In this document: positions 1 through 64,000 of the stretch, one piece after another
Layout of the letters: each line of letters starts with the position of its first letter
Numbering within the stretch: the stretch's first letter is position 1
NCBI RefSeq assembly: GCF_037042905.1
Contig: NC_087247.1
Location: 38,812,001 to 38,876,000 of the forward strand
Reading direction: 5' to 3'
Length of the DNA: 64,000 bases
Source: Lytechinus pictus
Taxonomy: Eukaryota
Notes under the pieces: model-generated
What the model was told of the DNA's origin: nothing
Seen by the model: the letters and a program-made list of their open reading frames with translations, nothing else
Databases searched by the model: none
Translations under genes and position numbers: made by a program

Positions 1-883
1 CAAAGATAAAAACAAAACATAAGAAATGTTAATTTCTTACTTATCCCGATGAGAATGGTGTTGGCCAATACACATATCCGGACGAAATAACGACAGTAAT
101 TCGTGATTAGACTTTGACTCGTTAACCGATGACAGTAGATAGGCCTAAAAGAACGATTGTTTGTTTATTTTTTATCGTAACACTGAACCTTGATTTTTTT
201 GTTCAAAATAATCAAGTTGAATAGCTTAATACACATTATGTATCGTTTTATAACCACTTCAGTTTTAATATCGAACGTTTCCTTCCGTATCTCACGATAG
301 CATCTTGTTTACAGTTGAATTTATTGGGTTTATATATTTAGAAATAGACTTTGAAGTCACATGACTAGTCACATGACTACCTTTGTGATTGGAAACAAAA
401 AAGAATGTTTGCAGATAATTGTCGAGGATCGGGAATTGATAAGGGAGGGGTGGTTATCCTTTTTTGCCTACTTTGCTGTTGCTGATGTTGTTGCAGTAAC
501 CAGTCATGATTATCATAATCGTGTCATTGATTGAAGGCGAGATTAATCGTTTGTAACTGTCAAATTCCAGGTTGTCTGCGAGTCCAACATGAACGATATA
601 CAAATATTTGTTCTTTAGACGTGATGGTGAACATGTTTTTATGTGGGTGTCTGTTTTAACAATTGAGCATAAAACACTGGGGAATATTTTTTCATAGGTT
701 TGGATACATCTAAAAGTATCTAATCAACTAATTATATTTCTAATGGTCAATTTCATTCTACCTCTGGAACACTCGAATTGCCTCTGAATATTTTATGTAG
801 ATGTGAAAATGGCGATATGGTTATTTTTTAAATTTTGTTATGTAGATATTGACATCATTGATATAGAAGGGGCACAAGTCACT

Positions 884-1890
884 AACAAGTGGAACGCAAT
901 TTAATATAGCAGCAGTGCTAACTTTGAAAACTACTATAAAATAATCATTCACAAAAACATCATTCATATAATGACATAATACCACGTTCATTGACCATAA
1001 ATGACATTTGAACGGAGACTTAAGACTGTCAACTACACCCATGTCCACATTTCATTCACTCTATCCATAAACTTTCAAAGTTATGATGGCACTTCAACAA
1101 TTACCCCAACATGGCCTAAGTTTATTGACCTTAACTGACCTTTGACTTGGTTTTGTGACCTGAAACTCACAGGGGATGTTCAGTGATGCTTGATTACTCT
1201 TATATACCAAGTTTTATGAACTAGATCCATAAACTTTCAGAGCTAGGATGGTACTTTAACATATACCCCCAACACGGCCAAAGTTCATTGACCTTAAATG
1301 ACCTTTGACCTTGGTCATGTGACCTGAAACTCAGGCAGGATGTTCACTAATACTTGATTAACCTTATGTCCAAGTTTCATGGACTAGATCCATAAATTTT
1401 CAAAGTTATGATAGTAATTCAACAAATACCCCCAACTTGACCAAAGTTCATTGACCCTAAATGACCTTTGACCTTGGTCACGTGACCTGAAACTCGAGCA
1501 GGATGTTCACTAATACTTGATTAACCTTTTGCCCAAGTTTCACGAACTAGGTCCATATACTTTCTAAGTAATGATGTCATTTCAAAAACTTAACCTTCGG
1601 TTAAGATTTTGAAAATAATTTTCCCAACATGGTCTAAGTTCATTGACCCGAAATGACCTTTGACCTTGGTCATGTGACCTGAAACTCAGGCAGGATTATT
1701 TAGTAATACTTGATTAACCTTATTTCCAAGTTTCATGAACTAGGTCCATATACTTTCTAAGTTATGATGTAATTTCAAAAACTTAACCTTAGGTTAAGAT
1801 TTGATGTTGACGCCGCCGCCGCCGTCGCCGCCGCCGCCGTCGGAAAAGCGGCGCCTATAGTCTCGCTCTGCTATGCAGGCGAGACAAAAA
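884..1890 (-). mobile_element. Helentron-associated non-autonomous element (HINE/DINE-like) with ~160-190-bp internal tandem repeats
   Basis: 5' subTIR GTCTCGCCTGCAT plus short inverted repeat, (GGC)n microsatellite, ~4 repeats containing TGACCTTTGACCTTGGTCATGTGACC, T-rich insertion site. The 3' subTIR is deleted relative to the 18704 copy. Confidence 0.75.
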
Positions 1891-2324
1891 TCAGGAGATT
1901 AAGTCAAGGTACATTTTTAAAAGACTATTTTGCTCTATAATTTGTCACTTATATTCTGTAGAAATGTTGATGTCCCCTTGGCGTTCTCTTTCTATCTCTC
2001 TTCCTCACCATCTCTCTTCTCCTAAAGCTACACTCTCCCATATTATCAATCCAGGCATGTTGTTAATCAAAATGCTATTTAAATCAAACACTGAAAATTT
2101 GATTTTTAATAAGAAAGTTATGACGTTTGTAAATATCGCACACACTCACTTTCTCTTTTGTACTTTATTTCATATGTAAAATATTTCTTCCTCCACTGTG
2201 TTTGATTCCTCGTTGAAAGTATAAAATTATCGTTCATATAATATGGTGGAGATCTGCTTCACTATGAAAAATAATATATTTGAAAATAAATATAGAAAAT
2301 TAAAAATGCGTGGTTAAAAAACGA

Positions 2325-2815
2325 CCATAACGTGGTTGTTTTTGACCACGCACGCGTCGTCAACTATGCACACGTCACGCACGTGGTTGAATTGACCACG
2401 CAGCAAGTGGTTGCCCAAAATGACCACGAAGCGTGGTTATAACTTCAACCCCAAATGTGGTATAATCGTAACCAACGTTGCGTGGTCAAATTTTTGTGAC
2501 CACGCAGGCGTCGTCAACTATGCACACGTCACGCACGTGGTCAAATTGACCACGCCTCGAGTGGTTGCCCAAAATGACCACGAAGCGTGGTTATAACTTC
2601 AACCCCAAATGTGGTATAATCGTAACCAACGTTGCGTGGTCACATTTTTGTGACCACGCATGCGTCGTCAACTATGCACACGTCACGCACGTGGTCAAAT
2701 TGACCACACCTCGAGTGGTTACCGAAAATGACGTAACGTGGTTATCATTTAACCCCAAACGTGGTTCTGTCCTAACCACGTTGCGTGGCTATTAGATAAC
2801 CTTCGGACGTGGTTA
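2325..2815. repeat. 154-bp tandem repeat (~3 units) rich in CGTGGT/ACCACG inverted motifs
   Basis: Near-identical units at offset 154 (for example 2411 vs 2565). Confidence 0.88.
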
Positions 2816-4412
2816 TTCTACAGCCCCGCTATAGCCACGAAAACATGGTTATTTATGACAATGTGGATAACAAATGAAATACAATCATGCACACGAAATC
2901 AGGTGAAATTCAACAATTTGCATATATTCTTTTAAATCATGGCAAAACAATTAACAAATAATTTCTTAAGCTTGTATTATTATGGGGCATATGTTTGAAG
3001 TTGGGATGACAATGAAATAATTGCATATACAAAGGAAATAGTGAGTGCGTGACATCATTGACACCCTAATGTTCACACTGACCAGAATGTACTTTATGTA
3101 ATGACTGCATCATGAGAATAGAGGTAACTTTTGTAATACAAACACTTTATTATCATACAACCGATTTTGATGACATATTCGGTGCTTTGCTTATCTGATG
3201 TTTTTCTAATTGAAGAAATAACATGTTGTTGAGTGGGATTGGCCTTTGGGCATTTAAGATTTAAATTTGGGACTCGATTGAGCACAAAACATTATACCGT
3301 TTACAAGATCTCTCCCGCTGCATGAAATCACAAAGCTTTGATAGATTCTCTAAATGAATTCAGCACTGCACCCAACTTCCAACATCATCACTATATAACA
3401 CCCTTGTATTTTGTAAATATTTTTGATAGCATTATGAGCGTTTCTGTACACAACTATAGATGTCTTACATTTGCAAACAAAACTATTTAACATTTTCTAT
3501 TGAATTGCTTATGAATATTATATTGAAGTGCGTGCGTATACTTCCATCTTAGCTACTCTTCTATTTATTACTTACTTGCCATTTCCCGATCCCTTTTTAG
3601 TGCGATTGGAGACACAATAAACACACTACTTATTGTAGTCCACCATGACCATGCAACTCATAGTTCCATAATGATCACCATCGTACATATTGAATTGACT
3701 TCAACTCATTTATATTTTCACTTTCAATATGAACGATATTGACTTGGCGTCTGAAAAGATTACGTCTTGTTAGTAAAGAAGTATTCTTTCTCCAGGACAT
3801 TTCATATTTCTAAAAGACCAGTTTAAAGTCAATATCCCGCAACCATCTTGAAGAACGCGAGCTCAAATCCTAGTCTACTGGAGTCTTTCCAAAAATACAT
3901 CACTCTGATAATAAAGTCTTATAATATTTGCACAATAATATGACAAATCATTTCATGATATCCGCTACACATATCAAACATTTGCAAAAATAAAATATTT
4001 TCAAATAAAAAACGATAATTCTGATTGGTCCCGGCCTGCTTAGTTTTTGAGCAAAGCGCATGCAACAATTACCTTCATTGGGAATTACCATTTTGCGATT
4101 AATTACAAATCTTTGTGCTAGGGAAGCCAAGGTCCCACTCCCAATGTTATGGAACAGGTATGAAAGATAGAGGAAACGATCACAAAAAAGATATGGGCAG
4201 TGAATACGCTACGTGATCTAAAACTTTCATTGTTATCATGGTTATACTTGTTTATTGAATTGTCTCAATCATTTTTTTTATTTACTCAGCAAATAAATTC
4301 ATCAGTTGATATCCCCTTCTCTTCCTCTTGAAGCAAAATGAGGATATTGAACCTTGATTATGTTGGTTGTATCTTATCATTAAAAAACATCCGACAGTGT
4401 CATTGCTAACGC

Positions 4413-4677
4413 TTAAAGGAGACCAAAGCCCAAGACCTTCATGTTCTGGAACTCGTATAAGCCAAATCTGGAACATTCCACACCCAAGCCAGATTCCTTG
4501 ATGCCTCCGAATGGGGCCCATTCATTGAAGAAGAAGGTATCGTTGATACCGACCTGACCCACCTCCATCTCCTCAGCGACACGCCAGATTTGAGTTAGGT
4601 CATTGGAGTAAAAGTATCCCGCCAAACCCATTCGAGTGTTATTGGCGATGGTCACTGCTTCTTCTTCAGTCTTGAAC
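4413..4677 (-). CDS. ALDH5A1: Paralogue B exon 9 (FKTEEEA...KVLGFGLL*)
   Basis: 265 nt to the TAA stop. Confidence 0.9.
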
Positions 4678-7600
4678 CTGAGTACAAAGAGGGAACGAGA
4701 GAGAGGGTGAGATAAAGAGAGATGGGGGCAGGTGAGACAATAGAGAGGGGGAAATCGACAGAAAGATGGAAAGTGTGAGAGACATTTGAACATATACAAA
4801 TCAATAATAAAAGTATCATTCCGACTCCTCTTTAACGCTGCTGGTAGAAAACGTTATCTTGCAAGTTGACTTACTCTTTTTTTGTGCAAAATACTGACAA
4901 GTTATATATGTATAACTATAGCCTAACACCTGCTTAGACTGTAAATGTCAACATCGAAATCATACATTACAGCTCGTGACGGACAAATTCAGGGCGAAAT
5001 ACTATAGAAAGATGAAAAGCAATCGTGTTTTGGAAGAGGGTGTTGTGCCAATCTTACATCCAATGTCCACCCCATCAAAAAGTTGATTTGAATAAAAAGA
5101 GAAAAATCCAACAAGCAATACACTGTAAACTTCATCAAAATCGGATGTAAAATAAAAAAGTTAGGACATTTTAAAGTTTCGCTTGATTTCACAAAACAGT
5201 TATATGCATATCCTGGTCCGTATGCAAATGAGGAGGCTGATGACGTTATCCCCTCACTATTTCTTTTGTATTCTATTACATGAAATATGAAATATTTTAA
5301 TTTTCTCCTCATTGTCAAGTGAAACAACGATTGTTTCCTCCATGAACATGTGGAACTAGCATTGCTTAAAACTATATGATTCAGTCAAGTTGGTCCCTAT
5401 TGTCAAATCTGTAAAAAATGAAATATTGTATAATTCAAACAATAAAAAACAAAAGAAATAGTGAGTGATGGACATCATTGACTGTCTCATTTGCATGCCA
5501 CTGAGTTGTGCATATCACTGTTTTGTGAAAAATAAGTGAAACTTTAAAATGTCATAACTTTCTTATTTTACATCCTATTTTGATGAAATTTTCAGCGTTA
5601 TGCGAGTTTGATTTTTCTCCATTTATTAATATCAACATTTTTCTGGGGTGGACTTGACCTTTAAACATCATCGTGAAGCATATTCATGATATTCGTCTCT
5701 TTTCCATGTTACGTACTTGATTACTGAAGCCAATGGACCAAATGTTTCTTCTGAAAATGGAAGGGCAGTCGGAGGCACATCGCATATGACAGTGGGTTCA
5801 AAGAAGTTCCCTCCGAGTTTTGACCGGCATCCTCCAGTGAGGAGACGTGCGCCCTTTTTCACCGCATCCTGCACGTGCCTTTCTACCTAAATGTAAATAT
5901 GATCACAAAATCATTGTCGACAACATCGATTTTAAATTATGATATTCATGTACATGTAACTGATAGCCAAATTTCTTACAGCATAGAATAAAAGACATTT
6001 TCATATATTAAATTTTTAATCTGACCTATAAAAAGAAAATTAAACTACATTACAAAGTTATCGCTGCTGTGCTCATCTGGCTTAAAAGACCTATCCCCTC
6101 CTCTTCGCCGCCCCGTTTCTAAATACCCAACCCTGGAACCCTTTGTGCGTTACACCGACTTCAAGATTTATCTATAGGAAATTCAGCCACTGTCACAATT
6201 TTCAATTTTCTATTTGGAGAGCTAAAAGTACGGGATGTAATCTAATACCAAGATGATACATTCAATTGAACCTGTTATGGATTCAACAAATTTGTGACGT
6301 TATACAGACATTCACTAATTTACTTTAATTATATCGAGAAAAATAAATGTTCTTTTGAGCTATTAAAGAAATATCCTTAATATCATGACATCTAACGCAT
6401 CGGCGACGTCAAAAATAATTATTCATTTCAGGAATTTGTTTGTGAACTGTTAAATGAGACAACGCTCTTGCACATAGGATAAACAACTTTTGAATAATTT
6501 CTCCTAGCTTGATCCTTCGATATTATGTTTAACTTGGTTTCGGGGAGTTCAGTTTTTATTTGTGAATAACATGTAATTTGATTTTTGTTCACCTTCTCTA
6601 GACCTCGCTGGTTGATGAGAGGTCCCATTGTAGTCTTTGGATCAGTTCCATCTCCTACCACCAGACTCGATACATACTCCTTCAACTTCTCACAGAATTT
6701 ATCATAGATCCCTTCTTGCACCAAGATGCGATTTGCACTTACGCACACCTGTAATGATAACATTTTGATGTCACTTTCGTTGGAAGCAATTTCGCCGACA
6801 AGATTCTTATTGAATTTCATTTTAATGCTTACATTCATCATGGAATGTCTAGAACCTTTTTTTGCGACGGAAGTTACCAAATTAAAAATCTATCGTCAAA
6901 TTGGCTTCCCAGATACAACATTCATTAATACGGTTTTTAATTTTAAAAAATGCATGATGCATGCTTGCCCAGCTCTTGTGAATATGCTTTTTAATGCAGA
7001 TATTACCAATCCTGCCGGTTTATCATTTTTCATCATTGATATTATTTTATGTTCTAGTAATCTATAAGCACGTATGATTCATCATCGTACCCGCCTCTCA
7101 GGAAAGAATTTGTACCGCAGTCTACATAAAACCTTTTAAGCTTTGATACCTGACCCGAACCGTAGAATCTCAGCGCAAATGCTCCCATCACGGCAGCATC
7201 GAGATTTGCTGAATCAAAGACAATGAAGGGCGAATTGCCTCCGAGCTCCATGGACACCTTCTTCATTGTGTTCGCACTCTGACCCAACAGAATCTAAAGA
7301 AACATACGAGAACGGTTAGTATACAGAGTGGCACTAATGGCTTTCATAATTTCATAAATTCATTCAGAGTTACGAACAAGTCGAAAAGAAGTATAATTTT
7401 AGACGGATTTATTTAGGAGCTTTGGCCCCTAAATAACAAGGTCTGATATACTAGTACTACAATCGAGCCTCATCAAAAGAAATGTACCCTCTTTCACAAA
7501 AACCAAACGATTGTGGACAAAAAAAGAAGATATTTTCGCCAGTCAGGCTGCTCGTATGGTGACATGAGCTCGGTGATTTAGACAATAATATTTGTTAATA

Positions 7601-10600
7601 CTTATCTGGTTATTTAGTGTTTGTTTTTGTTTTCAAAACGAAATTATGGAATATTGTATATCAAACTATGTTATTCTTCAATGACTAAATTGTCTAGTAT
7701 GTTATTCAAGAGACTCGCGTTTCAAACTTCTTTTCTTTATATGTTCTCCTACTAAGTACTCTTACCTGCAAACGTAACACTCTTTTTGTCAATGTGACCA
7801 TCATTTTACATGGTGAAAACATGAAAACAAATAAATGAATAAACGGATAAATATTACTATACGACGGGGCAAGATGAATTTACCTTTCCCGTGGCTGTAG
7901 AGCCTGTGAAAGATATCTTGGATACCAGCAGACTCTCGCACATGACTTTACCTATAGCTGGAGCATTAGATCTGGAACAGGGTAATATGTTGAAGACACC
8001 GTCTGGGATACCTGCTTCCTTCGCCATCTGTAGATGAAATGAAGAAGTATAAAAGACGGATAAAATCCTTCATCACTAAACTCCCATGTATTTCTTTTTT
8101 ATTACGTCAAGCTGCAGGCATGTAATTCACCTCAAAGACATTGCAAGTTAGGTTCTGACACGCTTCTCCGTCAGATGCCAAATAACAAAAATATTACTAG
8201 TTATGCTCATTGTTGGTGCCTTTCGAGATGGTAGATTGATAAACATTGCATTTCCAATAAAATTGATTTGGTTTACCGTTGTAAAATCGTAAACCTCCTA
8301 TAATTACATCTATTATACACTTACATCACAGAGAGCCAGTGCAGAAAATGGAGTGTCCTCTGATGGCTTGATAACGACGGTACACCCAACAGCTAAAGCG
8401 GCACCGGCCTTCCTAGTTATCATCTCCATCGGAAAGTTCCACTAAACAGTATGTGTAATTAATAATAATTGGTATACAAAATATGAATACGATTTTGTAA
8501 ACTAGATTTCGGCGGTCATTTGGCATTTCTATGCCATTAAACCTTTAATTTCATTACACTATACACAATTTATAAATCACAACTGATTCACATTTTAATC
8601 AATGNNNNNNNNNNNNNNNNNNNNNNNNNNNNNNNNNNNNNNNNNNNNNNNNNNNNNNNNNNNNNNNNNNNNNNNNNNNNNNNNNNNNNNNNNNNNNNNN
8701 NNNNNNNNNNNNNNNNNNNNNNNNNNNNNNNNNNNNNNNNNNNNNNNNNNNNNNNNNNNCGAAATTCACAATAAAAAAAGAGCGTACATATGAACATAAT
8801 TTATAAAAGCAAGATATAAAATAACAAGTAAGAAACAAATACAAAGAAACAACAATATATGTATATACCGAGACTTTTGAGGATAGTGAAATCGGAAGGA
8901 CACCCAGTCCAGTTCTGCCACTAGACAGTACTGTTCTTCCACGGGGTCCAATGATTAAAACACAAGTATTATAAGAAAAGTCTCACACAAATTTCTTAGA
9001 ACAAAAGGGGAAAATTGGGGATATGGGGGGGGGGGGGGTCCAGCATCAATTTTTTTTTAAAACTTCATAGATCAGGAAGGAAGGCATTGAACCTATGTAA
9101 GAATACCATGAGACTACAAGGGACCTTTAGGCAGGGAGGTCATTGAACTAAGAAGCATCTCTGTACGAGAATGAACGTTTACAATAATTTGTTTTAGGTT
9201 TTTCTATGATATTAAATTTCCATGGGACCTTAGAGAATAACTACACTGGCTACTGGTATGTTGGAAAAATACTTTTTTTATTTAAGGCCTTAAAGACCAT
9301 TGTATTCAGATGATATCATCGCCTATTTGATAAGGTTTTCCAACCCAAACGAACATGTAACTCACATATAGACACGCGACTATATGGACTTATTCCTTAT
9401 ATACTTCTGCATGCTCTGTTTTAAAGTTTCTACAATGAATCGATGTATTTTGCACATGCTGATCATATACTATATCACCGTATTAAAGAATGGGAAGGAT
9501 AATGGCATTGTACGCAATTTTCATATTTTTCTGATCAATAGAGTGACGCAATCGAGCTAATAAACTTATGAGTTTGCTTATTATAGAACATATATATTCG
9601 ACACGCAAATTCCATTTTGAACTGGGATCTAACGACTTGCCAAGATATTTGGTTGATTGCACTTTTTTTATATTTCTTCAATTTACATTCAAGTTCAACC
9701 TATAGTACCAATCATTTTGCCAGAGTCAAAAAGCATACTGTCTTACTGTTTTATCACAGTTAAGACTCAATTTAGAATCGCACAACCACTTGTTTATACT
9801 TTTCAGCTCAGAATTCATTTGGGTTTCAATAGTTGTTTCATTTTTATGAGAGAAATAGACTACCGTGTCATCAGCATATAGGTTAATAGAACAATTTTTA
9901 ATATGTTTTACGATATCATCAATATGAATTAAGAACATAAGCGGACCCAGTATAGACCCTTGAGGGACACCGTAGTTTATTCACTCCCGGATTCACTCAC
10001 TCATTCATTCATTCAATCATTCATTCATCTAGGTATATAATTCATCTATTCATTTGTTTGTCCTCTATTTACAGTATGCATTTGTCGTTTGATACATTTT
10101 TTTCTAATTCAATCATTGAATTCAGTGATGGGCTAACCAGGCCCGTTCCCCCTCCCCTTTTTTGAGAGCCATAACAAATATTTTTAGTTGAAAATGTCGT
10201 GCATAGGGAAGTGAAGACCTTTTCTCTGAACAAAAATACCCCCTTTGGAAAAATCCTGCATCCGCCACTCATTAAATCCATTCAGTTTAATTTTTTTTTC
10301 ATTTCTCCAGGAGTGGTATTTAAAATATTCTCCCACCGACCCTAACAATAAATAATTAAAACATTAAAAAGCTATTTAACTGCACATTCTATCACCCCTT
10401 TTTGATTGTTGATAACAAATTGTTTCACTTACAGGAGTAATAAGTCCAGCCACGCCCACTGGCTGTCGGATAACCATGACCCTCTTGTTTTTGTCATGTG
10501 GCATCAGAACCTCGCCGGTTGTCCTCGTCGCTTCTTCCGCAAAGTATCGAAGGAATTGTGCAGCACCTGTCGCTTCAGTTGAGGCCTCAAACAATTTCTT

Positions 10601-13600
10601 TCCCTACATGAGATAATTTAAGACGTATCATCATTATTATGTATTATGTATTATTGTCATTCTATTTCTATTTCATGTTGTAATATCAATCTTGTGTTTC
10701 TTTTATTGTGTTGCAGGGCCCCTTTGTAAATCAGTTTGCTAACTGAAAGGGATACCCTGTTGAAATAAAATATGAATAAATAGATATAACCGCTTAGAGA
10801 CATGTTTTGTGACAAGCGCTATACAAATAATGTTAATTATTATTATTATAAATAAATGAATAAATAAATAAATAAATAAATAAAGGTAACCTTTTGTCTT
10901 AGCGTCGAGAGAAAAAAAAAATTTAAAATTATGTGAACCTCCAAGCCTCGGAAAAAAAATGTGTGTAACTAGTTATTCTTTAAACATAAAAATAGTCCCT
11001 CGAATTTATTTTTGTACTTAAAGATTTCAAACATTTCTAAAAACGTTGATTATTCCCTGCTTTAATTTCTTCCATTTTGTAAACCAAAAAACTTCTTTAT
11101 TTGGAAGCACAAACTTCACTTATCGTGTTTAATATGACGCTTATGACGCTTCAATCGAACAAGCCTAGCTCTTTTGGTCGAGCAATGTAAATTTAATCTT
11201 TAGGATCATTTGTACACTTACATAAACACTGATTAATATCGTTGCGGAAACGAAAGAATTCATATTAAACAAACCATAAATGAACAGAAAATTACGCAAA
11301 AAGTATTATACACACGTTTTCTGCAATGATGATGTTGGTCAAATTCTCCTTGTTTTTATCCATCAGTCCTGCGAAACGGTTCAGGATAGCAGCTCTTTCC
11401 TTGAATAGAAACAACACAATTATTCGAATTTATCAGCAGGATAATCGAGTGAAAGGAATGGAAGATTATCACATATCAGATGTATTCCCTGGAAAAACTA
11501 ATAACAAAAAGGAGTGGGGGATTGAATTAGACTCACAATTATCGATCGAACCTATACAGCTCTCACCATATTCAGGGAAAAATAATAATAGGGACAAAGT
11601 CTTAAATACACATCATGCAAATATTTTTAGTCAGCTGCTATTGCTTCAAGCACTTTTGTGCTTAAAATAGCTGACTCCTGTACTTCACTGAACTTACTAC
11701 AAGTATATCACATGCTTTATGTATAATTAAATTATCAGTTTTTGTCCGTATTATTTATCTCTTCAATTGTCACATTTAAAATATATTCTTTTATATCTTT
11801 GTTATTACGTGATCACGTTAATTTATTACGATTTATGAAAAAATGCAGAAACTCCTCCCCCCCCCAAAAAAAAAATACGGGGAGAAGATGCGTGTGTATG
11901 GATACGTGTTTGAAAAGCGTGTACGTGTGTGAGGGTGTGTGTGTGTGGGTGTGTGGTGTAGGAGGGTGTGTGTGAGAGTGTAAAATCGCACTCACAAGTC
12001 TCTACTTCGGCGATTAATGATAAATAATTCCCCTATTGTCAAATTACATGAGTGAGTGGGTGTGCGTTGGTGTTATGTGGGTGAGGGTGTAAAGGGGAGC
12101 GTTTCATGACAGGACTTGTCGGTCGTTTTATCCGACAAGTCCCGTTATATCCGACAGTTACCATAGTAACAGTACCTCTCAGCCAATCAACATCAGAGAA
12201 AGATGTCAGATCTGACAACTTGTCGGATGAAAATGTTGATGAAACACTCCCCAGGTGTGTGGTGTGTATTTGCGTCATGTACAGCATGAGTATAAGAACA
12301 TTATGGGTAAAGAAAAATAAGGGCCACGTATATTGTTTCTTTAGGTTACATTGATTCAATAAACATATATCACACAAGAATTTACGGACGTTCTTGTTTC
12401 AATGATAAGTTTTTCTTCAATTCTGGACTCTTTTCTGAAAATCAAGAATAAAATGCATTTGTTTAGGGGTTCAATTTAGAGAATACTTGCCAAGGGTATC
12501 GTTTTGTTTCCAATACTTGCTAAGGGTAGGGTTTCACACGCCGATACTTGTTAAGGGGTGCATTTTCAGAATATGGAAAATACTTGTTTAGGGTGCTTTT
12601 CGAGACCCCATGGTCGCGCATGGTATCCACTCGTCAATGNNNNNNNNNNNNNNNNNNNNNNNNNNNNNNNNNNNNNNNNNNNNNNNNNNNNNNNNNNNNN
12701 NNNNNNNNNNNNNNNNNNNNNNNNNNNNNNNNNNNNNNNNNNNNNNNNNNNNNNNNNNNNNNNNNNNNNNNNNNNNNNNNNNNNNNNNNNNNNNNNNNNN
12801 NNNNNNNNNNNNNNNNNNNNNNNNNNNNNNNNNNNNNNNNNNNNNNNNNNNNNNNNNNNNNNNNNNNNNNNNNNNNNNNNNNNNNNNNNNNNNNNNNNNN
12901 NNNNNNNNNNNNNNNNNNNNNNNNNNNNNNNNCTACTCCTAGGTTTAATCTATCAATATGACTACTATACTGCTACTTCGGTTACTTTATTACTGCTTGC
13001 AAGTCATTTCAAAATGTATTTGAATTTCTGTGTGTGTTTATACTAAAAATCAACACTCTACAAATGTTCAAATTTACTCTCTGCACTTGACGCTGCATTG
13101 CAATATTTGCTAAAGATATGCATACAATCGAATAGCTGAGTTATAGTCGTCATTCACATAATAATTCTGGCAATGACATTGCATTTAATATTTCACGAAA
13201 AGATGGTGGCTGGATGGTAGGTGTGTAACTTATTTATACCTAGTCGAATATTCAGACCTTGTTACATTTTTGCATGAAACCTACTAGAACTGGTAGGATC
13301 CATGATTTTTGTCAACATTTGCATTAATTTTTCTAAAACCTTTGACGCGGTCGTTGTAAAGCGTCGTTCCAGTGTCCATAATTCATAAGAAAACTTTAGG
13401 TCTACTAATTCACGATTCGAAATTGGTGTTCTAGAAGTCATTACTCATTGACAAAGCTTTAAACAGACCCCCCCCCCCCCCCTCGGGACAATCATTTTCG
13501 AAAATGCATTTAAGCCAAGGGAGCGAAAGAATCTAGTTTACATGAAGACAGGATTAATGGGTTTTAGCAATGAAAGCTGACAAACAAGGTTTTGGTTCAC

Positions 13601-13860
13601 ATTTTAACATGTATTAATTAATTATATGCCAGGGTTAATGACTTTTTTCTTACTTTTGCTGTTGTCTTCTTCCATGTCTTAAATGCGGCATGAGCGACCT
13701 CAATGGCACGGTCAGTGTCAGCGGCACCGCAGTCTGCAATGTTAGCTATCACTTCACCTGTTGCAGGGTTCGTCACTGCAAAGGTCTCTCCTGATTTAGC
13801 AGGTACCCATTCACCTCCAATGTAAGCCTTATCTCGGATGAGAGGATTAGCTGGCGCCAT
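4413..13860 (-). CDS. ALDH5A1: ALDH5A1-like aldehyde dehydrogenase, divergent paralogue B (no mitochondrial presequence), 9 coding exons, 485 aa
   Basis: Exons 13860-13654, 11399-11316, 10603-10433, 8441-8325, 8027-7884, 7293-7150, 6748-6593, 5886-5717, 4677-4413 (207/84/171/117/144/144/156/170/265 nt). All introns are GT-AG and the join is in frame with no stops. Motifs: PWNFP, KPSEDTP, SFTGST, catalytic Glu in MELGGN, catalytic Cys in [19 protein letters not shown]. Confidence 0.9.
5064..5660. mobile_element. Kolobok-like foldback MITE, left end eroded
   Basis: Same family. Further partial copies at ~42440-42786, ~34615-34740, ~3030-3240 and ~63200-63610. Confidence 0.82.
5717..5886 (-). 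CDS. ALDH5A1: Paralogue B exon 8 (VERHVQDA...[12 protein letters not shown])
   Basis: 170 nt, phase-2 donor. Confidence 0.9.
6593..6748 (-). CDS. ALDH5A1: Paralogue B exon 7 (VCVSANR...[11 protein letters not shown])
   Basis: 156 nt, carries the catalytic Cys. Confidence 0.9.
7150..7293 (-). CDS. ALDH5A1: Paralogue B exon 6 (ILLGQS...MELGGN...LRFYGSGQ)
   Basis: 144 nt, carries the catalytic Glu. Confidence 0.9.
7884..8027 (-). CDS. ALDH5A1: Paralogue B exon 5 ([13 protein letters not shown]...[10 protein letters not shown])
   Basis: 144 nt, AG/GT boundaries. Confidence 0.9.
8325..8441 (-). CDS. ALDH5A1: Paralogue B exon 4 ([11 protein letters not shown]...[15 protein letters not shown])
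   Basis: 117 nt, AG/GT boundaries; missed by the ORF track. Confidence 0.9.
8605..8759. other. Assembly gap (155 N) in paralogue B intron 3
   Basis: N run; the exon chain is complete without it. Confidence 0.99.
9260..9975 (-). mobile_element. Degraded CR1/L2-type non-LTR retrotransposon RT fragment
   Basis: [10 protein letters not shown] and LYADDT RT motifs followed by frameshifted decay; boundaries approximate. Confidence 0.8.
10433..10603 (-). CDS. ALDH5A1: Paralogue B exon 3 (GKKLFEA...[11 protein letters not shown])
   Basis: 171 nt, AG/GT boundaries. Confidence 0.9.
11316..11399 (-). CDS. ALDH5A1: Paralogue B exon 2 (ERAAILNRF...IAEN)
   Basis: 84 nt, AG/GT boundaries, homologous to 38469-38552. 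Confidence 0.88.
12094..12252. mobile_element. Harbinger-like MITE (GGGGAGCGTTTCAT...ATGAAACACTCCCC)
   Basis: TIRs; inverted second copy at 36953-37110; related element at ~59854-60034. Confidence 0.7.
12640..12932. other. Assembly gap (293 N) in paralogue B intron 1
   Basis: N run starting just before the expected poly-C TIR of a MITE. Confidence 0.99.
13654..13860 (-). CDS. ALDH5A1: Paralogue B coding exon 1 ([16 protein letters not shown]...TTAK)
   Basis: ATG in AAAATGG context; donor GTAAGA; acceptor 14 nt upstream of the ATG. Confidence 0.88.
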
Positions 13861-13894
13861 TTTGGGATGATGATCTAAGACCAGATATAAAGGG

Positions 13895-14005
13895 AGAAAG
13901 AAGAAGTTGAGGTAGAAAAAGAAGAAGAAGGAGAAAGAGGAGGAGGAGGAAGAGGAAGAGGAAGAGGAAGAAGAAGAAGAAGAAGGAAGAAGAGGAAAGA
14001 AAGGG
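13895..14005. repeat. (GAA/GAG)n purine microsatellite
   Basis: Direct reading; a similar tract lies at 44205-44430. Confidence 0.9.
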
Positions 14006-14920
14006 TTCAAAATTAGAGATCGGGGAAGTAAAAAAAGGAAGAGAGATAGATTAAGAAACGGAAATGAGGAGAGAAATCGAAAGGAAATATCATCAAATGC
14101 GTACAGGTTATATTGACCTTCGTTTGATTAAACAAACGTTTAAACAACAATTATTTGGCAATAAAGACTAATGGCAATGACACAGCAATATTCAATCTAG
14201 ACTAGTGAACTTATGGTCTTAACATAGAATCGGTTCACGTCAGACTTTGTTTGCATTCTCTGTTTAGGATTTAAAAAAAAACCGTAATCGGTATCTGGGT
14301 GAAATCACGATTCACATCAATAAACCAATGACAAACCACAAAAATATCTCGATTTGACCTTCTATAAGGACTCGGTCATTTCAATTTTACAATGGGTCAA
14401 GCAAAATAATATTTGATCAATTTGGATATTGGTCATCATGGTCATTGTTCACTAGTATTTTCTTATCTAAACATCAGTAGTTTTAATCCAATAATGTGTG
14501 CTTTGGGTAAAAACTACCCAGATTTGAATAATTTTTTTAACCTATTGTTGTGTGGACAGTATGTTGCCCAACATTAAGAGTGTATAATCTTTCCAGCGAT
14601 CAAACTGACATTGTCTTTTAGAGTTGAACTGTTATTGCAATAATTATTTCAGACATTGATGAACTTTACCATGGGTGGCCCAAATGAGAAGATAGGATGG
14701 GGAATGTAATGTAAGCATTTCGCCACAAGTCTACATGATTGATATCTTTTGCATTTTCACTATTTTATTTTGGTCGGCAATTTAATGATGACATTGATAC
14801 ATGTATATTGCGAGCACCTAATGATTTTTAAATTTCGATCTGATATATTCCTAACCCAACGAAACATTGGATACATGAAAATATTGTTCTCAACGCCACT
14901 GACTTAACCTTTTAAGTGAT

Positions 14921-15252
14921 CATGATCCTGGGGAAACGCAGCACCCCCAACAAATATTTTCTTGGGGGTGCTGCGTGTATCATTCTCCATAGGCAGCACC
15001 CCAATAGTATTTTGGAAGGTATGTAAAAAAATGCAACCATAATGACCTTCATTTTGTAGTGAAACCTTTTTTTTTGGTTGCTTTTCAAATTTCTCGGAAC
15101 CAATTTGACCTCCATTTTGCAGTGAAAACCTTTTTTTTTTTTTTTGCTTTTCAATTTCTCGCGACCAATTTTATCTCCATTTTGAAGTGAAAACCTTTTT
15201 TTTAAATCTACATCAGCACCCCCAGTAAAAAAAAATCGTTGCCTGGGCCCTG
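14921..15252. mobile_element. hAT-type MITE
   Basis: CA..TG termini; TSD TAAGTGAT/TAAGTCAT; internal ~60-bp tandem repeats. Confidence 0.68.
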
Positions 15253-15691
15253 TAAGTCATCATATCTAGATTATTTTTTAAAGTTTAAAATCTTTTGCAA
15301 TAAATTATTTGTAGACCCTTACGAAACATAGGCTACCTTGTCCATCATATTGTAAACTTATTTTTACTATGACATTCCTAATCCAACGAAAATTTCTGAG
15401 TCATAAAAGTATTCCCCTTGACGGACTTCACCACCTTGGGGAATTCAGAGTTTCCTCCTCAAAATAAGGGATACACTACTGATAGATGACCATTATTCAG
15501 ATAATCCATTATTTAAGAGAACATAGTTTTCGCTTTGAAGACATTTACAGCCGCGCCTAAAAAAGAGCCTAAGTTACTTTCATAGGTAAAATTAAACCAA
15601 GATTAAATCACCAATTGTATTTAAACAAATTCATACGATTGATGTACGATTTCAATCAGCAAGCGAAGGATAACTAAATGATAGAACTTAC

Positions 15692-15860
15692 CTGGTTGGG
15701 AGACCGCTGAGATGATATCGCTTGGCTGTAAGCTGTCTAGGTGCACAGTGGGCCCCTGGGCTATCGTTCGTAGATATATTTGCGATATGGGTGTGTAATC
15801 GCATCTTATTTCGATTTGTGTGAGGTCACACAGTGAATTCCATTTTCAGGAGGTCACGTG
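15692..15860 (-). promoter_or_regulatory. Putative non-coding first exon and promoter of paralogue B
   Basis: Strong donor CAG|GTAAGT at 15692/15691; TATA-like AATATAT near 15775; E-box CACGTG at 15855-15860. The ATG-bearing exon has its own acceptor, which implies an upstream exon. Confidence 0.45.
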
Positions 15861-16477
15861 CACTTGGCAGGGTACCATAGTTTAAGATGAATCTAGGCAT
15901 GTGAGGGTGTGACAATATGATTTCCTATCACAGTCCAAAGTTTCCTTTTCGAGACCTAATACGTGTTAATTTTTATGGAAACGACAATGAGGAGCAATAG
16001 TAGATTCCCAGTTCTTCATTACACTCGATTGAGTTGGCTTCAACCTGTCCGATGTGAAAATGTCGGGCAATCACAGAACAATATAAAGTTAACAATAGCC
16101 TTAATTCACGGAGTTCGGAAAGTCTGGGTCGACTTTGATCTGCAGTGACAAACTGATTTATTGAAAGCAAGTTGCACCGTACTATTAAAGGCTCCTCCCA
16201 CTGCCGACTTTACTAACATGAAAAAAACCTTCAAAGTAAACTACATTTTAGCATAATCATGGTCATTTATCAACTTTTTTTTTTCTTGGAGAGTCACTCT
16301 CAAGGTTAAACTACATTAATAATACATGCTGATCTACAAGTATATCCAAAACGAGTGTGCAATATATTGGGATACTTCATAAATTCATATATTCCCCAAC
16401 GTCAATGCTTTTTACCTAAGATTTATCACTAATACTCAGCATGACTTCATGTTATTATTACCCTTCTCCATTCTTAA

Positions 16478-17081
16478 AGGACAAGTCCACCCCAATAAAA
16501 AGTTGATTTTAAAAAAAGGAGAAAAATCCAACAAGCAAAATGCTGAAAATTTCATCAAAATCGGGTGTAAAATAAGAAAGTTATGACATTTTAAAGTTTC
16601 GCTTAATTTCACAAAACAGTTATATGCACATCCTTGTCGGTGTGCAAATTGGCAGACTGATGACGTCACCCACTCACTATTTCTTTTGTATTTTATTATA
16701 TGAAATATGAAATATTCTAATTTTCTCCTCCTTGTCAAGTGAAACAAAGTTTATTTTCTCCCTGAACATGTGCAATTACCATTATTTTAACAGTTTATGG
16801 TTAAGTTAAGTTGGTCCTTATTGTCAAATCTGTAAAATTTGAGATATTGTATTATTCAAACAATAAAAAACAAAAGAAATAGTGAGTGATGGACATCATC
16901 GACTCTCTCATTTGCATATCGCTGAGTTGCGCATTGAACTGTTTTGTGAAAAATAAGCGAAACTTAAAAATGTCATAACTTTCTTATTTTACATCCGATT
17001 TCGATGAAATTTGCAGCGTTATGTTTGTTTGATTTTTCTCTATCGATTCGAATCAACAATTTTATGGGGTGGACTTGACCT
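16478..17081. mobile_element. Kolobok-like foldback MITE (~600 bp, TTAA TSD)
   Basis: TTAA|AGGACAAGTCCACCCC...GGGGTGGACTTGACCT|TTAA; long imperfect palindrome. Confidence 0.85.
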
Positions 17082-17507
17082 TTAAACTTGGAGCGCCCAA
17101 ATTAGTCCTTGGTATGATTTGGATTGATTGTTTCTATACCGATCCATTATTGCCCAAGTCGAAAATTTTCAGGAAAATTCATGCATAAATTAAGGTGAAC
17201 CGTCACGTATAGTCGTTAACAAAGTGCACAAAAAATAGCGTCATTCGTCATAACCAACCCAACAATTCAATTATTTTCAAACCCCTGGACAGGCATTCTT
17301 CTTGGGCATAAAACATTTCCCGTAAATGTTAATATCCCTTGAAACTCACTCAGTAATATGATGATTAAATCATTAAATATTTCAAAATTTCATATTTAAT
17401 TTTGTATTAATTGAAAACTATATGAATTTTATTTTTTTCCTTCTCCATATTTCAATGTCCTCACATTACTTCCTCACTAGAATATATATTATTCTATATA
17501 TATCCTA

Positions 17508-18687
17508 CACACAAAAAACTGAGGTGCTAAATGTTCGGTGCTGAGTGAGATTCTACACTTGAAGTGCCAAAATCAGCACTTGAAGGGTTAACTTTTACAA
17601 GGAAACCGAAACGTGCTGAATATTTGAGTGCTGAAAACGAGTGCTAGACGAGAAAAAAAAAAGTAGCACTTCACATTGAGTGCTGACTGCAAAACGTGAT
17701 CTGATTGGTTGCTTCGCAAAGCTGGGATCCGGATTTGCATACTCATGTCCTGACTTGTTCGCTCGCCGCTCGCTAGTGAGTTTGCTACACACGTTTCTTC
17801 GGGACCACCGTATACCCCTGGGGCAGTTCCGGCCTCGCGATCAGGCCGCGCCTGGCCTGGGCCTGATGAGGCATGGAATGCGCGCACCGTCTACGATCTA
17901 TAGTGTGCACAAGACGTTGGTTCCGTCACGGTGTAGTCAGAGGCAAAGCAAGGTAAGCATGCACTAAATATTTAAGTTCAGGTTTAAGTTAGAAGTATAA
18001 TACAGACTACTTTCATAGTTTAGACTCTAGTCTAGAGTCTTGTCAAACTTAGAAGATGGGGTATCTTTGCTATAAATGTCATTTGATTATTCCAGGGCCT
18101 GTTGCAAAGTTGATCAGCCATCTACACATGGCTCATGCGTTATTTGACATGCCCCATCTTCATTTGGTTTGTGGTCAAGGTGCATGTCCTTCATCATTTG
18201 CCACTTTCAACTCGTACAGGAAACATTTATTAAACCAACATCCACAAGATGAACCTGAACCTGAAGTTGTACAAGGTATGGATGGTCTAGTTGATGCTGA
18301 TTTGGGTGTTGGTGTTGGTGAAATGCATAATCCTGCAGCAGATGCATTTGATGATGATGTTGATGATGATATTGTCTCACATTACTGCACCTAAAGGGGT
18401 GTAAATTTAGCACTTAAAGATCCAATTTTAGCACTTTTAGGAGCTTGGATAGTGACTGCACTCGATGTGCTGGTTTAGCACTTGCATAAGGGTTGATCTG
18501 ATAGCACCCAAAAGGGAGCTGAAGTTAGCACTTTAAGTGCACAACAATCAGCACCTTTCGGTGCTAGCAAAGTAGCCCGGGTGCAAGTGCTAAATCAGCA
18601 CTTCGAGTGCAGTCACTATACAAGCTCCTAAAAAGTGCTAAAATTGAATCTTTAAGTGCTAATTTTAGCACTTTATTTTTTTGAGTG
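17508..18687 (+). mobile_element. Internally deleted CACTA/EnSpm-like DNA transposon
   Basis: TA-flanked TIRs CACACAAAAAA..GTGCTAAA / TTTAGCAC..TTTTTTGAGTG; many subterminal AGCACT/AGTGCT repeats; internal zinc-finger ORF. Confidence 0.75.
18056..18394 (+). pseudogene. Truncated transposon protein N-terminus with two C2H2-type zinc fingers (112 aa)
   Basis: CYKC..HLHMAH and CGQGAC..F..F..Y.KHLLNQH followed by an acidic stretch; ORF runs into the subterminal repeats. Confidence 0.65.
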
Positions 18688-19228
18688 TACAATTTTAAGA
18701 TAAATAAGTTACGCCTCTGGCAGTCTCGCCTGCATTACTCGATTCAATATAGCAACAGTGCTGACTTTAAAAAAGACTATGGATAATTCTTTTTTAAAAA
18801 ACACCATTCATGATAATAAAACACTATTCATTTACCCTAAATGACCTCAGACCTTGATCATGTGACGTAAGACTCGTGTAAAAAAACAATAAGTGATACT
18901 TGATTGCCCTTTCATCCTTGTTTCATGAACTAGATCCATAAACTTTCAAAGTTATGATGGCAATTCAACTATTCCCCCAACATGCCAAAGTTCATTGACC
19001 TTAAATGACCTTAGTCATTTGACCTGAAACTCACGCAGGATGTTCAATGATATTTGATTACTCTTAATATGTCGAAGCGTTATGAACTAGATTCATAAAC
19101 TTTCAAAGTTATGATAGCAATTCAACAAATATTCCAAACACGGCCAAAGTTCACTGACCCTATATGACCTTTGACCTAGGTCATGTGACCCGAAACTCAG
19201 GCAGAATATCACTAATACACTACTACTC

Positions 19229-21202
19229 TTACGCAAGTGCGTCGAAAGGTCTTTTCCAGTCGGGGGTGTGGAGGCCCTGATTACCGGCGACAAACCCGAC
19301 AAACATCGGTACCGATTACCGCCGTCCGACGACCATGAGTCATGGTAAAGTTCCTCATTGTCCTCAGTCACATTTTCTTTTGTCATACGCAGTGGCAAAT
19401 CCAGCTTTCATGAATAGGAGGGAGGGGAGTGGGAGAAGGAAAAACATATATTTTCATTTACATTTTCCCCGTCGCTTCCGCCAAAATTTATTCTTTTTTT
19501 TAGAAGTTAATCCTAACTAACTAAATTTTAATCCTTTTAATCCCTGAATATAAATTACAAAACTAGCGCGAAGCGCGAGCTCAAATTTTTTTGTATTTTA
19601 TATATTTGATATTAAGACCTGGAAAGTGAATATTTTGAGCAGCTTTTGTAATAATCAATGAGATGCGTATCTAACTAATCGATCCATGTGAGCGCGAAGC
19701 GCGAGCTGAAATTTTTAATACACTGGCCTGCGAAAAGACCTGTCAAGAGCAATCCATGAATAGAACACATATCTTACCATTTCTAAAATGTGAGCGCGAA
19801 GCGCTAGCTGAAAATGTTTATTATTCTACCTGAACAATCGATTGTTACCATAAAGAGGATGGATGCATTAACCAAATAATTAATGCGAGCGCAAAGCGCG
19901 AGCTGAAAATTTTGATTTACTGAAACAAAAGGGACCATTTTAAGCACTGTCCAACTTAAAGAAAAATTGTAGAGAGGATGTGGATTCCACTATAATGCTG
20001 CGAGCGCGAAGTGCGAACTTAATTTTTAGGGGACTTGGACCTTAAATCAGGACATATTAATCACTGTCGGTACAGAAGCGCGAGCTGAAAACCTTTGATC
20101 TTACAACCTGAAAAATTTGACATTCTAAACATTTTTTGCCATGGGTGTCGATTTGTGTTGTGAATCTATTGTTCAAGGGGGGTGATCTATTGTTTCACCT
20201 CTCCCCCAACTTGAATAGTATGACGTCACGGATCGACAGCAATGGTTTTGCAATCATGAACACGATGGGTATATAATCAAATGAGTAACAGCATGAGCTG
20301 GTCTTTTTTAAGATTTCGATTTAAAATCGGACATTTCATGCAATTATGGTAATCACAAAAAGGAAGGGTATCAATGAATAATGCGAGCGCGAACTAATTT
20401 TTAACAAATATATTGACTTGAAATCCATAATTTTTTAACACGTTTTTATGAAAAGAACAAACTCGGATTCCGCATCAGTAACTGGACAAGCTGTGACGTA
20501 TCTCAGTAAACATAATGCGAGCTGATTTTTTTTTATTTTCTGACCCAAAAGGTATCATTTTGAGCACTGTCCAAGTGGATATGGATTTCACTAAATAATG
20601 ATGTCAGCGCAAAGCGTGAGCTGAAAAAATTGGAGACTTAGACCTTAAACAAGGACATAATAATCACTTTCGGTACAGAAGCGCGAGCTGAAAACTTTGA
20701 TATTTTTACTTAAAAACTCAAAGTTTTCACAAATTCTTTATATAAAGAACAAACTCATATACCTAATCTGTAATTGAACAAGCTGTGTATTTCAACAAAC
20801 CTTATGTGAGCGCGAAGCGCGAGCTGAAAATTTTGATATACTGACCCGAAAGGAACTTTTGAAGCACTGTCCAACATGAAGGAAGCGCGAGCTGGAATTT
20901 TGTTAAGATTTAGACCTTAAAATGGGACATTCTAATCACTGTTGGTACAGAGAGCTCCCCACGTTCGCATTGCGAAAAAAAAATCACAATTTAATGACGA
21001 TGCAATTTGAAATTTATTTGACATTTGACAAAGATTATGGAACTAAAAACAGACCAAGAACAAGATGCATGGAGCAGTTGGAACAGCCCTGTGTGACCCG
21101 ACACGCAGGGCTGTCGGACTGACGTCTGTCGGGAAAATGACAAACTGTCGGCCCGACAGTTTGTCATTTTCTCGACAGTCCAACAGCCCTGCGCTTGCGT
21201 AA
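19229..21202. mobile_element. Nested TIR element carrying ~10 dispersed GCGAGCGCGAAGCGCGAGCTGAAA motifs
   Basis: Ends TTACGCAAGTGCGTCG / CGACACG[insert]CGCTTGCGTAA; motif repeats across 19565-20900. Confidence 0.55.
21106..21191. mobile_element. 86-bp palindromic MITE (CAGGGCTGT...ACAGCCCTG)
   Basis: Near-perfect hairpin inserted in the right TIR of the 19229 element, flanked by CG/CG. Confidence 0.65.
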
Positions 21203-21949
21203 CAATCTATCACTTTTCCAACATCTCAAAATCCACATCTTTAGTTACACCGACACACAGGTTTACCTGTTCAAAACATCGTCTACCCCGTCCCCTTCTC
21301 TCTCCGATTTTCTCCTTCCTTTTGTTTTCTTTATATTTTCATTTTGTTTTCCTCTTTCTCTCTTTTCCTCACTTTCTTCCTTTCTCTCTTTCTTTCCCTT
21401 TTCTTTCCTTTTTTCTCCCGTCTTTTGTTTTCTTTTTGCCCCTTTTCTTCATTTTTTCCCGACGGCAGCGCAGATTTACCGACGATATCCAGAGTATCTT
21501 TAGCGACGGCCCTGCCCTTATGTCCAAGTTTCATAAACTAGACCCATAAACTTTTAAAATTATGACGAAATTTCAAAAACTTAACCTTGGTTAAGATTTC
21601 GATGTTGGTTCCCCCACCATATGGTCCAAGTCCATTGACCCCAAACGACATTTGACCTTGGTCATGTGACCCGAAACTCGGGCAGGATGTACTTGATTAT
21701 CTAATATGTCCAAGTTTCATGAACTAGGTCCACATACTTCAAAAACTTAACCTTGGTTAGGATTTCATGCTGACGCCACCGCCGTCGGAAAAGCGGCACC
21801 TTTAGTCTCGCTCTGCTATGCAGGCGAGACAAAAATGTGTATAATGGCATTCAATTTTCATCTCTACAACGTACTTCATCTATAATATTTATTTGAGTAA
21901 TCCACATTCAACAACCTATGCTTTTAAGTGGATTCCTCAATGTCTACAG

Positions 21950-22341
21950 CCCTTTCATAAACCCAATAAAACACAATTATGCGGCTAATAGCAGCATAAT
22001 TTGGTCGTAAAATCAGAGGAGGACAAGAGTTATCCGCATTATTCTGATGCTGCTATTATCCGCATAATAGCGGCATCGGGACAAGATTTTGAGTTTATGA
22101 ACGCATTTCCAAATAATGCGGATAATTGCCATGGTGAGGTCACAAGGTCACCCTTTTCCAACACAACCGCATTGGAGGGGGCGTGTCCAGTTGTCATGAC
22201 GATTATCCGCCTTTTTCAGGATCAGGACGGACGCTCGTAAAAATATTTTATGGAGTTTGTGAACGCAATTTTTATTGAATTATCCGCATTACTCTTAGGC
22301 GGCTAATTGGAGGATATGTTTTATTGGGTTTATGAAAAGGG
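21950..22341. mobile_element. TIR MITE with internal ATCCGCATTA repeats
   Basis: TIR CCCTTTCATAAACCCAATAAAACA / TGTTTTATTGGGTTTATGAAAAGGG. Confidence 0.7.
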
Positions 22342-24536
22342 TCTTCGCCGAACAGAAAAGTTCCCTGATTTGAACCAGATTTGGCCTTGAGTAATGGGTA
22401 ATCGACAGGGCACCGCTCGGCCACCAATAAGTCTTTACAGCCCCCTCGACTTCAACAACTATCGTTGGGCGATAATTCCAGCGATAATTCCAGCGGCGCC
22501 GCGCCGAGCAGGCTACTAATCGCCGCTCTGAGTTGTGAGTGAAGCCTTATCCCGTTTCTTGTCTGGTTTAGAACCAACAACGACAATATGAGATGAAATG
22601 TTCCGGATTTCGTAAACCATTGTGTCGACTCATAATGGGTAAGATATATACAGTAATAGTCATCGAAATTGAAATATGAAATATTGGAATGTACATGCAT
22701 CACCATACTGTATCCAAAACAACCAAATGCACATTTTGAGTGATAAAATCATTTCAGTTTTAATTGTAATAATTACAAATATCAGTTTTCAAAATGCAGT
22801 CACAAATACAAAAATACAACAAAATCCATGATTTATACTAATGTCAAATTTACATCAATTCATTCAATAATACGATAATACTATATGCGTTTTTGTCATA
22901 CGGTTTGGGGTCATAATTGATGGACGCAGTCTATGGCGTATACGTGTCATATCATCTAGGTGCATCGTATGGTCTAGACCAAACGTCTACTTTACATTTG
23001 CTATGATCAATGGATTTAATCTACGATTTTACTTGCCATAGGAGAGACATCGAAGATGCCTATGATTTTTATGTTGACGTAATTTACAGTCATCTAGCAA
23101 TGCGATTTCTGCGCGGTGATATATAAAAAAATAATAATTTAATTGACTACAGATCGTGTGATTCATGTATCGTAAGATTAAAAAAAAACTACTGTGATTT
23201 TATGATTTTTGAAATATGTAAAACTTCACGGTAAAGAAAATCGTTGAAGCATCTAAAACCATTAATCCGCCAAAATCTTGCAATCATCGTGTAGGTCACT
23301 ATGGTCACATCAGAGAGATCTCACGTTTAGAGGGATACAATCAGGTTATGGTGACCCCCGGGGTGACCCAAAGATGATATGATCATACACCACTTGTAAA
23401 CGGGTTATGATGTTTTGGTCACATTTGTCCTACCATGACCGTCGTAGTCCGCAGTTATACGAGTCCCCGAATCGCACGATAAAGTTATCGTAATAAAAGC
23501 ATAATATATCAATGACAATAAATTTACGATACAAACGGCATATATAATACTGACATATAACATTATATAACGTCTCTGTATTCAATATTTTACACTCCTT
23601 TCCTTTTCCCCCCTTCTGCTTCATCTTCTCCATCTTGTATGTCTTTATCAACTTTATGTTTTCCCCCTCCCTATGACTTCCATTCTCTATCCTTTTTTTA
23701 AGTGAGATGTATAACATTTCTTCTCATTCTTCTATATCCTTTATTACCTTAAAACCTCGAAAACGGCATACCGACGGTGACCGGACATTGGGATGACTAT
23801 GCAATGTGTAAAACTACTTAGTGCTATTTATACCGGTAATTCAGCAAATAAAAACATGACAAAAATATACATCACACGCATTAGCAGGTTTTCAATTAAG
23901 AAACAGTGGCAAATTTTGTGTCCGTCGATACTAAAAAACGCCGCATTTCAACATAAAATTAATGCCCCCCCCCCCATTGACAAATAATGACCCCTAAAAT
24001 AAGAAAATAATGAGAATATTGAAAAATGCTTTAAAAATTGGGACTAAAAGGTTCCACCATTTTTTGAATTGAGACGCAATTATATCACGATCAATAAGAA
24101 ACTGCTTCTCCTGCATGTACGATTCTAAAATTATAAAGGATATCTTTCACGACGTGTGTGTATTATTCACGAATCTTCCCCGAAGAAGGTAGATGACTAC
24201 CAAAAATTTGTAAAGTCAATAAAGAACTTGTTGGCATTGAAAACTTGCATTACTCGTGAATATTATTTTGTTTCGCATTTCTGATATATGATATATATTG
24301 ATCTCGTCAAGCCGCTTACGAAAGCATTTCTTTGGCCATTGCGTACCTCACTGCTGCTACAACCGCTTTAAAAAATGAGATGTAAAGTCACATGTGCTTT
24401 TAATCGGACTTCACATTCGAAGAGAAATTTATATTCATTATGCCAGTTTATCCTGAGAAGATAGATAAAAATAATGACATTCATTCTAAATCACAGGAAG
24501 AATGATTCCAAGTAATGACATGCGATGTTGTTATGA

Positions 24537-24801
24537 TTAGATTCCACCGAAGCACACATATTTGATTTCTTGGTATTCATCCATACCATACTTTGACCCC
24601 TCCCTACCCATTCCAGATTCCTTGATACCACCAAACGCTGATATATCAGTAGAGATGAGGCCTTCGTTGACGCCGACCATACCGACTTCGAGCTTCTCAG
24701 CGACACGCCAGATTTGACCAATGTTGTTGGAGTAGAAGTAGCCGGCGAGTCCGACGCGAGTGCTGTTGGCGATTGCAAGGACTTCAGCTTCTGTTTTGAA
24801 C
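24537..24801 (-). CDS. ALDH5A1: Copy A exon 9 (FKTEAEV...YVCFGGI*)
   Basis: 265 nt to the TAA stop. Confidence 0.92.
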
Positions 24802-27800
24802 CTGTACAAAAGGAATAAAATTAATTGTCACGTTACCGTAACTCAATTATTGAGTCATTGCAGTCTGCATGAAGTACTCTATAAAAAAATAAATGCATTT
24901 CAGCTGTACAAATATTGAATATTTGTAATCTTGTAATGATGTCATCTGGATCGCCCATATGCCCCATAAGTTTTCTCCCACATCTGATTTAAATTACCTT
25001 CAATGTTCACATTGTAACGACCAGTTCAAAATCGACTTCCCTCGGATTCAGCGTGAAAAAAAAAAACATTTGATATCCACTTAAATAAAACTTTGCCAAG
25101 TAATTTCCCGAGACTCTCATAAATCTAATGTGATATAATATATACAAAATATCATAGCACATATATAAAATGTTGGTGCCTAAAATAAAATCATGTTGAA
25201 TATACGTAAAACGGGTATCTCATTGGAGAAACCAAATGAATAGCCAGACTTGAAATAAAAGTGCTGAAACAATGATCACACGAAATATCTATAAGCCATA
25301 CGTGATTAACTTAAGAAAAGTTTTATAACAACAAATGATGAAACTCACTTAATAATTGGAGCTAGAGGTCCAAATGTTTCTTCTCTGCAAACTAGGGCAT
25401 CGGTAGGTACATCACGGATCAATGTAGGTTCATAGAAACTACCACCTAGAGCATGCCGTTTGCCTCCTACTAGAACCTTCCCTCCATGGGAGATTGCGTC
25501 TTGTACATGTTCCTCCACCTTTGGAAGACAAAGTTTATGTATTAGAGTACCAAATGTGAAGATGAATACATGTCCAACTCGTTAGCATCATAATGGAAAA
25601 TTAGGATGTAAATTCTAGAACAAATCATATTAAACACTTAGGAAATCCACTCCAGTATCATATTATTATGTTTTTGTTTTATTTCATGACAAAGAACAAG
25701 AAAAGATTATACTTTTCAATATATCTCCCTCTCGCTTCTAAAAAGTTCCAGTTTTACATCCTGACAAAGCTTTCAGTGTGCACTTTTAAGCGAGTATACC
25801 CAGGCGCGGATCCAGGGGCATGTGCCACCCCCCCCCCCCCCCGCCTTTTGAGAAGCAAAATTAAAAATTTGTAATGTAAAAATGCCATGGAAAGTGAAGA
25901 TCTTTTTTTTTTGCTTGTCAAATTTTTTCGGGTACGAAATACCCTTAATTAGTGGTTGAAAACTTTTTTTTTTTTTTTTGCTTGTCAAATATACCGTATA
26001 CCGTCAAATATACCGCCCCTGAGTATACCGGTGCTCCTTTTACTTTGGAAAAGATGCAATTTCTTTGAACAAAAATATTAAGAAAAAACATAAAAACAGA
26101 TGACAAGAAAAAGAGGGTTTTCGCTGTAAAAAGAGGGAAATTGACCCCAAAATACTATAGCAAGCTATAAAAACGACTTTCATAAATTTGGCACAAGTCT
26201 TCGTGGGCTAAAAGGGAGCATATGCCCCGTGTGCCCCCTCTGGATCTGCTTCCGCATGCATCCCATCCTACGTTAGTTTCAATAATTAAATGTAAAATGA
26301 ATTACTTCTACAGTGTTCTGGGAGAGATGGCCAATGTTTTAACACTCAAATGAGTAGGTCTACTGCATTCTAATTTGTCAAAATATGATTTCTGCATCCT
26401 TTCTTGGTAGATATAAATGATAATCCGAAATATGTACCCCAACATCTCAAAACTGTGTTTCTAAAAACATCACATATCATAGATTGCATGCTGTCTGTAC
26501 TCTTACTATCAAAGTCACTCACCTTTTCCATTCCTTTCACATTGATAAGAGGACCCTGTGTTGTCTTGGAATCCATGCCATCGCCGACTACTAATTTCTC
26601 AACTTCAGCCGTCATTTTCTGACAAAACTCTTCATACACCTCCTCTTGTACAAAAATTATGTTGGCACACACACAGGTCTAAAAGTGGTGGAAAATAAAA
26701 ATTACTTTAGAACTATAAAAGCCCTGCAAATTTAGGTTAATAAGATGTATGGGGGGAAAGACATGTAAAAAATGTATTATGTTTTGTTCTTCTACTTCTG
26801 ATTACATAAATCTTAAATATCTAATAAATATCAGCTAAAAAACGAACCGGGCCCTGGTTATGCTTATGAAATAAGGCCTATTTCAGTGGGGACTTTGAAC
26901 GGATGTGAAGCACATTACAAGTGATTCATACATACCATTTGACATAGCGTCATGTCATGTATCTAATATTGTTAAAGATTTTCCCCGCGCCAACAAATAG
27001 GCATATAGTCTTATACTGTTGACACTTAAATTAACAACAGTTTGTATGACTCTTAATAAATATCACTCAAATATACGAAAATTCGTCTCTACCTATCATG
27101 AATATTTAGCTAGAAACATGAGAAAATTGACAAGATACGAATGAAGGATTGACGATACTTTCAGTTATATTCACTTTTAAAGATAAGTTTATGTGAATTT
27201 CACGAATTGCATTAGATTAATCAGATAATGTGAAATATGACTTATAAGGCTCTAAAAAGCTCTGTCACATACTGCCATCTATAACGTAGAATTCTTTTCA
27301 GGGGGGGGGGGGGTAACGGAGATTGCTGCGAGTGTGAGGTGAATCCGGCCATCCCCGTTCACGGGGACAAAATCGGATTTGAAAATTTGGATTGATGACC
27401 GTTATCGAGCTTTCGGTTTTGGTAGGCTACCGTGACCTTTACTCCGACGAAAATTGCTTCAATGGCAAATAGGCACGTTAAGCCAAACATAACACCTTAC
27501 TTCCAAAATTAAATAAACCCTAATCCTTGTCTTTACATTATTCTGAATAATAAACTCTATTAGAATCCTAACTCTAACCCTATGTCCTCTGATATATTAA
27601 AGGTCAAGTCCACCCCAGCAAAATGTTGATTTAAATAAATAGAGAAAATGAAACTAGCATAACACCGAAAATTTCAAAATCGGATGTAAAATAAGAAAGT
27701 TATGGCATTTTAAAGTATCGCTTATTTTTCACAAAACAGTGATATGCACAACTCACTGACATGCAAATGAGTCAGTCGATGATGTCCATCACTCACTATT

Positions 27801-30800
27801 TCTTTTGTTTTTTATTATTTGAATTATACAATATTTCATTTTTTACAGATTTGACAATAGGGACCGACTTGGCTGAACCATATAGTATTAAACAATGCTG
27901 ATTCCATATATATAGGGAGGAATTAATTACTGTTTCACTTGACAATGAGGAGAAAATTAGAATATTTCATATAATAAAATACAAAAGAAATAGTGAGTGG
28001 ATGACGTCATCAGTCTCCTCATTTGCATACCGACCAGGATGTGCATATCACTGTTTTGTAAAAATTCAGTGAAACTTTAAAATGTCATAACTTTCTTATT
28101 TTACATCCGATTTTGATGAAATTTTAAGTGATATGCTTGTTGGATTTTTCTCTTTTTATTTAAATAATTTTTTTGTTGGGGTGGACTTGTCCTTTAAGAC
28201 CGGAGCATATGTCTTGTGATCTTTGCAAGAGGCTCATTAAATTTATTAGTTCTGAGCTCTATATGTGGGGAAGCAGATAACTTTTTGAGATCTCGGCCGT
28301 CCACCGCGTGATCGTGATGAATAACGATTCCTGCGTTACCCGCAAAGTCATCTATCACTTTCTCTAATAATTGATTGAATAATTACTAAATAAAGCTCCA
28401 GATATACTTGTTTTAAGTACTCTTGTTTACAAATATACATGAAAAAATGGAATCAAATCAAATTCAATTTATCATATTTTATATTTATTCAGTTCTTTGT
28501 CTTTCAACTTTTCGTTTGTTAATGCCTTTTCGGTGAAATTCTTCGGCAACACTATATAACCAGGATAAAACTCTTTGAGATTGATCGTTTTCTTTTAAAT
28601 CCCGTGTATATATGCGATTACAGAATATCATATAATTTAGGAACAGCGCGTAATGGCGTACTGTCTTTTTTTTTCTACAGACGTGTAATACAATAAGCCA
28701 GTTCACGGTTAGCTCATGATCAACTTTTCTCTAATGACCTTTGTGATATTTCATTAGGATAAGCACTATCATTATCAAATGTAGATGTTGCGTAAGCTTT
28801 ACCGGTAGAGTATTCAAATTCTAAGAACAAATAATAATAATAATATAGGTTTATTTACCCAGGGAAGCCACTTCAGTTTCGAAAACTGTTCTACCAGCGG
28901 GCCCTGCTATTATTATTACCCCGGCTTTAGCTGAGCTGCCTCGGCGCTCAAGCATTCAAGGAATTTCTTCCTACCGGGTACCCATTCACCTCACCTGGGT
29001 TGAGTGCAGCACAATGTGGATGAGTTTCTTGCTGAAAGAAACAAAAGGCATTGTATAGACCAGGTGACTAGAATAGTACATCAGGGATAAAGTTTGGAAA
29101 TCTGTTTTATTGTCTGCCTCTGGAACATTTGACTATTGTTAAGGCTAATGTCAAATACCAGTGATTATGAAGGCTCTGTTTATTTCTCTTCAGCTTGGAT
29201 GTGATAAAATGAATATTTTGAAAGGAATTTATGAATAATCATCAAATCACAAATTTTATGTCAGTGAATTTGAAAGCCACCTTCATGGTTTATCTCAAAT
29301 GACCTTTTTCTGCTCGTGCAGTTTACAACCGTGAACAGGCTTATTGGATATGATTAGGCACGAGATGCACGAGGTGGTACAGAAGAAGGTGACTGGTGAC
29401 AGCGTAACGGTGCGAAACAGAATGATGTGAAACGTCTGGGGTGGATTTCACTATATCCAGCCTTTTAAGGATTGAAATATGGCCCCTTCAAATTGAACAT
29501 GTGGCCGTCTTGAAGTGGCCAAAAACATTATTGGACGAAACAGACGGTACCGTTAGATACGGTAAGTCAGCACAACAGTGAACTTGAACAATTAAATTGG
29601 GTTTATTCAGACCTGTCCGGATCCGCGGTATTTAGAGACCATGGCGCCAGCAACAGCGGCGTCTACATCAGCTGAATTGAATACAATAAATGGTGCATTA
29701 CCACCGAGTTCCATGGAAACACGTTTGACTGTATCAGCTGATTGTTTGAGAAGGATCTGAAAAACAAAAACACGCAAATATACAATCACAAACCATGAAA
29801 GAGGATGGTTACTGTAAATACAAATTTTCTTACTGGCAAGCAAGGTATCCCATAGTAAATGAAAAGTCCCATTTCACAAGAAATTAGCTCATGGTAGGCA
29901 ATAAATTGTGACCTAAAGGTGAATTCATTTACTTTTTCTAGATAATACGAATACTGTGTAATTACAAAACCAATCAAGCTTTTGTCAATACTCTTTCTTC
30001 TGTTCATTTCCTCCTGTTTTTTTTGGTCATTTCAAGATTTTTACTTAACATCACTTCAAAAACAATAGCGGCGGTGACCATTAAGTCCCCCTGTAGTACC
30101 GTCTGTCTCGGCCCCACGTTTCATTGGTTCTAAAAGGAAAAGGCAAAAAGTGCCATGAACAGACCAGTAACAAGCCGACCATGACTAAAATAAAAGTTGT
30201 GTTTTTCTAAATCGGATAAATCAGACATAAAATGGTAACTCTTCGAGTCAACTTTAAATCTTAAATTTTCTTAGAAAATGTTATATGCTGTACCAAGTAA
30301 GAAAAAAAAAGAATTGCCAGTTCTTGTTAGAATGATTTCACTTCAGTTGGCGTTATATTGGTTAAGCCCCAGTCACATATAGATCCCGGACCACCCCGGA
30401 CCATCCCGGATCTGATCCGGGGTGGTCCGGGGAGAGATCCGTGTTGGCGCCTTGGGCATCCTTGGAGGTCCGGGGTGGTCCGTGTTGGTCCTTGAACGTC
30501 CGGGAGGCCAACACGGCAGTTTTTGACTGTCAAAAACATCCGGCGTCATCCGTGGACTGCCGGGTTGGCAAAGCCATCCGGGATGGTCCGTGTAGGTCCG
30601 TGTGGCTGCCGTGTAGGTCCGTGTAGCTGCCGTGTAGGTCCGTGTGGCTGCCTGGAGTATCCTTGGCAGTCCGTGTTCTTTTTTCCCATCAAATCTTTAC
30701 AACGCTATTTACTTTATGAACTTTTCAGGAGTTGTTAAACAGTTGAAACAAACTTGCTTAATTTATTTATTATTAAATGGATGATTTAACGATTCAGGAT

Positions 30801-33800
30801 ATTTTCTTACGCTTCTTACGCCCAACCTAATATCTGTCAACTTAGTGCATGTATCAATATTTTATTTTTTTATTTTTAATATTTACCCCAACTTTGTCTG
30901 TTATTACTATTTCACATTTCATTTTCTTAAAATAAATGTTATGTACCTGTTACATCAAAATTGTACATTAAGTTTGATACCACTGCCCTGTATCGACAGT
31001 TATGCGTCATGACCTGGGCCTATCTTAATTTTTATTATGTTTTCTATTGACTTTTTTAAAAACAACATAATATAATGTTGCGACAAGGATGAGAAAAAAT
31101 AAATAAATATCAGCTCATTATATTATGAGCAGATTCTCATTTGCCGTGCTGGTCAATATAGCTGCCGTGTTGGTCCTTGAGCTGACGTGTTGGTCCGTGT
31201 AGCTGACGTGTTGGTCCGTGTAGCTGACGTGTTGATCCGTGTAGCTGACGTGTTGGTCCGTGTTGGTGACGTGTAGGTCCGTGTTGCTGACGTGTTGGTC
31301 CGTATTGGTCCTTGTAGCTGACGGGTTGGTCCGTGTTGCTGACGTGTTGATCCGTGTAGCTGACGTGTTGATCCGTGTTGCTGACGTGTAGGTCTGTATT
31401 GCTGACGTGTAGGTCCGTGTTGACGACATGCTCTGCCGGCATGGTCCGTGTAGATCCGTGTGAAGACCTCCCCGGACCTCCCCGGATCATGCCGGCGTTG
31501 CCGTGTTGATCCGTGAGGATCCGTGTCTATATGTGACTGGGGCTTTAGCTGCGTTGTATAGACTTCCGTTTGTTCTTGAGCAAGCGTTATACAAAAGAGA
31601 GAGAGAGAGAGAAAAAAAATATACAAACCTTTCCTGTTTGTGTTGAACCAGTGAAAGATATCTTAGCCACTAAAGGACTTTCACACATGATTTTCCCTAC
31701 ATCTGCAGCATGAGAGCGAGAACACGGTACAACGTTGAACACACCAGCCGGTACTCCCGCTTGGTTGGCCAACTATAGATCATTAAAAAAATACACTGTT
31801 GACATGTATGTAATTTTACATAGGACGTGAGTAATTTCAAGAAATATATCTAATCAAAATCTATATAAGGTTATAACCTTGATATATTGTCCGTTTTGTT
31901 CACTTAGAGCATGATTCATAAAAAGTATATCTAAGTAAGATCATTGGTATACCTTATCTGCAAACTCTGTGTAGGTAGTTTGATATATTTATTAGGCTTT
32001 TTTAACATATAGAAACACATCCAATAATGAACAGCCAGATCAGTAAGTTAAAAAATTAATCAGTATTTACAGGATGATTGCAATTTTCAATGAATAAAAC
32101 ACAATTGTATTTTACATTTAGGACATGTACCAAGACATGTTGTATAAATCAGGTATACCTCACACAATGCAAGGGCCGACAGAGGAGTATCTTCTGCTGG
32201 TTTGACTACCACTGTGCATCCAGCTGCAATCGCTGCAGCAGCTTTTCGTGTGATCATTGCAGAGGGAAAATTCCACTGAAATGAGAAATGATTTCAATAA
32301 AATACAATCATAAGCTAACATACTTCAAGACTATGACTACAAGAACGAGGTTATTGGTCAAGATTAACATGCATCGCATAACTTATATGGACAAAAGAAA
32401 TTTAATGGGGTGCTGAGGTCACACCATTAAAGGGTTTTACGGATTTTAATGAGAGTGACTTCTATCGGTAAATCATGGAATAAAATCAGTTCGATTATTA
32501 ATCAGCTTTGTGCATTATGGTCCGTGACAAATATATCTTTTAAGTTAAGAGGCTTGACCAAATTATTCGTATCTCAAGTTGTTGGTTTAAATGGTTCATA
32601 GCAAAATTATGAAATGGAAAGCTATTGGAATCATAGTATTTTCAAACATGTTGAATTACACTTTGGGGGAATGTACGTCCATGACACATTCATAGTGGCG
32701 ATTGAGAAGCATATTGATTATTATTCGATCGCGAAAATACTCGACGAGGTCAATTCATTTGGATAAAAATAGCAACAACAAAAAACTAAATCACATCTCA
32801 ATTTATATCGTGTTCAGCCGTGATACTAAAGATTAATTGATGTGCATATGAATAGGAAACCATGACAATCGTACGCATTTATTAAACTTATAAATATAAA
32901 GCATGTCATATCGTTTGGTCACTTAACATTTACAGGCCTCACAATTTTGTCTTCTTTTCTTAAATAATCCATCCGTGACAAGCTGACCGCATTCAGTAGT
33001 CAAAATTTTGTTACAAATGATATGTGTCTGTATCAAAATTAATGTTTCGTATTTAAAATTATTGCTTGAGTCGGCTTTAATTGCAAAATAAATGAATAAA
33101 CTCAACGATGTAAACAAAAATTAAGGAATCAATGAACATTTGAAAGAAAATGATCCTATATAAAATCACAGATAAAAAAACTATGTCTAGAGTTATTTTC
33201 GATTTCATGCAAGTCATTTTAACCCTGTCTAGGCCGGGGTATTTTGGGAGTTCATATGGCCGGGGGGGGGGGGGGGGCTCCCAGCCCCCGCCCCCTTGAG
33301 ATCTCGGCCGTTTGCCGCGCGATCGCGCCGAAAATTGGCACGCAGGTTGTCTGGGACATAATCAAGAAAATGGTATAGTAATTTATTTCATGCAAATTGC
33401 TATTAAGTGATTATGCCAATTTATGCATATTTAGTATGCGAAATCATACTTATCCCTCTAACTCCCTAAATAAAGCTCAAAATGTTCGAATTTTTGGCAT
33501 AAAAACTCTTTGTGGTGTTCTTAGCAAGTGTACATGAAAAAAATTGCGATATCAGATCAATTTCTTATGTATTATATAATTTTTTGCAATTTCTTATATA
33601 TTTCTATGTTTTTTTGACCTTTTTTTCTTTGTTTTTTAATGAAATTTGTTGGGGACTCTTCTGAGAACATAAACAGCATAAAATGAATACATGTAAACCA
33701 GTAAAACTAAAAATAATCATAAATTTATGATTTTTGGTTGAAAACACAATTTGAATTGACTTTGTACACGAAATCACGTTTTTGAACAATTTTTTGTCTA

Positions 33801-36800
33801 ACATGCACGTACATAATGTTGCGTAATTTCGGAACCGCGTACCCGGGTGACGCAAAACAGGGCCCCGTTGTACAAAGAGTTACGATTGATCCGATCAATC
33901 GTAACTATGGCAAGCCAGCAAAGTCAACATACGAAATGCATGTTTGTTCAAAAAAAATTCTAGATATGAATGCATATCCATAAATTCATTGATTTCTTGA
34001 CAATTTGGGGTGTTCTCCTTTGATTACAAAGGACATTTTGCAAATTTCCTGTAGAAAAAATTATGACACTGATGGATTTCCATAGAGTTACGATTGATCG
34101 GATCAATCGTAACTCTTTGTACAACGGGGCCCTGGTCTCAAAAGTTGCGTAAGACTTGAAAGTAAAAAGTCAGCGAGCGGCGCGGTCAAAAAATTTCGCG
34201 CGGGGAAAATATTGCGCGAATCGGCGGGGGGGGGGGGGGGCCTCCGAGGCCCTCCCCCGGCCTGGATAGGGTTAAAGAACATTATGTTTCAATTAAAGGT
34301 CGATGAAAAACACACAATCAAGAAACTGACAATGCCAAGTAATAAGTCATAATAATTACGAATGATTAAATGTTTACTCCAATCAAATATTGATAAGCAA
34401 ACAAATCACATAAGTATGCAGGCTGCAAAATATTTTGAATTCTCGTCTGATGTAGCATACACTATTTTAATATTTGCAGATTTGGCAATGGAGGAAACTC
34501 TTTATTAAATCACAAAAGATCCATCTAGATGACAATTCCACACGACCCGGGAGAAATCAAACTTAATCTGTCATGTAAGGAAAAAATAAAACATTTCAAA
34601 GGTCATAAACTAAAGGAATAGTGAGTGAAAGATGCCATCGGTATTCTTATTTGCATACTGGCCAGGATAAGAATGTCATAATTTTTATATCTTACATCCG
34701 ATTTTGATGAAAGTTTTCAGGGTTATGCTTATTTTACTTTTTACTTGATTACTTTGTTGTATTCTGATCAACTTTTGGCTTCGTATGGACTAAAGTTGAT
34801 CCATAAAACAGTTCTTCAGTTGATCTGTCAAACAATCATGAGAAGTAAATCAGGGCGGACGGGCGACTTGAAAATCATCATCTGTCATTCACTGCCAACC
34901 TTAATTAACCACCATGGGTATATAGGCGGAGATGTATAAATACCGCTGGAACCTGGCACGTGCATACATGCGCCAACTTTAAAATCATAATGTATCAAAT
35001 TAAATTTGAAATTCAGTGATACAATATCGACTGCTAGAGTGTGAATATCTTGCGTTAAATTACCGCAGAAATCAGAGAGACGCCTCGTGTGCATTGGGGT
35101 CTTCATGTAAACTTCACAAGGTCAATCAGTTCCAATAACATAAGCATGATAAGAATGATAATATCAAGGAAAAAACCTTAAACAGTATACGAGTATGCAT
35201 TGTGCAATTACCTATCAAAGTTCATTTCTTTGTTCACGTTGTTAAGGTGTGTAGTTGGATACAATATTCAGTTATTCAGTTATTCAATGATGAAATAGGA
35301 ATAAAATTTCGGAAATAATAACGCTATCTTTGCTAAAGTTTATTTGTTTTGAAAACGGTAACCTTTCACACACATTGGCTTAATAGACCGAAAGTGACTG
35401 CATCAAATACGGGAAATAAATGTGCTGTGTCATTGCCAAATTCTGAATAGGACCTATAATTTATACGTGCAGTACTTCTTTACAGGATCGATTTTGAAAC
35501 GTAGAAGCCTAACGAATTTTCGATGGAAACTAAAACTGGTAACAAACTGATGGGATCAGGGACTTTCAAGGCTTACTGAGAATGAAACAGACCACTGCGA
35601 TCAGTCGGACAAAAGAGCCAAAATATTTTGAGGGGGCACAATATGGTGAAGTTGGAAAAACTTTATAATATAATTTTTTTCTTTTGAATAAAAAGTAGGG
35701 AAGGAACAAAAATTATGAAGTTTTCACATGAAATTTTATTTTAGGTTTTGAAATGTTTATTTTTCATCCTTGTCTAATATTTCCATTTTTCTTAGTTTTT
35801 CTGGGTCGTGGAACCTTTGGGCCAATCCCATATATACGCTAGTGCCTGAGATACATAATAATATTGCATGTAAATGGTATTTAGCCTCACTTGAAAGCAT
35901 TTCAAGGTTGGTTTTCTGATCTTGTTGCCTTGTCATGCAAACTAGTAGGCCTCTGCGTAGGCGGAGTGAGACGGCAAATGCTATCTGTGAATTGTGATAG
36001 CCTTGTGGGGGATGTCTTCACTGTCTTGCCATTTTTTTTAATGGGCTCTCCCTCTGGCCAAATATGGATCGATCAGCCCCTGATATTACGTCACATGTGG
36101 CATTATTAATTTTCATCAAGAATACTGTTTTTGAACTATATGAATTCTTATTTGCACAAAGTAATTTATTTTTCACAGACCTTGCACAAATCAATAATTG
36201 TGCATTGTGAAAATACGGCATTTTGCAATCACTGATCGTAAAGATTCTATTTCATCTCGTATTAAGTAAATGTAGCATGAGTTTGATTTATATTTGAAGT
36301 TGTTGGCAAATATCATAATTTTATTTTCAGCGTAATGTTCGATCGTCTTCTACTAAGGCATTAATGGGGAAGGGGTTGTTCCTATTGTAACATCTTTGTT
36401 ACTGATTATTCAATATCTTACTTATCCTCCTATTTATACCCTTTTATTTTGATAGGGTTTCTCATAAATGAAAATGGCATCATATCAATCCATTTTCTAG
36501 TTTGAAAGGGACACAAATTTCGTCCGAAGCTTAACTGATTTGGATAATTATTATGAGCGAACGGAGCGACCGATTAAAAAGGGAAATATATAATCATCAG
36601 ATAAACCATATATGTACATTATTAGACCGCTTAGTTTACATACTTGTCTGCTTTTTGAAAATCATCTCGCATCCACAAATTTCCTAATTGCACACTTTAC
36701 AAAGACGAGCGTGTAGAATCAGCGAGGAAAAATATGCTCGCTCTTTTATGGGATTATTATGTTTAGAATCCAAATTTCAGAATCTGCTTGCTAGCAGCTT

Positions 36801-39800
36801 GTTATAAAAATATTACTATATCCAGTTCATTCATGACATCCAACAGTTATCTATTTAGGGATACAATCCCCCCCCCCCCCCCCGTCTGAAATGATGATGT
36901 ACTTTCTAAGAAAAAGAAAAAAATGAAACAAGAATGAATTATTTGCAAAACAGGGGAACGTTTCATCAACATTTTCGTCCGACAAGTTGTCAAGTCTGAC
37001 AACTTTCCTTGATTATGACTGGCTGACAGGCAATGTTACCATAGTAATTGTCGGATAAAACAGTACTTGTCGGATAAAACGTCCGACAGGTCCTTTCATG
37101 AAATAATCCCTGGCCAGGAAGTCACAAAGCATATCTATAGGCCGACATTATTATCAAGCGAGCTGCTCCTGATTGGTGTCTCTTGTATCTATCAGGTTTT
37201 TATTACTATTTTATTAATTACTCTGTAGATTTTGCAATCATCAATTTCATATCATTTGAACCATGAATAACATATTCAAATTCAAACGCAAAGCTTGTAG
37301 ATAGTTTTGTAGGCCTACTATCATGACTGTAGGCACTTATCCCCACCCCCCATCTCTCTCCCTTTATCACACAAAGATTTATAATTATGAGGGTATATAT
37401 ATGGACCCAATTGAAAATATTTTACATGCATAGATTATGGTTTAATTTGAAAATACCGAAACATGTGAAAACAATGAAACGATGAGATTCAAACCATATC
37501 ATCGGTCATAATTATGAAATTTTGAATTTCATAATATCTTTAAAAAACACTGACTAAACAATATATAAATACCAGTTAGGAAAAGATAATTCTACTAATA
37601 GATCGGTATGAAGAATATAATGCAGAAAATTTGGTAACTATTACAGAAATATTATGGCTTCCGTACAGGGGTTCATAAAAAGCAGATTAGGCCTATGGGT
37701 TATGAGCAAATTTTACACAGGAAGGAAAAATAATCCAGTATGATATGTTCGGCTAGAAATAAAGGGTACCAGTACATGAATTCCAGTTACTCGTACATTG
37801 CATTATATGGGATAATCTGAACCGTGACAAGACTATGATAGTAACGGAGGGTATTTTCTTCATATACTCACAGGTGTAATCATTGCTGCTACTCCAACTG
37901 GTTGTCTGATAAATATCATCCTTTTAGTCTTGACAGGTGACGAGACCACATCACCATACGCTCGGCGAGCTTCCTCAGAGAACCATTCGTTAAAGGATGC
38001 TGCGTAGCCAACCTCACCCATCGCTTCCGATAAAGGCTTGCCCTAAAATCCATTGAAGTTTGTAGATAATAAAATGAAACTTACGTTTTTTTTTTAATCT
38101 TCCCACAAACATAATTATATACAATATACTCCACTGATATACACAGTAAAAAATAGCACACTGTTTAAGCCTGTCAATCTAATAAAAAGTTGTTTAAACC
38201 TTTTTGTAAGTTAAAAAAAAACTTGTTTAAAAGTTTAAACTGTTGTTTAAAAAGTTTAAACAATAGTCGTTAGAGTGACGGGCTTATACAACGTGCTTAA
38301 AATTTTAAACAGCGTTTTTACAGTGTGAGATGTCCATGGACTATCCAAACTTTCGTCCAAGTTTACGTGCTTCTTCAAATCACATTTAAAGAAATAATCT
38401 GGGATATTTCAAGTAATTAAATGAGAAAAAAAATAAATACATAATGCGATTGGTATAGAATGACTTACGTTTTCTGATGTCAAAATTTTGGCTAATTCTT
38501 CTTGATTCTGCATCATCAGTTCTGCCCATCGTCGCAGAATTAGCGCCCTTTCCTGAAAATCATACCGAACAAAACATTTTCATATAACATCGGAATAATT
38601 CCGATGGACAAAAGTGAAAATATATACATTTCCTTATTTTTATACATTGCACCTTGTACTGTTCCAAATAGCAATTTACAGGGCTCCTTTAAAAGGACAA
38701 GTCCATCCCAACAAAAAATTGATTTGAATAAAAAGAGAAAAATCCAACAAGCATAGCACTGAAAATTTCATCAAAATCGGATGTAAACTAAGAAAGTTAT
38801 GACACTTTAAACTTTCGCTTAATTTCACAAAACAGTTATGCATATCCCGGTCGGTATGCAAATGAGGGAACTGATGACATCACTCACTCACTATTTCTTT
38901 TGTATTTTATTACATGAAATATTGTAATTTTCTTCTCATTGTCCTTTGAAACAAAGTCTCATTTCTCCCTGAACATGTGGAATTACTAACATTTTATGGT
39001 TCAGTCAAGTTGGTCCTTATTGTCAAATCTCAAAAATTGAAATATTGTATAGATCAAACAATAAAAAAAAGAAATAGTGAGGGACAACATCGATTCTCTC
39101 ATTTGCATGGGAATAAATTGTGCATAATAACTATTTTGTGAAAAATAAGCGAAACTTTAAAATTTCATAACTTTCTTATTTAACATCCGATTTTAATATA
39201 ATTTTCAGCATTATGCTTGTCTGATTTTTTAATCTGTTGATTCAAATCAACATTTTTCTGAGGTGGACTTGTCCTTTAATTTTGCTTCGGGGTGTAATTT
39301 GGAGTGAAATCGCTTTGAGTCCCCGTTTATTTCCTTTTTTCCCTACAGACCTCTTCTGTTTTTAACTCACAATAATTGTAACACTAAAAAATGTCGAGCG
39401 CCATGAATATTTTGTACTAAAGATAATGATATCAACTTTGGTATTACATCAAAATCCGTATCACAAGACATTATTTTTTCCATTTTAAAAAGGTCAAAAT
39501 TTTAGCTCGTTCTCTTCGCTTGCTCTCAACTTGTGAGGAATTTTGCCACATACGTCATGCTCTTTCCCTCAGATGTTTTGGCCCATTGCCGATTCCACTG
39601 ACCACTCGTGTAATCAAAACCTGATAATTTTTACTGTAAAAGACTCTTTGCATTGTGTAATTGGCAAACAAGAGCCTAATGGATGGTGGGGGGGGGGGGG
39701 GGGGTAATGGCCGATGAAGTGGCTGTAGCCCCCCCCCCCCCCGGTTATCTACGCCCCTGGTTGTCGTTTAACAACTATCGTCACCTAACTACGTTTCTTA

Positions 39801-41468
39801 ATATTGACTGGATGAAAAGTTGTTTGTATATAATTATTAGTAATTATATTCACATTCACAATGCCTAGAACATTTCGGTTGATTCATCAATAAGCATGAT
39901 AAGTTTATGCATGGTCATCGGTAAGGCTGCAAAAAACTTGGCATTTTGCCCAAACTTACTCGTGTTGAAGAAAAATGAAACGAGGTATGAATAAATTCTC
40001 TACGTGGAACTTTCCCATATACATAAAATTATGAGTCCAAAGTCCACTTATTTTGTGAGCTATAGATAGGAAACAAAAAGCGTAATGAAACAAACAATTA
40101 AATCTGGCCTCTCTCCCCCCCCCCCGCCATTAAAATATGATTAAAATAAATACAACAGTACACAGTTATATTCGGGCGTCTCCACACCTACTAAAAGAAG
40201 GATTTACATTCAAATTTATGCCTACAATTCCTGAATTTTGGAAAAAGTGAACTAGAAAATTCAGCAGATGTCGTTTCAAAAAGAAAACCATAAATAGATA
40301 TTATTTTCATGAGCCTTGACTACTGGATGTGTAAGAAAAAGGGAAATTTTTATTGCTTTTCCTTGCAAAATTGTGAAATCAGTGACAGTAACGATCTAAT
40401 CTTATTATTATTATTATTATCTTATTAGCATTCGACATTTTGAATGGAACCTTGATGTTTAAATAACACGTTTGCATCAATGAACACCATTGTTATGAAT
40501 AAAATTATATAGAAAATAATTATTGATTCATTTGAATTTAAAGCACCCTAGTGGACACAATGAAAATAAAAGGAATGAAGACAAAGTGAAATGAAATAAA
40601 CTTTAATTTAAAAATCTCACCACGACTGGTTGTATCATAATTTGTGTTTATTTTAATCAACAACATTTTTTATTATGACAAATAAAAATCTGTTCAAACA
40701 CAATATCTTTTTGAAGCAGTGTTAATGAAAGAAATGCATTCCGGGAGCGTTCATATAGCATCGACTTATAGGCCTAATCCTTGTCAATAATTAATTTTTG
40801 AGTGGTGGTGAAAAAAAACAGTACCAGGTAATCGAGTTCGTTTCTGTTTACGTACTAGAATCAATTTGCCATATCATCCTATATCCGGAGGGTAAACAGA
40901 AAGTTAATTATAGTAACAATAATGGTCCACTTATATCTTATCCTCTACTGCACTGAAGTATTATAATTAATTAATTCAAGAATTAATCCTACCGGGAAAC
41001 CATGCACACTTCACCTGGGTCGAGGGCAGCACAACATGGGTAAATATATTAAAATAAAAACGGTTAGCAAACCTTGGAAGTGGAGTCTCTCCAGGGACCA
41101 TAGAATGCATCATTAGCGACTCTGATGGCCTCCTCCATATCAGAGGCATCACCGTCGGCAACGGTTGCTATGGTGGATCCATTGGCCGGATTCGTAACTT
41201 GGTATGTTGCACCAGACTTGGCAGCCACCCACGTACCGTTGATGAAGGCCTGTTCGCGGAAAAGCGAGCTGTGGGTGGAAGACGTCGACATCTTACACCA
41301 CTGCATGTAAACCAATGAAGATCCCCGGGCGTATAACTTGGATGTGGGTGTATCGGCAATGGATATGAAACGCGCTGAATTTGATACACCGTCGTCATTT
41401 CCGCGACCAAGAAGTCTGATACGGAGAGCGCCCGCTCCTGGTAATCTACGTCCAAGTCGATGAGCCAT
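24537..41468 (-). CDS. ALDH5A1: Succinate-semialdehyde dehydrogenase, mitochondrial (canonical copy A), 9 coding exons, 548 aa
   Basis: Exons 41468-41073, 38552-38469, 38042-37872, 32275-32159, 31772-31629, 29756-29613, 26678-26523, 25518-25349, 24801-24537, all GT-AG. Arg-rich N-terminal extension. Motifs: [52 protein letters not shown]. Confidence 0.95.
25349..25518 (-). CDS. ALDH5A1: Copy A exon 8 (VEEHVQDA...[12 protein letters not shown])
   Basis: 170 nt, AG/GT boundaries. Confidence 0.92.
25801..26021. mobile_element. hAT-type MITE
   Basis: CAGG..CCTG termini; 8-bp TSD AGTATACC. Confidence 0.78.
26523..26678 (-). CDS. ALDH5A1: Copy A exon 7 (TCVCANI...KGMEK)
   Basis: 156 nt, AG/GT boundaries. 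Confidence 0.92.
27601..28193. mobile_element. Kolobok-like foldback MITE, opposite orientation
   Basis: TTAA TSD on both sides; same family as 16478. Confidence 0.85.
28830..29040 (-). mobile_element. SINE fragment (Deu/Nin-like core plus LINE-derived tail with (ATT)n)
   Basis: CACTCAACCCAGGTGAGGTGAATGGGTACCCGG core and simple-repeat tail; core remnant also at 40975-41040. Confidence 0.6.
29613..29756 (-). CDS. ALDH5A1: Copy A exon 6 (ILLKQSA...SKYRGSGQ)
   Basis: 144 nt, AG/GT boundaries. Confidence 0.92.
30365..31544. mobile_element. PIF/Harbinger-like non-autonomous element with 21-bp minisatellites
   Basis: TIR AGCCCCAGTCACATATAGA; TTA TSD; arrays at ~30588-30650 and ~31160-31425. Confidence 0.82.
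31629..31772 (-). CDS. ALDH5A1: Copy A exon 5 (LANQAGVP...[10 protein letters not shown])
   Basis: 144 nt, AG/GT boundaries. Confidence 0.92.
32159..32275 (-). CDS. ALDH5A1: Copy A exon 4 ([11 protein letters not shown]...LALCE)
   Basis: 117 nt, AG/GT boundaries. Confidence 0.92.
33223..34271. mobile_element. piggyBac-like MITE (TTAA|CCCT...AGGG|TTAA)
   Basis: TIR CCCTGTCTAGGCCGGGG / CCCCGGCCTGGATAGGG; TTAA TSD. Confidence 0.8.
33861..34131. mobile_element. Harbinger-like MITE nested in the piggyBac-like MITE
   Basis: ~45-bp perfect TIR GGCCCCGTTGTACAAAGAGTTACGATTGATCCGATCAATCGTAACT; CAG/CTG flanks. Confidence 0.8.
37872..38042 (-). CDS. ALDH5A1: Copy A exon 3 ([13 protein letters not shown]...AAMITP)
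   Basis: 171 nt, AG/GT boundaries. Confidence 0.92.
38142..38325. mobile_element. Small CACTA-type MITE
   Basis: CACAGTAAAAA / TTTTTACAGTG termini; internal GTTTAAA repeats. Confidence 0.6.
38469..38552 (-). CDS. ALDH5A1: Copy A exon 2 (ERALILRRW...TSEN)
   Basis: 84 nt, AG/GT boundaries. Confidence 0.92.
38694..39275. mobile_element. Kolobok-like foldback MITE
   Basis: Same TIRs and TTAA flanks. Confidence 0.82.
41073..41468 (-). CDS. ALDH5A1: Copy A exon 1 ([10 protein letters not shown]...WRDSTSK)
   Basis: 396 nt; presequence plus FING.W...G...V.NPA.G motif; donor GTTTG. Confidence 0.88.
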
Positions 41469-42887
41469 GATGATGGTCTGAGAAACAGTCTTCACTATGT
41501 TTGTGTGAACATGTATATCGATGTGGTGTGCTTTTTTCAAAGCAGGATTTTATCTCCCCTCTGAAAACCTTTATCGGACCTCACATTAGATGAAATTGAG
41601 GATCAAATCGTTTACCTTAAAGGACAGTCCCTAAAGAGAGAACAAACATAATAATAATATTTATCAGTATAGAGGGGGATGCCCCACGTTCTCACTGTTG
41701 CCAAACTTGATGTTTTAAAAAGAAAGCAAAGGGGAAATAAGTAGAAACTGACGAAGAGAGATCTAGCATACTCGAAGCCCGATAGAATTTTGAAAATCTT
41801 TTTTTTTCGAAAATGCTTTCGAAATTGGTTAGACCTTTGACCCTTAAAATCAAAATACGCCTCTCCTGCATGGTTAAACAGATCCGCACCTGGATACTGA
41901 GCGAGAAAGAAAGAGAGGGAGGGGTGGTAGGAACGGATTCCCGCAACTGCGCTAGTAATTATGATAATCTAAACCGATCTACACCCTAGGTTTTGAAAAT
42001 GCGGCCCGCGGGACATTGAGTGCGGCCCGGCGCCAAAAAATTCAAGTGAAAAAATTTTAATATATAAAAGGAAATAATAATGGTAATCATTGAGTATCAT
42101 CATGATCTTGGTCGCAATGACCGACATCACTCCAGATTTCCAGTGTATATCGCTAAGTCATAAGACAGGGCATGGCAAGAAATGCTCCCATTATTCTCGC
42201 CCAGATCAAGTTCAATAGTTCGGTAGTGCTATATCCAAACATAATTATATATCAAACTAATAAAGCATATTTTGCATATTTAATATGAGGGGAAGGACAA
42301 ATTACATATCCAAACTTTTCTTTTAAAAACCTGCCTTAAGTATGATTTCACTGCACTTTAGTTCTTCATCATTCTTAATTCAGTAAGTTTGAACTAATTA
42401 TCTGTTATGACTATCGGAAAACTAGAATTCGTTTCATCAACATTGTCAAGTGAAAAACAATTAATTTCTCCCTGTACATGTGGAATTACCATTGTTTAAT
42501 ACTATATGGTTCAGTCAAGTTGGTCCTTATTGTCAAATCTGTAATAAAATGAAATATTGTATAATAAAAAAAAAAAAAAAAATAGTGAGTGAGGGACATC
42601 ATCGACTGTCTCATAAGGCACTCAGTTCAGTTGTGCATAAATTATCACTGTTTTGTGAAATATAAGCGAAACTTTAAGATGTCATAACTTTCTTTTTATC
42701 CGATTTTGATGAAATTTTCAGCATTATGCTAGTTTGATTTTTCTCTATTTATTCCAATCAACATTTTTCTGGGGTGGACTTGACCTTTAAACAAATGAAG
42801 AACAGACAAGTATAAATTTAAATTATTTGGTTTGCAAGGTTAACAAGCGTGCGACGTTTTGATAGAGGGAGGGGTGTCAGTATGATA

Positions 42888-43022
42888 CAGGGGTCGCGGA
42901 ACGGTTTTCAAGGGGGGGCTGACCATGCAAAAATTCACGATCATATGGTATTTCACGTTTTTGTACACTATTTTGGAAAAAAGTGGGGGCTCAAGCCCCC
43001 CCCCCCAATTCCGCGGCCCCTG
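42888..43022. mobile_element. Short TIR MITE
   Basis: CAGGGGTCGCGGAA / TTCCGCGGCCCCTG; flanking TGATA duplication. Confidence 0.68.
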
Positions 43023-44490
43023 TGATAAGTCCTACAACTATAATATAAAGGTGAGTGAGCAAGAAATTTCTGATATACTGATCCGCCTGACGGGAAATAT
43101 TTTTAAGCACTGTTCAACATAAAATTATAGGAAATCATGAAGAATATTAGATCTAACAAAATAAAATGATGCATGCAAGAAGCACGAATATAATGTTTTG
43201 GGCGATTTGGAGTTTAGACCTAAAAGGATCATTCTGCACTTCTTGTAATCATGAACAGAATGTGTATATAATTGGAGAGTTAATTCGAAATTTGCTAAGC
43301 GCGTACTGAAAGTATTTGATATTTTGACCTGAAAAGGGGGGTATTTCAAGGACTGTTATTGCATGGAAAGTCATGAGGAGAATATACGTATTTCATGAAT
43401 TAATAAAATGCGCGTTGCTCGCACTCAAGTTCTTTGATATTTTTTCCAATTATCTCCCTCCCCTTATTTCATTCACTTTTCTTCCTCCACATTCATATTT
43501 TCTCCTTCTCATTTCATTGTACCCAGTATTTTCAATCTCTTAGCTTGAGATGGAGCTATAACCCAAATTTCTTGTGAACAATAGTGTATTCAAAACAAAC
43601 AAAAATAATGTCTAATCTGTGTCGTTCCTTGGTATATATCACGACTAATGTATACATTATGTAGGCATGCTATTTATGAAATACGGAAATAAAATATAAT
43701 TAATCAATAATATGGATACTTAATTCCTATTCGAAATACATTATAATATTAAGATCATTTTTAAGATGAATTTTCATCAGACCTACATATATAACCATTA
43801 ATATTTTATTGAATTACATGCACCATTTCTTTAATGATCTGTGTGCTCGTAACCCGATCGTTATTTCTAGTTTCCCACGCCTCTATCTTTCCCAATGTTA
43901 TAAGCCCATCAATTGGCGAACGAGCTAAGAGTACAGAGAGAATTGGTGTTGATTCATCTGCTTTTGTGCAAACAATCCGCCCGAAAACTTGGGTTACCGG
44001 CATGATGTGGGGGGGGGGGGTTACCAAAAGATGTTTGTTCATCCCAGGGGTGCCTATACTGGTTGGCGTGGGTCCACAGTCCATACTTTATTACATTATA
44101 GTAATTCCATGCATGCACCATTATCCGTCCAATAAAAGTAATAATAATTTGCCTCCATCAGAATGATCGATCTTCATCATTCTCTTTTTGCAAATTTTGT
44201 TTGAGGATGAGAAGGAGAAAAAGAAGGAGATAAAGGAGTAAAAGGAGGAGAGGAAGAATAAGAAGCTAAAGAAGAATGATGAAGCAAGAAAATAATAAGA
44301 AGGGAAAATGAGACGAAGAAGAAGACCGAGGAGGAGATAAAGGAGAAAAGGGAGAAGGAGAAGAAGAAGAATATGGAGAAATAGAAGAAAAAGAATTTGA
44401 AGAAGAAGAAGAATTAAGAAGAGGAAGAACTTGAATGAGACGTTCAATTCGCTGATTCTATTGAATCTGATCGATAAAACCAGGGGCTAA

Positions 44491-45040
44491 CCCCGGGGCC
44501 GCGGGCATTTCCATTGACGAGAGGATACCATGCGTGATCACTTTTTCAAGATATAGGGTACGTTATACGTACGTATATTACGTAATAATTAAGGGTGTCA
44601 AAAACACTAAAATAATGAAAAAAGGGTACATATATTTCGCTAGGAAAACTACGTGTTTACCGCGGTCCAATTTGCGAGGGTATAAAAAGGCTAAAATACT
44701 TTATTTTAAACTGTTTGCCTCAATCGTGTTTAGGGTCCGATTTGAACGAGGTGTGAGCTAATGGGTAAAATAAAGCCGACGTCCGTGATCACGTCCGTAT
44801 AAATGAAGATATCGTTGTACATGTAAAGGGGGTCCGGGAGGATCGATCGAGGTCAATTACCGGGGTCCATTAAGGGAATACTACCTGTCAAGGGTACCGT
44901 TTTGTTTCCAATACTTGCTAAGGGTAAGGTTTCACAGGCCTTAAGGGGTGCATTTTATGAACATGGAAAATACTTGTTTAGGGTGCTTTTCAAATTAACC
45001 CCCGCGGCCCCACCATGGTCACGCATGGTATCCACTCCAA
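44491..45040. mobile_element. Older degenerate copy of the same MITE family
   Basis: Collinear similarity to 45065-45651, including the TIR core GGATACCATGCG. Confidence 0.75.
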
Positions 45041-45064
45041 TCAGTGATGGCTAAACCACTGCAA

Positions 45065-45651
45065 CCCGGGGGGGGGGGGGGGGCCACTAACATTGGCGAG
45101 TGGATACCATGCGCGACCAAAAAAACACGTAAAAAGGATGTCTTTTTCATGATAGGGCACGTTACGTACGTAACGTAATAAGGGTGTCAAAAACACTAAA
45201 ATAATGAAAAAAGGGTATCCATTTTTGCTAGGAAAGCTACGTGTTTAGGGTCAAATTTGCGAGGGTATAAAATTAAGACTAAAATGTTTTATAAAGGATA
45301 TACTTTTTGCCCCAAGAGTCAACATTACGTGTTTAGAGTACGATTCGTGCGACTGGTGGGAGGTAGTATGATGTAGGCAAAGGTAAAACCGACGACCGAC
45401 GTCCGTGACCTAACAACTGAAATATTAGTCGCTATACTTGTTTAGGGGGTCAATTCAGGGAATAGGCCTACTTGCCAATAGTATCGCTTTGTTTCCAATA
45501 CTTGTTAAGGGTATGGTTTCACACGCCAATACTTGTTAAGGGGTGCATTTTCAGAATATGGAAAATACGTGTTTAGGGTGCTTTTCGAGACCCGGCCATG
45601 GTCGCGCATGGTATCCACTCGTCAATGGAAGTGCCCCCCCCCCCCCCCCGG
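45065..45651. mobile_element. Non-autonomous TIR element (MITE) with poly-G/C termini and 8-bp TSD
   Basis: TIR CCGG(G)n..CATTGGCGAGTGGATACCATGCGCGACC / GGTCGCGCATGGTATCCACTCGTCAATG..(C)nGG; TSD CACTGCAA at 45057-45064 and 45652-45659. Relatives at 44491-45040 and ~12400-12639. Confidence 0.85.
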
Positions 45652-45682
45652 CACTGCAAGCAAGCGGCAAGCAAGTAGGCCC
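45491..45682 (+). repeat. Left copy of the ~190-bp direct repeat flanking the retrotransposon
   Basis: Same as 54169-54357 except poly-C length (16 vs 13). Confidence 0.92.
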
Positions 45683-45697
45683 GTTGGATCGTTGACA

Positions 45698-47311
45698 TGG
45701 ATCGTTGACAAAAAGGGACTATTTCAGATGGCAAATTCCGCTTGGGATTGTATAAGTATACAACGGTCAACTGAGCTGGCCTCCGAAGAACCGATGTAAC
45801 TGTGTTTTTTCAATCTATGGAGTTAAAAGAAAAAGAGGGAAAAACATCCTCAGTTTCAAGACCATAAATGTATCACTGAATGTTACGTGGTTTACATAAC
45901 TTCCTAAATTGTCATGAACCAAATGCATATTTGACTTTACAGTCTGAATCAAATTGTTTATAAAAGATCTGAAGTCTTTGCTTTTACTTTCATGATGTCA
46001 TGTTTGCATTAATTACTTGACAAATAAATTGAATATTGCTGGTAAAAATAATCCTCTATGTCTGAACAGGTGTCTTCCTTGTTTAACTTGTTTCAGTTAG
46101 AGTTTTAGTTAAATTTCTCAATCTGAGAACTCCAAATATCCTACTTGTGACATCATGAGTAAACAAACACCTCAAATATAGCAATGGTTAACATTGAATC
46201 TCAAATGCCTACCGTAAACATGAGCCAACTGGCATCAATTATTCATAGTCAAAAATGACTGAAGCAGTTAAAAAATGATGCATCTTTGTTGCATTTAAAA
46301 TCTGCCAAAGACAAATCTAAACGTCTGAAAGAAGACTAATATTTGCATTTTCCTATCTGTGCAATTTGCACTTATAAAACAAAACATGCCAATGTTTGGT
46401 GCATAATTTATCCTTTTTTCAGAAATAATTATGTTTTTCCTAAATTTGCAAATCCTTTACTTTCACAAAACCTTACTTTTGGTTTGAGCAATATCTATTA
46501 TTAAAAATCAACTAATTCAAAGAGTGTATTTCTCACAAATTCTGAACCTAGATATTGAGCAAGAACACACATGTGTTATCTTCAATATTAATATCGACTC
46601 TTGCTTTTAAACTGTAATCTCACTATTTTTACGAAGCATGGGAATTTTGTTTGTTATTCTCATGCATACTCTTCATCTAACACAATGCCTGAAAATGTTC
46701 ATCTCATTTTCTGTTTAAAAACAAATTACTTCTTGGGCTTATGTCTGTTTATAATTTACAGACTAGTTTAAAACAAATACATTATCTTGCTTCTGTTTAT
46801 CATTTTACATGTATCATAACCCTTAGTTTATAAACTAAATGTGCAGATTCAGAATAGAAAGTGTATCTTATAACTTTTTGACTTTCAATCTTTTAATCTG
46901 TTTTGTCTTTTGCCATTACCGCACTAAAAGAAAATACAAGCATTGAACCTAGCCGCTTGCAATGGGCGCTTTAAACATGCGTTAAAACTTTCACTTGACT
47001 CGAACACTTTCCGTTCCAAATTTTCACATTTGTACATTACATAAATGGATCTTGTTTAACTCATACTTTACTCACTTTCTTGGCGGAAAGTACCAATAAC
47101 TCGAAAAGTCAGAAATGAAACCTCACGGTCTCATTTTCCTAAAAAACTACAGCGAAACAGCTCCAAACATGCTCGCTGCACATGTCGATAACTGCCTAAT
47201 TTTAACAGGCCAATTTTGCAGTCAACGTAAACTTCTAAGGTGTCTTCAAATTATGCCTTCTGAACTAAACCAAAAGAAATACATATGAAAAAATACTTGT
47301 TCAACGAAACA
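45698..47311 (-). repeat. 3' LTR (1614 bp)
   Basis: Direct repeat of 52555-54168 at constant offset 6857; no differences in spot checks. Confidence 0.95.
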
Positions 47312-47373
47312 TCCACCGCCCCAATGGGCACTTTGTTCCCATTTACATAAACATATAAACATTGAAATCAAAT

Positions 47374-50300
47374 TTAATCCTTGTAACCTTCTACAGGATA
47401 CAATACCACTATTTTTGTGACTGGTCTCCGATATTCATTATTCTTTGTCTTAACTTTAACGTTTCTTATCTTGTTGTCTGACCCTGGGTAGACGTTAACT
47501 ATCTTACCTAGTGTCCATTTTCCGCGAACGGAATTAGGATCAGACATCAAAACAATATCACCAACGCGAACATTGCGTTTCTCGACATTCCACTTTCTTC
47601 TTGGAACAAGTAGAGGAAATACGTCTCGGTTCCAAACCTTCCAGAAAGAGTTTATGATTCTCTGTACGAATTCAACTCGATGCCTCGGATTAGGCGTTTC
47701 CCGGAATGGTCCTTGTGGAACTGATGTAGATGCGCGTCCTAACAACAAGTCATTGGGCGAAAGATAGGAACCGTCATCTGGATCATTGGGCACTCTGCCA
47801 ATAGGGCGCTGATTCACTAAATTTGCGACTTCAGTCAAACAGGTAAGTAGCTCAAAGGGACGTAGGATCTGATCTCCTATTGCTTTGCGTAGCGCTATCT
47901 TGCAACTCTTCACTAGGGATTCGACGCACCCATTCTGATGTGGCGCAGATGGTGTCACAAACTTCCACTGGATTCCTCGTTCGGCACAAAACTCTCTCAG
48001 CTGAGATTCACTCCAGCCTTGTACCATAGCTCGAAGCTCCTTCTCGGCTCCCACAAACTGAGTACCATTGTCACTGTAGATGACTGCTGGGTAACCTCTG
48101 ACTGCTACAAATCTGCGAAATACTTGAAGGAACTCCATTGTTGAGCAGTCGACAGCGACATCTAGATACACTGCCCTCGTATTCAAGCACGTGAAGATCA
48201 CACCGTAATGCTTCATTGTTTTGTTTCTACCAACTCGAACCTGGTATGGACCAAAATAGTCGCACGATGTATAGTAGAACGGCGGTGTGTATGGTGCTAG
48301 ACGATGACTAGGAAGATCTGCCATAAACTGGGATTCTACTCTATGTTCTGATTTCCTGCACACCACACATTTGTACTTCACAGTCTTGGCGATCCTCTGA
48401 ACTCCCACAATCCAGTACTTCTGTCTCACTTTTGCGGCCGTGGTTGCTACCCCTTCATGACCTTGCTCGTGAAAGTAGCTAACTATGAGTGTCGAAATGT
48501 GGTGCTGATGTGGTAGCAGTACTGGGTGCCTTTCATCATATGAAACAACTCTCTCTCCTACCCTGCCGCCGACTCTGATGATTCCCTCCTTGATGTAGGG
48601 ACTGAGAGTTTTGAACTCTCCTTTCTTGTATCTATCATGTAGTTCTCTCTGTGCTCTCTTTATCCAAAGAGTCTCTGCATTCTCTAGCTCTGATGGTGAG
48701 ATTTGCTTACTATCAGAGGGCTGAATGTCAGTATCTGGTGCCTTGTTACATCTCGCCTTCAAGTTTCTGACGAATCTCTGAACATAAGCTGTAACTCTAA
48801 CAAGTTTCCTCCATCTAGAAAACTTCTTGCAGTCGATGGGTTCTGACTGAACCTCTGCTAAGGCCACCTGATGAACTTTACGCTTCTCTTTTTCTACCTC
48901 TCTGCTATCAGGAGTCTCCTCAGTACTTGGCCATCTATTCTCATGCCAGTAGAGAAATTCTGGTCCATTCTCCCATCTCTCTGTTAGCTTCTCAGGAGGG
49001 ATGCCTCGGGATATATCATCAGCAGGATTCTGCTCTCCGGGTACATGTCTCCACCAAGAAGGGTTGGAATTTGTCTGAATTTCACCCACTCTGGCAGACA
49101 CGAACGGCTTGTAGGCTCTAGCTTTACTTCGGATCCACCCAAGAACGATCATGCTGTCTGTCATGAATACAGCACTATCAAGCTCAAGAGTAAGTTCTTC
49201 TTTGATAGCTGTGTACAATCTAGTCGCCATCACTGCTGCTTGTAGTTCTAGACGTGGCAACGTTAGCTTCTTGAGAGGTGCCACTCTGGATTTGGCAGCA
49301 ATGAATCTAACATCATATTCATCATCAGTCAGTTTCCACCTGATGTAGACACATGTTCCGAAGGCTTCTTCTGATGCATCACAGAATACAACTAGCATTG
49401 GTACACCTACAGACTGTGATGGTGTTAAACTTCTCGGGAACCTCACGTCATTCAGAGCCTTCATTTCATTGAAGAGTTTATCCCATTCTGCACTTATCTC
49501 CTCTGGTAACTCGTCATCCCATCCGACTCCAATCTCCCACAGCCGTTGCATTCCTATCTTAGCTTTCACTAAGAAAGAAGCAGCAAAACCAATCGGGTCG
49601 AATACCTTAGCAATGCGACTCAAGATTCGTCTCTTCGTCCACATCACAGAGTTCTGCTTCTCACTGGGCTGAGTTAAGTTCTCTCCTTTGACTTTATAAG
49701 AGAACTCATCTTGCTGCTGGATCCACACAACTCCAAGCACCTTTTCTTCCGTCAAATTCTCTAGCAAACTTGTCTCTGTCTGGCATTCAGGAACCGTCTC
49801 CTCCTTCAGTGGGACATTTGATATCCAGCCTTTGACCTTGAAACCGCCAGTATCCAACACTTCATCCAGGTCGTGTGTGAGATTACGACCTTCCTCAACG
49901 GTAGACACTGATGTGCATATATCATCCATGTAAGTGTCCCTTTCTATTACACTTGCAGCTTCCGGATATGCACCTCTTCCTTCCTCTGCAGTGCGTCTGA
50001 GAGCTATTTGGGCCATTGCGGGGGCAGGCTTATCCCCGAATGTAACCACTTTCTTCACATATACATCTGGCTCTTGTTTCACGTTCAAGTCTCTCCAGAG
50101 ATATCTATGCACGTGTTGGTCTGCTTCTGGAATGAGGACACGGTGGTACATCTTGGATATGTCACCTAATATGGCTACAGGTCTCTCTCTGAATCTTAAC
50201 AGAACTCCAAACAGATCCTTCAGCAAATCCGGTCCCTTCATCCAGTAGTCGTTAAGACAATGACCGTGGAAACTTGAGGAAGAATTGAAAACAATTCGTA

Positions 50301-52494
50301 AGGGGGTAGACTTCTTCTCTGGCCTGACTACGGCATGATGACTGATGTAATGCACCGGGCCTTGATAGTTCTTCATCTCTTCTTGAGTCAACTTTCTTGA
50401 AAACCCCATATCTTTCATCTCTTTCATTTGCTTGCTGTAGGCCTCTGCATACTCGGGATTTTTGACCAGTTTCTTCTCAGTTCCAGCAAGCATCCTCTCT
50501 GCCTGCATCTTATTATCAGGTAGATGACTTGGATCCCTCTTCCAAGGATAAGGGATCATCCACTGACGTCCTACTTTCTGGCAGGAAGCATTGATGACAT
50601 CGTATTCATCTTTTTCTACTTTACTCAGTTTGGGTGGGTAACACTGGCAGGATGAAGACTCAACACCCATACTCTCTGTACTCCAAAATTCTGTCAGATC
50701 AGTCACTTGGGTTACCTGCATATGGAGTACTCTACTTGGTAACTGCTGTCTGGTGCTGAGAGGTCCAAACACCACCCATCCAATTGGAGACTTGCGGGCG
50801 ATACATTTAATTCCCTGTCTGGTTTGACCTGCATGCATCTGTACATGGTCCAATCCTATTAGCAAATCAATTGCACCACTCTTCCTATGCACTTCTTGGG
50901 GACTTAAGTGCATCTTCTTACATTCTTCCTTCAATGGTACCTCAGAAATATCATTGCTGATGTGTGGCAGTCCTATTGCGGTCACATAATGCCTTTGGTT
51001 ACTACCAATAGCTTGAACTGGGAATCGATATATCTCTGTCTGGACTTGCTCCTCATCACAGCCAATCTTGGTGATAGTGACCGAGACTTTCTTTCCCTTC
51101 AGTCTCAGTCTGTCAGCTACTTCCTGTCGCACGATACTTAACTGTGATCCGGAGTCGAGTAGTACATTTCCTTCAATCCGTTCCTGCTTACTGGGAGAAA
51201 CTATCTCAGCAGTAACAACTGGCAACAGTGTATCTGTATTGGTGGTGATAGCTACACCCACAGTGTTACTCTGTTCTTCTGACCTATGAAGCAGAGGATG
51301 ATGGAAGTATCTGCATTGCTGACCTCCAGTCACTTCACTGCATTGCTTTCTTCTCTTGCAGGTATTCATTCTATGATCCTTGCCCGCCTTTTTAAGACAG
51401 CTAAAGCAGGCTTGATTCTTCTTAGCCACATTCAAACGGTCAGACTGGGTCATACTAAGAAGCTTTTTACACTGGTCAGTCCAATGATCTGATGTCATAC
51501 AAAGCCAACACTTGAAGAACATAACATCTGGTTTAGCAGAATTACTCTGGACACTGCTGACTTGAAACACTTTTCCGGCTTTCTTCTCTTCAGCACGCAC
51601 TGGGGCTGCGGCTCTCATCCGAGACTTCATCTCAGATGTCATCCACTCTATGAGGTAACTTAAACATGCTGGCTTTCCATCTTGCTCCAAGTGCCGGAAC
51701 CATACTCTCCTATCATCGACATGCATCTTCCGTTCAATGAGAGCAAGAACTTGACTATTGTCCATGTCTTGTGGACGATTCACTGCTTGTAGACAATGAT
51801 AACTTCTGCGAACTAGATGGACAAGATCGCAGAACCTGGCATCTTCTCCACATTTTAAACCCTTGAACTGGTTTAAATCATAGACTACTGCGTCTGCGAC
51901 AAATCTAGGATCCCCATATATTGAGTCGAGATATGCAATAGCTGAGTCAAAATCTTCACCGATACCTCTTATCATCTCCTGGGCCTTTCCTTGAAGACAG
52001 GATCGGAGTAAACTAATCATATCTCTCTTGGTATATCTGCCTTCTGTCATATGGATGAAGTCTTTCCTGAAAATATGATAATCACGAACATCTCCAGTAA
52101 ACCTTGGTAACTTAGTTTTCTCTAACTTGACAATGGATGACAATGGAGACACACTAGAAGCTTGCATCATCTGAATTTCATCCAATGGACTACTTGACTC
52201 TACATCATCTTTGCTATAGTCAGTCACCTCCATTTGCCTATTCAAGAAGGATTCCTGAATTACGTCTAACCATTTCTCCTCTGCTTCATACTGGGTGTCA
52301 TCCAAAATGGTTGCTGTGTACTTCTCGTGCACATCATTTACTTGATCATACGCTGCTTTGTATGATTCAAAGGCCTCGTTTACCTCTGATGATGGACGGT
52401 GCTGCTCCATCTGGAAGTTAAGGGCTTTCTCCATTCTTGTCAGCTTGCCCTTAGCCGTCCTTCTCTTAATCTTCAAACTCTCAGTAGTATCCAT
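47374..52494 (-). CDS. BEL/Pao Gag-Pol polyprotein (1706 aa from the first ATG; ORF track starts at GTG 52524)
   Basis: Three Zn knuckles (CWLC..H..C, CFSC..H..C, C..C..HHPLLH); protease LLDSGS; RT YMDD; RNase H FCDAS; integrase HHCC plus DDE (CDYFGP, SDNGTQF, GCVESL). Domain order PR-RT-RH-IN, no stops. Confidence 0.96.
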   Translation of the reverse strand: MDTTESLKIKRRTAKGKLTRMEKALNFQMEQHRPSSEVNEAFESYKAAYDQVNDVHEKYTATILDDTQYEAEEKWLDVIQESFLNRQMEVTDYSKDDVESSSPLDEIQMMQASSVSPLSSIVKLEKTKLPRFTGDVRDYHIFRKDFIHMTEGRYTKRDMISLLRSCLQGKAQEMIRGIGEDFDSAIAYLDSIYGDPRFVADAVVYDLNQFKGLKCGEDARFCDLVHLVRRSYHCLQAVNRPQDMDNSQVLALIERKMHVDDRRVWFRHLEQDGKPACLSYLIEWMTSEMKSRMRAAAPVRAEEKKAGKVFQVSSVQSNSAKPDVMFFKCWLCMTSDHWTDQCKKLLSMTQSDRLNVAKKNQACFSCLKKAGKDHRMNTCKRRKQCSEVTGGQQCRYFHHPLLHRSEEQSNTVGVAITTNTDTLLPVVTAEIVSPSKQERIEGNVLLDSGSQLSIVRQEVADRLRLKGKKVSVTITKIGCDEEQVQTEIYRFPVQAIGSNQRHYVTAIGLPHISNDISEVPLKEECKKMHLSPQEVHRKSGAIDLLIGLDHVQMHAGQTRQGIKCIARKSPIGWVVFGPLSTRQQLPSRVLHMQVTQVTDLTEFWSTESMGVESSSCQCYPPKLSKVEKDEYDVINASCQKVGRQWMIPYPWKRDPSHLPDNKMQAERMLAGTEKKLVKNPEYAEAYSKQMKEMKDMGFSRKLTQEEMKNYQGPVHYISHHAVVRPEKKSTPLRIVFNSSSSFHGHCLNDYWMKGPDLLKDLFGVLLRFRERPVAILGDISKMYHRVLIPEADQHVHRYLWRDLNVKQEPDVYVKKVVTFGDKPAPAMAQIALRRTAEEGRGAYPEAASVIERDTYMDDICTSVSTVEEGRNLTHDLDEVLDTGGFKVKGWISNVPLKEETVPECQTETSLLENLTEEKVLGVVWIQQQDEFSYKVKGENLTQPSEKQNSVMWTKRRILSRIAKVFDPIGFAASFLVKAKIGMQRLWEIGVGWDDELPEEISAEWDKLFNEMKALNDVRFPRSLTPSQSVGVPMLVVFCDASEEAFGTCVYIRWKLTDDEYDVRFIAAKSRVAPLKKLTLPRLELQAAVMATRLYTAIKEELTLELDSAVFMTDSMIVLGWIRSKARAYKPFVSARVGEIQTNSNPSWWRHVPGEQNPADDISRGIPPEKLTERWENGPEFLYWHENRWPSTEETPDSREVEKEKRKVHQVALAEVQSEPIDCKKFSRWRKLVRVTAYVQRFVRNLKARCNKAPDTDIQPSDSKQISPSELENAETLWIKRAQRELHDRYKKGEFKTLSPYIKEGIIRVGGRVGERVVSYDERHPVLLPHQHHISTLIVSYFHEQGHEGVATTAAKVRQKYWIVGVQRIAKTVKYKCVVCRKSEHRVESQFMADLPSHRLAPYTPPFYYTSCDYFGPYQVRVGRNKTMKHYGVIFTCLNTRAVYLDVAVDCSTMEFLQVFRRFVAVRGYPAVIYSDNGTQFVGAEKELRAMVQGWSESQLREFCAERGIQWKFVTPSAPHQNGCVESLVKSCKIALRKAIGDQILRPFELLTCLTEVANLVNQRPIGRVPNDPDDGSYLSPNDLLLGRASTSVPQGPFRETPNPRHRVEFVQRIINSFWKVWNRDVFPLLVPRRKWNVEKRNVRVGDIVLMSDPNSVRGKWTLGKIVNVYPGSDNKIRNVKVKTKNNEYRRPVTKIVVLYPVEGYKD

Positions 52495-52554
52495 GCTTCC
52501 TTCTCTGTCACGTTCCCGTAGCACCTCAGGATGGTTTCGTGAAAATTGAATTGA

Positions 52555-54168
52555 TGGATCGTTGACAAAAAGGGACTATTTCAGATGGCAAATTCCGCTT
52601 GGGATTGTATAAGTATACAACGGTCAACTGAGCTGGCCTCCGAAGAACCGATGTAACTGTGTTTTTTCAATCTATGGAGTTAAAAGAAAAAGAGGGAAAA
52701 ACATCCTCAGTTTCAAGACCATAAATGTATCACTGAATGTTACGTGGTTTACATAACTTCCTAAATTGTCATGAACCAAATGCATATTTGACTTTACAGT
52801 CTGAATCAAATTGTTTATAAAAGATCTGAAGTCTTTGCTTTTACTTTCATGATGTCATGTTTGCATTAATTACTTGACAAATAAATTGAATATTGCTGGT
52901 AAAAATAATCCTCTATGTCTGAACAGGTGTCTTCCTTGTTTAACTTGTTTCAGTTAGAGTTTTAGTTAAATTTCTCAATCTGAGAACTCCAAATATCCTA
53001 CTTGTGACATCATGAGTAAACAAACACCTCAAATATAGCAATGGTTAACATTGAATCTCAAATGCCTACCGTAAACATGAGCCAACTGGCATCAATTATT
53101 CATAGTCAAAAATGACTGAAGCAGTTAAAAAATGATGCATCTTTGTTGCATTTAAAATCTGCCAAAGACAAATCTAAACGTCTGAAAGAAGACTAATATT
53201 TGCATTTTCCTATCTGTGCAATTTGCACTTATAAAACAAAACATGCCAATGTTTGGTGCATAATTTATCCTTTTTTCAGAAATAATTATGTTTTTCCTAA
53301 ATTTGCAAATCCTTTACTTTCACAAAACCTTACTTTTGGTTTGAGCAATATCTATTATTAAAAATCAACTAATTCAAAGAGTGTATTTCTCACAAATTCT
53401 GAACCTAGATATTGAGCAAGAACACACATGTGTTATCTTCAATATTAATATCGACTCTTGCTTTTAAACTGTAATCTCACTATTTTTACGAAGCATGGGA
53501 ATTTTGTTTGTTATTCTCATGCATACTCTTCATCTAACACAATGCCTGAAAATGTTCATCTCATTTTCTGTTTAAAAACAAATTACTTCTTGGGCTTATG
53601 TCTGTTTATAATTTACAGACTAGTTTAAAACAAATACATTATCTTGCTTCTGTTTATCATTTTACATGTATCATAACCCTTAGTTTATAAACTAAATGTG
53701 CAGATTCAGAATAGAAAGTGTATCTTATAACTTTTTGACTTTCAATCTTTTAATCTGTTTTGTCTTTTGCCATTACCGCACTAAAAGAAAATACAAGCAT
53801 TGAACCTAGCCGCTTGCAATGGGCGCTTTAAACATGCGTTAAAACTTTCACTTGACTCGAACACTTTCCGTTCCAAATTTTCACATTTGTACATTACATA
53901 AATGGATCTTGTTTAACTCATACTTTACTCACTTTCTTGGCGGAAAGTACCAATAACTCGAAAAGTCAGAAATGAAACCTCACGGTCTCATTTTCCTAAA
54001 AAACTACAGCGAAACAGCTCCAAACATGCTCGCTGCACATGTCGATAACTGCCTAATTTTAACAGGCCAATTTTGCAGTCAACGTAAACTTCTAAGGTGT
54101 CTTCAAATTATGCCTTCTGAACTAAACCAAAAGAAATACATATGAAAAAATACTTGTTCAACGAAACA
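52555..54168 (-). repeat. 5' LTR (1614 bp)
   Basis: Imperfect inverted termini TGTTTCGTTGA / TGGATCGTTGA. Confidence 0.95.
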
Positions 54169-54357
54169 GTTTCCAATACTTGTTAAGGGTATGGTTTCAC
54201 ACGCCAATACTTGTTAAGGGGTGCATTTTCAGAATATGGAAAATACGTGTTTAGGGTGCTTTTCGAGACCCGGCCATGGTCGCGCATGGTATCCACTCGT
54301 CAATGGAAGTGCCCCCCCCCCCCCGGCACTGCAAGCAAGCGGCAAGCAAGTAGGCCC
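54169..54357 (+). repeat. Right copy of the ~190-bp flanking direct repeat
   Basis: Begins immediately after the LTR terminal CA. Confidence 0.92.
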
Positions 54358-54812
54358 ATCTGGTGCTGGTCACCTTGGTCGTTTCTTTATCTTTTTCAAA
54401 ATAGTATTCTACTGTTATCTTTTGTACATATGTATTCCCACAAATCATAATCATTTTTTTTCCATGTATACTCTGATGATTTATTTTGATATGATCCTAG
54501 ATTGCATTCCCTCGCATTCCACTAAACACCCGGGCACCAACACCAACACTACTAATGGCATGCATTCTTCTCCTCCACATCATCATCTCCACCGAAATCT
54601 CTTAAGTCTATTTATGAACACACAGTCATCATTCCCCTCATCATTGCTATCCATCTATCAGGCCTTCGCTTCAGCATCATTACCACCAATCAAATCACGT
54701 CACCGCCTGTAACGATCTCTCTCTCGATCTCCGATCCATATCCCGATAAGACAATTTACCCACAACTTACTGCCTACTTGAATACTGTTATCTGCAAGTT
54801 AGCTCCGTGGTA

Positions 54813-57800
54813 ATGGCGAATTCCAATGCTCGTGATGGTGAATTGGTTGAAGAGGTGGGTATGCTTGTCAAAATTTAATCTTGGAAGCTGGTTGGCAAGC
54901 TAATTCAAAGAGCTAACCACAGTCCACACGTATGAGGTGAATGCAGAACACCGACCATAATGCGATTGCTCAATTGGCAACTGGATGATATGCGCGGGGG
55001 GACTAATGCCTAATGGGGATAAGGGGACGGGATATTATTACGTATGGGACTGTAGATAGTGATTAGGTCTGGTGCTACTTGCCAGTGCTGTGTGATTTCT
55101 GCAAAAATCATCAAATTGGGTAAAAAAAATTATATAGATCTACAGGGATTACGGGAGACTATTTTGCATTCACAATCACAATTTATGGCTAGGCTTACCG
55201 GCTTTAGATTCCCGGCATGTTGGTAATCCTGGGTTTTATGGGGACCCGATCTGCCCGATGAGGACTAAATTATTGCACCCATAAGTCAGGTCCTCTGGCC
55301 ACTAAATTCACCAAACTCACACACCATCATTTATTATTGATGGCCCCTTCCCGACCCCACCTCCCGGCTCCCTATACTCGTGCCAGAGGGGGTGGCAGTG
55401 GCAGTATGGTAGGAACTACCCCTTATCGACCACCTCTTCTAAGCATCGTATTTGCGAAAATATCAGTTTTATCTAGTTTTTGTCTCATTTGTGCAGAAAA
55501 TTGAGCAGATTAGATTCCCATGTTTCGATCACAGACTCCGATTCAATTCACGTATATATTGGCGAACAACGAATACGACGATTTTACATTTGCTCATTTG
55601 AACCCTTCTTTTTAAATTGACCACCCGCAATACACTAAGTTTACGGCCGATTCTTGTCGCGGTGGCGAAATATTTTGACTCTTCCAAATCAGTTCTATGA
55701 TGTCAACATGCTAATTCGTCTCACTACTTCCACTGCGAGCTCCGGCACATGATTCAACGATTGACGACGGATATTTGTTCTAAAGCTCAGTGGCAGACCG
55801 TGACCAGGAGGAGACAAAGCATTGGAGGGGCACAGCATTGTTCATAAAGAATACAGTGCCCCTCCAATCATTTGTCTCCTTCGGGTCACGGTCCGCTACT
55901 GCTAAAGCTGTTTTCTATCGGATTTCTTGGTATGATCAACTGTTTTTCGGCGAAGTTCGGGTCTAGTCAAAACAATTTTGATAAATTCTACTATTTTTTT
56001 TTACCTTTTTCCCCTTCTTTTTCTCTCGTAAAATCGATTCTTACCATTCCTATGGAGACTGCGCGCAAGGTGGTCAGTTTCAAAAGAGGTGGTCTCACTA
56101 TACCCGGGGGGGGGGGGGGGGCAAGCAAATATATTGCTGTACACAACGAGTGCAGACGGGCCGCGCCTGCACTCGTTAAGGATATAAAAAACACTGACTT
56201 AAGAAAAAGGGTGATTTTGAAAGACTAGGGCCCGTTTCTCAACACATGGACAAGTTAGTCATATCTTTATCCACCAACCACGGAGTTAGTTCCAATCTTA
56301 CTGAACCTGTTTCTCGAAAGGCTTCCTAACTAGAATACCTTGATATCGATATTATCGGTAAAAAGAGCAGACGAGACGTAGCCTTAGTCACAAAATAGCA
56401 TAATTTTCAAAAAGCAAAAATTATGACAAAATTGCAAATATTGTGATGAATTGGGAAATAAATCTTTTCGAAATAATAGCACAGGTGAATTATGCATCAT
56501 ACATACTTAGACCATGAAGACTGAAGCATTCAATTGCAGAAAAATTAAATTCTGAATAATTCATTTCATGACTAAAAAATCACTTGTGGAAGTTGAGATG
56601 GGTACCCCCGGGATATCAAATTTTAATAGTTTACGAAAGTAAACCTTAACGGTTTTCTTTGTAAAATGATGATAATTATACGTTCTTTTATGACTCCGAA
56701 AGTCATCAAAATGATAGTTTAACAAAACATTTTTAATAATTGATACCGAAACATACAAAATTTGACAAATTATATGCATAAATTAGAGATAGAATTTATC
56801 CAACTGTTAACATGATTAATAGGGGTCTGAAAACAACAAATACGAGTTCAGTTATGGATGGCCTGACGTGGTAGAATCTTTATAGATTAAATCATTTTAC
56901 TATTTCAAACTGAATGGTTTTGTGGCGTTTTACCAACAGTTTTTATAGTTTCTTTGTATTACAATTATCATTGAATGCATTATCCGCCACTTGTTTTGTG
57001 ATGTAATTTCAACCTCTATGATTGATTACGTAAGATTGTAATTTTAAAATTTCTAGGCACTTTTGCATGTCATAGTCTACCCACGTGATGCCACTACGTC
57101 ATTAAGAAAGAAGTTATGACAGGTTCGGAGGTGTCATAAATATGTAGTGACGTTGTTGTACCCGATCTTGGTAAAGAGGGCTTTGTGAAACGGGTCAAAT
57201 GTATCAAGGGTATTTTTTTCCAAAGCTTTTTTTTCTTAAAGACTAGCCAAATGTGTTTAGGGTATGTTTTTTCCCCGGGGTCATATTCTGGCGACAGCTT
57301 GTTTAGGGGCCAAAATGTGTAAATAAAGCCCGCAAAAAACTTGTTTAGGGGGTTATTTTGCACACACAGAAAAAACTAGTTTGGGGGGTATTTGGAAATA
57401 ATTTTGTCACGCATGTGTACAGCAATACATTTGACTGCCTCCCCCCGGGCAGTACCGGTGGGAATGGGGAGGGCTAATTATCAATTATTTTACAATGTGA
57501 TAAGCTGGGATGAGTTGGGTGAAGTTATTAGCGACCACTTTAGTGTGATAAAACCCAGGTTTACCCCCATCTCAATTCTATGGATGAATGTCTAACGGAC
57601 AGCATGAAGCCTGACATTGAGGCAGTAGCCAGACCCTTAAAAAAGGGAGGGGGAAGGCCGCGTTCGTTCACTCACTTTCAGAATTGCAAACAAAACTGGC
57701 CAATCGATATACCGAGGGCGCATGCCCAAATAGACTCGGCCAAATTTGTGCATGTGCCCTTGGTATATCGATCAGCCAGTTTTCTTGTTCCATCGTGATT

Positions 57801-60775
57801 TTAAATTTATTCATGTTCTGTGTAGACTATATTCTAAAAGTTGATGCATGATTTTGCACTTTCCAGTATCACAGAGCTAGAGACTAGAGTGAACATTAAA
57901 TTGTGTAATAATGCAGGCGAGACTGCTGGAGGTGTTCCACTTGTTTATAATCAATGATGCTCTGTGTTTGAATCTACTTTATGTAATTAAGTGTTGCTAT
58001 GTCAGGTAATTCTTATTTATAAAGGCATGCTTATTTTGAAGTCAAATTTTAGGAGTGCAGACCATTAGTCATTTATATGGATGGATATTGGATAAATACT
58101 TCTCTTTTTTGTTAATTATTTTCAGGAGCATCTTGTTTTGATTGAGTTGACTGGAGTGCTTGATTACCAGTATTTCGCAAAGTCAGACAAAGTTTGCAAG
58201 TTTTTGGTAAGATTTTTACATTATTATTAGTATAAAGCTTGTAAAATGATATCATGATCGATATGATTTTCTCTGAATGATAGTTTTAATTTATTACATT
58301 TTAATGAATTTGAGTGGGGGCTTATAATATACCTTCTATATCCTTGATTGCTTTAATAAAATGAGTGCATAGTGCAAATGCATAGTCTTATCTCACTTTT
58401 TCAACAGCCATTACTATTGCCAGTCAAATGATTTCAAACTTTCACCATTCTGTTTTTTCTTTCTCCTTTCACACAAATAATTTTATTACAAAAGCTGAAT
58501 CCCTTTTGATATATTTTAGTTCATTTTATAAACAAGCAAATATAACTTAAAATCTCTTAAAAGACTGAGGGAAAGAATGATTTTTATAAAATTTATTTTT
58601 ATTCTCTTTATGCTTGATTAAAGTTGTAATTAAGAATTCACCCTGTAGACATCTAAGACACATGTAACTCTTAAACCTTTTTTAAGATGCATTAGTATAT
58701 ATACACTAGCTGCAGGAGTGTATTTCTCAGTCTCATAAAATGGTATTAAGTATCATTCATTGATTTTTCCTCATTTTACTGCATTCTAGGGCCTTGGAAC
58801 AGAAAATCCTATATTACAAATTGGAAATTACATCTTCAAAGGAGAATACAAGAAGAATATGGGTACAGCAGTCTTCTTTGAACAAGGTAGGCAAACAAGC
58901 TATACAAGGTGGATCAAGAAAAAGGAAACCCAACTTTGAGATCTGTTGTGTGAGGAAAATATAAAATGTGTGTGAAGTGAAATATTTACAAAAATTTCAG
59001 ATAGGCTTTGATAAGCTCAGTTGTCAAAATTACAAATCCCAACTTTTCATCCAATGCCAAGCATACTGATCATCTGGGTCTCAACTGAAAAGGTATTTGA
59101 TGAATTAAAGAATAGAGCATCTTTACCAGAGTCTAGGTGTCACATTCCAATTTCATTTAAATATGAAATTTCATTTCTTCATTATAAATCAATTCTTAGT
59201 TTTAAAATATATATTATTAAAGATATTGGAAATGATTTCAATATTGAAATGCAAAAGTTGAACAAACAGGTAAGAAAGTATTGCTAAGCATGCTCTGAGA
59301 TTGGATGATGTATTTTTTATTTTTAGAAAATGACACAAGTAATGACTGGAAGTACAAATGCTCTACGGATAAGATGCTTGAGATGCAAAGAGTTTTTCTT
59401 CAACCTAAAGAAAATGTGATCGGTAAGAACCTATTGTACTACTTGATCTTTTAGATGGAGGTAGGGGGTCACAAATTTAAATTGGAGGAGTCTAACTCAT
59501 GACATCCCAAACAAGGCACTATTCTGATCTCAAGTAAGGTTTATACAAATTTTGTTTTTTTTGCGGATATATGACTGTTGTGACTGTATTACAGATCTGA
59601 AGTACTAATGGAGTTAATGTAAAAAAAATTGGCATACTGACACTTCTTGTTTTATTCTTAATTCTTCTTCATACCACTGTAATATTTTAGCTGCTGTATG
59701 TCGTGAATAAAAGTAATGTAAGGATATTGTGGTTTCAGACAGAAAATGCATCTAAAGTCCAGTTTGTGATATATAATTCTGTTTCAAATTCAGCAACAGT
59801 TTTCTAAAATATAATCAACTGAAAGCACAGAATTGAGGCCGGACAACTTTACAGGTGACCGTTTTATAAAGCTGTTCGTAAGTAACGTGTGACTTTAAGA
59901 ACGACTGGCGATCCATTCTTGTGGTAAATGAAATTCATCATGAAATGTTCATTGATGATTATTTTGCACATAAGGTTCATTAGTCATTGTTAAAGTCGCT
60001 CTTAACTTACAAACAGCTTTATGAAACACCCACCCACCCGGATCAAACAAAGAAGTTAAAGTACATTCTCAATTTTTTTAAAAAAGGTCAAAATATTGTC
60101 TTTCTTGCATAACAAACCCCCCCCCCCAAAAAAAAAAAAAGGAAGCTGGTGACCACATTCAGACTACAAATTATTGGGTGTGTGCCCCCTACTGTGACAT
60201 TTTTTGCAAATCCAATCAGAAACATGTACTTTGTGGGGGCACTTTGATGGTTATGGCACCTTGATAGAGTATAATTTGCCTGCTTTACAAAATTTGCTCA
60301 TTCTTCGGAAGACAACAAGAGTATACTCGTCGAAACGTATGCCCGCAAAAGAATACATGGTGTAGCGTGAAGCCTCTAGACTGACTACTCTAAAGGTTGT
60401 GCCTTGGAATAAAGGAAATGATTGTTTCTATTCAAAAGCTGACTGCCCAAGTCTAGAATTTTTATTTCCATGCAACATCTAACAAATGTCCAAGTAATAG
60501 CAACCCAAATGGCAAAACCAACCCAAGTCTTTGCAACATTCCTCTAAAGTCGATCAGGAAAGTGTTATAATCCCTATTTAGGTCATTATTCTTTTTTTTT
60601 TGGATAGATCATTGTTATTCAAAATATATAGATCTATCATATTACATTGATATGGCTAGGGTTTTGATTAAATTTTGCCTTTGGGCTTTTATTTTTTATG
60701 TATACAGGTAAGGAGGTGACTGGCAACCAATCTGCAACATCAGAGGATTCAACAGAGATGGAAGATGCTACCTGA
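54813..60775 (+). CDS. GTF3C6: General transcription factor IIIC subunit 6 (TFIIIC35), 5 coding exons, ~127 aa
   Basis: Exons 54813-54854 (MANSNARDGELVEE), 58126-58206 (EHLVLIELTGVLDYQYFAKSDKVCKFL), 58790-58886 (GLGTENPILQIGNYIFKGEYKKNMGTAVFFEQ), 59327-59422 (..WKYKCSTDKMLEMQRVFLQPK..), 60708-60775. Splicing is GT-AG with consistent phases. It matches the GTF3C6 pattern LVLVEL.G..C..LG..T..P.LQ....F.GEY....GT...FE..YKC.T.K.L.M.R..L. First and last exons are less certain. Not in the ORF track. Confidence 0.82.
55788..55901. mobile_element. 114-bp palindromic hAT-type MITE
   Basis: CAGTGG..CTACTG termini; perfect 8-bp TSD CTAAAGCT. Confidence 0.82.
56103..57449. mobile_element. CCCGGG-ended TIR element in GTF3C6 intron 1, with probable nested insertion(s)
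   Basis: TIRs CCCGG(G)nCAAGCAAATATATTGCTGTACACA / TGTGTACAGCAATACATTTGACTGCCTCCCCCCGGG; TGTTTAGGG motifs shared with the 45065 family; no clear TSD. Confidence 0.65.
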
Positions 60776-63700
60776 TACTAGGAAAACTCTACCCATTAAT
60801 GCATCAACAGGATGAATAGATGGCTGTTAGGTCACTCACTCTGTCTCGGCTTTACAGACTGTCAGCATAGTCTGTTGTGAATGGCTGCACATCAGGCCTT
60901 GGTCTTGCTCCGTTATTTTTCTTAAAGCTCAAAGGCATCCATGTTCCCTATTCCTAGGATGCGTTTCAACAACATTTTCATCTCATTCTGACTGGTTGTC
61001 AGACTTGTATAACTTGGTTTTGATTGGCCGAGTAGCACAGAGTATGGTAACTGTTGGAGCCTTTTCAAGTTTTCAGTGCTGATAACTTTCACGAAACAGT
61101 CTCCTATATGAATTCCAACGATCTCCTGTATCAATTCCCCAAAGCAATTACTGTACTCTCTCTATACAAAATATTGAAGTATATGTTGTGACAGATCTTT
61201 CATTACTACTGCTTATGAATGGTGGAATAACCTGCCTAAAGTTGAATCACAGGCAGTGCTTCAAAATAGTTAAGTTTATTTTACATCTTTTACAAAATCT
61301 CTTAAAACCACTAGAAAATGAACTGGTAGCAAACACATTTTCTTATCCATCAGAATTCTTAGACTTTGCTCTCCTGCCATTCATTTATCTTTCATCATTA
61401 GTTTTCCTTCCCATTCTTCCTCATCCCTTTTCCATTCTTTTTATTTTCCTTGCTCCTCATCAATCATATTTCCTATGCTGTGTCTACTTTGAGGTCACAG
61501 TTATAAAAGCTAATTTCTTGATGTCAGGTAAATTTGTGGATTGTTGTATAGTGCTGGACAATACAATAAAAATCATTACTCAAAACATTGATTAAAAGCT
61601 TAATTTGCATCCAATATTGGGAATACAGCAGAAAATCAGTCAGTAAATGTTGCCTGAAATTATTTAAACATATTCTAGCATGTGCTGATATATGTTGGTT
61701 AGTTTCAGTGTACTTGGTTTAGTTGGTTTTATGCTTTGATTTAATAATTTCATGTTTGGTCAACAAAAATGAATTCAGAACTGACTTTTTGATGAACAAT
61801 TCACTTTGATTTTAGTCAAAGACTTTGTCTCATTATTATAGGTTAGCTTTAAATGCCTCAAAATGTTCATAGAGTTGGCTTCCACTTTATCCAAACACGT
61901 GACACCTGTATACTAAATTTTGAATATGATTTAGAATAAATTAAAATTACACTTAAATACCAAGTCATCCATTGTCTGTCTGCCATCTGATTTGCTTGTT
62001 ACATATTCAACCTAATCTACTTGATATGAGACTCGAGAAATTTTTCAAGTGAGTTGCCAGAAAAAGACAGAACTATGATATGGTCAATAAACTGTATCTG
62101 CCTTCAAATATACAAAATGTATGTTGGTTGAAATTTGGAAATGCATATTTATCATTTCCAGGATGCATGTGTAGTTTTCAAAAGTATGACACTATGTTAA
62201 CATTTAAAAAAAAAAGCTATTTTTTTGTTGACCCAAATAATTTGTGGTGTCGTGTGGTATATATTGACACTCCAAAATGTTGTGCCACTTTGTAGCAAAG
62301 TTACTACATAATTGAATTATCGTACAATGAAAAACTGCTGCAGTAAGGTCACAATGGATCATTTCTCCTATAATACTTGGGTCTGTTTGCATTATACGAT
62401 GAACACCCAATTTTAGATAAACACAATGTTTAGATTTTCTTCATAATCTTGTCCAAAGTAGCCATATTTTTCTCCCTTGGAGGTTGATATAACATACACC
62501 ACATCATTATGCAAATAACATCAGGGCAATTCCATAGGTTGGTGGACATGAGCTCAATGTGTCTTTGTACATATAGCCCATCTGAACCCTAAGTAACCAC
62601 TTTATCTGCACCCCTAGTAAAAACCAGGTGTTCTTTATTTCTTTAATTATATACAAATTTGTCTCCTTAATATACTTCTTTGAAATGGATATAATCAACT
62701 TTCATAAAAGCCTTGTACGAGGACACTTTTCACTTATGTCCACTTTTCATTTTATGCATGCCCAAATCATGTAACATGAGTAACCGACACATTTCAAAGA
62801 TTTGCCAGGAGCATAATGAAATTTCCCAAGTTTTGTTTTTATACAAAGGATAGTCAGACTGCATACTATGTTGTGATAAAGAGATGTTTAGTTCCTATCA
62901 ATAATAATGGAGTTATAGCTCCAAGTATGAGTCAAGGTGTCTCCAAATGTAACGTGGGTAACCGTGGAATAGCCCATCACAATTGACAGCACAGCCATTG
63001 CTGGTGCCTGCTGCAGCAAAAATTTGCATTAATTTTCAACCTCCGTTTACAGTTACCGGTATCCAAGACATAACTTTAGACAAGAAAGTTAAGAAATAAG
63101 ACATTCTAATTACACTTACATAGATTGATTTCATTGATCTAAGGTGTAAATTTCGATCTAAATATTGTGAAAAATTAAAATAAAAAGAAAACTGAACATT
63201 TTATTCTTGTAGAAGCGTTAATGGAGATGCTCTTACTGGTTTCATTCAAACTCAATGATGGGGGAAAAAACGTAACTTACAGGAATGGGCATAATCAAGA
63301 ATATGCAACAAGTGAGCTGATGTCACATCTCCTTTTGTATTTTGCACAGGAAATATGAATTTATTATTTTTTTTTCATACTGTACAAAAAATATTTCCCT
63401 TGCTGCAGAAAAATGTTTCAGCATTGATGGCTCATGCCAAACAATTAAGGATATAATCTTGTTTTAATATTCTTGGAGCAGAAAACGTAAAATAGAATAA
63501 AAATTTAGGATGAGATTTCATAAGCCCACTTGTGGAAATTCATACCATGCATACAACTATTTAACCAAATAATGCAAAACTTAGAAATGGCATAACAGAC
63601 TTATTTTTCAAGACATGACAATAAATGAAATGCAAAAATATTTGAAGGTATCTTTCTTTAGATTTATTTACATAACACATTATTTACATCAAAATGACCA

Positions 63701-64000
63701 GTCCTGACTTATGATTTATTAGACATACAACAGTTTGCACCAATCAAATCATCCCCTGGACATGAAAGTAGCTTACATCAATCATGTGGTGTAGATAAAA
63801 ATAAAAGCATGATTATTTTGTCACTAATATCAGCAAAGAGAAAATGCACATTTAGTAAACAGCAAGAGTATTAAGAAATTTAAAATACTGTATCATTACA
63901 AAAATTACAAAAACTTCAGATCTGATTTTAGACAGAAAAGTAACATTCCTCTTCAAGGCTTAAATTCCCTATATTCAAGACTTATTAATTTGGACACCTT

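What the first reader, a model, noticed from the sequence alone, without database searches (positions are those of the whole stretch)
4413..13860. Intact SSADH duplicate with a rebuilt substrate pocket: candidate new aldehyde dehydrogenase
Seen: copy B keeps the catalytic Asn/Glu/Cys and the NAD-binding motifs but differs from copy A at substrate positions. SKYRGSGQ becomes LRFYGSGQ (Arg six residues before the catalytic Cys to Tyr), [12 protein letters not shown] becomes [12 protein letters not shown] (Ser to Phe plus extra aromatics), GEVGY becomes [13 protein letters not shown] becomes FPMEMITR (new Glu), and GREGS becomes GVECS. Known: human SSADH binds the succinic semialdehyde carboxylate with R213, R334 and S498. 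Copy A keeps all three and copy B keeps only R213. In spinach betaine aldehyde dehydrogenase (ALDH10) the Cys-6 position is the aromatic-box Trp285. Inference: B is neofunctionalised toward cationic (amino/betaine/sulfonium) or hydrophobic aldehydes, such as dietary algal aldehydes, rather than the GABA shunt.
Basis: partly seen in the sequence, partly recalled or inferred. Interest (0 to 1): 0.85.

Follow-up and report, generated by a model that had tools for sequence, protein, structure and literature searches.

The report
Rebuilt-pocket SSADH paralogue in sea urchins
Sea urchins carry, next to their ordinary mitochondrial succinic-semialdehyde dehydrogenase gene, an old, expressed and well-conserved second copy that has lost its mitochondrial address and most of the residues that hold the normal substrate, so it is very probably an aldehyde dehydrogenase with a new, still unknown substrate.

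Summary
The window comes from Lytechinus pictus. It holds two tandem 9-exon ALDH5 genes on the minus strand. A (24537-41468, 548 aa) has a presequence. B (4413-13860, 485 aa) has none. Both N gaps lie in B introns, and my B model is identical to the NCBI protein P0269.

B keeps the catalytic Asn, Glu and Cys and the Lys214-Glu515 dyad. It has replaced 3 of the 4 residues that bind the succinic semialdehyde (SSA) carboxylate: Y159G, R334Y and S498F. It also carries A209E, T339V and C342S, the last of which removes the redox switch.

- Arg334 is invariant in 217 of 217 other ALDH5 sequences.
- The same changes occur in L. variegatus, S. purpuratus and Diadema setosum.
- B is spliced into RNA.
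- B is under purifying selection (omega 0.09-0.15, against 0.05-0.06 for A).
- B scores below NCBIfam's SSADH cutoff, while A-type proteins pass.

The cytosolic lineage is older than the sea urchin-sea cucumber split. Sea cucumber orthologues keep the ancestral pocket, so the rebuild happened on the sea urchin stem.

Published Ala mutants of the equivalent moss residues cut SSA efficiency to 0.6-8% and shift preference to aliphatic aldehydes. B is therefore most likely a cytosolic dehydrogenase for non-carboxylated aldehydes. The actual substrate is untested. I class it as a new variant of a known kind, currently annotated as mitochondrial SSADH.

The parts
13654..13860 (-). B exon 1 (aa 1-69). 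The ATG is at 13860-13858 and there is no presequence.
12640..12932 (.). Assembly gap inside B intron 1
11316..11399 (-). B exon 2 (aa 70-97)
10433..10603 (-). B exon 3 (aa 98-154). It holds Gly110 (human Y159), Arg116/Tyr117 (E165/W166), Thr123 and Thr126.
8605..8759 (.). Assembly gap inside B intron 3
8325..8441 (-). B exon 4 (aa 155-193). It holds the catalytic Asn156, the new Glu160 (human A209), and the retained Arg164/Lys165 (R213/K214).
7884..8027 (-). B exon 5 (aa 194-241), part of the Rossmann fold, including GSTATGK
7150..7293 (-). B exon 6 (aa 242-289). It holds the general base Glu257 and Tyr285 (human R334).
6593..6748 (-). B exon 7 (aa 290-341). It holds Val290 (T339), the catalytic Cys291 (C340) and Ser293 (C342).
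5717..5886 (-). B exon 8 (aa 342-398). Its last codon is split with exon 9.
4413..4677 (-). B exon 9 (aa 398-485 plus the TAA stop). It holds the loop [12 protein letters not shown] with Phe448 (human S498), Val464 (R514) and Glu465 (E515).
2986..4412 (-). B 3'UTR. The extent is inferred from the 2940-nt RNA contig, which runs 714 nt beyond position 3700.
   Evidence: arithmetic on record 1 of run X1
41073..41468 (-). A exon 1 (aa 1-132), including a basic N-terminal extension of about 65-74 aa ([13 protein letters not shown]...)
38469..38552 (-). A exon 2
37872..38042 (-). A exon 3 (GEVGY, Tyr kept)
32159..32275 (-). A exon 4 (FPSAMITRK)
31629..31772 (-). A exon 5
29613..29756 (-). A exon 6 (SKYRGSGQ, Arg334 kept)
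26523..26678 (-). A exon 7 (TCVCAN, both Cys kept)
25349..25518 (-). A exon 8
24537..24801 (-). A exon 9 plus stop ([17 protein letters not shown])

Best explanation
Copy B is a functional, probably cytosolic, NAD-type aldehyde dehydrogenase that descends from SSADH (ALDH5) but no longer has an SSADH substrate site.

Shown here:
- The gene is intact, spliced into RNA, conserved at 485 aa in four sea urchin species, and under purifying selection.
- It keeps the ALDH5 fold and every catalytic residue: Asn156, Glu257, Cys291, Lys165 and Glu465.
- In the upper substrate channel, three of the four carboxylate-binding residues are replaced: Tyr to Gly110, Arg to Tyr285, Ser to Phe448.
- A Glu (160) now sits one helical turn before the one surviving Arg (164).
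- Thr339 has become Val.
- The mitochondrial presequence is absent.

Inferred:
- The positively charged pocket that holds the SSA carboxylate has become neutral and aromatic. Glu160 may pair with Arg164.
- B therefore turns over SSA poorly and instead oxidises aldehydes without an omega-carboxylate. Uncharged aliphatic or aromatic aldehydes are most likely, and cationic ones are possible.
- It probably works in the cytosol, without thiol-disulfide redox gating.

History: a tandem duplication and loss of the presequence took place before sea urchins and sea cucumbers split. The pocket was rebuilt later, on the sea urchin stem, and then held fixed.
For: - Gene model and identity.
- RNA: a spliced 2940-nt contig in L. 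pictus and spliced contigs in the sister species.
- Selection, pairwise: dN/dS is 0.147 for L. pictus vs L. variegatus (11 nonsynonymous, 22 synonymous changes; binomial p = 1.5e-7 against neutrality) and 0.108 against S. purpuratus.
- Selection, maximum likelihood: omega is 0.094 for the B clade and 0.049 for the A clade.
- Derived residues are identical in four species, and Asn205, Arg213, Lys214, Glu306, Cys340 and Glu515 (human numbering) are retained.
- At 150 sites conserved in 211 other ALDH5 proteins, each B sequence departs at 19-23. The median for other sequences is 1 and the maximum is 15.
- The B-specific shifts are enriched in the published channel residues (p = 6.5e-4).
- TIGR01780 (SSADH) cutoff is 646.35 bits. 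B scores 633.2 and 627.8. The A-type protein scores 707.6 and the sea cucumber orthologue 704.6.
- AlphaFold model: pLDDT 91.2. Residues 160 and 164 lie on helix 158-172. TM-score is 0.96-0.97 to ALDH5 structures.
- B and the sea cucumber 488-aa proteins have only 12-15 residues before the first conserved motif, against 73-91 in sea urchin A-type proteins. One of the sea cucumber proteins has an upstream in-frame stop.
- Literature on the human site: R213, R334 and S498 bind the SSA carboxylate, and the C340-C342 disulfide is a redox switch (PMC11681614). The SSA pocket is positively charged (PMC2823781).
- Literature on moss ALDH5F1: R287A, Y115A, S450A and R169A keep 0.6, 1.8, 8.0 and 3.9% of the kcat/Km for SSA. 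Removing either Arg raises relative activity on pentanal and hexanal but not on aminoaldehydes (bioRxiv 10.64898/2026.01.13.699213).
Against: - There is no enzymology for B or any orthologue.
- Arg164 and Lys/Arg283 remain and might still hold a carboxylate in another geometry.
- The remodelled loop (residues 441-460) is the least confident part of the model (pLDDT 70-80).
- That loop differs again in a fifth B-type fragment from a Tara metagenome (P0151), so part of the change may reflect relaxed constraint on the loop.
- Cytosolic location is inferred only from the missing presequence.
- One raw RNA run (X19, about 6% of it read) had no reads on B exons, so expression is not ubiquitous.
- The Glu160-Arg164 pairing is inferred from helix spacing, not measured.
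Confidence: 0.6

Rival explanations
1. B is still a succinic- or other omega-carboxy-semialdehyde dehydrogenase, simply relocated to the cytosol. It would bind the carboxylate through the retained Arg164, Lys/Arg283 and backbone groups.
For: Arg213 and Lys214 (human numbering) are kept in all B proteins. B sits inside the ALDH5 clade. It scores only 13-19 bits below the SSADH cutoff. The sea cucumber orthologues of the same cytosolic lineage keep the full binding set.
Against: Three of the four ligands are lost together. A single Ala change at each equivalent moss position already leaves only 0.6-8% of the efficiency. The channel gains an acidic residue, and R514 is also lost. Arg334 is otherwise invariant in 217/217 sequences. 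Lys332 is present in canonical enzymes too, so it is not a new compensating residue.
Confidence: 0.15
2. B has reversed the charge preference of its pocket and oxidises cationic aldehydes (4-aminobutanal, trimethylaminobutanal, betaine aldehyde). It would then be a functional analogue of ALDH9/ALDH10.
For: Two Arg are lost (R334, R514). A Glu is gained at 209. Aromatic residues are added at 334 and 496-498, plus Trp451 in Lytechinus. The Cys-6 position is aromatic in ALDH10-type enzymes (Phe291/Trp289 in barley ALDH10).
Against: Removing either Arg in moss ALDH5F1 did not raise aminoaldehyde oxidation. Arg164 stays in the channel. B scores far below the BADH and ABALDH model cutoffs (417 against 668.6, and 409 against 615). 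The Trp is not conserved outside Lytechinus.
Confidence: 0.15
3. B is a relaxed or decaying duplicate, or has taken a non-catalytic role as a binding or structural protein, as some ALDH-derived crystallins have.
For: B evolves about twice as fast as A (omega 0.094 against 0.049; Fisher p = 0.003). The substrate loop varies between B lineages. No reads were found in one RNA run.
Against: The open reading frame and the nine exon sizes are identical in four species as distant as Diadema. Omega is about 0.1. All catalytic and NAD-site residues are invariant. Spliced transcripts are present in two species.
Confidence: 0.05

Closest known systems
Human ALDH5A1 (mitochondrial SSADH; PDB 2W8N-2W8R)
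   Same: 54% identity. The predicted fold matches at TM 0.96. Same catalytic Asn/Glu/Cys, the Lys214-Glu515 dyad and Arg213. The Glu in the KP(A/S)EDTP cofactor motif is the same.
   Different: B has no presequence. It carries Y159G, R334Y and S498F (carboxylate ligands), A209E, T339V, C342S (no redox switch) and R514V. Strand residues 529 and 531 are also changed.
Copy A in the same window, and its sea urchin orthologues (S. purpuratus XP_030827901, XP_030853387)
   Same: Tandem neighbour on the same strand, with the same 9 exons and intron phases. The tandem order is conserved in S. purpuratus. A and B are 60% identical.
   Different: A keeps the presequence, the full ligand set and CxC, passes the SSADH model cutoff through its orthologue P0347, and is about twice as constrained.
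Sea cucumber 488-aa ALDH5 (Holothuria leucospilota KAJ8046947.1 cluster; P0389, P0390)
   Same: Sister group of the B clade (support 97/80). It also lacks a presequence.
   Different: It keeps Arg334, Ser498, Cys342 and Arg514. Changes at 159, 165, 209 and 495 are only mild (Y to F, A to G). It passes the SSADH cutoff.
Moss ALDH5F1 (PDB 8OF1) and its site-directed variants
   Same: Best structural match (TM 0.97). Its channel residues map one-to-one onto the positions changed in B.
   Different: The moss enzyme is a strict SSA enzyme. Its Ala variants partly mimic B and lose SSA efficiency. B combines three such changes with bulky aromatic replacements.
ALDH1/ALDH2 and ALDH9/ALDH10 (hydrophobic-aldehyde and aminoaldehyde dehydrogenases)
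   Same: B has an aromatic residue at Cys-6 and in the 455-460-type loop, and a small residue at the Met124-type position. These equivalences come from my own knowledge of ALDH2 and ALDH1A1 numbering and were not tested here.
   Different: Only 35-38% identity. B is phylogenetically an ALDH5, keeps Arg213 where those families have Trp, and is well below their family model cutoffs.

Membership tests
ALDH superfamily (Pfam PF00171) | Aldedh domain, ALDH fold, and catalytic Cys, general-base Glu and oxyanion Asn | tested here: met
   PF00171 is precomputed for P0269. pLDDT is 91.2 and TM-score is 0.94-0.97 to many ALDH structures. Asn156, Glu257 and Cys291 are invariant.
ALDH5 / SSADH (NCBIfam TIGR01780) | Whole-protein score at or above the curated cutoff of 646.35 bits | tested here: not met
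   B of L. pictus scores 633.2 and B of Diadema scores 627.8. A-type P0347 scores 707.6 and sea cucumber P0389 scores 704.6.
ALDH5 / SSADH | Phylogenetic placement inside the ALDH5 clade | tested here: met
   IQ-TREE on 46 sequences places B inside the echinoderm ALDH5 group, with a clade support of 100/100.
ALDH5 / SSADH | Carboxylate-binding set Tyr159, Arg213, Arg334 and Ser498 (human numbering) | tested here: not met
   Only Arg213 is kept. The others are Gly, Tyr and Phe in all four B orthologues.
ALDH5 / SSADH | Cys340-x-Cys342 redox-switch pair in the catalytic loop | tested here: not met
   B has C-V-S (C-I-S in Diadema). Cys342 is present in 206/217 other sequences.
ALDH5 / SSADH | Lys214-Glu515 second-shell dyad | tested here: met
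   Lys165 and Glu465 are kept in all B proteins.
Animal mitochondrial SSADH (ALDH5A1-type) | N-terminal mitochondrial presequence | tested here: not met
   There are 12 residues before the first conserved motif, against 73-91 in sea urchin A-type proteins and 63 in a mammal. There is no in-frame ATG upstream in the genome before the stop at 14011-14013. The RNA contig leaves about 55 nt of 5'UTR.
ALDH5 / SSADH | Efficient NAD(P)+-dependent oxidation of succinic semialdehyde | not testable with these tools
   This needs enzyme assays.
ALDH9/ALDH10 aminoaldehyde / betaine aldehyde dehydrogenases | Family model score at or above the cutoff | tested here: not met
   TIGR01804 scores 417.3 against 668.6. 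NF010000 scores 408.8 against 615. NF009725 scores 403.5 against 593.

The most novel reading that the evidence does not exclude
Sea urchins and sea cucumbers are reported to have lost ALDH1A, and the enzyme that makes retinoic acid in sea urchins is unknown (PMC8834484). The cytosolic ALDH5 lineage arose in that same ancestor. In sea urchins its channel was rebuilt to a neutral, aromatic, ALDH1/2-like form. The most novel reading is that B is the replacement cytosolic dehydrogenase for hydrophobic aldehydes in sea urchins, possibly including retinal. That would be a case of one ALDH family taking over the job of a lost one.
Probability: 0.05. Interest if true: 0.85.

Novelty: new variant of a known kind. 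Interest (0 to 1): 0.55.

Why it matters
Genome annotation calls this protein 'succinate-semialdehyde dehydrogenase, mitochondrial(-like)' in four sea urchin species. The evidence says it is neither mitochondrial nor likely to be an SSADH, so metabolic reconstructions of the GABA shunt in sea urchins that count it would be wrong.

It is a clean natural experiment in enzyme evolution, with three separable steps:
- duplication and loss of the targeting sequence in the sea urchin/sea cucumber ancestor;
- a burst of change focused on the substrate channel on the sea urchin stem, at residues that are invariant everywhere else in the family;
- long-term purifying selection on the new state afterwards.

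Sea cucumbers keep the intermediate state, so each step can be tested by swapping residues between orthologues. If the substrate proves to be retinal or another signalling or dietary aldehyde, the gene would gain developmental or ecological importance. As it stands, it is a solid candidate for a new ALDH5 subfamily rather than a new kind of system.

Tried and rejected
- **Representative search.** The search with B exon 9 returned nothing B-like. The top hit, P0001, was an artefact with two tandem copies, and at 50% clustering B falls into ordinary SSADH clusters.
- **Exon-9 search of the 90% clusters.** It gave only one B-like fragment, P0151, from a Tara metagenome.
- **Alignments of single exons to a backbone (A1, A2).** MAFFT misplaced the exons. 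A3 was only partly correct but sufficed as a profile to retrieve the full-length orthologues. A3 was not used for any residue-level claim.
- **Biopython cal_dn_ds failed.** I replaced it with my own NG86 code and the IQ-TREE GY94 model.
- **Literature searches.** Searches for sea urchin SSADH/ALDH5 and for a link to diatom aldehydes found nothing on this gene.
- **Raw RNA run X19.** It gave no reads on B exons, only on an intronic repeat. I treat this as 'not expressed in that sample', not as silence.
- **Simple one-duplication tree.** A tree with sea urchin A plus sea cucumber A as one clade is weakly rejected (AU p = 0.0245). The group was named after seeing the tree and long branches are involved, so I do not build on the exact order of events.
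- **Recent Lytechinus-specific duplicate.** Rejected, because orthologues exist in Diadema and the sister group is in sea cucumbers.
- **Pseudogene or neutral evolution.** Rejected, because omega is about 0.1.
- **Peroxisomal targeting.** Rejected, because the C-termini (...GFGLL, ...GFGGI) are not PTS1-like (my reading of the sequence).
- **Branch-site test on the B stem.** Not run, because synonymous sites are saturated between A and B and no suitable program was available.
- **Pocket geometry.** It could not be measured, because the structure tool returns no coordinates.


Full report
**What is in the window**

The region holds two aldehyde dehydrogenase genes on the minus strand, seen first as runs of ORF fragments and confirmed by tblastn.
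- Copy B runs from its ATG at 13860 to its TAA at 4415-4413. It has nine exons, all introns are GT-AG, the frame is unbroken, and it encodes 485 aa.
- Copy A lies 10.7 kb upstream in the same orientation (41468 to 24537). It has nine exons at the same positions and phases, and it encodes 548 aa.
- A and B are 60% identical.
- A search of the whole 812-Mb genome with B's last exon finds only these two copies.

**Assembly gaps**

The only N runs in the window are 8605-8759 and 12640-12932. They fall in B's intron 3 and intron 1. Four observations show that nothing coding is hidden in them.
- The assembled protein aligns without a break to human SSADH.
- It is 100% identical to the annotated Lytechinus pictus protein P0269.
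- The L. variegatus, S. purpuratus and Diadema setosum genes have the same nine exon lengths: 207, 84, 171, 117, 144, 144, 156, 170 and 265.
- A 2940-nt RNA-derived contig joins exons 4 to 9 at exactly the predicted junctions. Its remaining 517 nt equal exons 1-3 plus about 55 nt.

The window is therefore from L. pictus. The coded 'organism B' is L. variegatus. I infer this because the five amino-acid differences seen in its contigs (F264L, S317G, T324S, I375L, P380T) are the same ones that separate P0271 from P0269.

**The observation**

I checked human numbering in two ways: through the PDB chain 2w8p (index +48) and through 535-aa mammalian sequences.

B keeps the following residues:
- Asn205, Glu306 and Cys340, which form the catalytic machinery;
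- Arg213;
- the Lys214-Glu515 dyad.

B has these changes:
- Y159G, R334Y and S498F, three of the four carboxylate ligands;
- A209E, T339V, C342S and R514V;
- I157A, E165R/K, W166Y, R172T, Y175T/V/S, S208M/L, M329F, S331L, E494D, G495T and L496F.

All of these states are shared by the four B orthologues. Only the Trp in NEWAPF and the Cys in GVECS are specific to Lytechinus.

**Is this more than chance?**

- In 217 other full-length ALDH5 proteins from animals and bacteria, Arg334 is invariant. Tyr159 is present in 209, Ala209 in 209, Thr339 in 214, Trp166 in 214 and Ser498 in 208.
- At 150 sites that are at least 95% conserved in 211 ALDH5 sequences from outside the sea urchin A, B and sea cucumber 488-aa groups, each B sequence departs 19-23 times. 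The median for those 211 sequences is 1 and the maximum is 15. Sea urchin A sequences depart 3-6 times.
- The moss ALDH5F1 structure paper lists ten non-catalytic channel residues. Their residue types match the human positions one-to-one. Five of them are among the 14 B-specific fixed shifts, against 0.9 expected (p = 6.5e-4).

The divergence is therefore aimed at the substrate channel.

**Is B alive?**

- Spliced transcripts exist in L. pictus and L. variegatus.
- One raw RNA run had no reads on B exons, so expression is not ubiquitous.
- In one study, the best-holding samples differ between A and B. This is only a hint of different expression.
- Pairwise dN/dS for B is 0.147 between the two Lytechinus species, which rejects neutrality (p = 1.5e-7). 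It is 0.10-0.11 against S. purpuratus at dS of about 0.9.
- The A pair at similar depth gives 0.06.
- ML estimates are 0.094 for the B clade and 0.049 for the A clade.
- The 3'UTR is about three times more divergent than the coding exons.

B is therefore constrained, though about half as tightly as A.

**History**

A 46-sequence ML tree places the B clade on a long stem (0.54, against 0.17 for sea urchin A). Its sister group is a pair of 488-aa proteins, and together they are sister to sea urchin A (supports 97/80 and 99/92).

One of the 488-aa proteins clusters at 90% or more with a Holothuria leucospilota protein, so they are sea cucumber orthologues. Like B they lack a presequence, and one has an in-frame stop just upstream of its ATG. 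They keep Arg334, Ser498, Cys342 and Arg514, show only mild changes at 159, 165, 209 and 495, and pass the SSADH model cutoff.

The sequence of events was therefore:
1. Duplication and loss of mitochondrial targeting before the sea urchin/sea cucumber split.
2. The pocket rebuild on the sea urchin stem, before Diadema diverged.

The A-then-B tandem order is conserved in S. purpuratus. The exact placement of the sea cucumber A-type is unsettled (AU p = 0.0245).

A fifth B-type fragment from a Tara metagenome has the R514V change but a different substrate loop, one residue longer. That loop has therefore kept changing within the clade.

**Mechanism**

Published work gives the following.
- In human SSADH the SSA carboxylate is held by Arg213, Arg334 and Ser498. 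Cys340 and Cys342 form a regulatory disulfide (PMC11681614).
- The pocket is positively charged, and the catalytic loop spans 334-342 (PMC2823781).
- In moss ALDH5F1, Tyr115 (human 159) is a fourth ligand.
- The single Ala variants R287A, Y115A, S450A and R169A retain 0.6, 1.8, 8.0 and 3.9% of the efficiency on SSA.
- Loss of either Arg raises relative activity on pentanal and hexanal, but not on aminoaldehydes (bioRxiv 10.64898/2026.01.13.699213).

B carries changes at three of these four positions at once. It also adds a Glu one helical turn before the remaining Arg. Both residues lie on helix 158-172 of a confident model (pLDDT 91.2).

From this I infer that B is a competent dehydrogenase that has given up SSA. 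Uncharged aliphatic or aromatic aldehydes are the most likely substrates. It probably works in the cytosol and lacks the redox switch. Cationic substrates remain possible.

The resemblance of Gly110 and Tyr285 to ALDH1A1-type channel residues comes from my memory of those structures and was not tested here.

**Family membership**

B is an ALDH (PF00171) and descends from ALDH5. It fails four SSADH features that could be tested here: the TIGR01780 cutoff (633.2 against 646.35), the ligand set, the CxC pair and the presequence. It is not an ALDH9/10 by score. The fold matches ALDH5 structures at TM 0.96-0.97.

**Novelty**

The gene is annotated, but as mitochondrial SSADH. The paper library held nothing on it. 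It is best described as a new variant (subfamily) of a known enzyme family.

One piece of context is worth noting. ALDH1A is reported lost in the same sea urchin/sea cucumber ancestor, and the retinoic-acid-forming enzyme of sea urchins is unknown (PMC8834484). A link to B is speculative, and I give it about 5%.

**Earlier scan notes**

The earlier notes returned did not concern this locus.

Noticed in passing
window 47374-52524 (-): A single uninterrupted 1716-aa ORF with gag-like, protease, reverse transcriptase, RNase H and integrase-like motifs by eye. It looks like an apparently intact LTR retrotransposon of BEL/Pao type. It lies between gene A and the TFIIIC6 gene. I observed it only and did not analyse it.
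   Followed up: no
window 58123-59418 (+): Three exons of a TFIIIC subunit 6 homologue (72-86% identity to the product on L006). In RNA contigs L006 (S. purpuratus-like) and L008 (an unidentified sea urchin) this gene lies head-to-head within about 35-550 nt of gene A. In L. pictus it lies about 17 kb away, with the retrotransposon in between.
   Followed up: partly
window 4988-5792 (B intron 8): A highly repeated element. In the RNA-derived assemblies its summed contig depth is 10^4-10^5, and it recruits thousands of raw RNA reads on both strands. Many reads have loose ends at 5065 and 5664. It is probably an abundant transcribed SINE/MITE-like repeat. A related ORF pattern recurs in A's intron near 38700-38880.
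   Followed up: no
window 31137-31626 (A intron 5, -): A tandem array of short imperfect repeats that reads as ...[14 protein letters not shown]... in one frame. It is a minisatellite directly downstream of A exon 5.
   Followed up: no
window 13861-14010: A long CTT/CTC-rich polypyrimidine microsatellite lies immediately upstream of B's start codon, where A has its presequence. The presequence-coding part seems to have been replaced by low-complexity sequence.
   Followed up: partly
tree (P0437, P0454, P0392, P0422): The crinoid Anneissia and the hemichordate Ptychodera each have two ALDH5 genes. These fall in two different deep clades. One clade holds only echinoderm and hemichordate sequences and includes all sea urchin, sea cucumber, sea star and brittle star copies. 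The other clade groups with chordates and protostomes. The sea urchin 'A' gene may therefore not be the strict orthologue of vertebrate ALDH5A1.
   Followed up: no
L002 and L003 (S. purpuratus): The S. purpuratus assembly carries the A-B pair twice, on a 62-Mb chromosome and on a 3-Mb scaffold. The B proteins are identical but intron 1 differs in length (1.3 kb against 5.4 kb). The scaffold is probably an unmerged haplotype.
   Followed up: no

What the first reader, a model, noticed from the sequence alone, without database searches (positions are those of the whole stretch)
45491..54357. LTR retrotransposon flanked by a ~190-bp duplication instead of a short TSD
Seen: 45491-45682 recurs at 54169-54357. 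It comprises the right arm of a MITE, that MITE's own TSD and ~23 bp of unique flank, so it is not two independent MITE insertions. The right junction is clean (CA|GTTTCC). The left junction has GT plus a 13-bp tandem copy of the LTR end (TGGATCGTTGACA, 45685-45697). Known: BEL/Pao integrases make ~5-bp TSDs, and one-ended retroviral integrations finished by host repair can give large duplications. Inference: this is a natural aberrant integration, with one integrase-joined end and one repair-joined end.
Basis: partly seen in the sequence, partly recalled or inferred. Interest (0 to 1): 0.7.

Follow-up and report, generated by a model that had tools for sequence, protein, structure and literature searches.

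The report
Retrotransposon inserted with 190-base host duplication
A jumping gene with two identical end repeats sits, as assembled, between two copies of about 190 bases of host DNA instead of the 5 or 6 bases its relatives leave, likely because its own enzyme inserted only one end and host repair then likely patched in the other, a rare outcome already known from retroviruses that reads have not yet confirmed here.

Summary
Observation confirmed. A BEL/Pao element on the minus strand (one open 1733-aa frame; two 1614-bp LTRs, 0 differences) lies between 45491-45682 and 54169-54357, which match except for a C-run (16 vs 13). The repeat includes 33 bp found only at these two places in the assembly. 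Of 23 other insertion sites of the family, 14 had both outer ends: 13 show a 5-6-bp TSD, 1 is irregular, none has a long duplication. The U3 junction is clean. The U5 junction has 15 extra bases that can be read as two patches copied from the LTR's own first 13 nt; this doubled end is unique in the assembly. Best reading (0.65): one-ended integration finished by host repair, as described for HIV-1/ASLV; human HERV-K has natural 13-450-bp duplications. An assembly artefact (0.15) stays open: only contigs of other individuals were available, and in the narrow lay none reached the duplicated segment. The scan noted similar cases before (two LTR cases in other genomes; L1 and RTE cases in this one; unchecked). 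A new example of a known kind; I found no BEL/Pao case in print.

The parts
45057..45064 (+). Left 8-bp TSD of the MITE (CACTGCAA)
   Evidence: 8-bp TSDs at paralogues
45065..45651 (.). Complete MITE with CCCGG(G)n terminal inverted repeats; high-copy family; the retrotransposon's target
   Evidence: (3448 first-look candidates)
45491..45682 (+). Left copy of the host duplication (192 bp): MITE right arm, 8-bp TSD, 23 bp unique flank; C-run of 16
45683..45697 (+). 15-nt filler: GT plus a 13-nt tandem copy of the LTR's first bases; readable as two LTR-templated patches (inferred)
45698..47311 (-). 3' LTR (1614 bp); its U5 end faces the filler
47312..47322 (-). Purine-rich tract just before the 3' LTR (GGGGCGGTGGA), probable polypurine tract
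   Evidence: function inferred from position
47374..52575 (-). Single uninterrupted Gag-Pol frame, 1733 aa stop to stop (first ATG at 52494): DUF1759, DUF1758, RT, Peptidase_A17, integrase, DUF5641
52555..54168 (-). 5' LTR (1614 bp, identical to the 3' LTR); its U3 end makes the clean CA|GTTTCC junction
54169..54357 (+). Right copy of the host duplication (189 bp; C-run of 13); continues into single-copy flank

Best explanation
A BEL/Pao LTR retrotransposon with identical LTRs is flanked, as assembled, by a 190-bp host duplication, a clean junction at one end and a 15-base patched junction at the other, most likely because integrase joined only the U3 end and host repair likely attached the U5 end 190 bp further on. 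Steps: (1) integrase joins the U3 CA-3' end to the target between 45490 and 45491 (clean junction shown; enzyme inferred). (2) The U5 end is not joined, so one target strand stays an intact empty template (inferred). (3) The free U5 3' end primes twice on its own terminal 13 nt and then on host DNA at 45682, or equally the broken left arm is extended about 190 nt on the empty strand or sister chromatid and then end-joined to the LTR (patch sequence shown; order and enzyme inferred, polymerase theta a candidate). (4) Resolution leaves 45491-45682 on both sides. Whether the 13-nt doubling caused the failure (a reverse-transcriptase slip that made a bad end) or followed it (repair) cannot be told from sequence.
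For: Family control: 13 of 14 other two-ended sites have 5-6-bp TSDs, 0 of 14 a long duplication, including two full-length copies whose LTRs differ at 1/1606 and 4/1616 sites. The right copy starts exactly at the LTR's terminal CA, with no microhomology. The left LTR is whole to base 1, and the filler is LTR-derived: 13 of 15 nt equal LTR nt 1-13; C-GT-TG equals LTR nt 6-10, and GT is the only 1 of 16 dinucleotides giving such a match in LTR nt 1-15 (2 of 16 within 30 nt of either end). The doubled end occurs once in the assembly. LTRs (0/1614) and copies (0 substitutions in 175 bp) are both undiverged, so the two events are close in time. Published model: a free viral 3' end primes on nearby host or viral DNA, several pieces can be appended, and host duplications of hundreds of bp are the commonest outcome (PMC5041404, passages and Discussion). 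Patchwork templated insertions and tandem duplications from end-joined recombination intermediates are described in C. elegans (PMC8654963, passages).
Against: No read or contig shows either junction: the listed runs hold at most 0.17 of the flank's words and look like other individuals, and in the narrow lay none of 4 runs covered 54316-54439. The C-run differs by 3 nt between the copies, as two alleles might. The microhomologies of the patch reading are 1-2 nt and were fitted afterwards. GT(T) also equals the first bases of the target (GTTTC), which fits rivals 2 and 4. No defect of this copy's U5 end or integrase was found: A at LTR nt 13 also occurs in a copy with a normal TSD (L017), and candidate catalytic D, D, E residues are present. 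Nine family sites lacked one outer end and could not be scored.
Confidence: 0.65

Rival explanations
1. Assembly artefact: the insertion is heterozygous with an ordinary 5-bp TSD, and the assembler or polisher joined the empty haplotype (through 45682) to the filled one at the LTR start.
For: No spanning reads seen. C-run differs. The assembly holds near-identical repeated blocks that may be false duplications (one insertion with the same flanks five times on C11 at 97-100%, one twice on C8). Earlier scan notes report L1 and RTE insertions with 400-500-bp flanking duplications in this same assembly (unchecked), which a systematic error would also give.
Against: No gap at the junctions. A haplotype join does not readily add 15 LTR-derived bases while keeping the LTR whole (my reasoning, not tested). 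Alleles of the neighbouring flank differ by several percent: in 128 bp, window vs X1 4, window vs X3 3, X1 vs X3 7 substitutions; at 2-3% the chance of 175 identical bases is 0.03-0.005, though polishing or a recent shared MITE haplotype could erase differences. Two comparable full-length copies are assembled with normal TSDs. Both flanks are single-copy, so no second haplotig is held.
Confidence: 0.15
2. Normal two-ended integration with a 5-bp TSD, followed by a break at the U5 junction (failed gap repair or a later break) that was repaired by copying about 187 bp from the empty homologue or from the right flank, then end-joined to the LTR.
For: Gives the same final structure. The would-be TSD GTTTC is present at the start of the left copy, and the filler begins with GT(T), like the TSD.
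Against: A later, independent break would have to hit within 15 bp of the junction, lose no LTR base and happen before either LTR gained a change. A homologue template should show allelic differences. Failed gap repair at the time of insertion is close to the best explanation and cannot be fully separated from it.
Confidence: 0.12
3. Two independent insertions 190 bp apart on two alleles, then recombination between the two elements, leaving the left flank of one and the right flank of the other.
For: The MITE family is hit more than once by this element: another copy on C26 has a solo LTR about 10 bp from the equivalent position (L019).
Against: Does not explain the 15-nt filler. Needs two insertions with identical LTRs, while the closest other copies are at most 97.7% identical to this LTR. 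The left junction lies in unique flank, not in the MITE.
Confidence: 0.03
4. A 190-bp tandem duplication existed first and the element inserted at, or 2 bp past, its junction (a pseudo-TSD in the sense of PMC5488345).
For: Left side reads copy-GT and right side starts GT, as if a 2-bp duplication marked an insertion just inside the second copy.
Against: The family makes 5-6-bp TSDs. Hitting the one junction by chance is very unlikely. The 13-nt LTR doubling stays unexplained. A 2-bp match has a 1-in-16 chance.
Confidence: 0.05

Closest known systems
Aberrant one-ended integration of HIV-1 and ASLV DNA (Varadarajan et al. 2016, PMC5041404; passages and the whole Discussion read)
   Same: One normal junction, one aberrant junction with appended viral sequence, and a host duplication of hundreds of bp.
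   Different: Those were induced by drugs, integrase mutants or mutated ends in cell culture, and the bad end is often truncated. Here the case is natural, in an invertebrate-type BEL/Pao element, and the LTR is whole with a doubled tip.
HERV-K (HML-2) loci with long TSDs (Kahyo et al. 2017, PMC5488345; parts 1-3 of 4 of the text read; supplements not read; Mamedov et al. seen only as cited there)
   Same: Natural, inherited LTR elements between near-identical host copies; 8 loci over 10 bp (13-450 bp) among 451 estimated TSDs, two with sequenced empty alleles.
   Different: Retrovirus in primates, mostly old solo LTRs, mechanism left open. This copy is full-length with undiverged LTRs and keeps a filler that points to end-priming.
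BEL/Pao LTR retrotransposons (de la Chaux and Wagner 2011, PMC3118150; passages)
   Same: Two LTRs, one frame with protease, RT and integrase in that order, Pao-type Pfam domains.
   Different: This copy lacks the short TSD of its own family; no TGG-type primer site follows the 5' LTR in this family. Superfamily (BEL, Pao, Suzu, Sinbad and others) not determined.
Tandem duplications and patchwork templated insertions from polymerase-theta end joining of aborted recombination (Kamp et al. 2021, PMC8654963; passages)
   Same: A local duplication closed by a junction made of short pieces copied from the break flanks.
   Different: Shown genetically in C. elegans mutants without a transposon between the copies; here the enzyme is only inferred.

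Membership tests
BEL/Pao LTR retrotransposon | Two direct LTRs bounded by TG...CA | tested here: met
   1614-bp LTRs, TG...CA, 0 differences; same ends in other copies
BEL/Pao LTR retrotransposon | Gag-Pol with protease, RT, RNase H, integrase in that order and Pao-type domains | tested here: met
   DUF1759, DUF1758, RVT_1, Peptidase_A17 (E 7.6e-52), Integrase_H2C2, rve, DUF5641 in order; DSG, YMDD, DAS, HHCC motifs (motif names recalled). rve, RVT_1 score below Pfam's curated cut-off.
BEL/Pao LTR retrotransposon | Placement in a named superfamily by RT/integrase tree | not tested
   No tree was built.
BEL/Pao LTR retrotransposon | tRNA primer-binding site (TGG...) after the 5' LTR | tested here: inconclusive
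   The 5' LTR is followed by TCAATTCAATTTTC, no TGG, here and in sister copies; longest complement within the element is 9 nt. No tRNA set was compared.
Normal concerted integration product of this family | 5-6-bp TSD abutting both LTRs | tested here: not met
   Absent at this copy; present at 13 of 14 other two-ended sites
Aberrant one-ended integration (HIV-1/ASLV type) | One end with intact CA and a clean host junction | tested here: met
   GAAACA|GTTTCC, no microhomology
Aberrant one-ended integration (HIV-1/ASLV type) | Other end joined through appended viral or host pieces with short homology | tested here: met
   15-nt filler, 13 nt equal to LTR nt 1-13; 1-2-nt microhomologies are weak
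Aberrant one-ended integration (HIV-1/ASLV type) | Large host duplication starting at the normal junction | tested here: met
   192/189 bp starting at 45491/54169
Aberrant one-ended integration (HIV-1/ASLV type) | Structure exists on one DNA molecule; empty allele has one copy | tested here: inconclusive
   Only contigs of other individuals; none of 4 runs covered 54316-54439, and one search was swamped by MITE paralogues
Aberrant one-ended integration (HIV-1/ASLV type) | Duplication made during the integration event, by host enzymes | not testable with these tools
   Inferred from lack of divergence in LTRs and copies

The most novel reading that the evidence does not exclude
In this animal's germline, half-finished insertions of unrelated retroelements (BEL/Pao here; L1 and RTE in unchecked scan notes) are regularly completed by one host route that copies a few hundred bases of flank and patches the end. 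Long-duplication insertions would then be a recurring class that TSD-filtered pipelines discard, and one that can be excised without a scar by recombination between the copies.
Probability: 0.15. Interest if true: 0.6.

Novelty: new member of a known kind. Interest (0 to 1): 0.36.

Why it matters
If reads confirm it, this is a fresh natural record of one-ended integration outside retroviruses, with the repair patch still legible. It suggests that the failure mode seen with HIV integrase inhibitors also occurs unprovoked in BEL/Pao elements. Standard LTR pipelines filter on a short TSD (PMC8220671, passages), so such copies are likely under-counted. The 190-bp direct repeats would also allow the whole element to be lost by recombination with no solo LTR left, which matters when empty alleles are read as ancestral. 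One locus with no gene in sight: the effect on the host is probably small.

Tried and rejected
Reads: the one run search gave 18 runs, all contigs, best share 0.17. I laid 4 of them on 44400-55600 (swamped by MITE paralogues; the joints that skip about 9.3 kb lie in MITE sequence and are not evidence) and 4 (three of the same plus X10) on 54316-55230 (no cover of 54316-54439, X10 laid nothing). Lack of cover says nothing for or against. Second haplotig in the assembly: none for either flank. Two independent MITEs: rejected. MITE-driven alternative transposition: rejected, since neither breakpoint is at a MITE end. The 190 bp as part of the LTR: rejected, it lies outside both LTRs on opposite sides. 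Homology-driven joining at the right junction: LTR end and MITE share AATACTTGTT and an inverted GAAAC/GTTTC, but out of register with the junction. The ungapped TSD script missed this window's own duplication because of the C-run gap; the flank-to-flank BLAST in the same call found it, so the BLAST is the valid control for long duplications. Seventeen loci (L034-L050) proved to be an LTR-derived piece carried inside another repeat and were left out of the TSD count. A scan of 443 kb (70 loci plus the window) for other near-identical direct repeats found none that I could read as a second insertion with a long flanking duplication; I looked at two candidates (L024, L025) and did not inspect L003, L032, L033 further. 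Self-priming partner for the missing primer site: none over 9 nt. Oh et al. 2006 was not held; its title was seen only in a reference list.

Full report
Observation. The window is G000:C3:38812001-38876000 of an 812-Mb assembly in 368 contigs. Earlier scan notes call the genome a sea urchin's; I did not test that. Bases 45491-45682 recur at 54169-54357 with no substitution in 175 bp and one gap in a C-run, 16 against 13. The repeat holds the right arm of a MITE (45065-45651), the MITE's 8-bp TSD and 23 bp of flank. The best of the MITE paralogues among the fetched loci matches the arm at 96.5%, and the 33 bp past the C-run hit only these two places in the assembly. The duplication is therefore of this locus.

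The element. Between the copies lies a minus-strand LTR retrotransposon: LTRs at 45698-47311 and 52555-54168, 1614 bp, 0 differences, and one open frame of 1733 aa. Pfam gives DUF1759, DUF1758, RVT_1, Peptidase_A17, Integrase_H2C2, rve and DUF5641 in that order, the BEL/Pao layout (domain order and Peptidase_A17 in PMC3118150, passages). A purine tract precedes the 3' LTR. No TGG primer site follows the 5' LTR; both LTR ends continue CA-TC into the interior. Zero differences between LTRs means a very recent insertion, unless polishing homogenised them; I give no date.

Family control. Four searches for LTR ends (counts are lower bounds) and three fetches gave 23 independent sites besides this one, counting five C11 copies with the same flanks as one and two C8 copies as one. 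Nine lacked one outer end in the fetched DNA and were dropped; 17 further loci were an LTR piece inside another repeat and were also left out. Of the 14 two-ended sites, 9 have an exact 5-bp TSD, 1 an exact 6-bp TSD, 3 a 5-bp TSD with one mismatch, and 1 (L008) none by script; by eye it is TGGGA with 4 bases lost from the LTR start. None of 14 shows a long adjacent duplication by flank-to-flank BLAST over 450 bp (two gave other hits: an old 73-77% host repeat in L003 and inverted MITE arms in L019), while the same test finds the one in this window. So the long duplication is an exception, not the family's habit.

Junctions. Right (U3): GAAACA|GTTTCC; the target before the cut reads GCTTT, so there is no microhomology. 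Left (U5): host ...GGCCC, then GTTGGATCGTTGACA, then the full LTR. The host would have continued ATCTGG. Thirteen of the 15 bases equal LTR nt 1-13. The other two can also be read from the LTR: C-GT-TG is LTR nt 6-10, and only GT of 16 dinucleotides gives such a match in nt 1-15. On the element's sense strand this reads as a U5 3' end extended twice on its own tip and then on host DNA, with 1, 2 and 1 nt of homology. These overlaps are short and fitted after the fact. GT also equals the start of the target, a 1-in-16 coincidence that rivals can use. The doubled tip occurs once in the assembly, allowing one mismatch, and is absent from the inner U5 end at 52555, so it arose after the two LTRs were templated (inferred).

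Mechanism. I commit to one-ended integration finished by host repair (0.65). Shown: the anatomy above. Inferred: integrase made the right junction; the U5 end failed; an intact empty strand or sister served as template for about 190 nt; an end-joining polymerase made the patch. PMC5041404 (passages and Discussion) describes this outcome for HIV-1 and ASLV: one normal end, a free 3' end that primes on viral or host DNA, several pieces appended, and duplications of hundreds or thousands of bp. PMC8654963 (passages) links patchwork insertions and tandem duplications to polymerase theta in C. elegans; that enzyme is a candidate here, not shown.

Against it. No read of the assembled individual was available. 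The run search returned contigs with at most 0.17 of the flank's words. Laid on the locus, they were swamped by MITE copies or did not reach the duplicated segment. They do show that alleles of the flank differ by several percent: in 54836-54963, 4 substitutions window vs X1, 3 window vs X3, 7 X1 vs X3 (one 128-bp stretch, and the runs' species may not be the window's). That makes two haplotypes identical over 175 bp unlikely (0.03 at 2%, 0.005 at 3%) and so counts against a haplotype merge or a homologue template, with the caveats of polishing and recent shared ancestry. The C-run difference fits alleles, slippage or consensus error equally. The assembly has repeated blocks that may be false duplications, and scan notes list L1 and RTE insertions with 400-500-bp duplications in it (not checked by me). 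These notes cut both ways: systematic error or a real host tendency. I leave 0.15 for artefact, 0.12 for normal integration then repair, 0.05 for a prior tandem duplication, 0.03 for recombination between two insertions.

Known relatives and novelty. Natural long duplications are in print for HERV-K: 8 loci of 13-450 bp among 451 estimated TSDs, two with sequenced empty alleles (PMC5488345, parts 1-3 of 4 read). Six literature searches (listings and abstract starts only; most subscription journals not covered) showed no BEL/Pao or invertebrate LTR-retrotransposon case. The scan itself noted a copia element with a 266-bp duplication and an LTR fossil with a 128-bp duplication in other genomes (unchecked). 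Verdict: a real-looking, well-formed new example of a known kind, awaiting reads. Interest 0.36.

Noticed in passing
L019:2437-3367 (G000:C26, about 504440-505370) and window 45491: A short solo LTR of the same family sits in another copy of the same MITE family, TSD GTATC, about 10 bp from the equivalent position of this insertion. Rough chance 0.001-0.007 for 14 sites, post hoc. L008 has the MITE about 250 bp from its LTR. The MITE arm shares AATACTTGTT with the LTR's U3 end. Possible target preference.
   Followed up: partly
window 52514-52554 and 47312-47326: No TGG-type primer-binding site follows the 5' LTR in this family; both LTR ends continue CA-TC into the interior, like a symmetric 2-nt extension. 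Priming mode unexplained; no self-complement over 9 nt.
   Followed up: partly
L034-L050 (17 loci on 12 contigs): A rearranged piece of this LTR lies inside another young repeat of more than 5 kb (same upstream flank in all 17, mostly 95-99% alike, palindromic right end). The host repeat was not identified.
   Followed up: no
L017:2722-8117, L018:2696-9708: A foldback insertion with terminal inverted repeats and internal tandem arrays interrupts the LTR at about nt 1467-1474; the two C8 copies, 188 kb apart, differ in array length. The C5 copy (L030) also breaks off at nt 1467, into different sequence.
   Followed up: no
L010-L014 (G000:C11, 23 kb-963 kb): One solo LTR with the same flanks (TSD CTCAT) occurs five times at 97-100% identity, about 200-330 kb apart: a large tandem segmental repeat or false duplication.
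   Followed up: no
L024:4664-5170 and 7711-8215: A 507-bp direct repeat at 98.4%, 3 kb apart, in coding-like repeat sequence without TG...CA ends; not read as a TSD.
   Followed up: partly
window 44490-45040: An older, about 68% identical relative of the MITE lies directly left of the young copy; another element with CCCGGG ends and related inner sequence spans about 56104-57452.
   Followed up: no
L008:543: A family solo LTR whose left end appears to have lost 4 bases against a TGGGA target, a small second irregular junction in the family (read by eye).
   Followed up: partly
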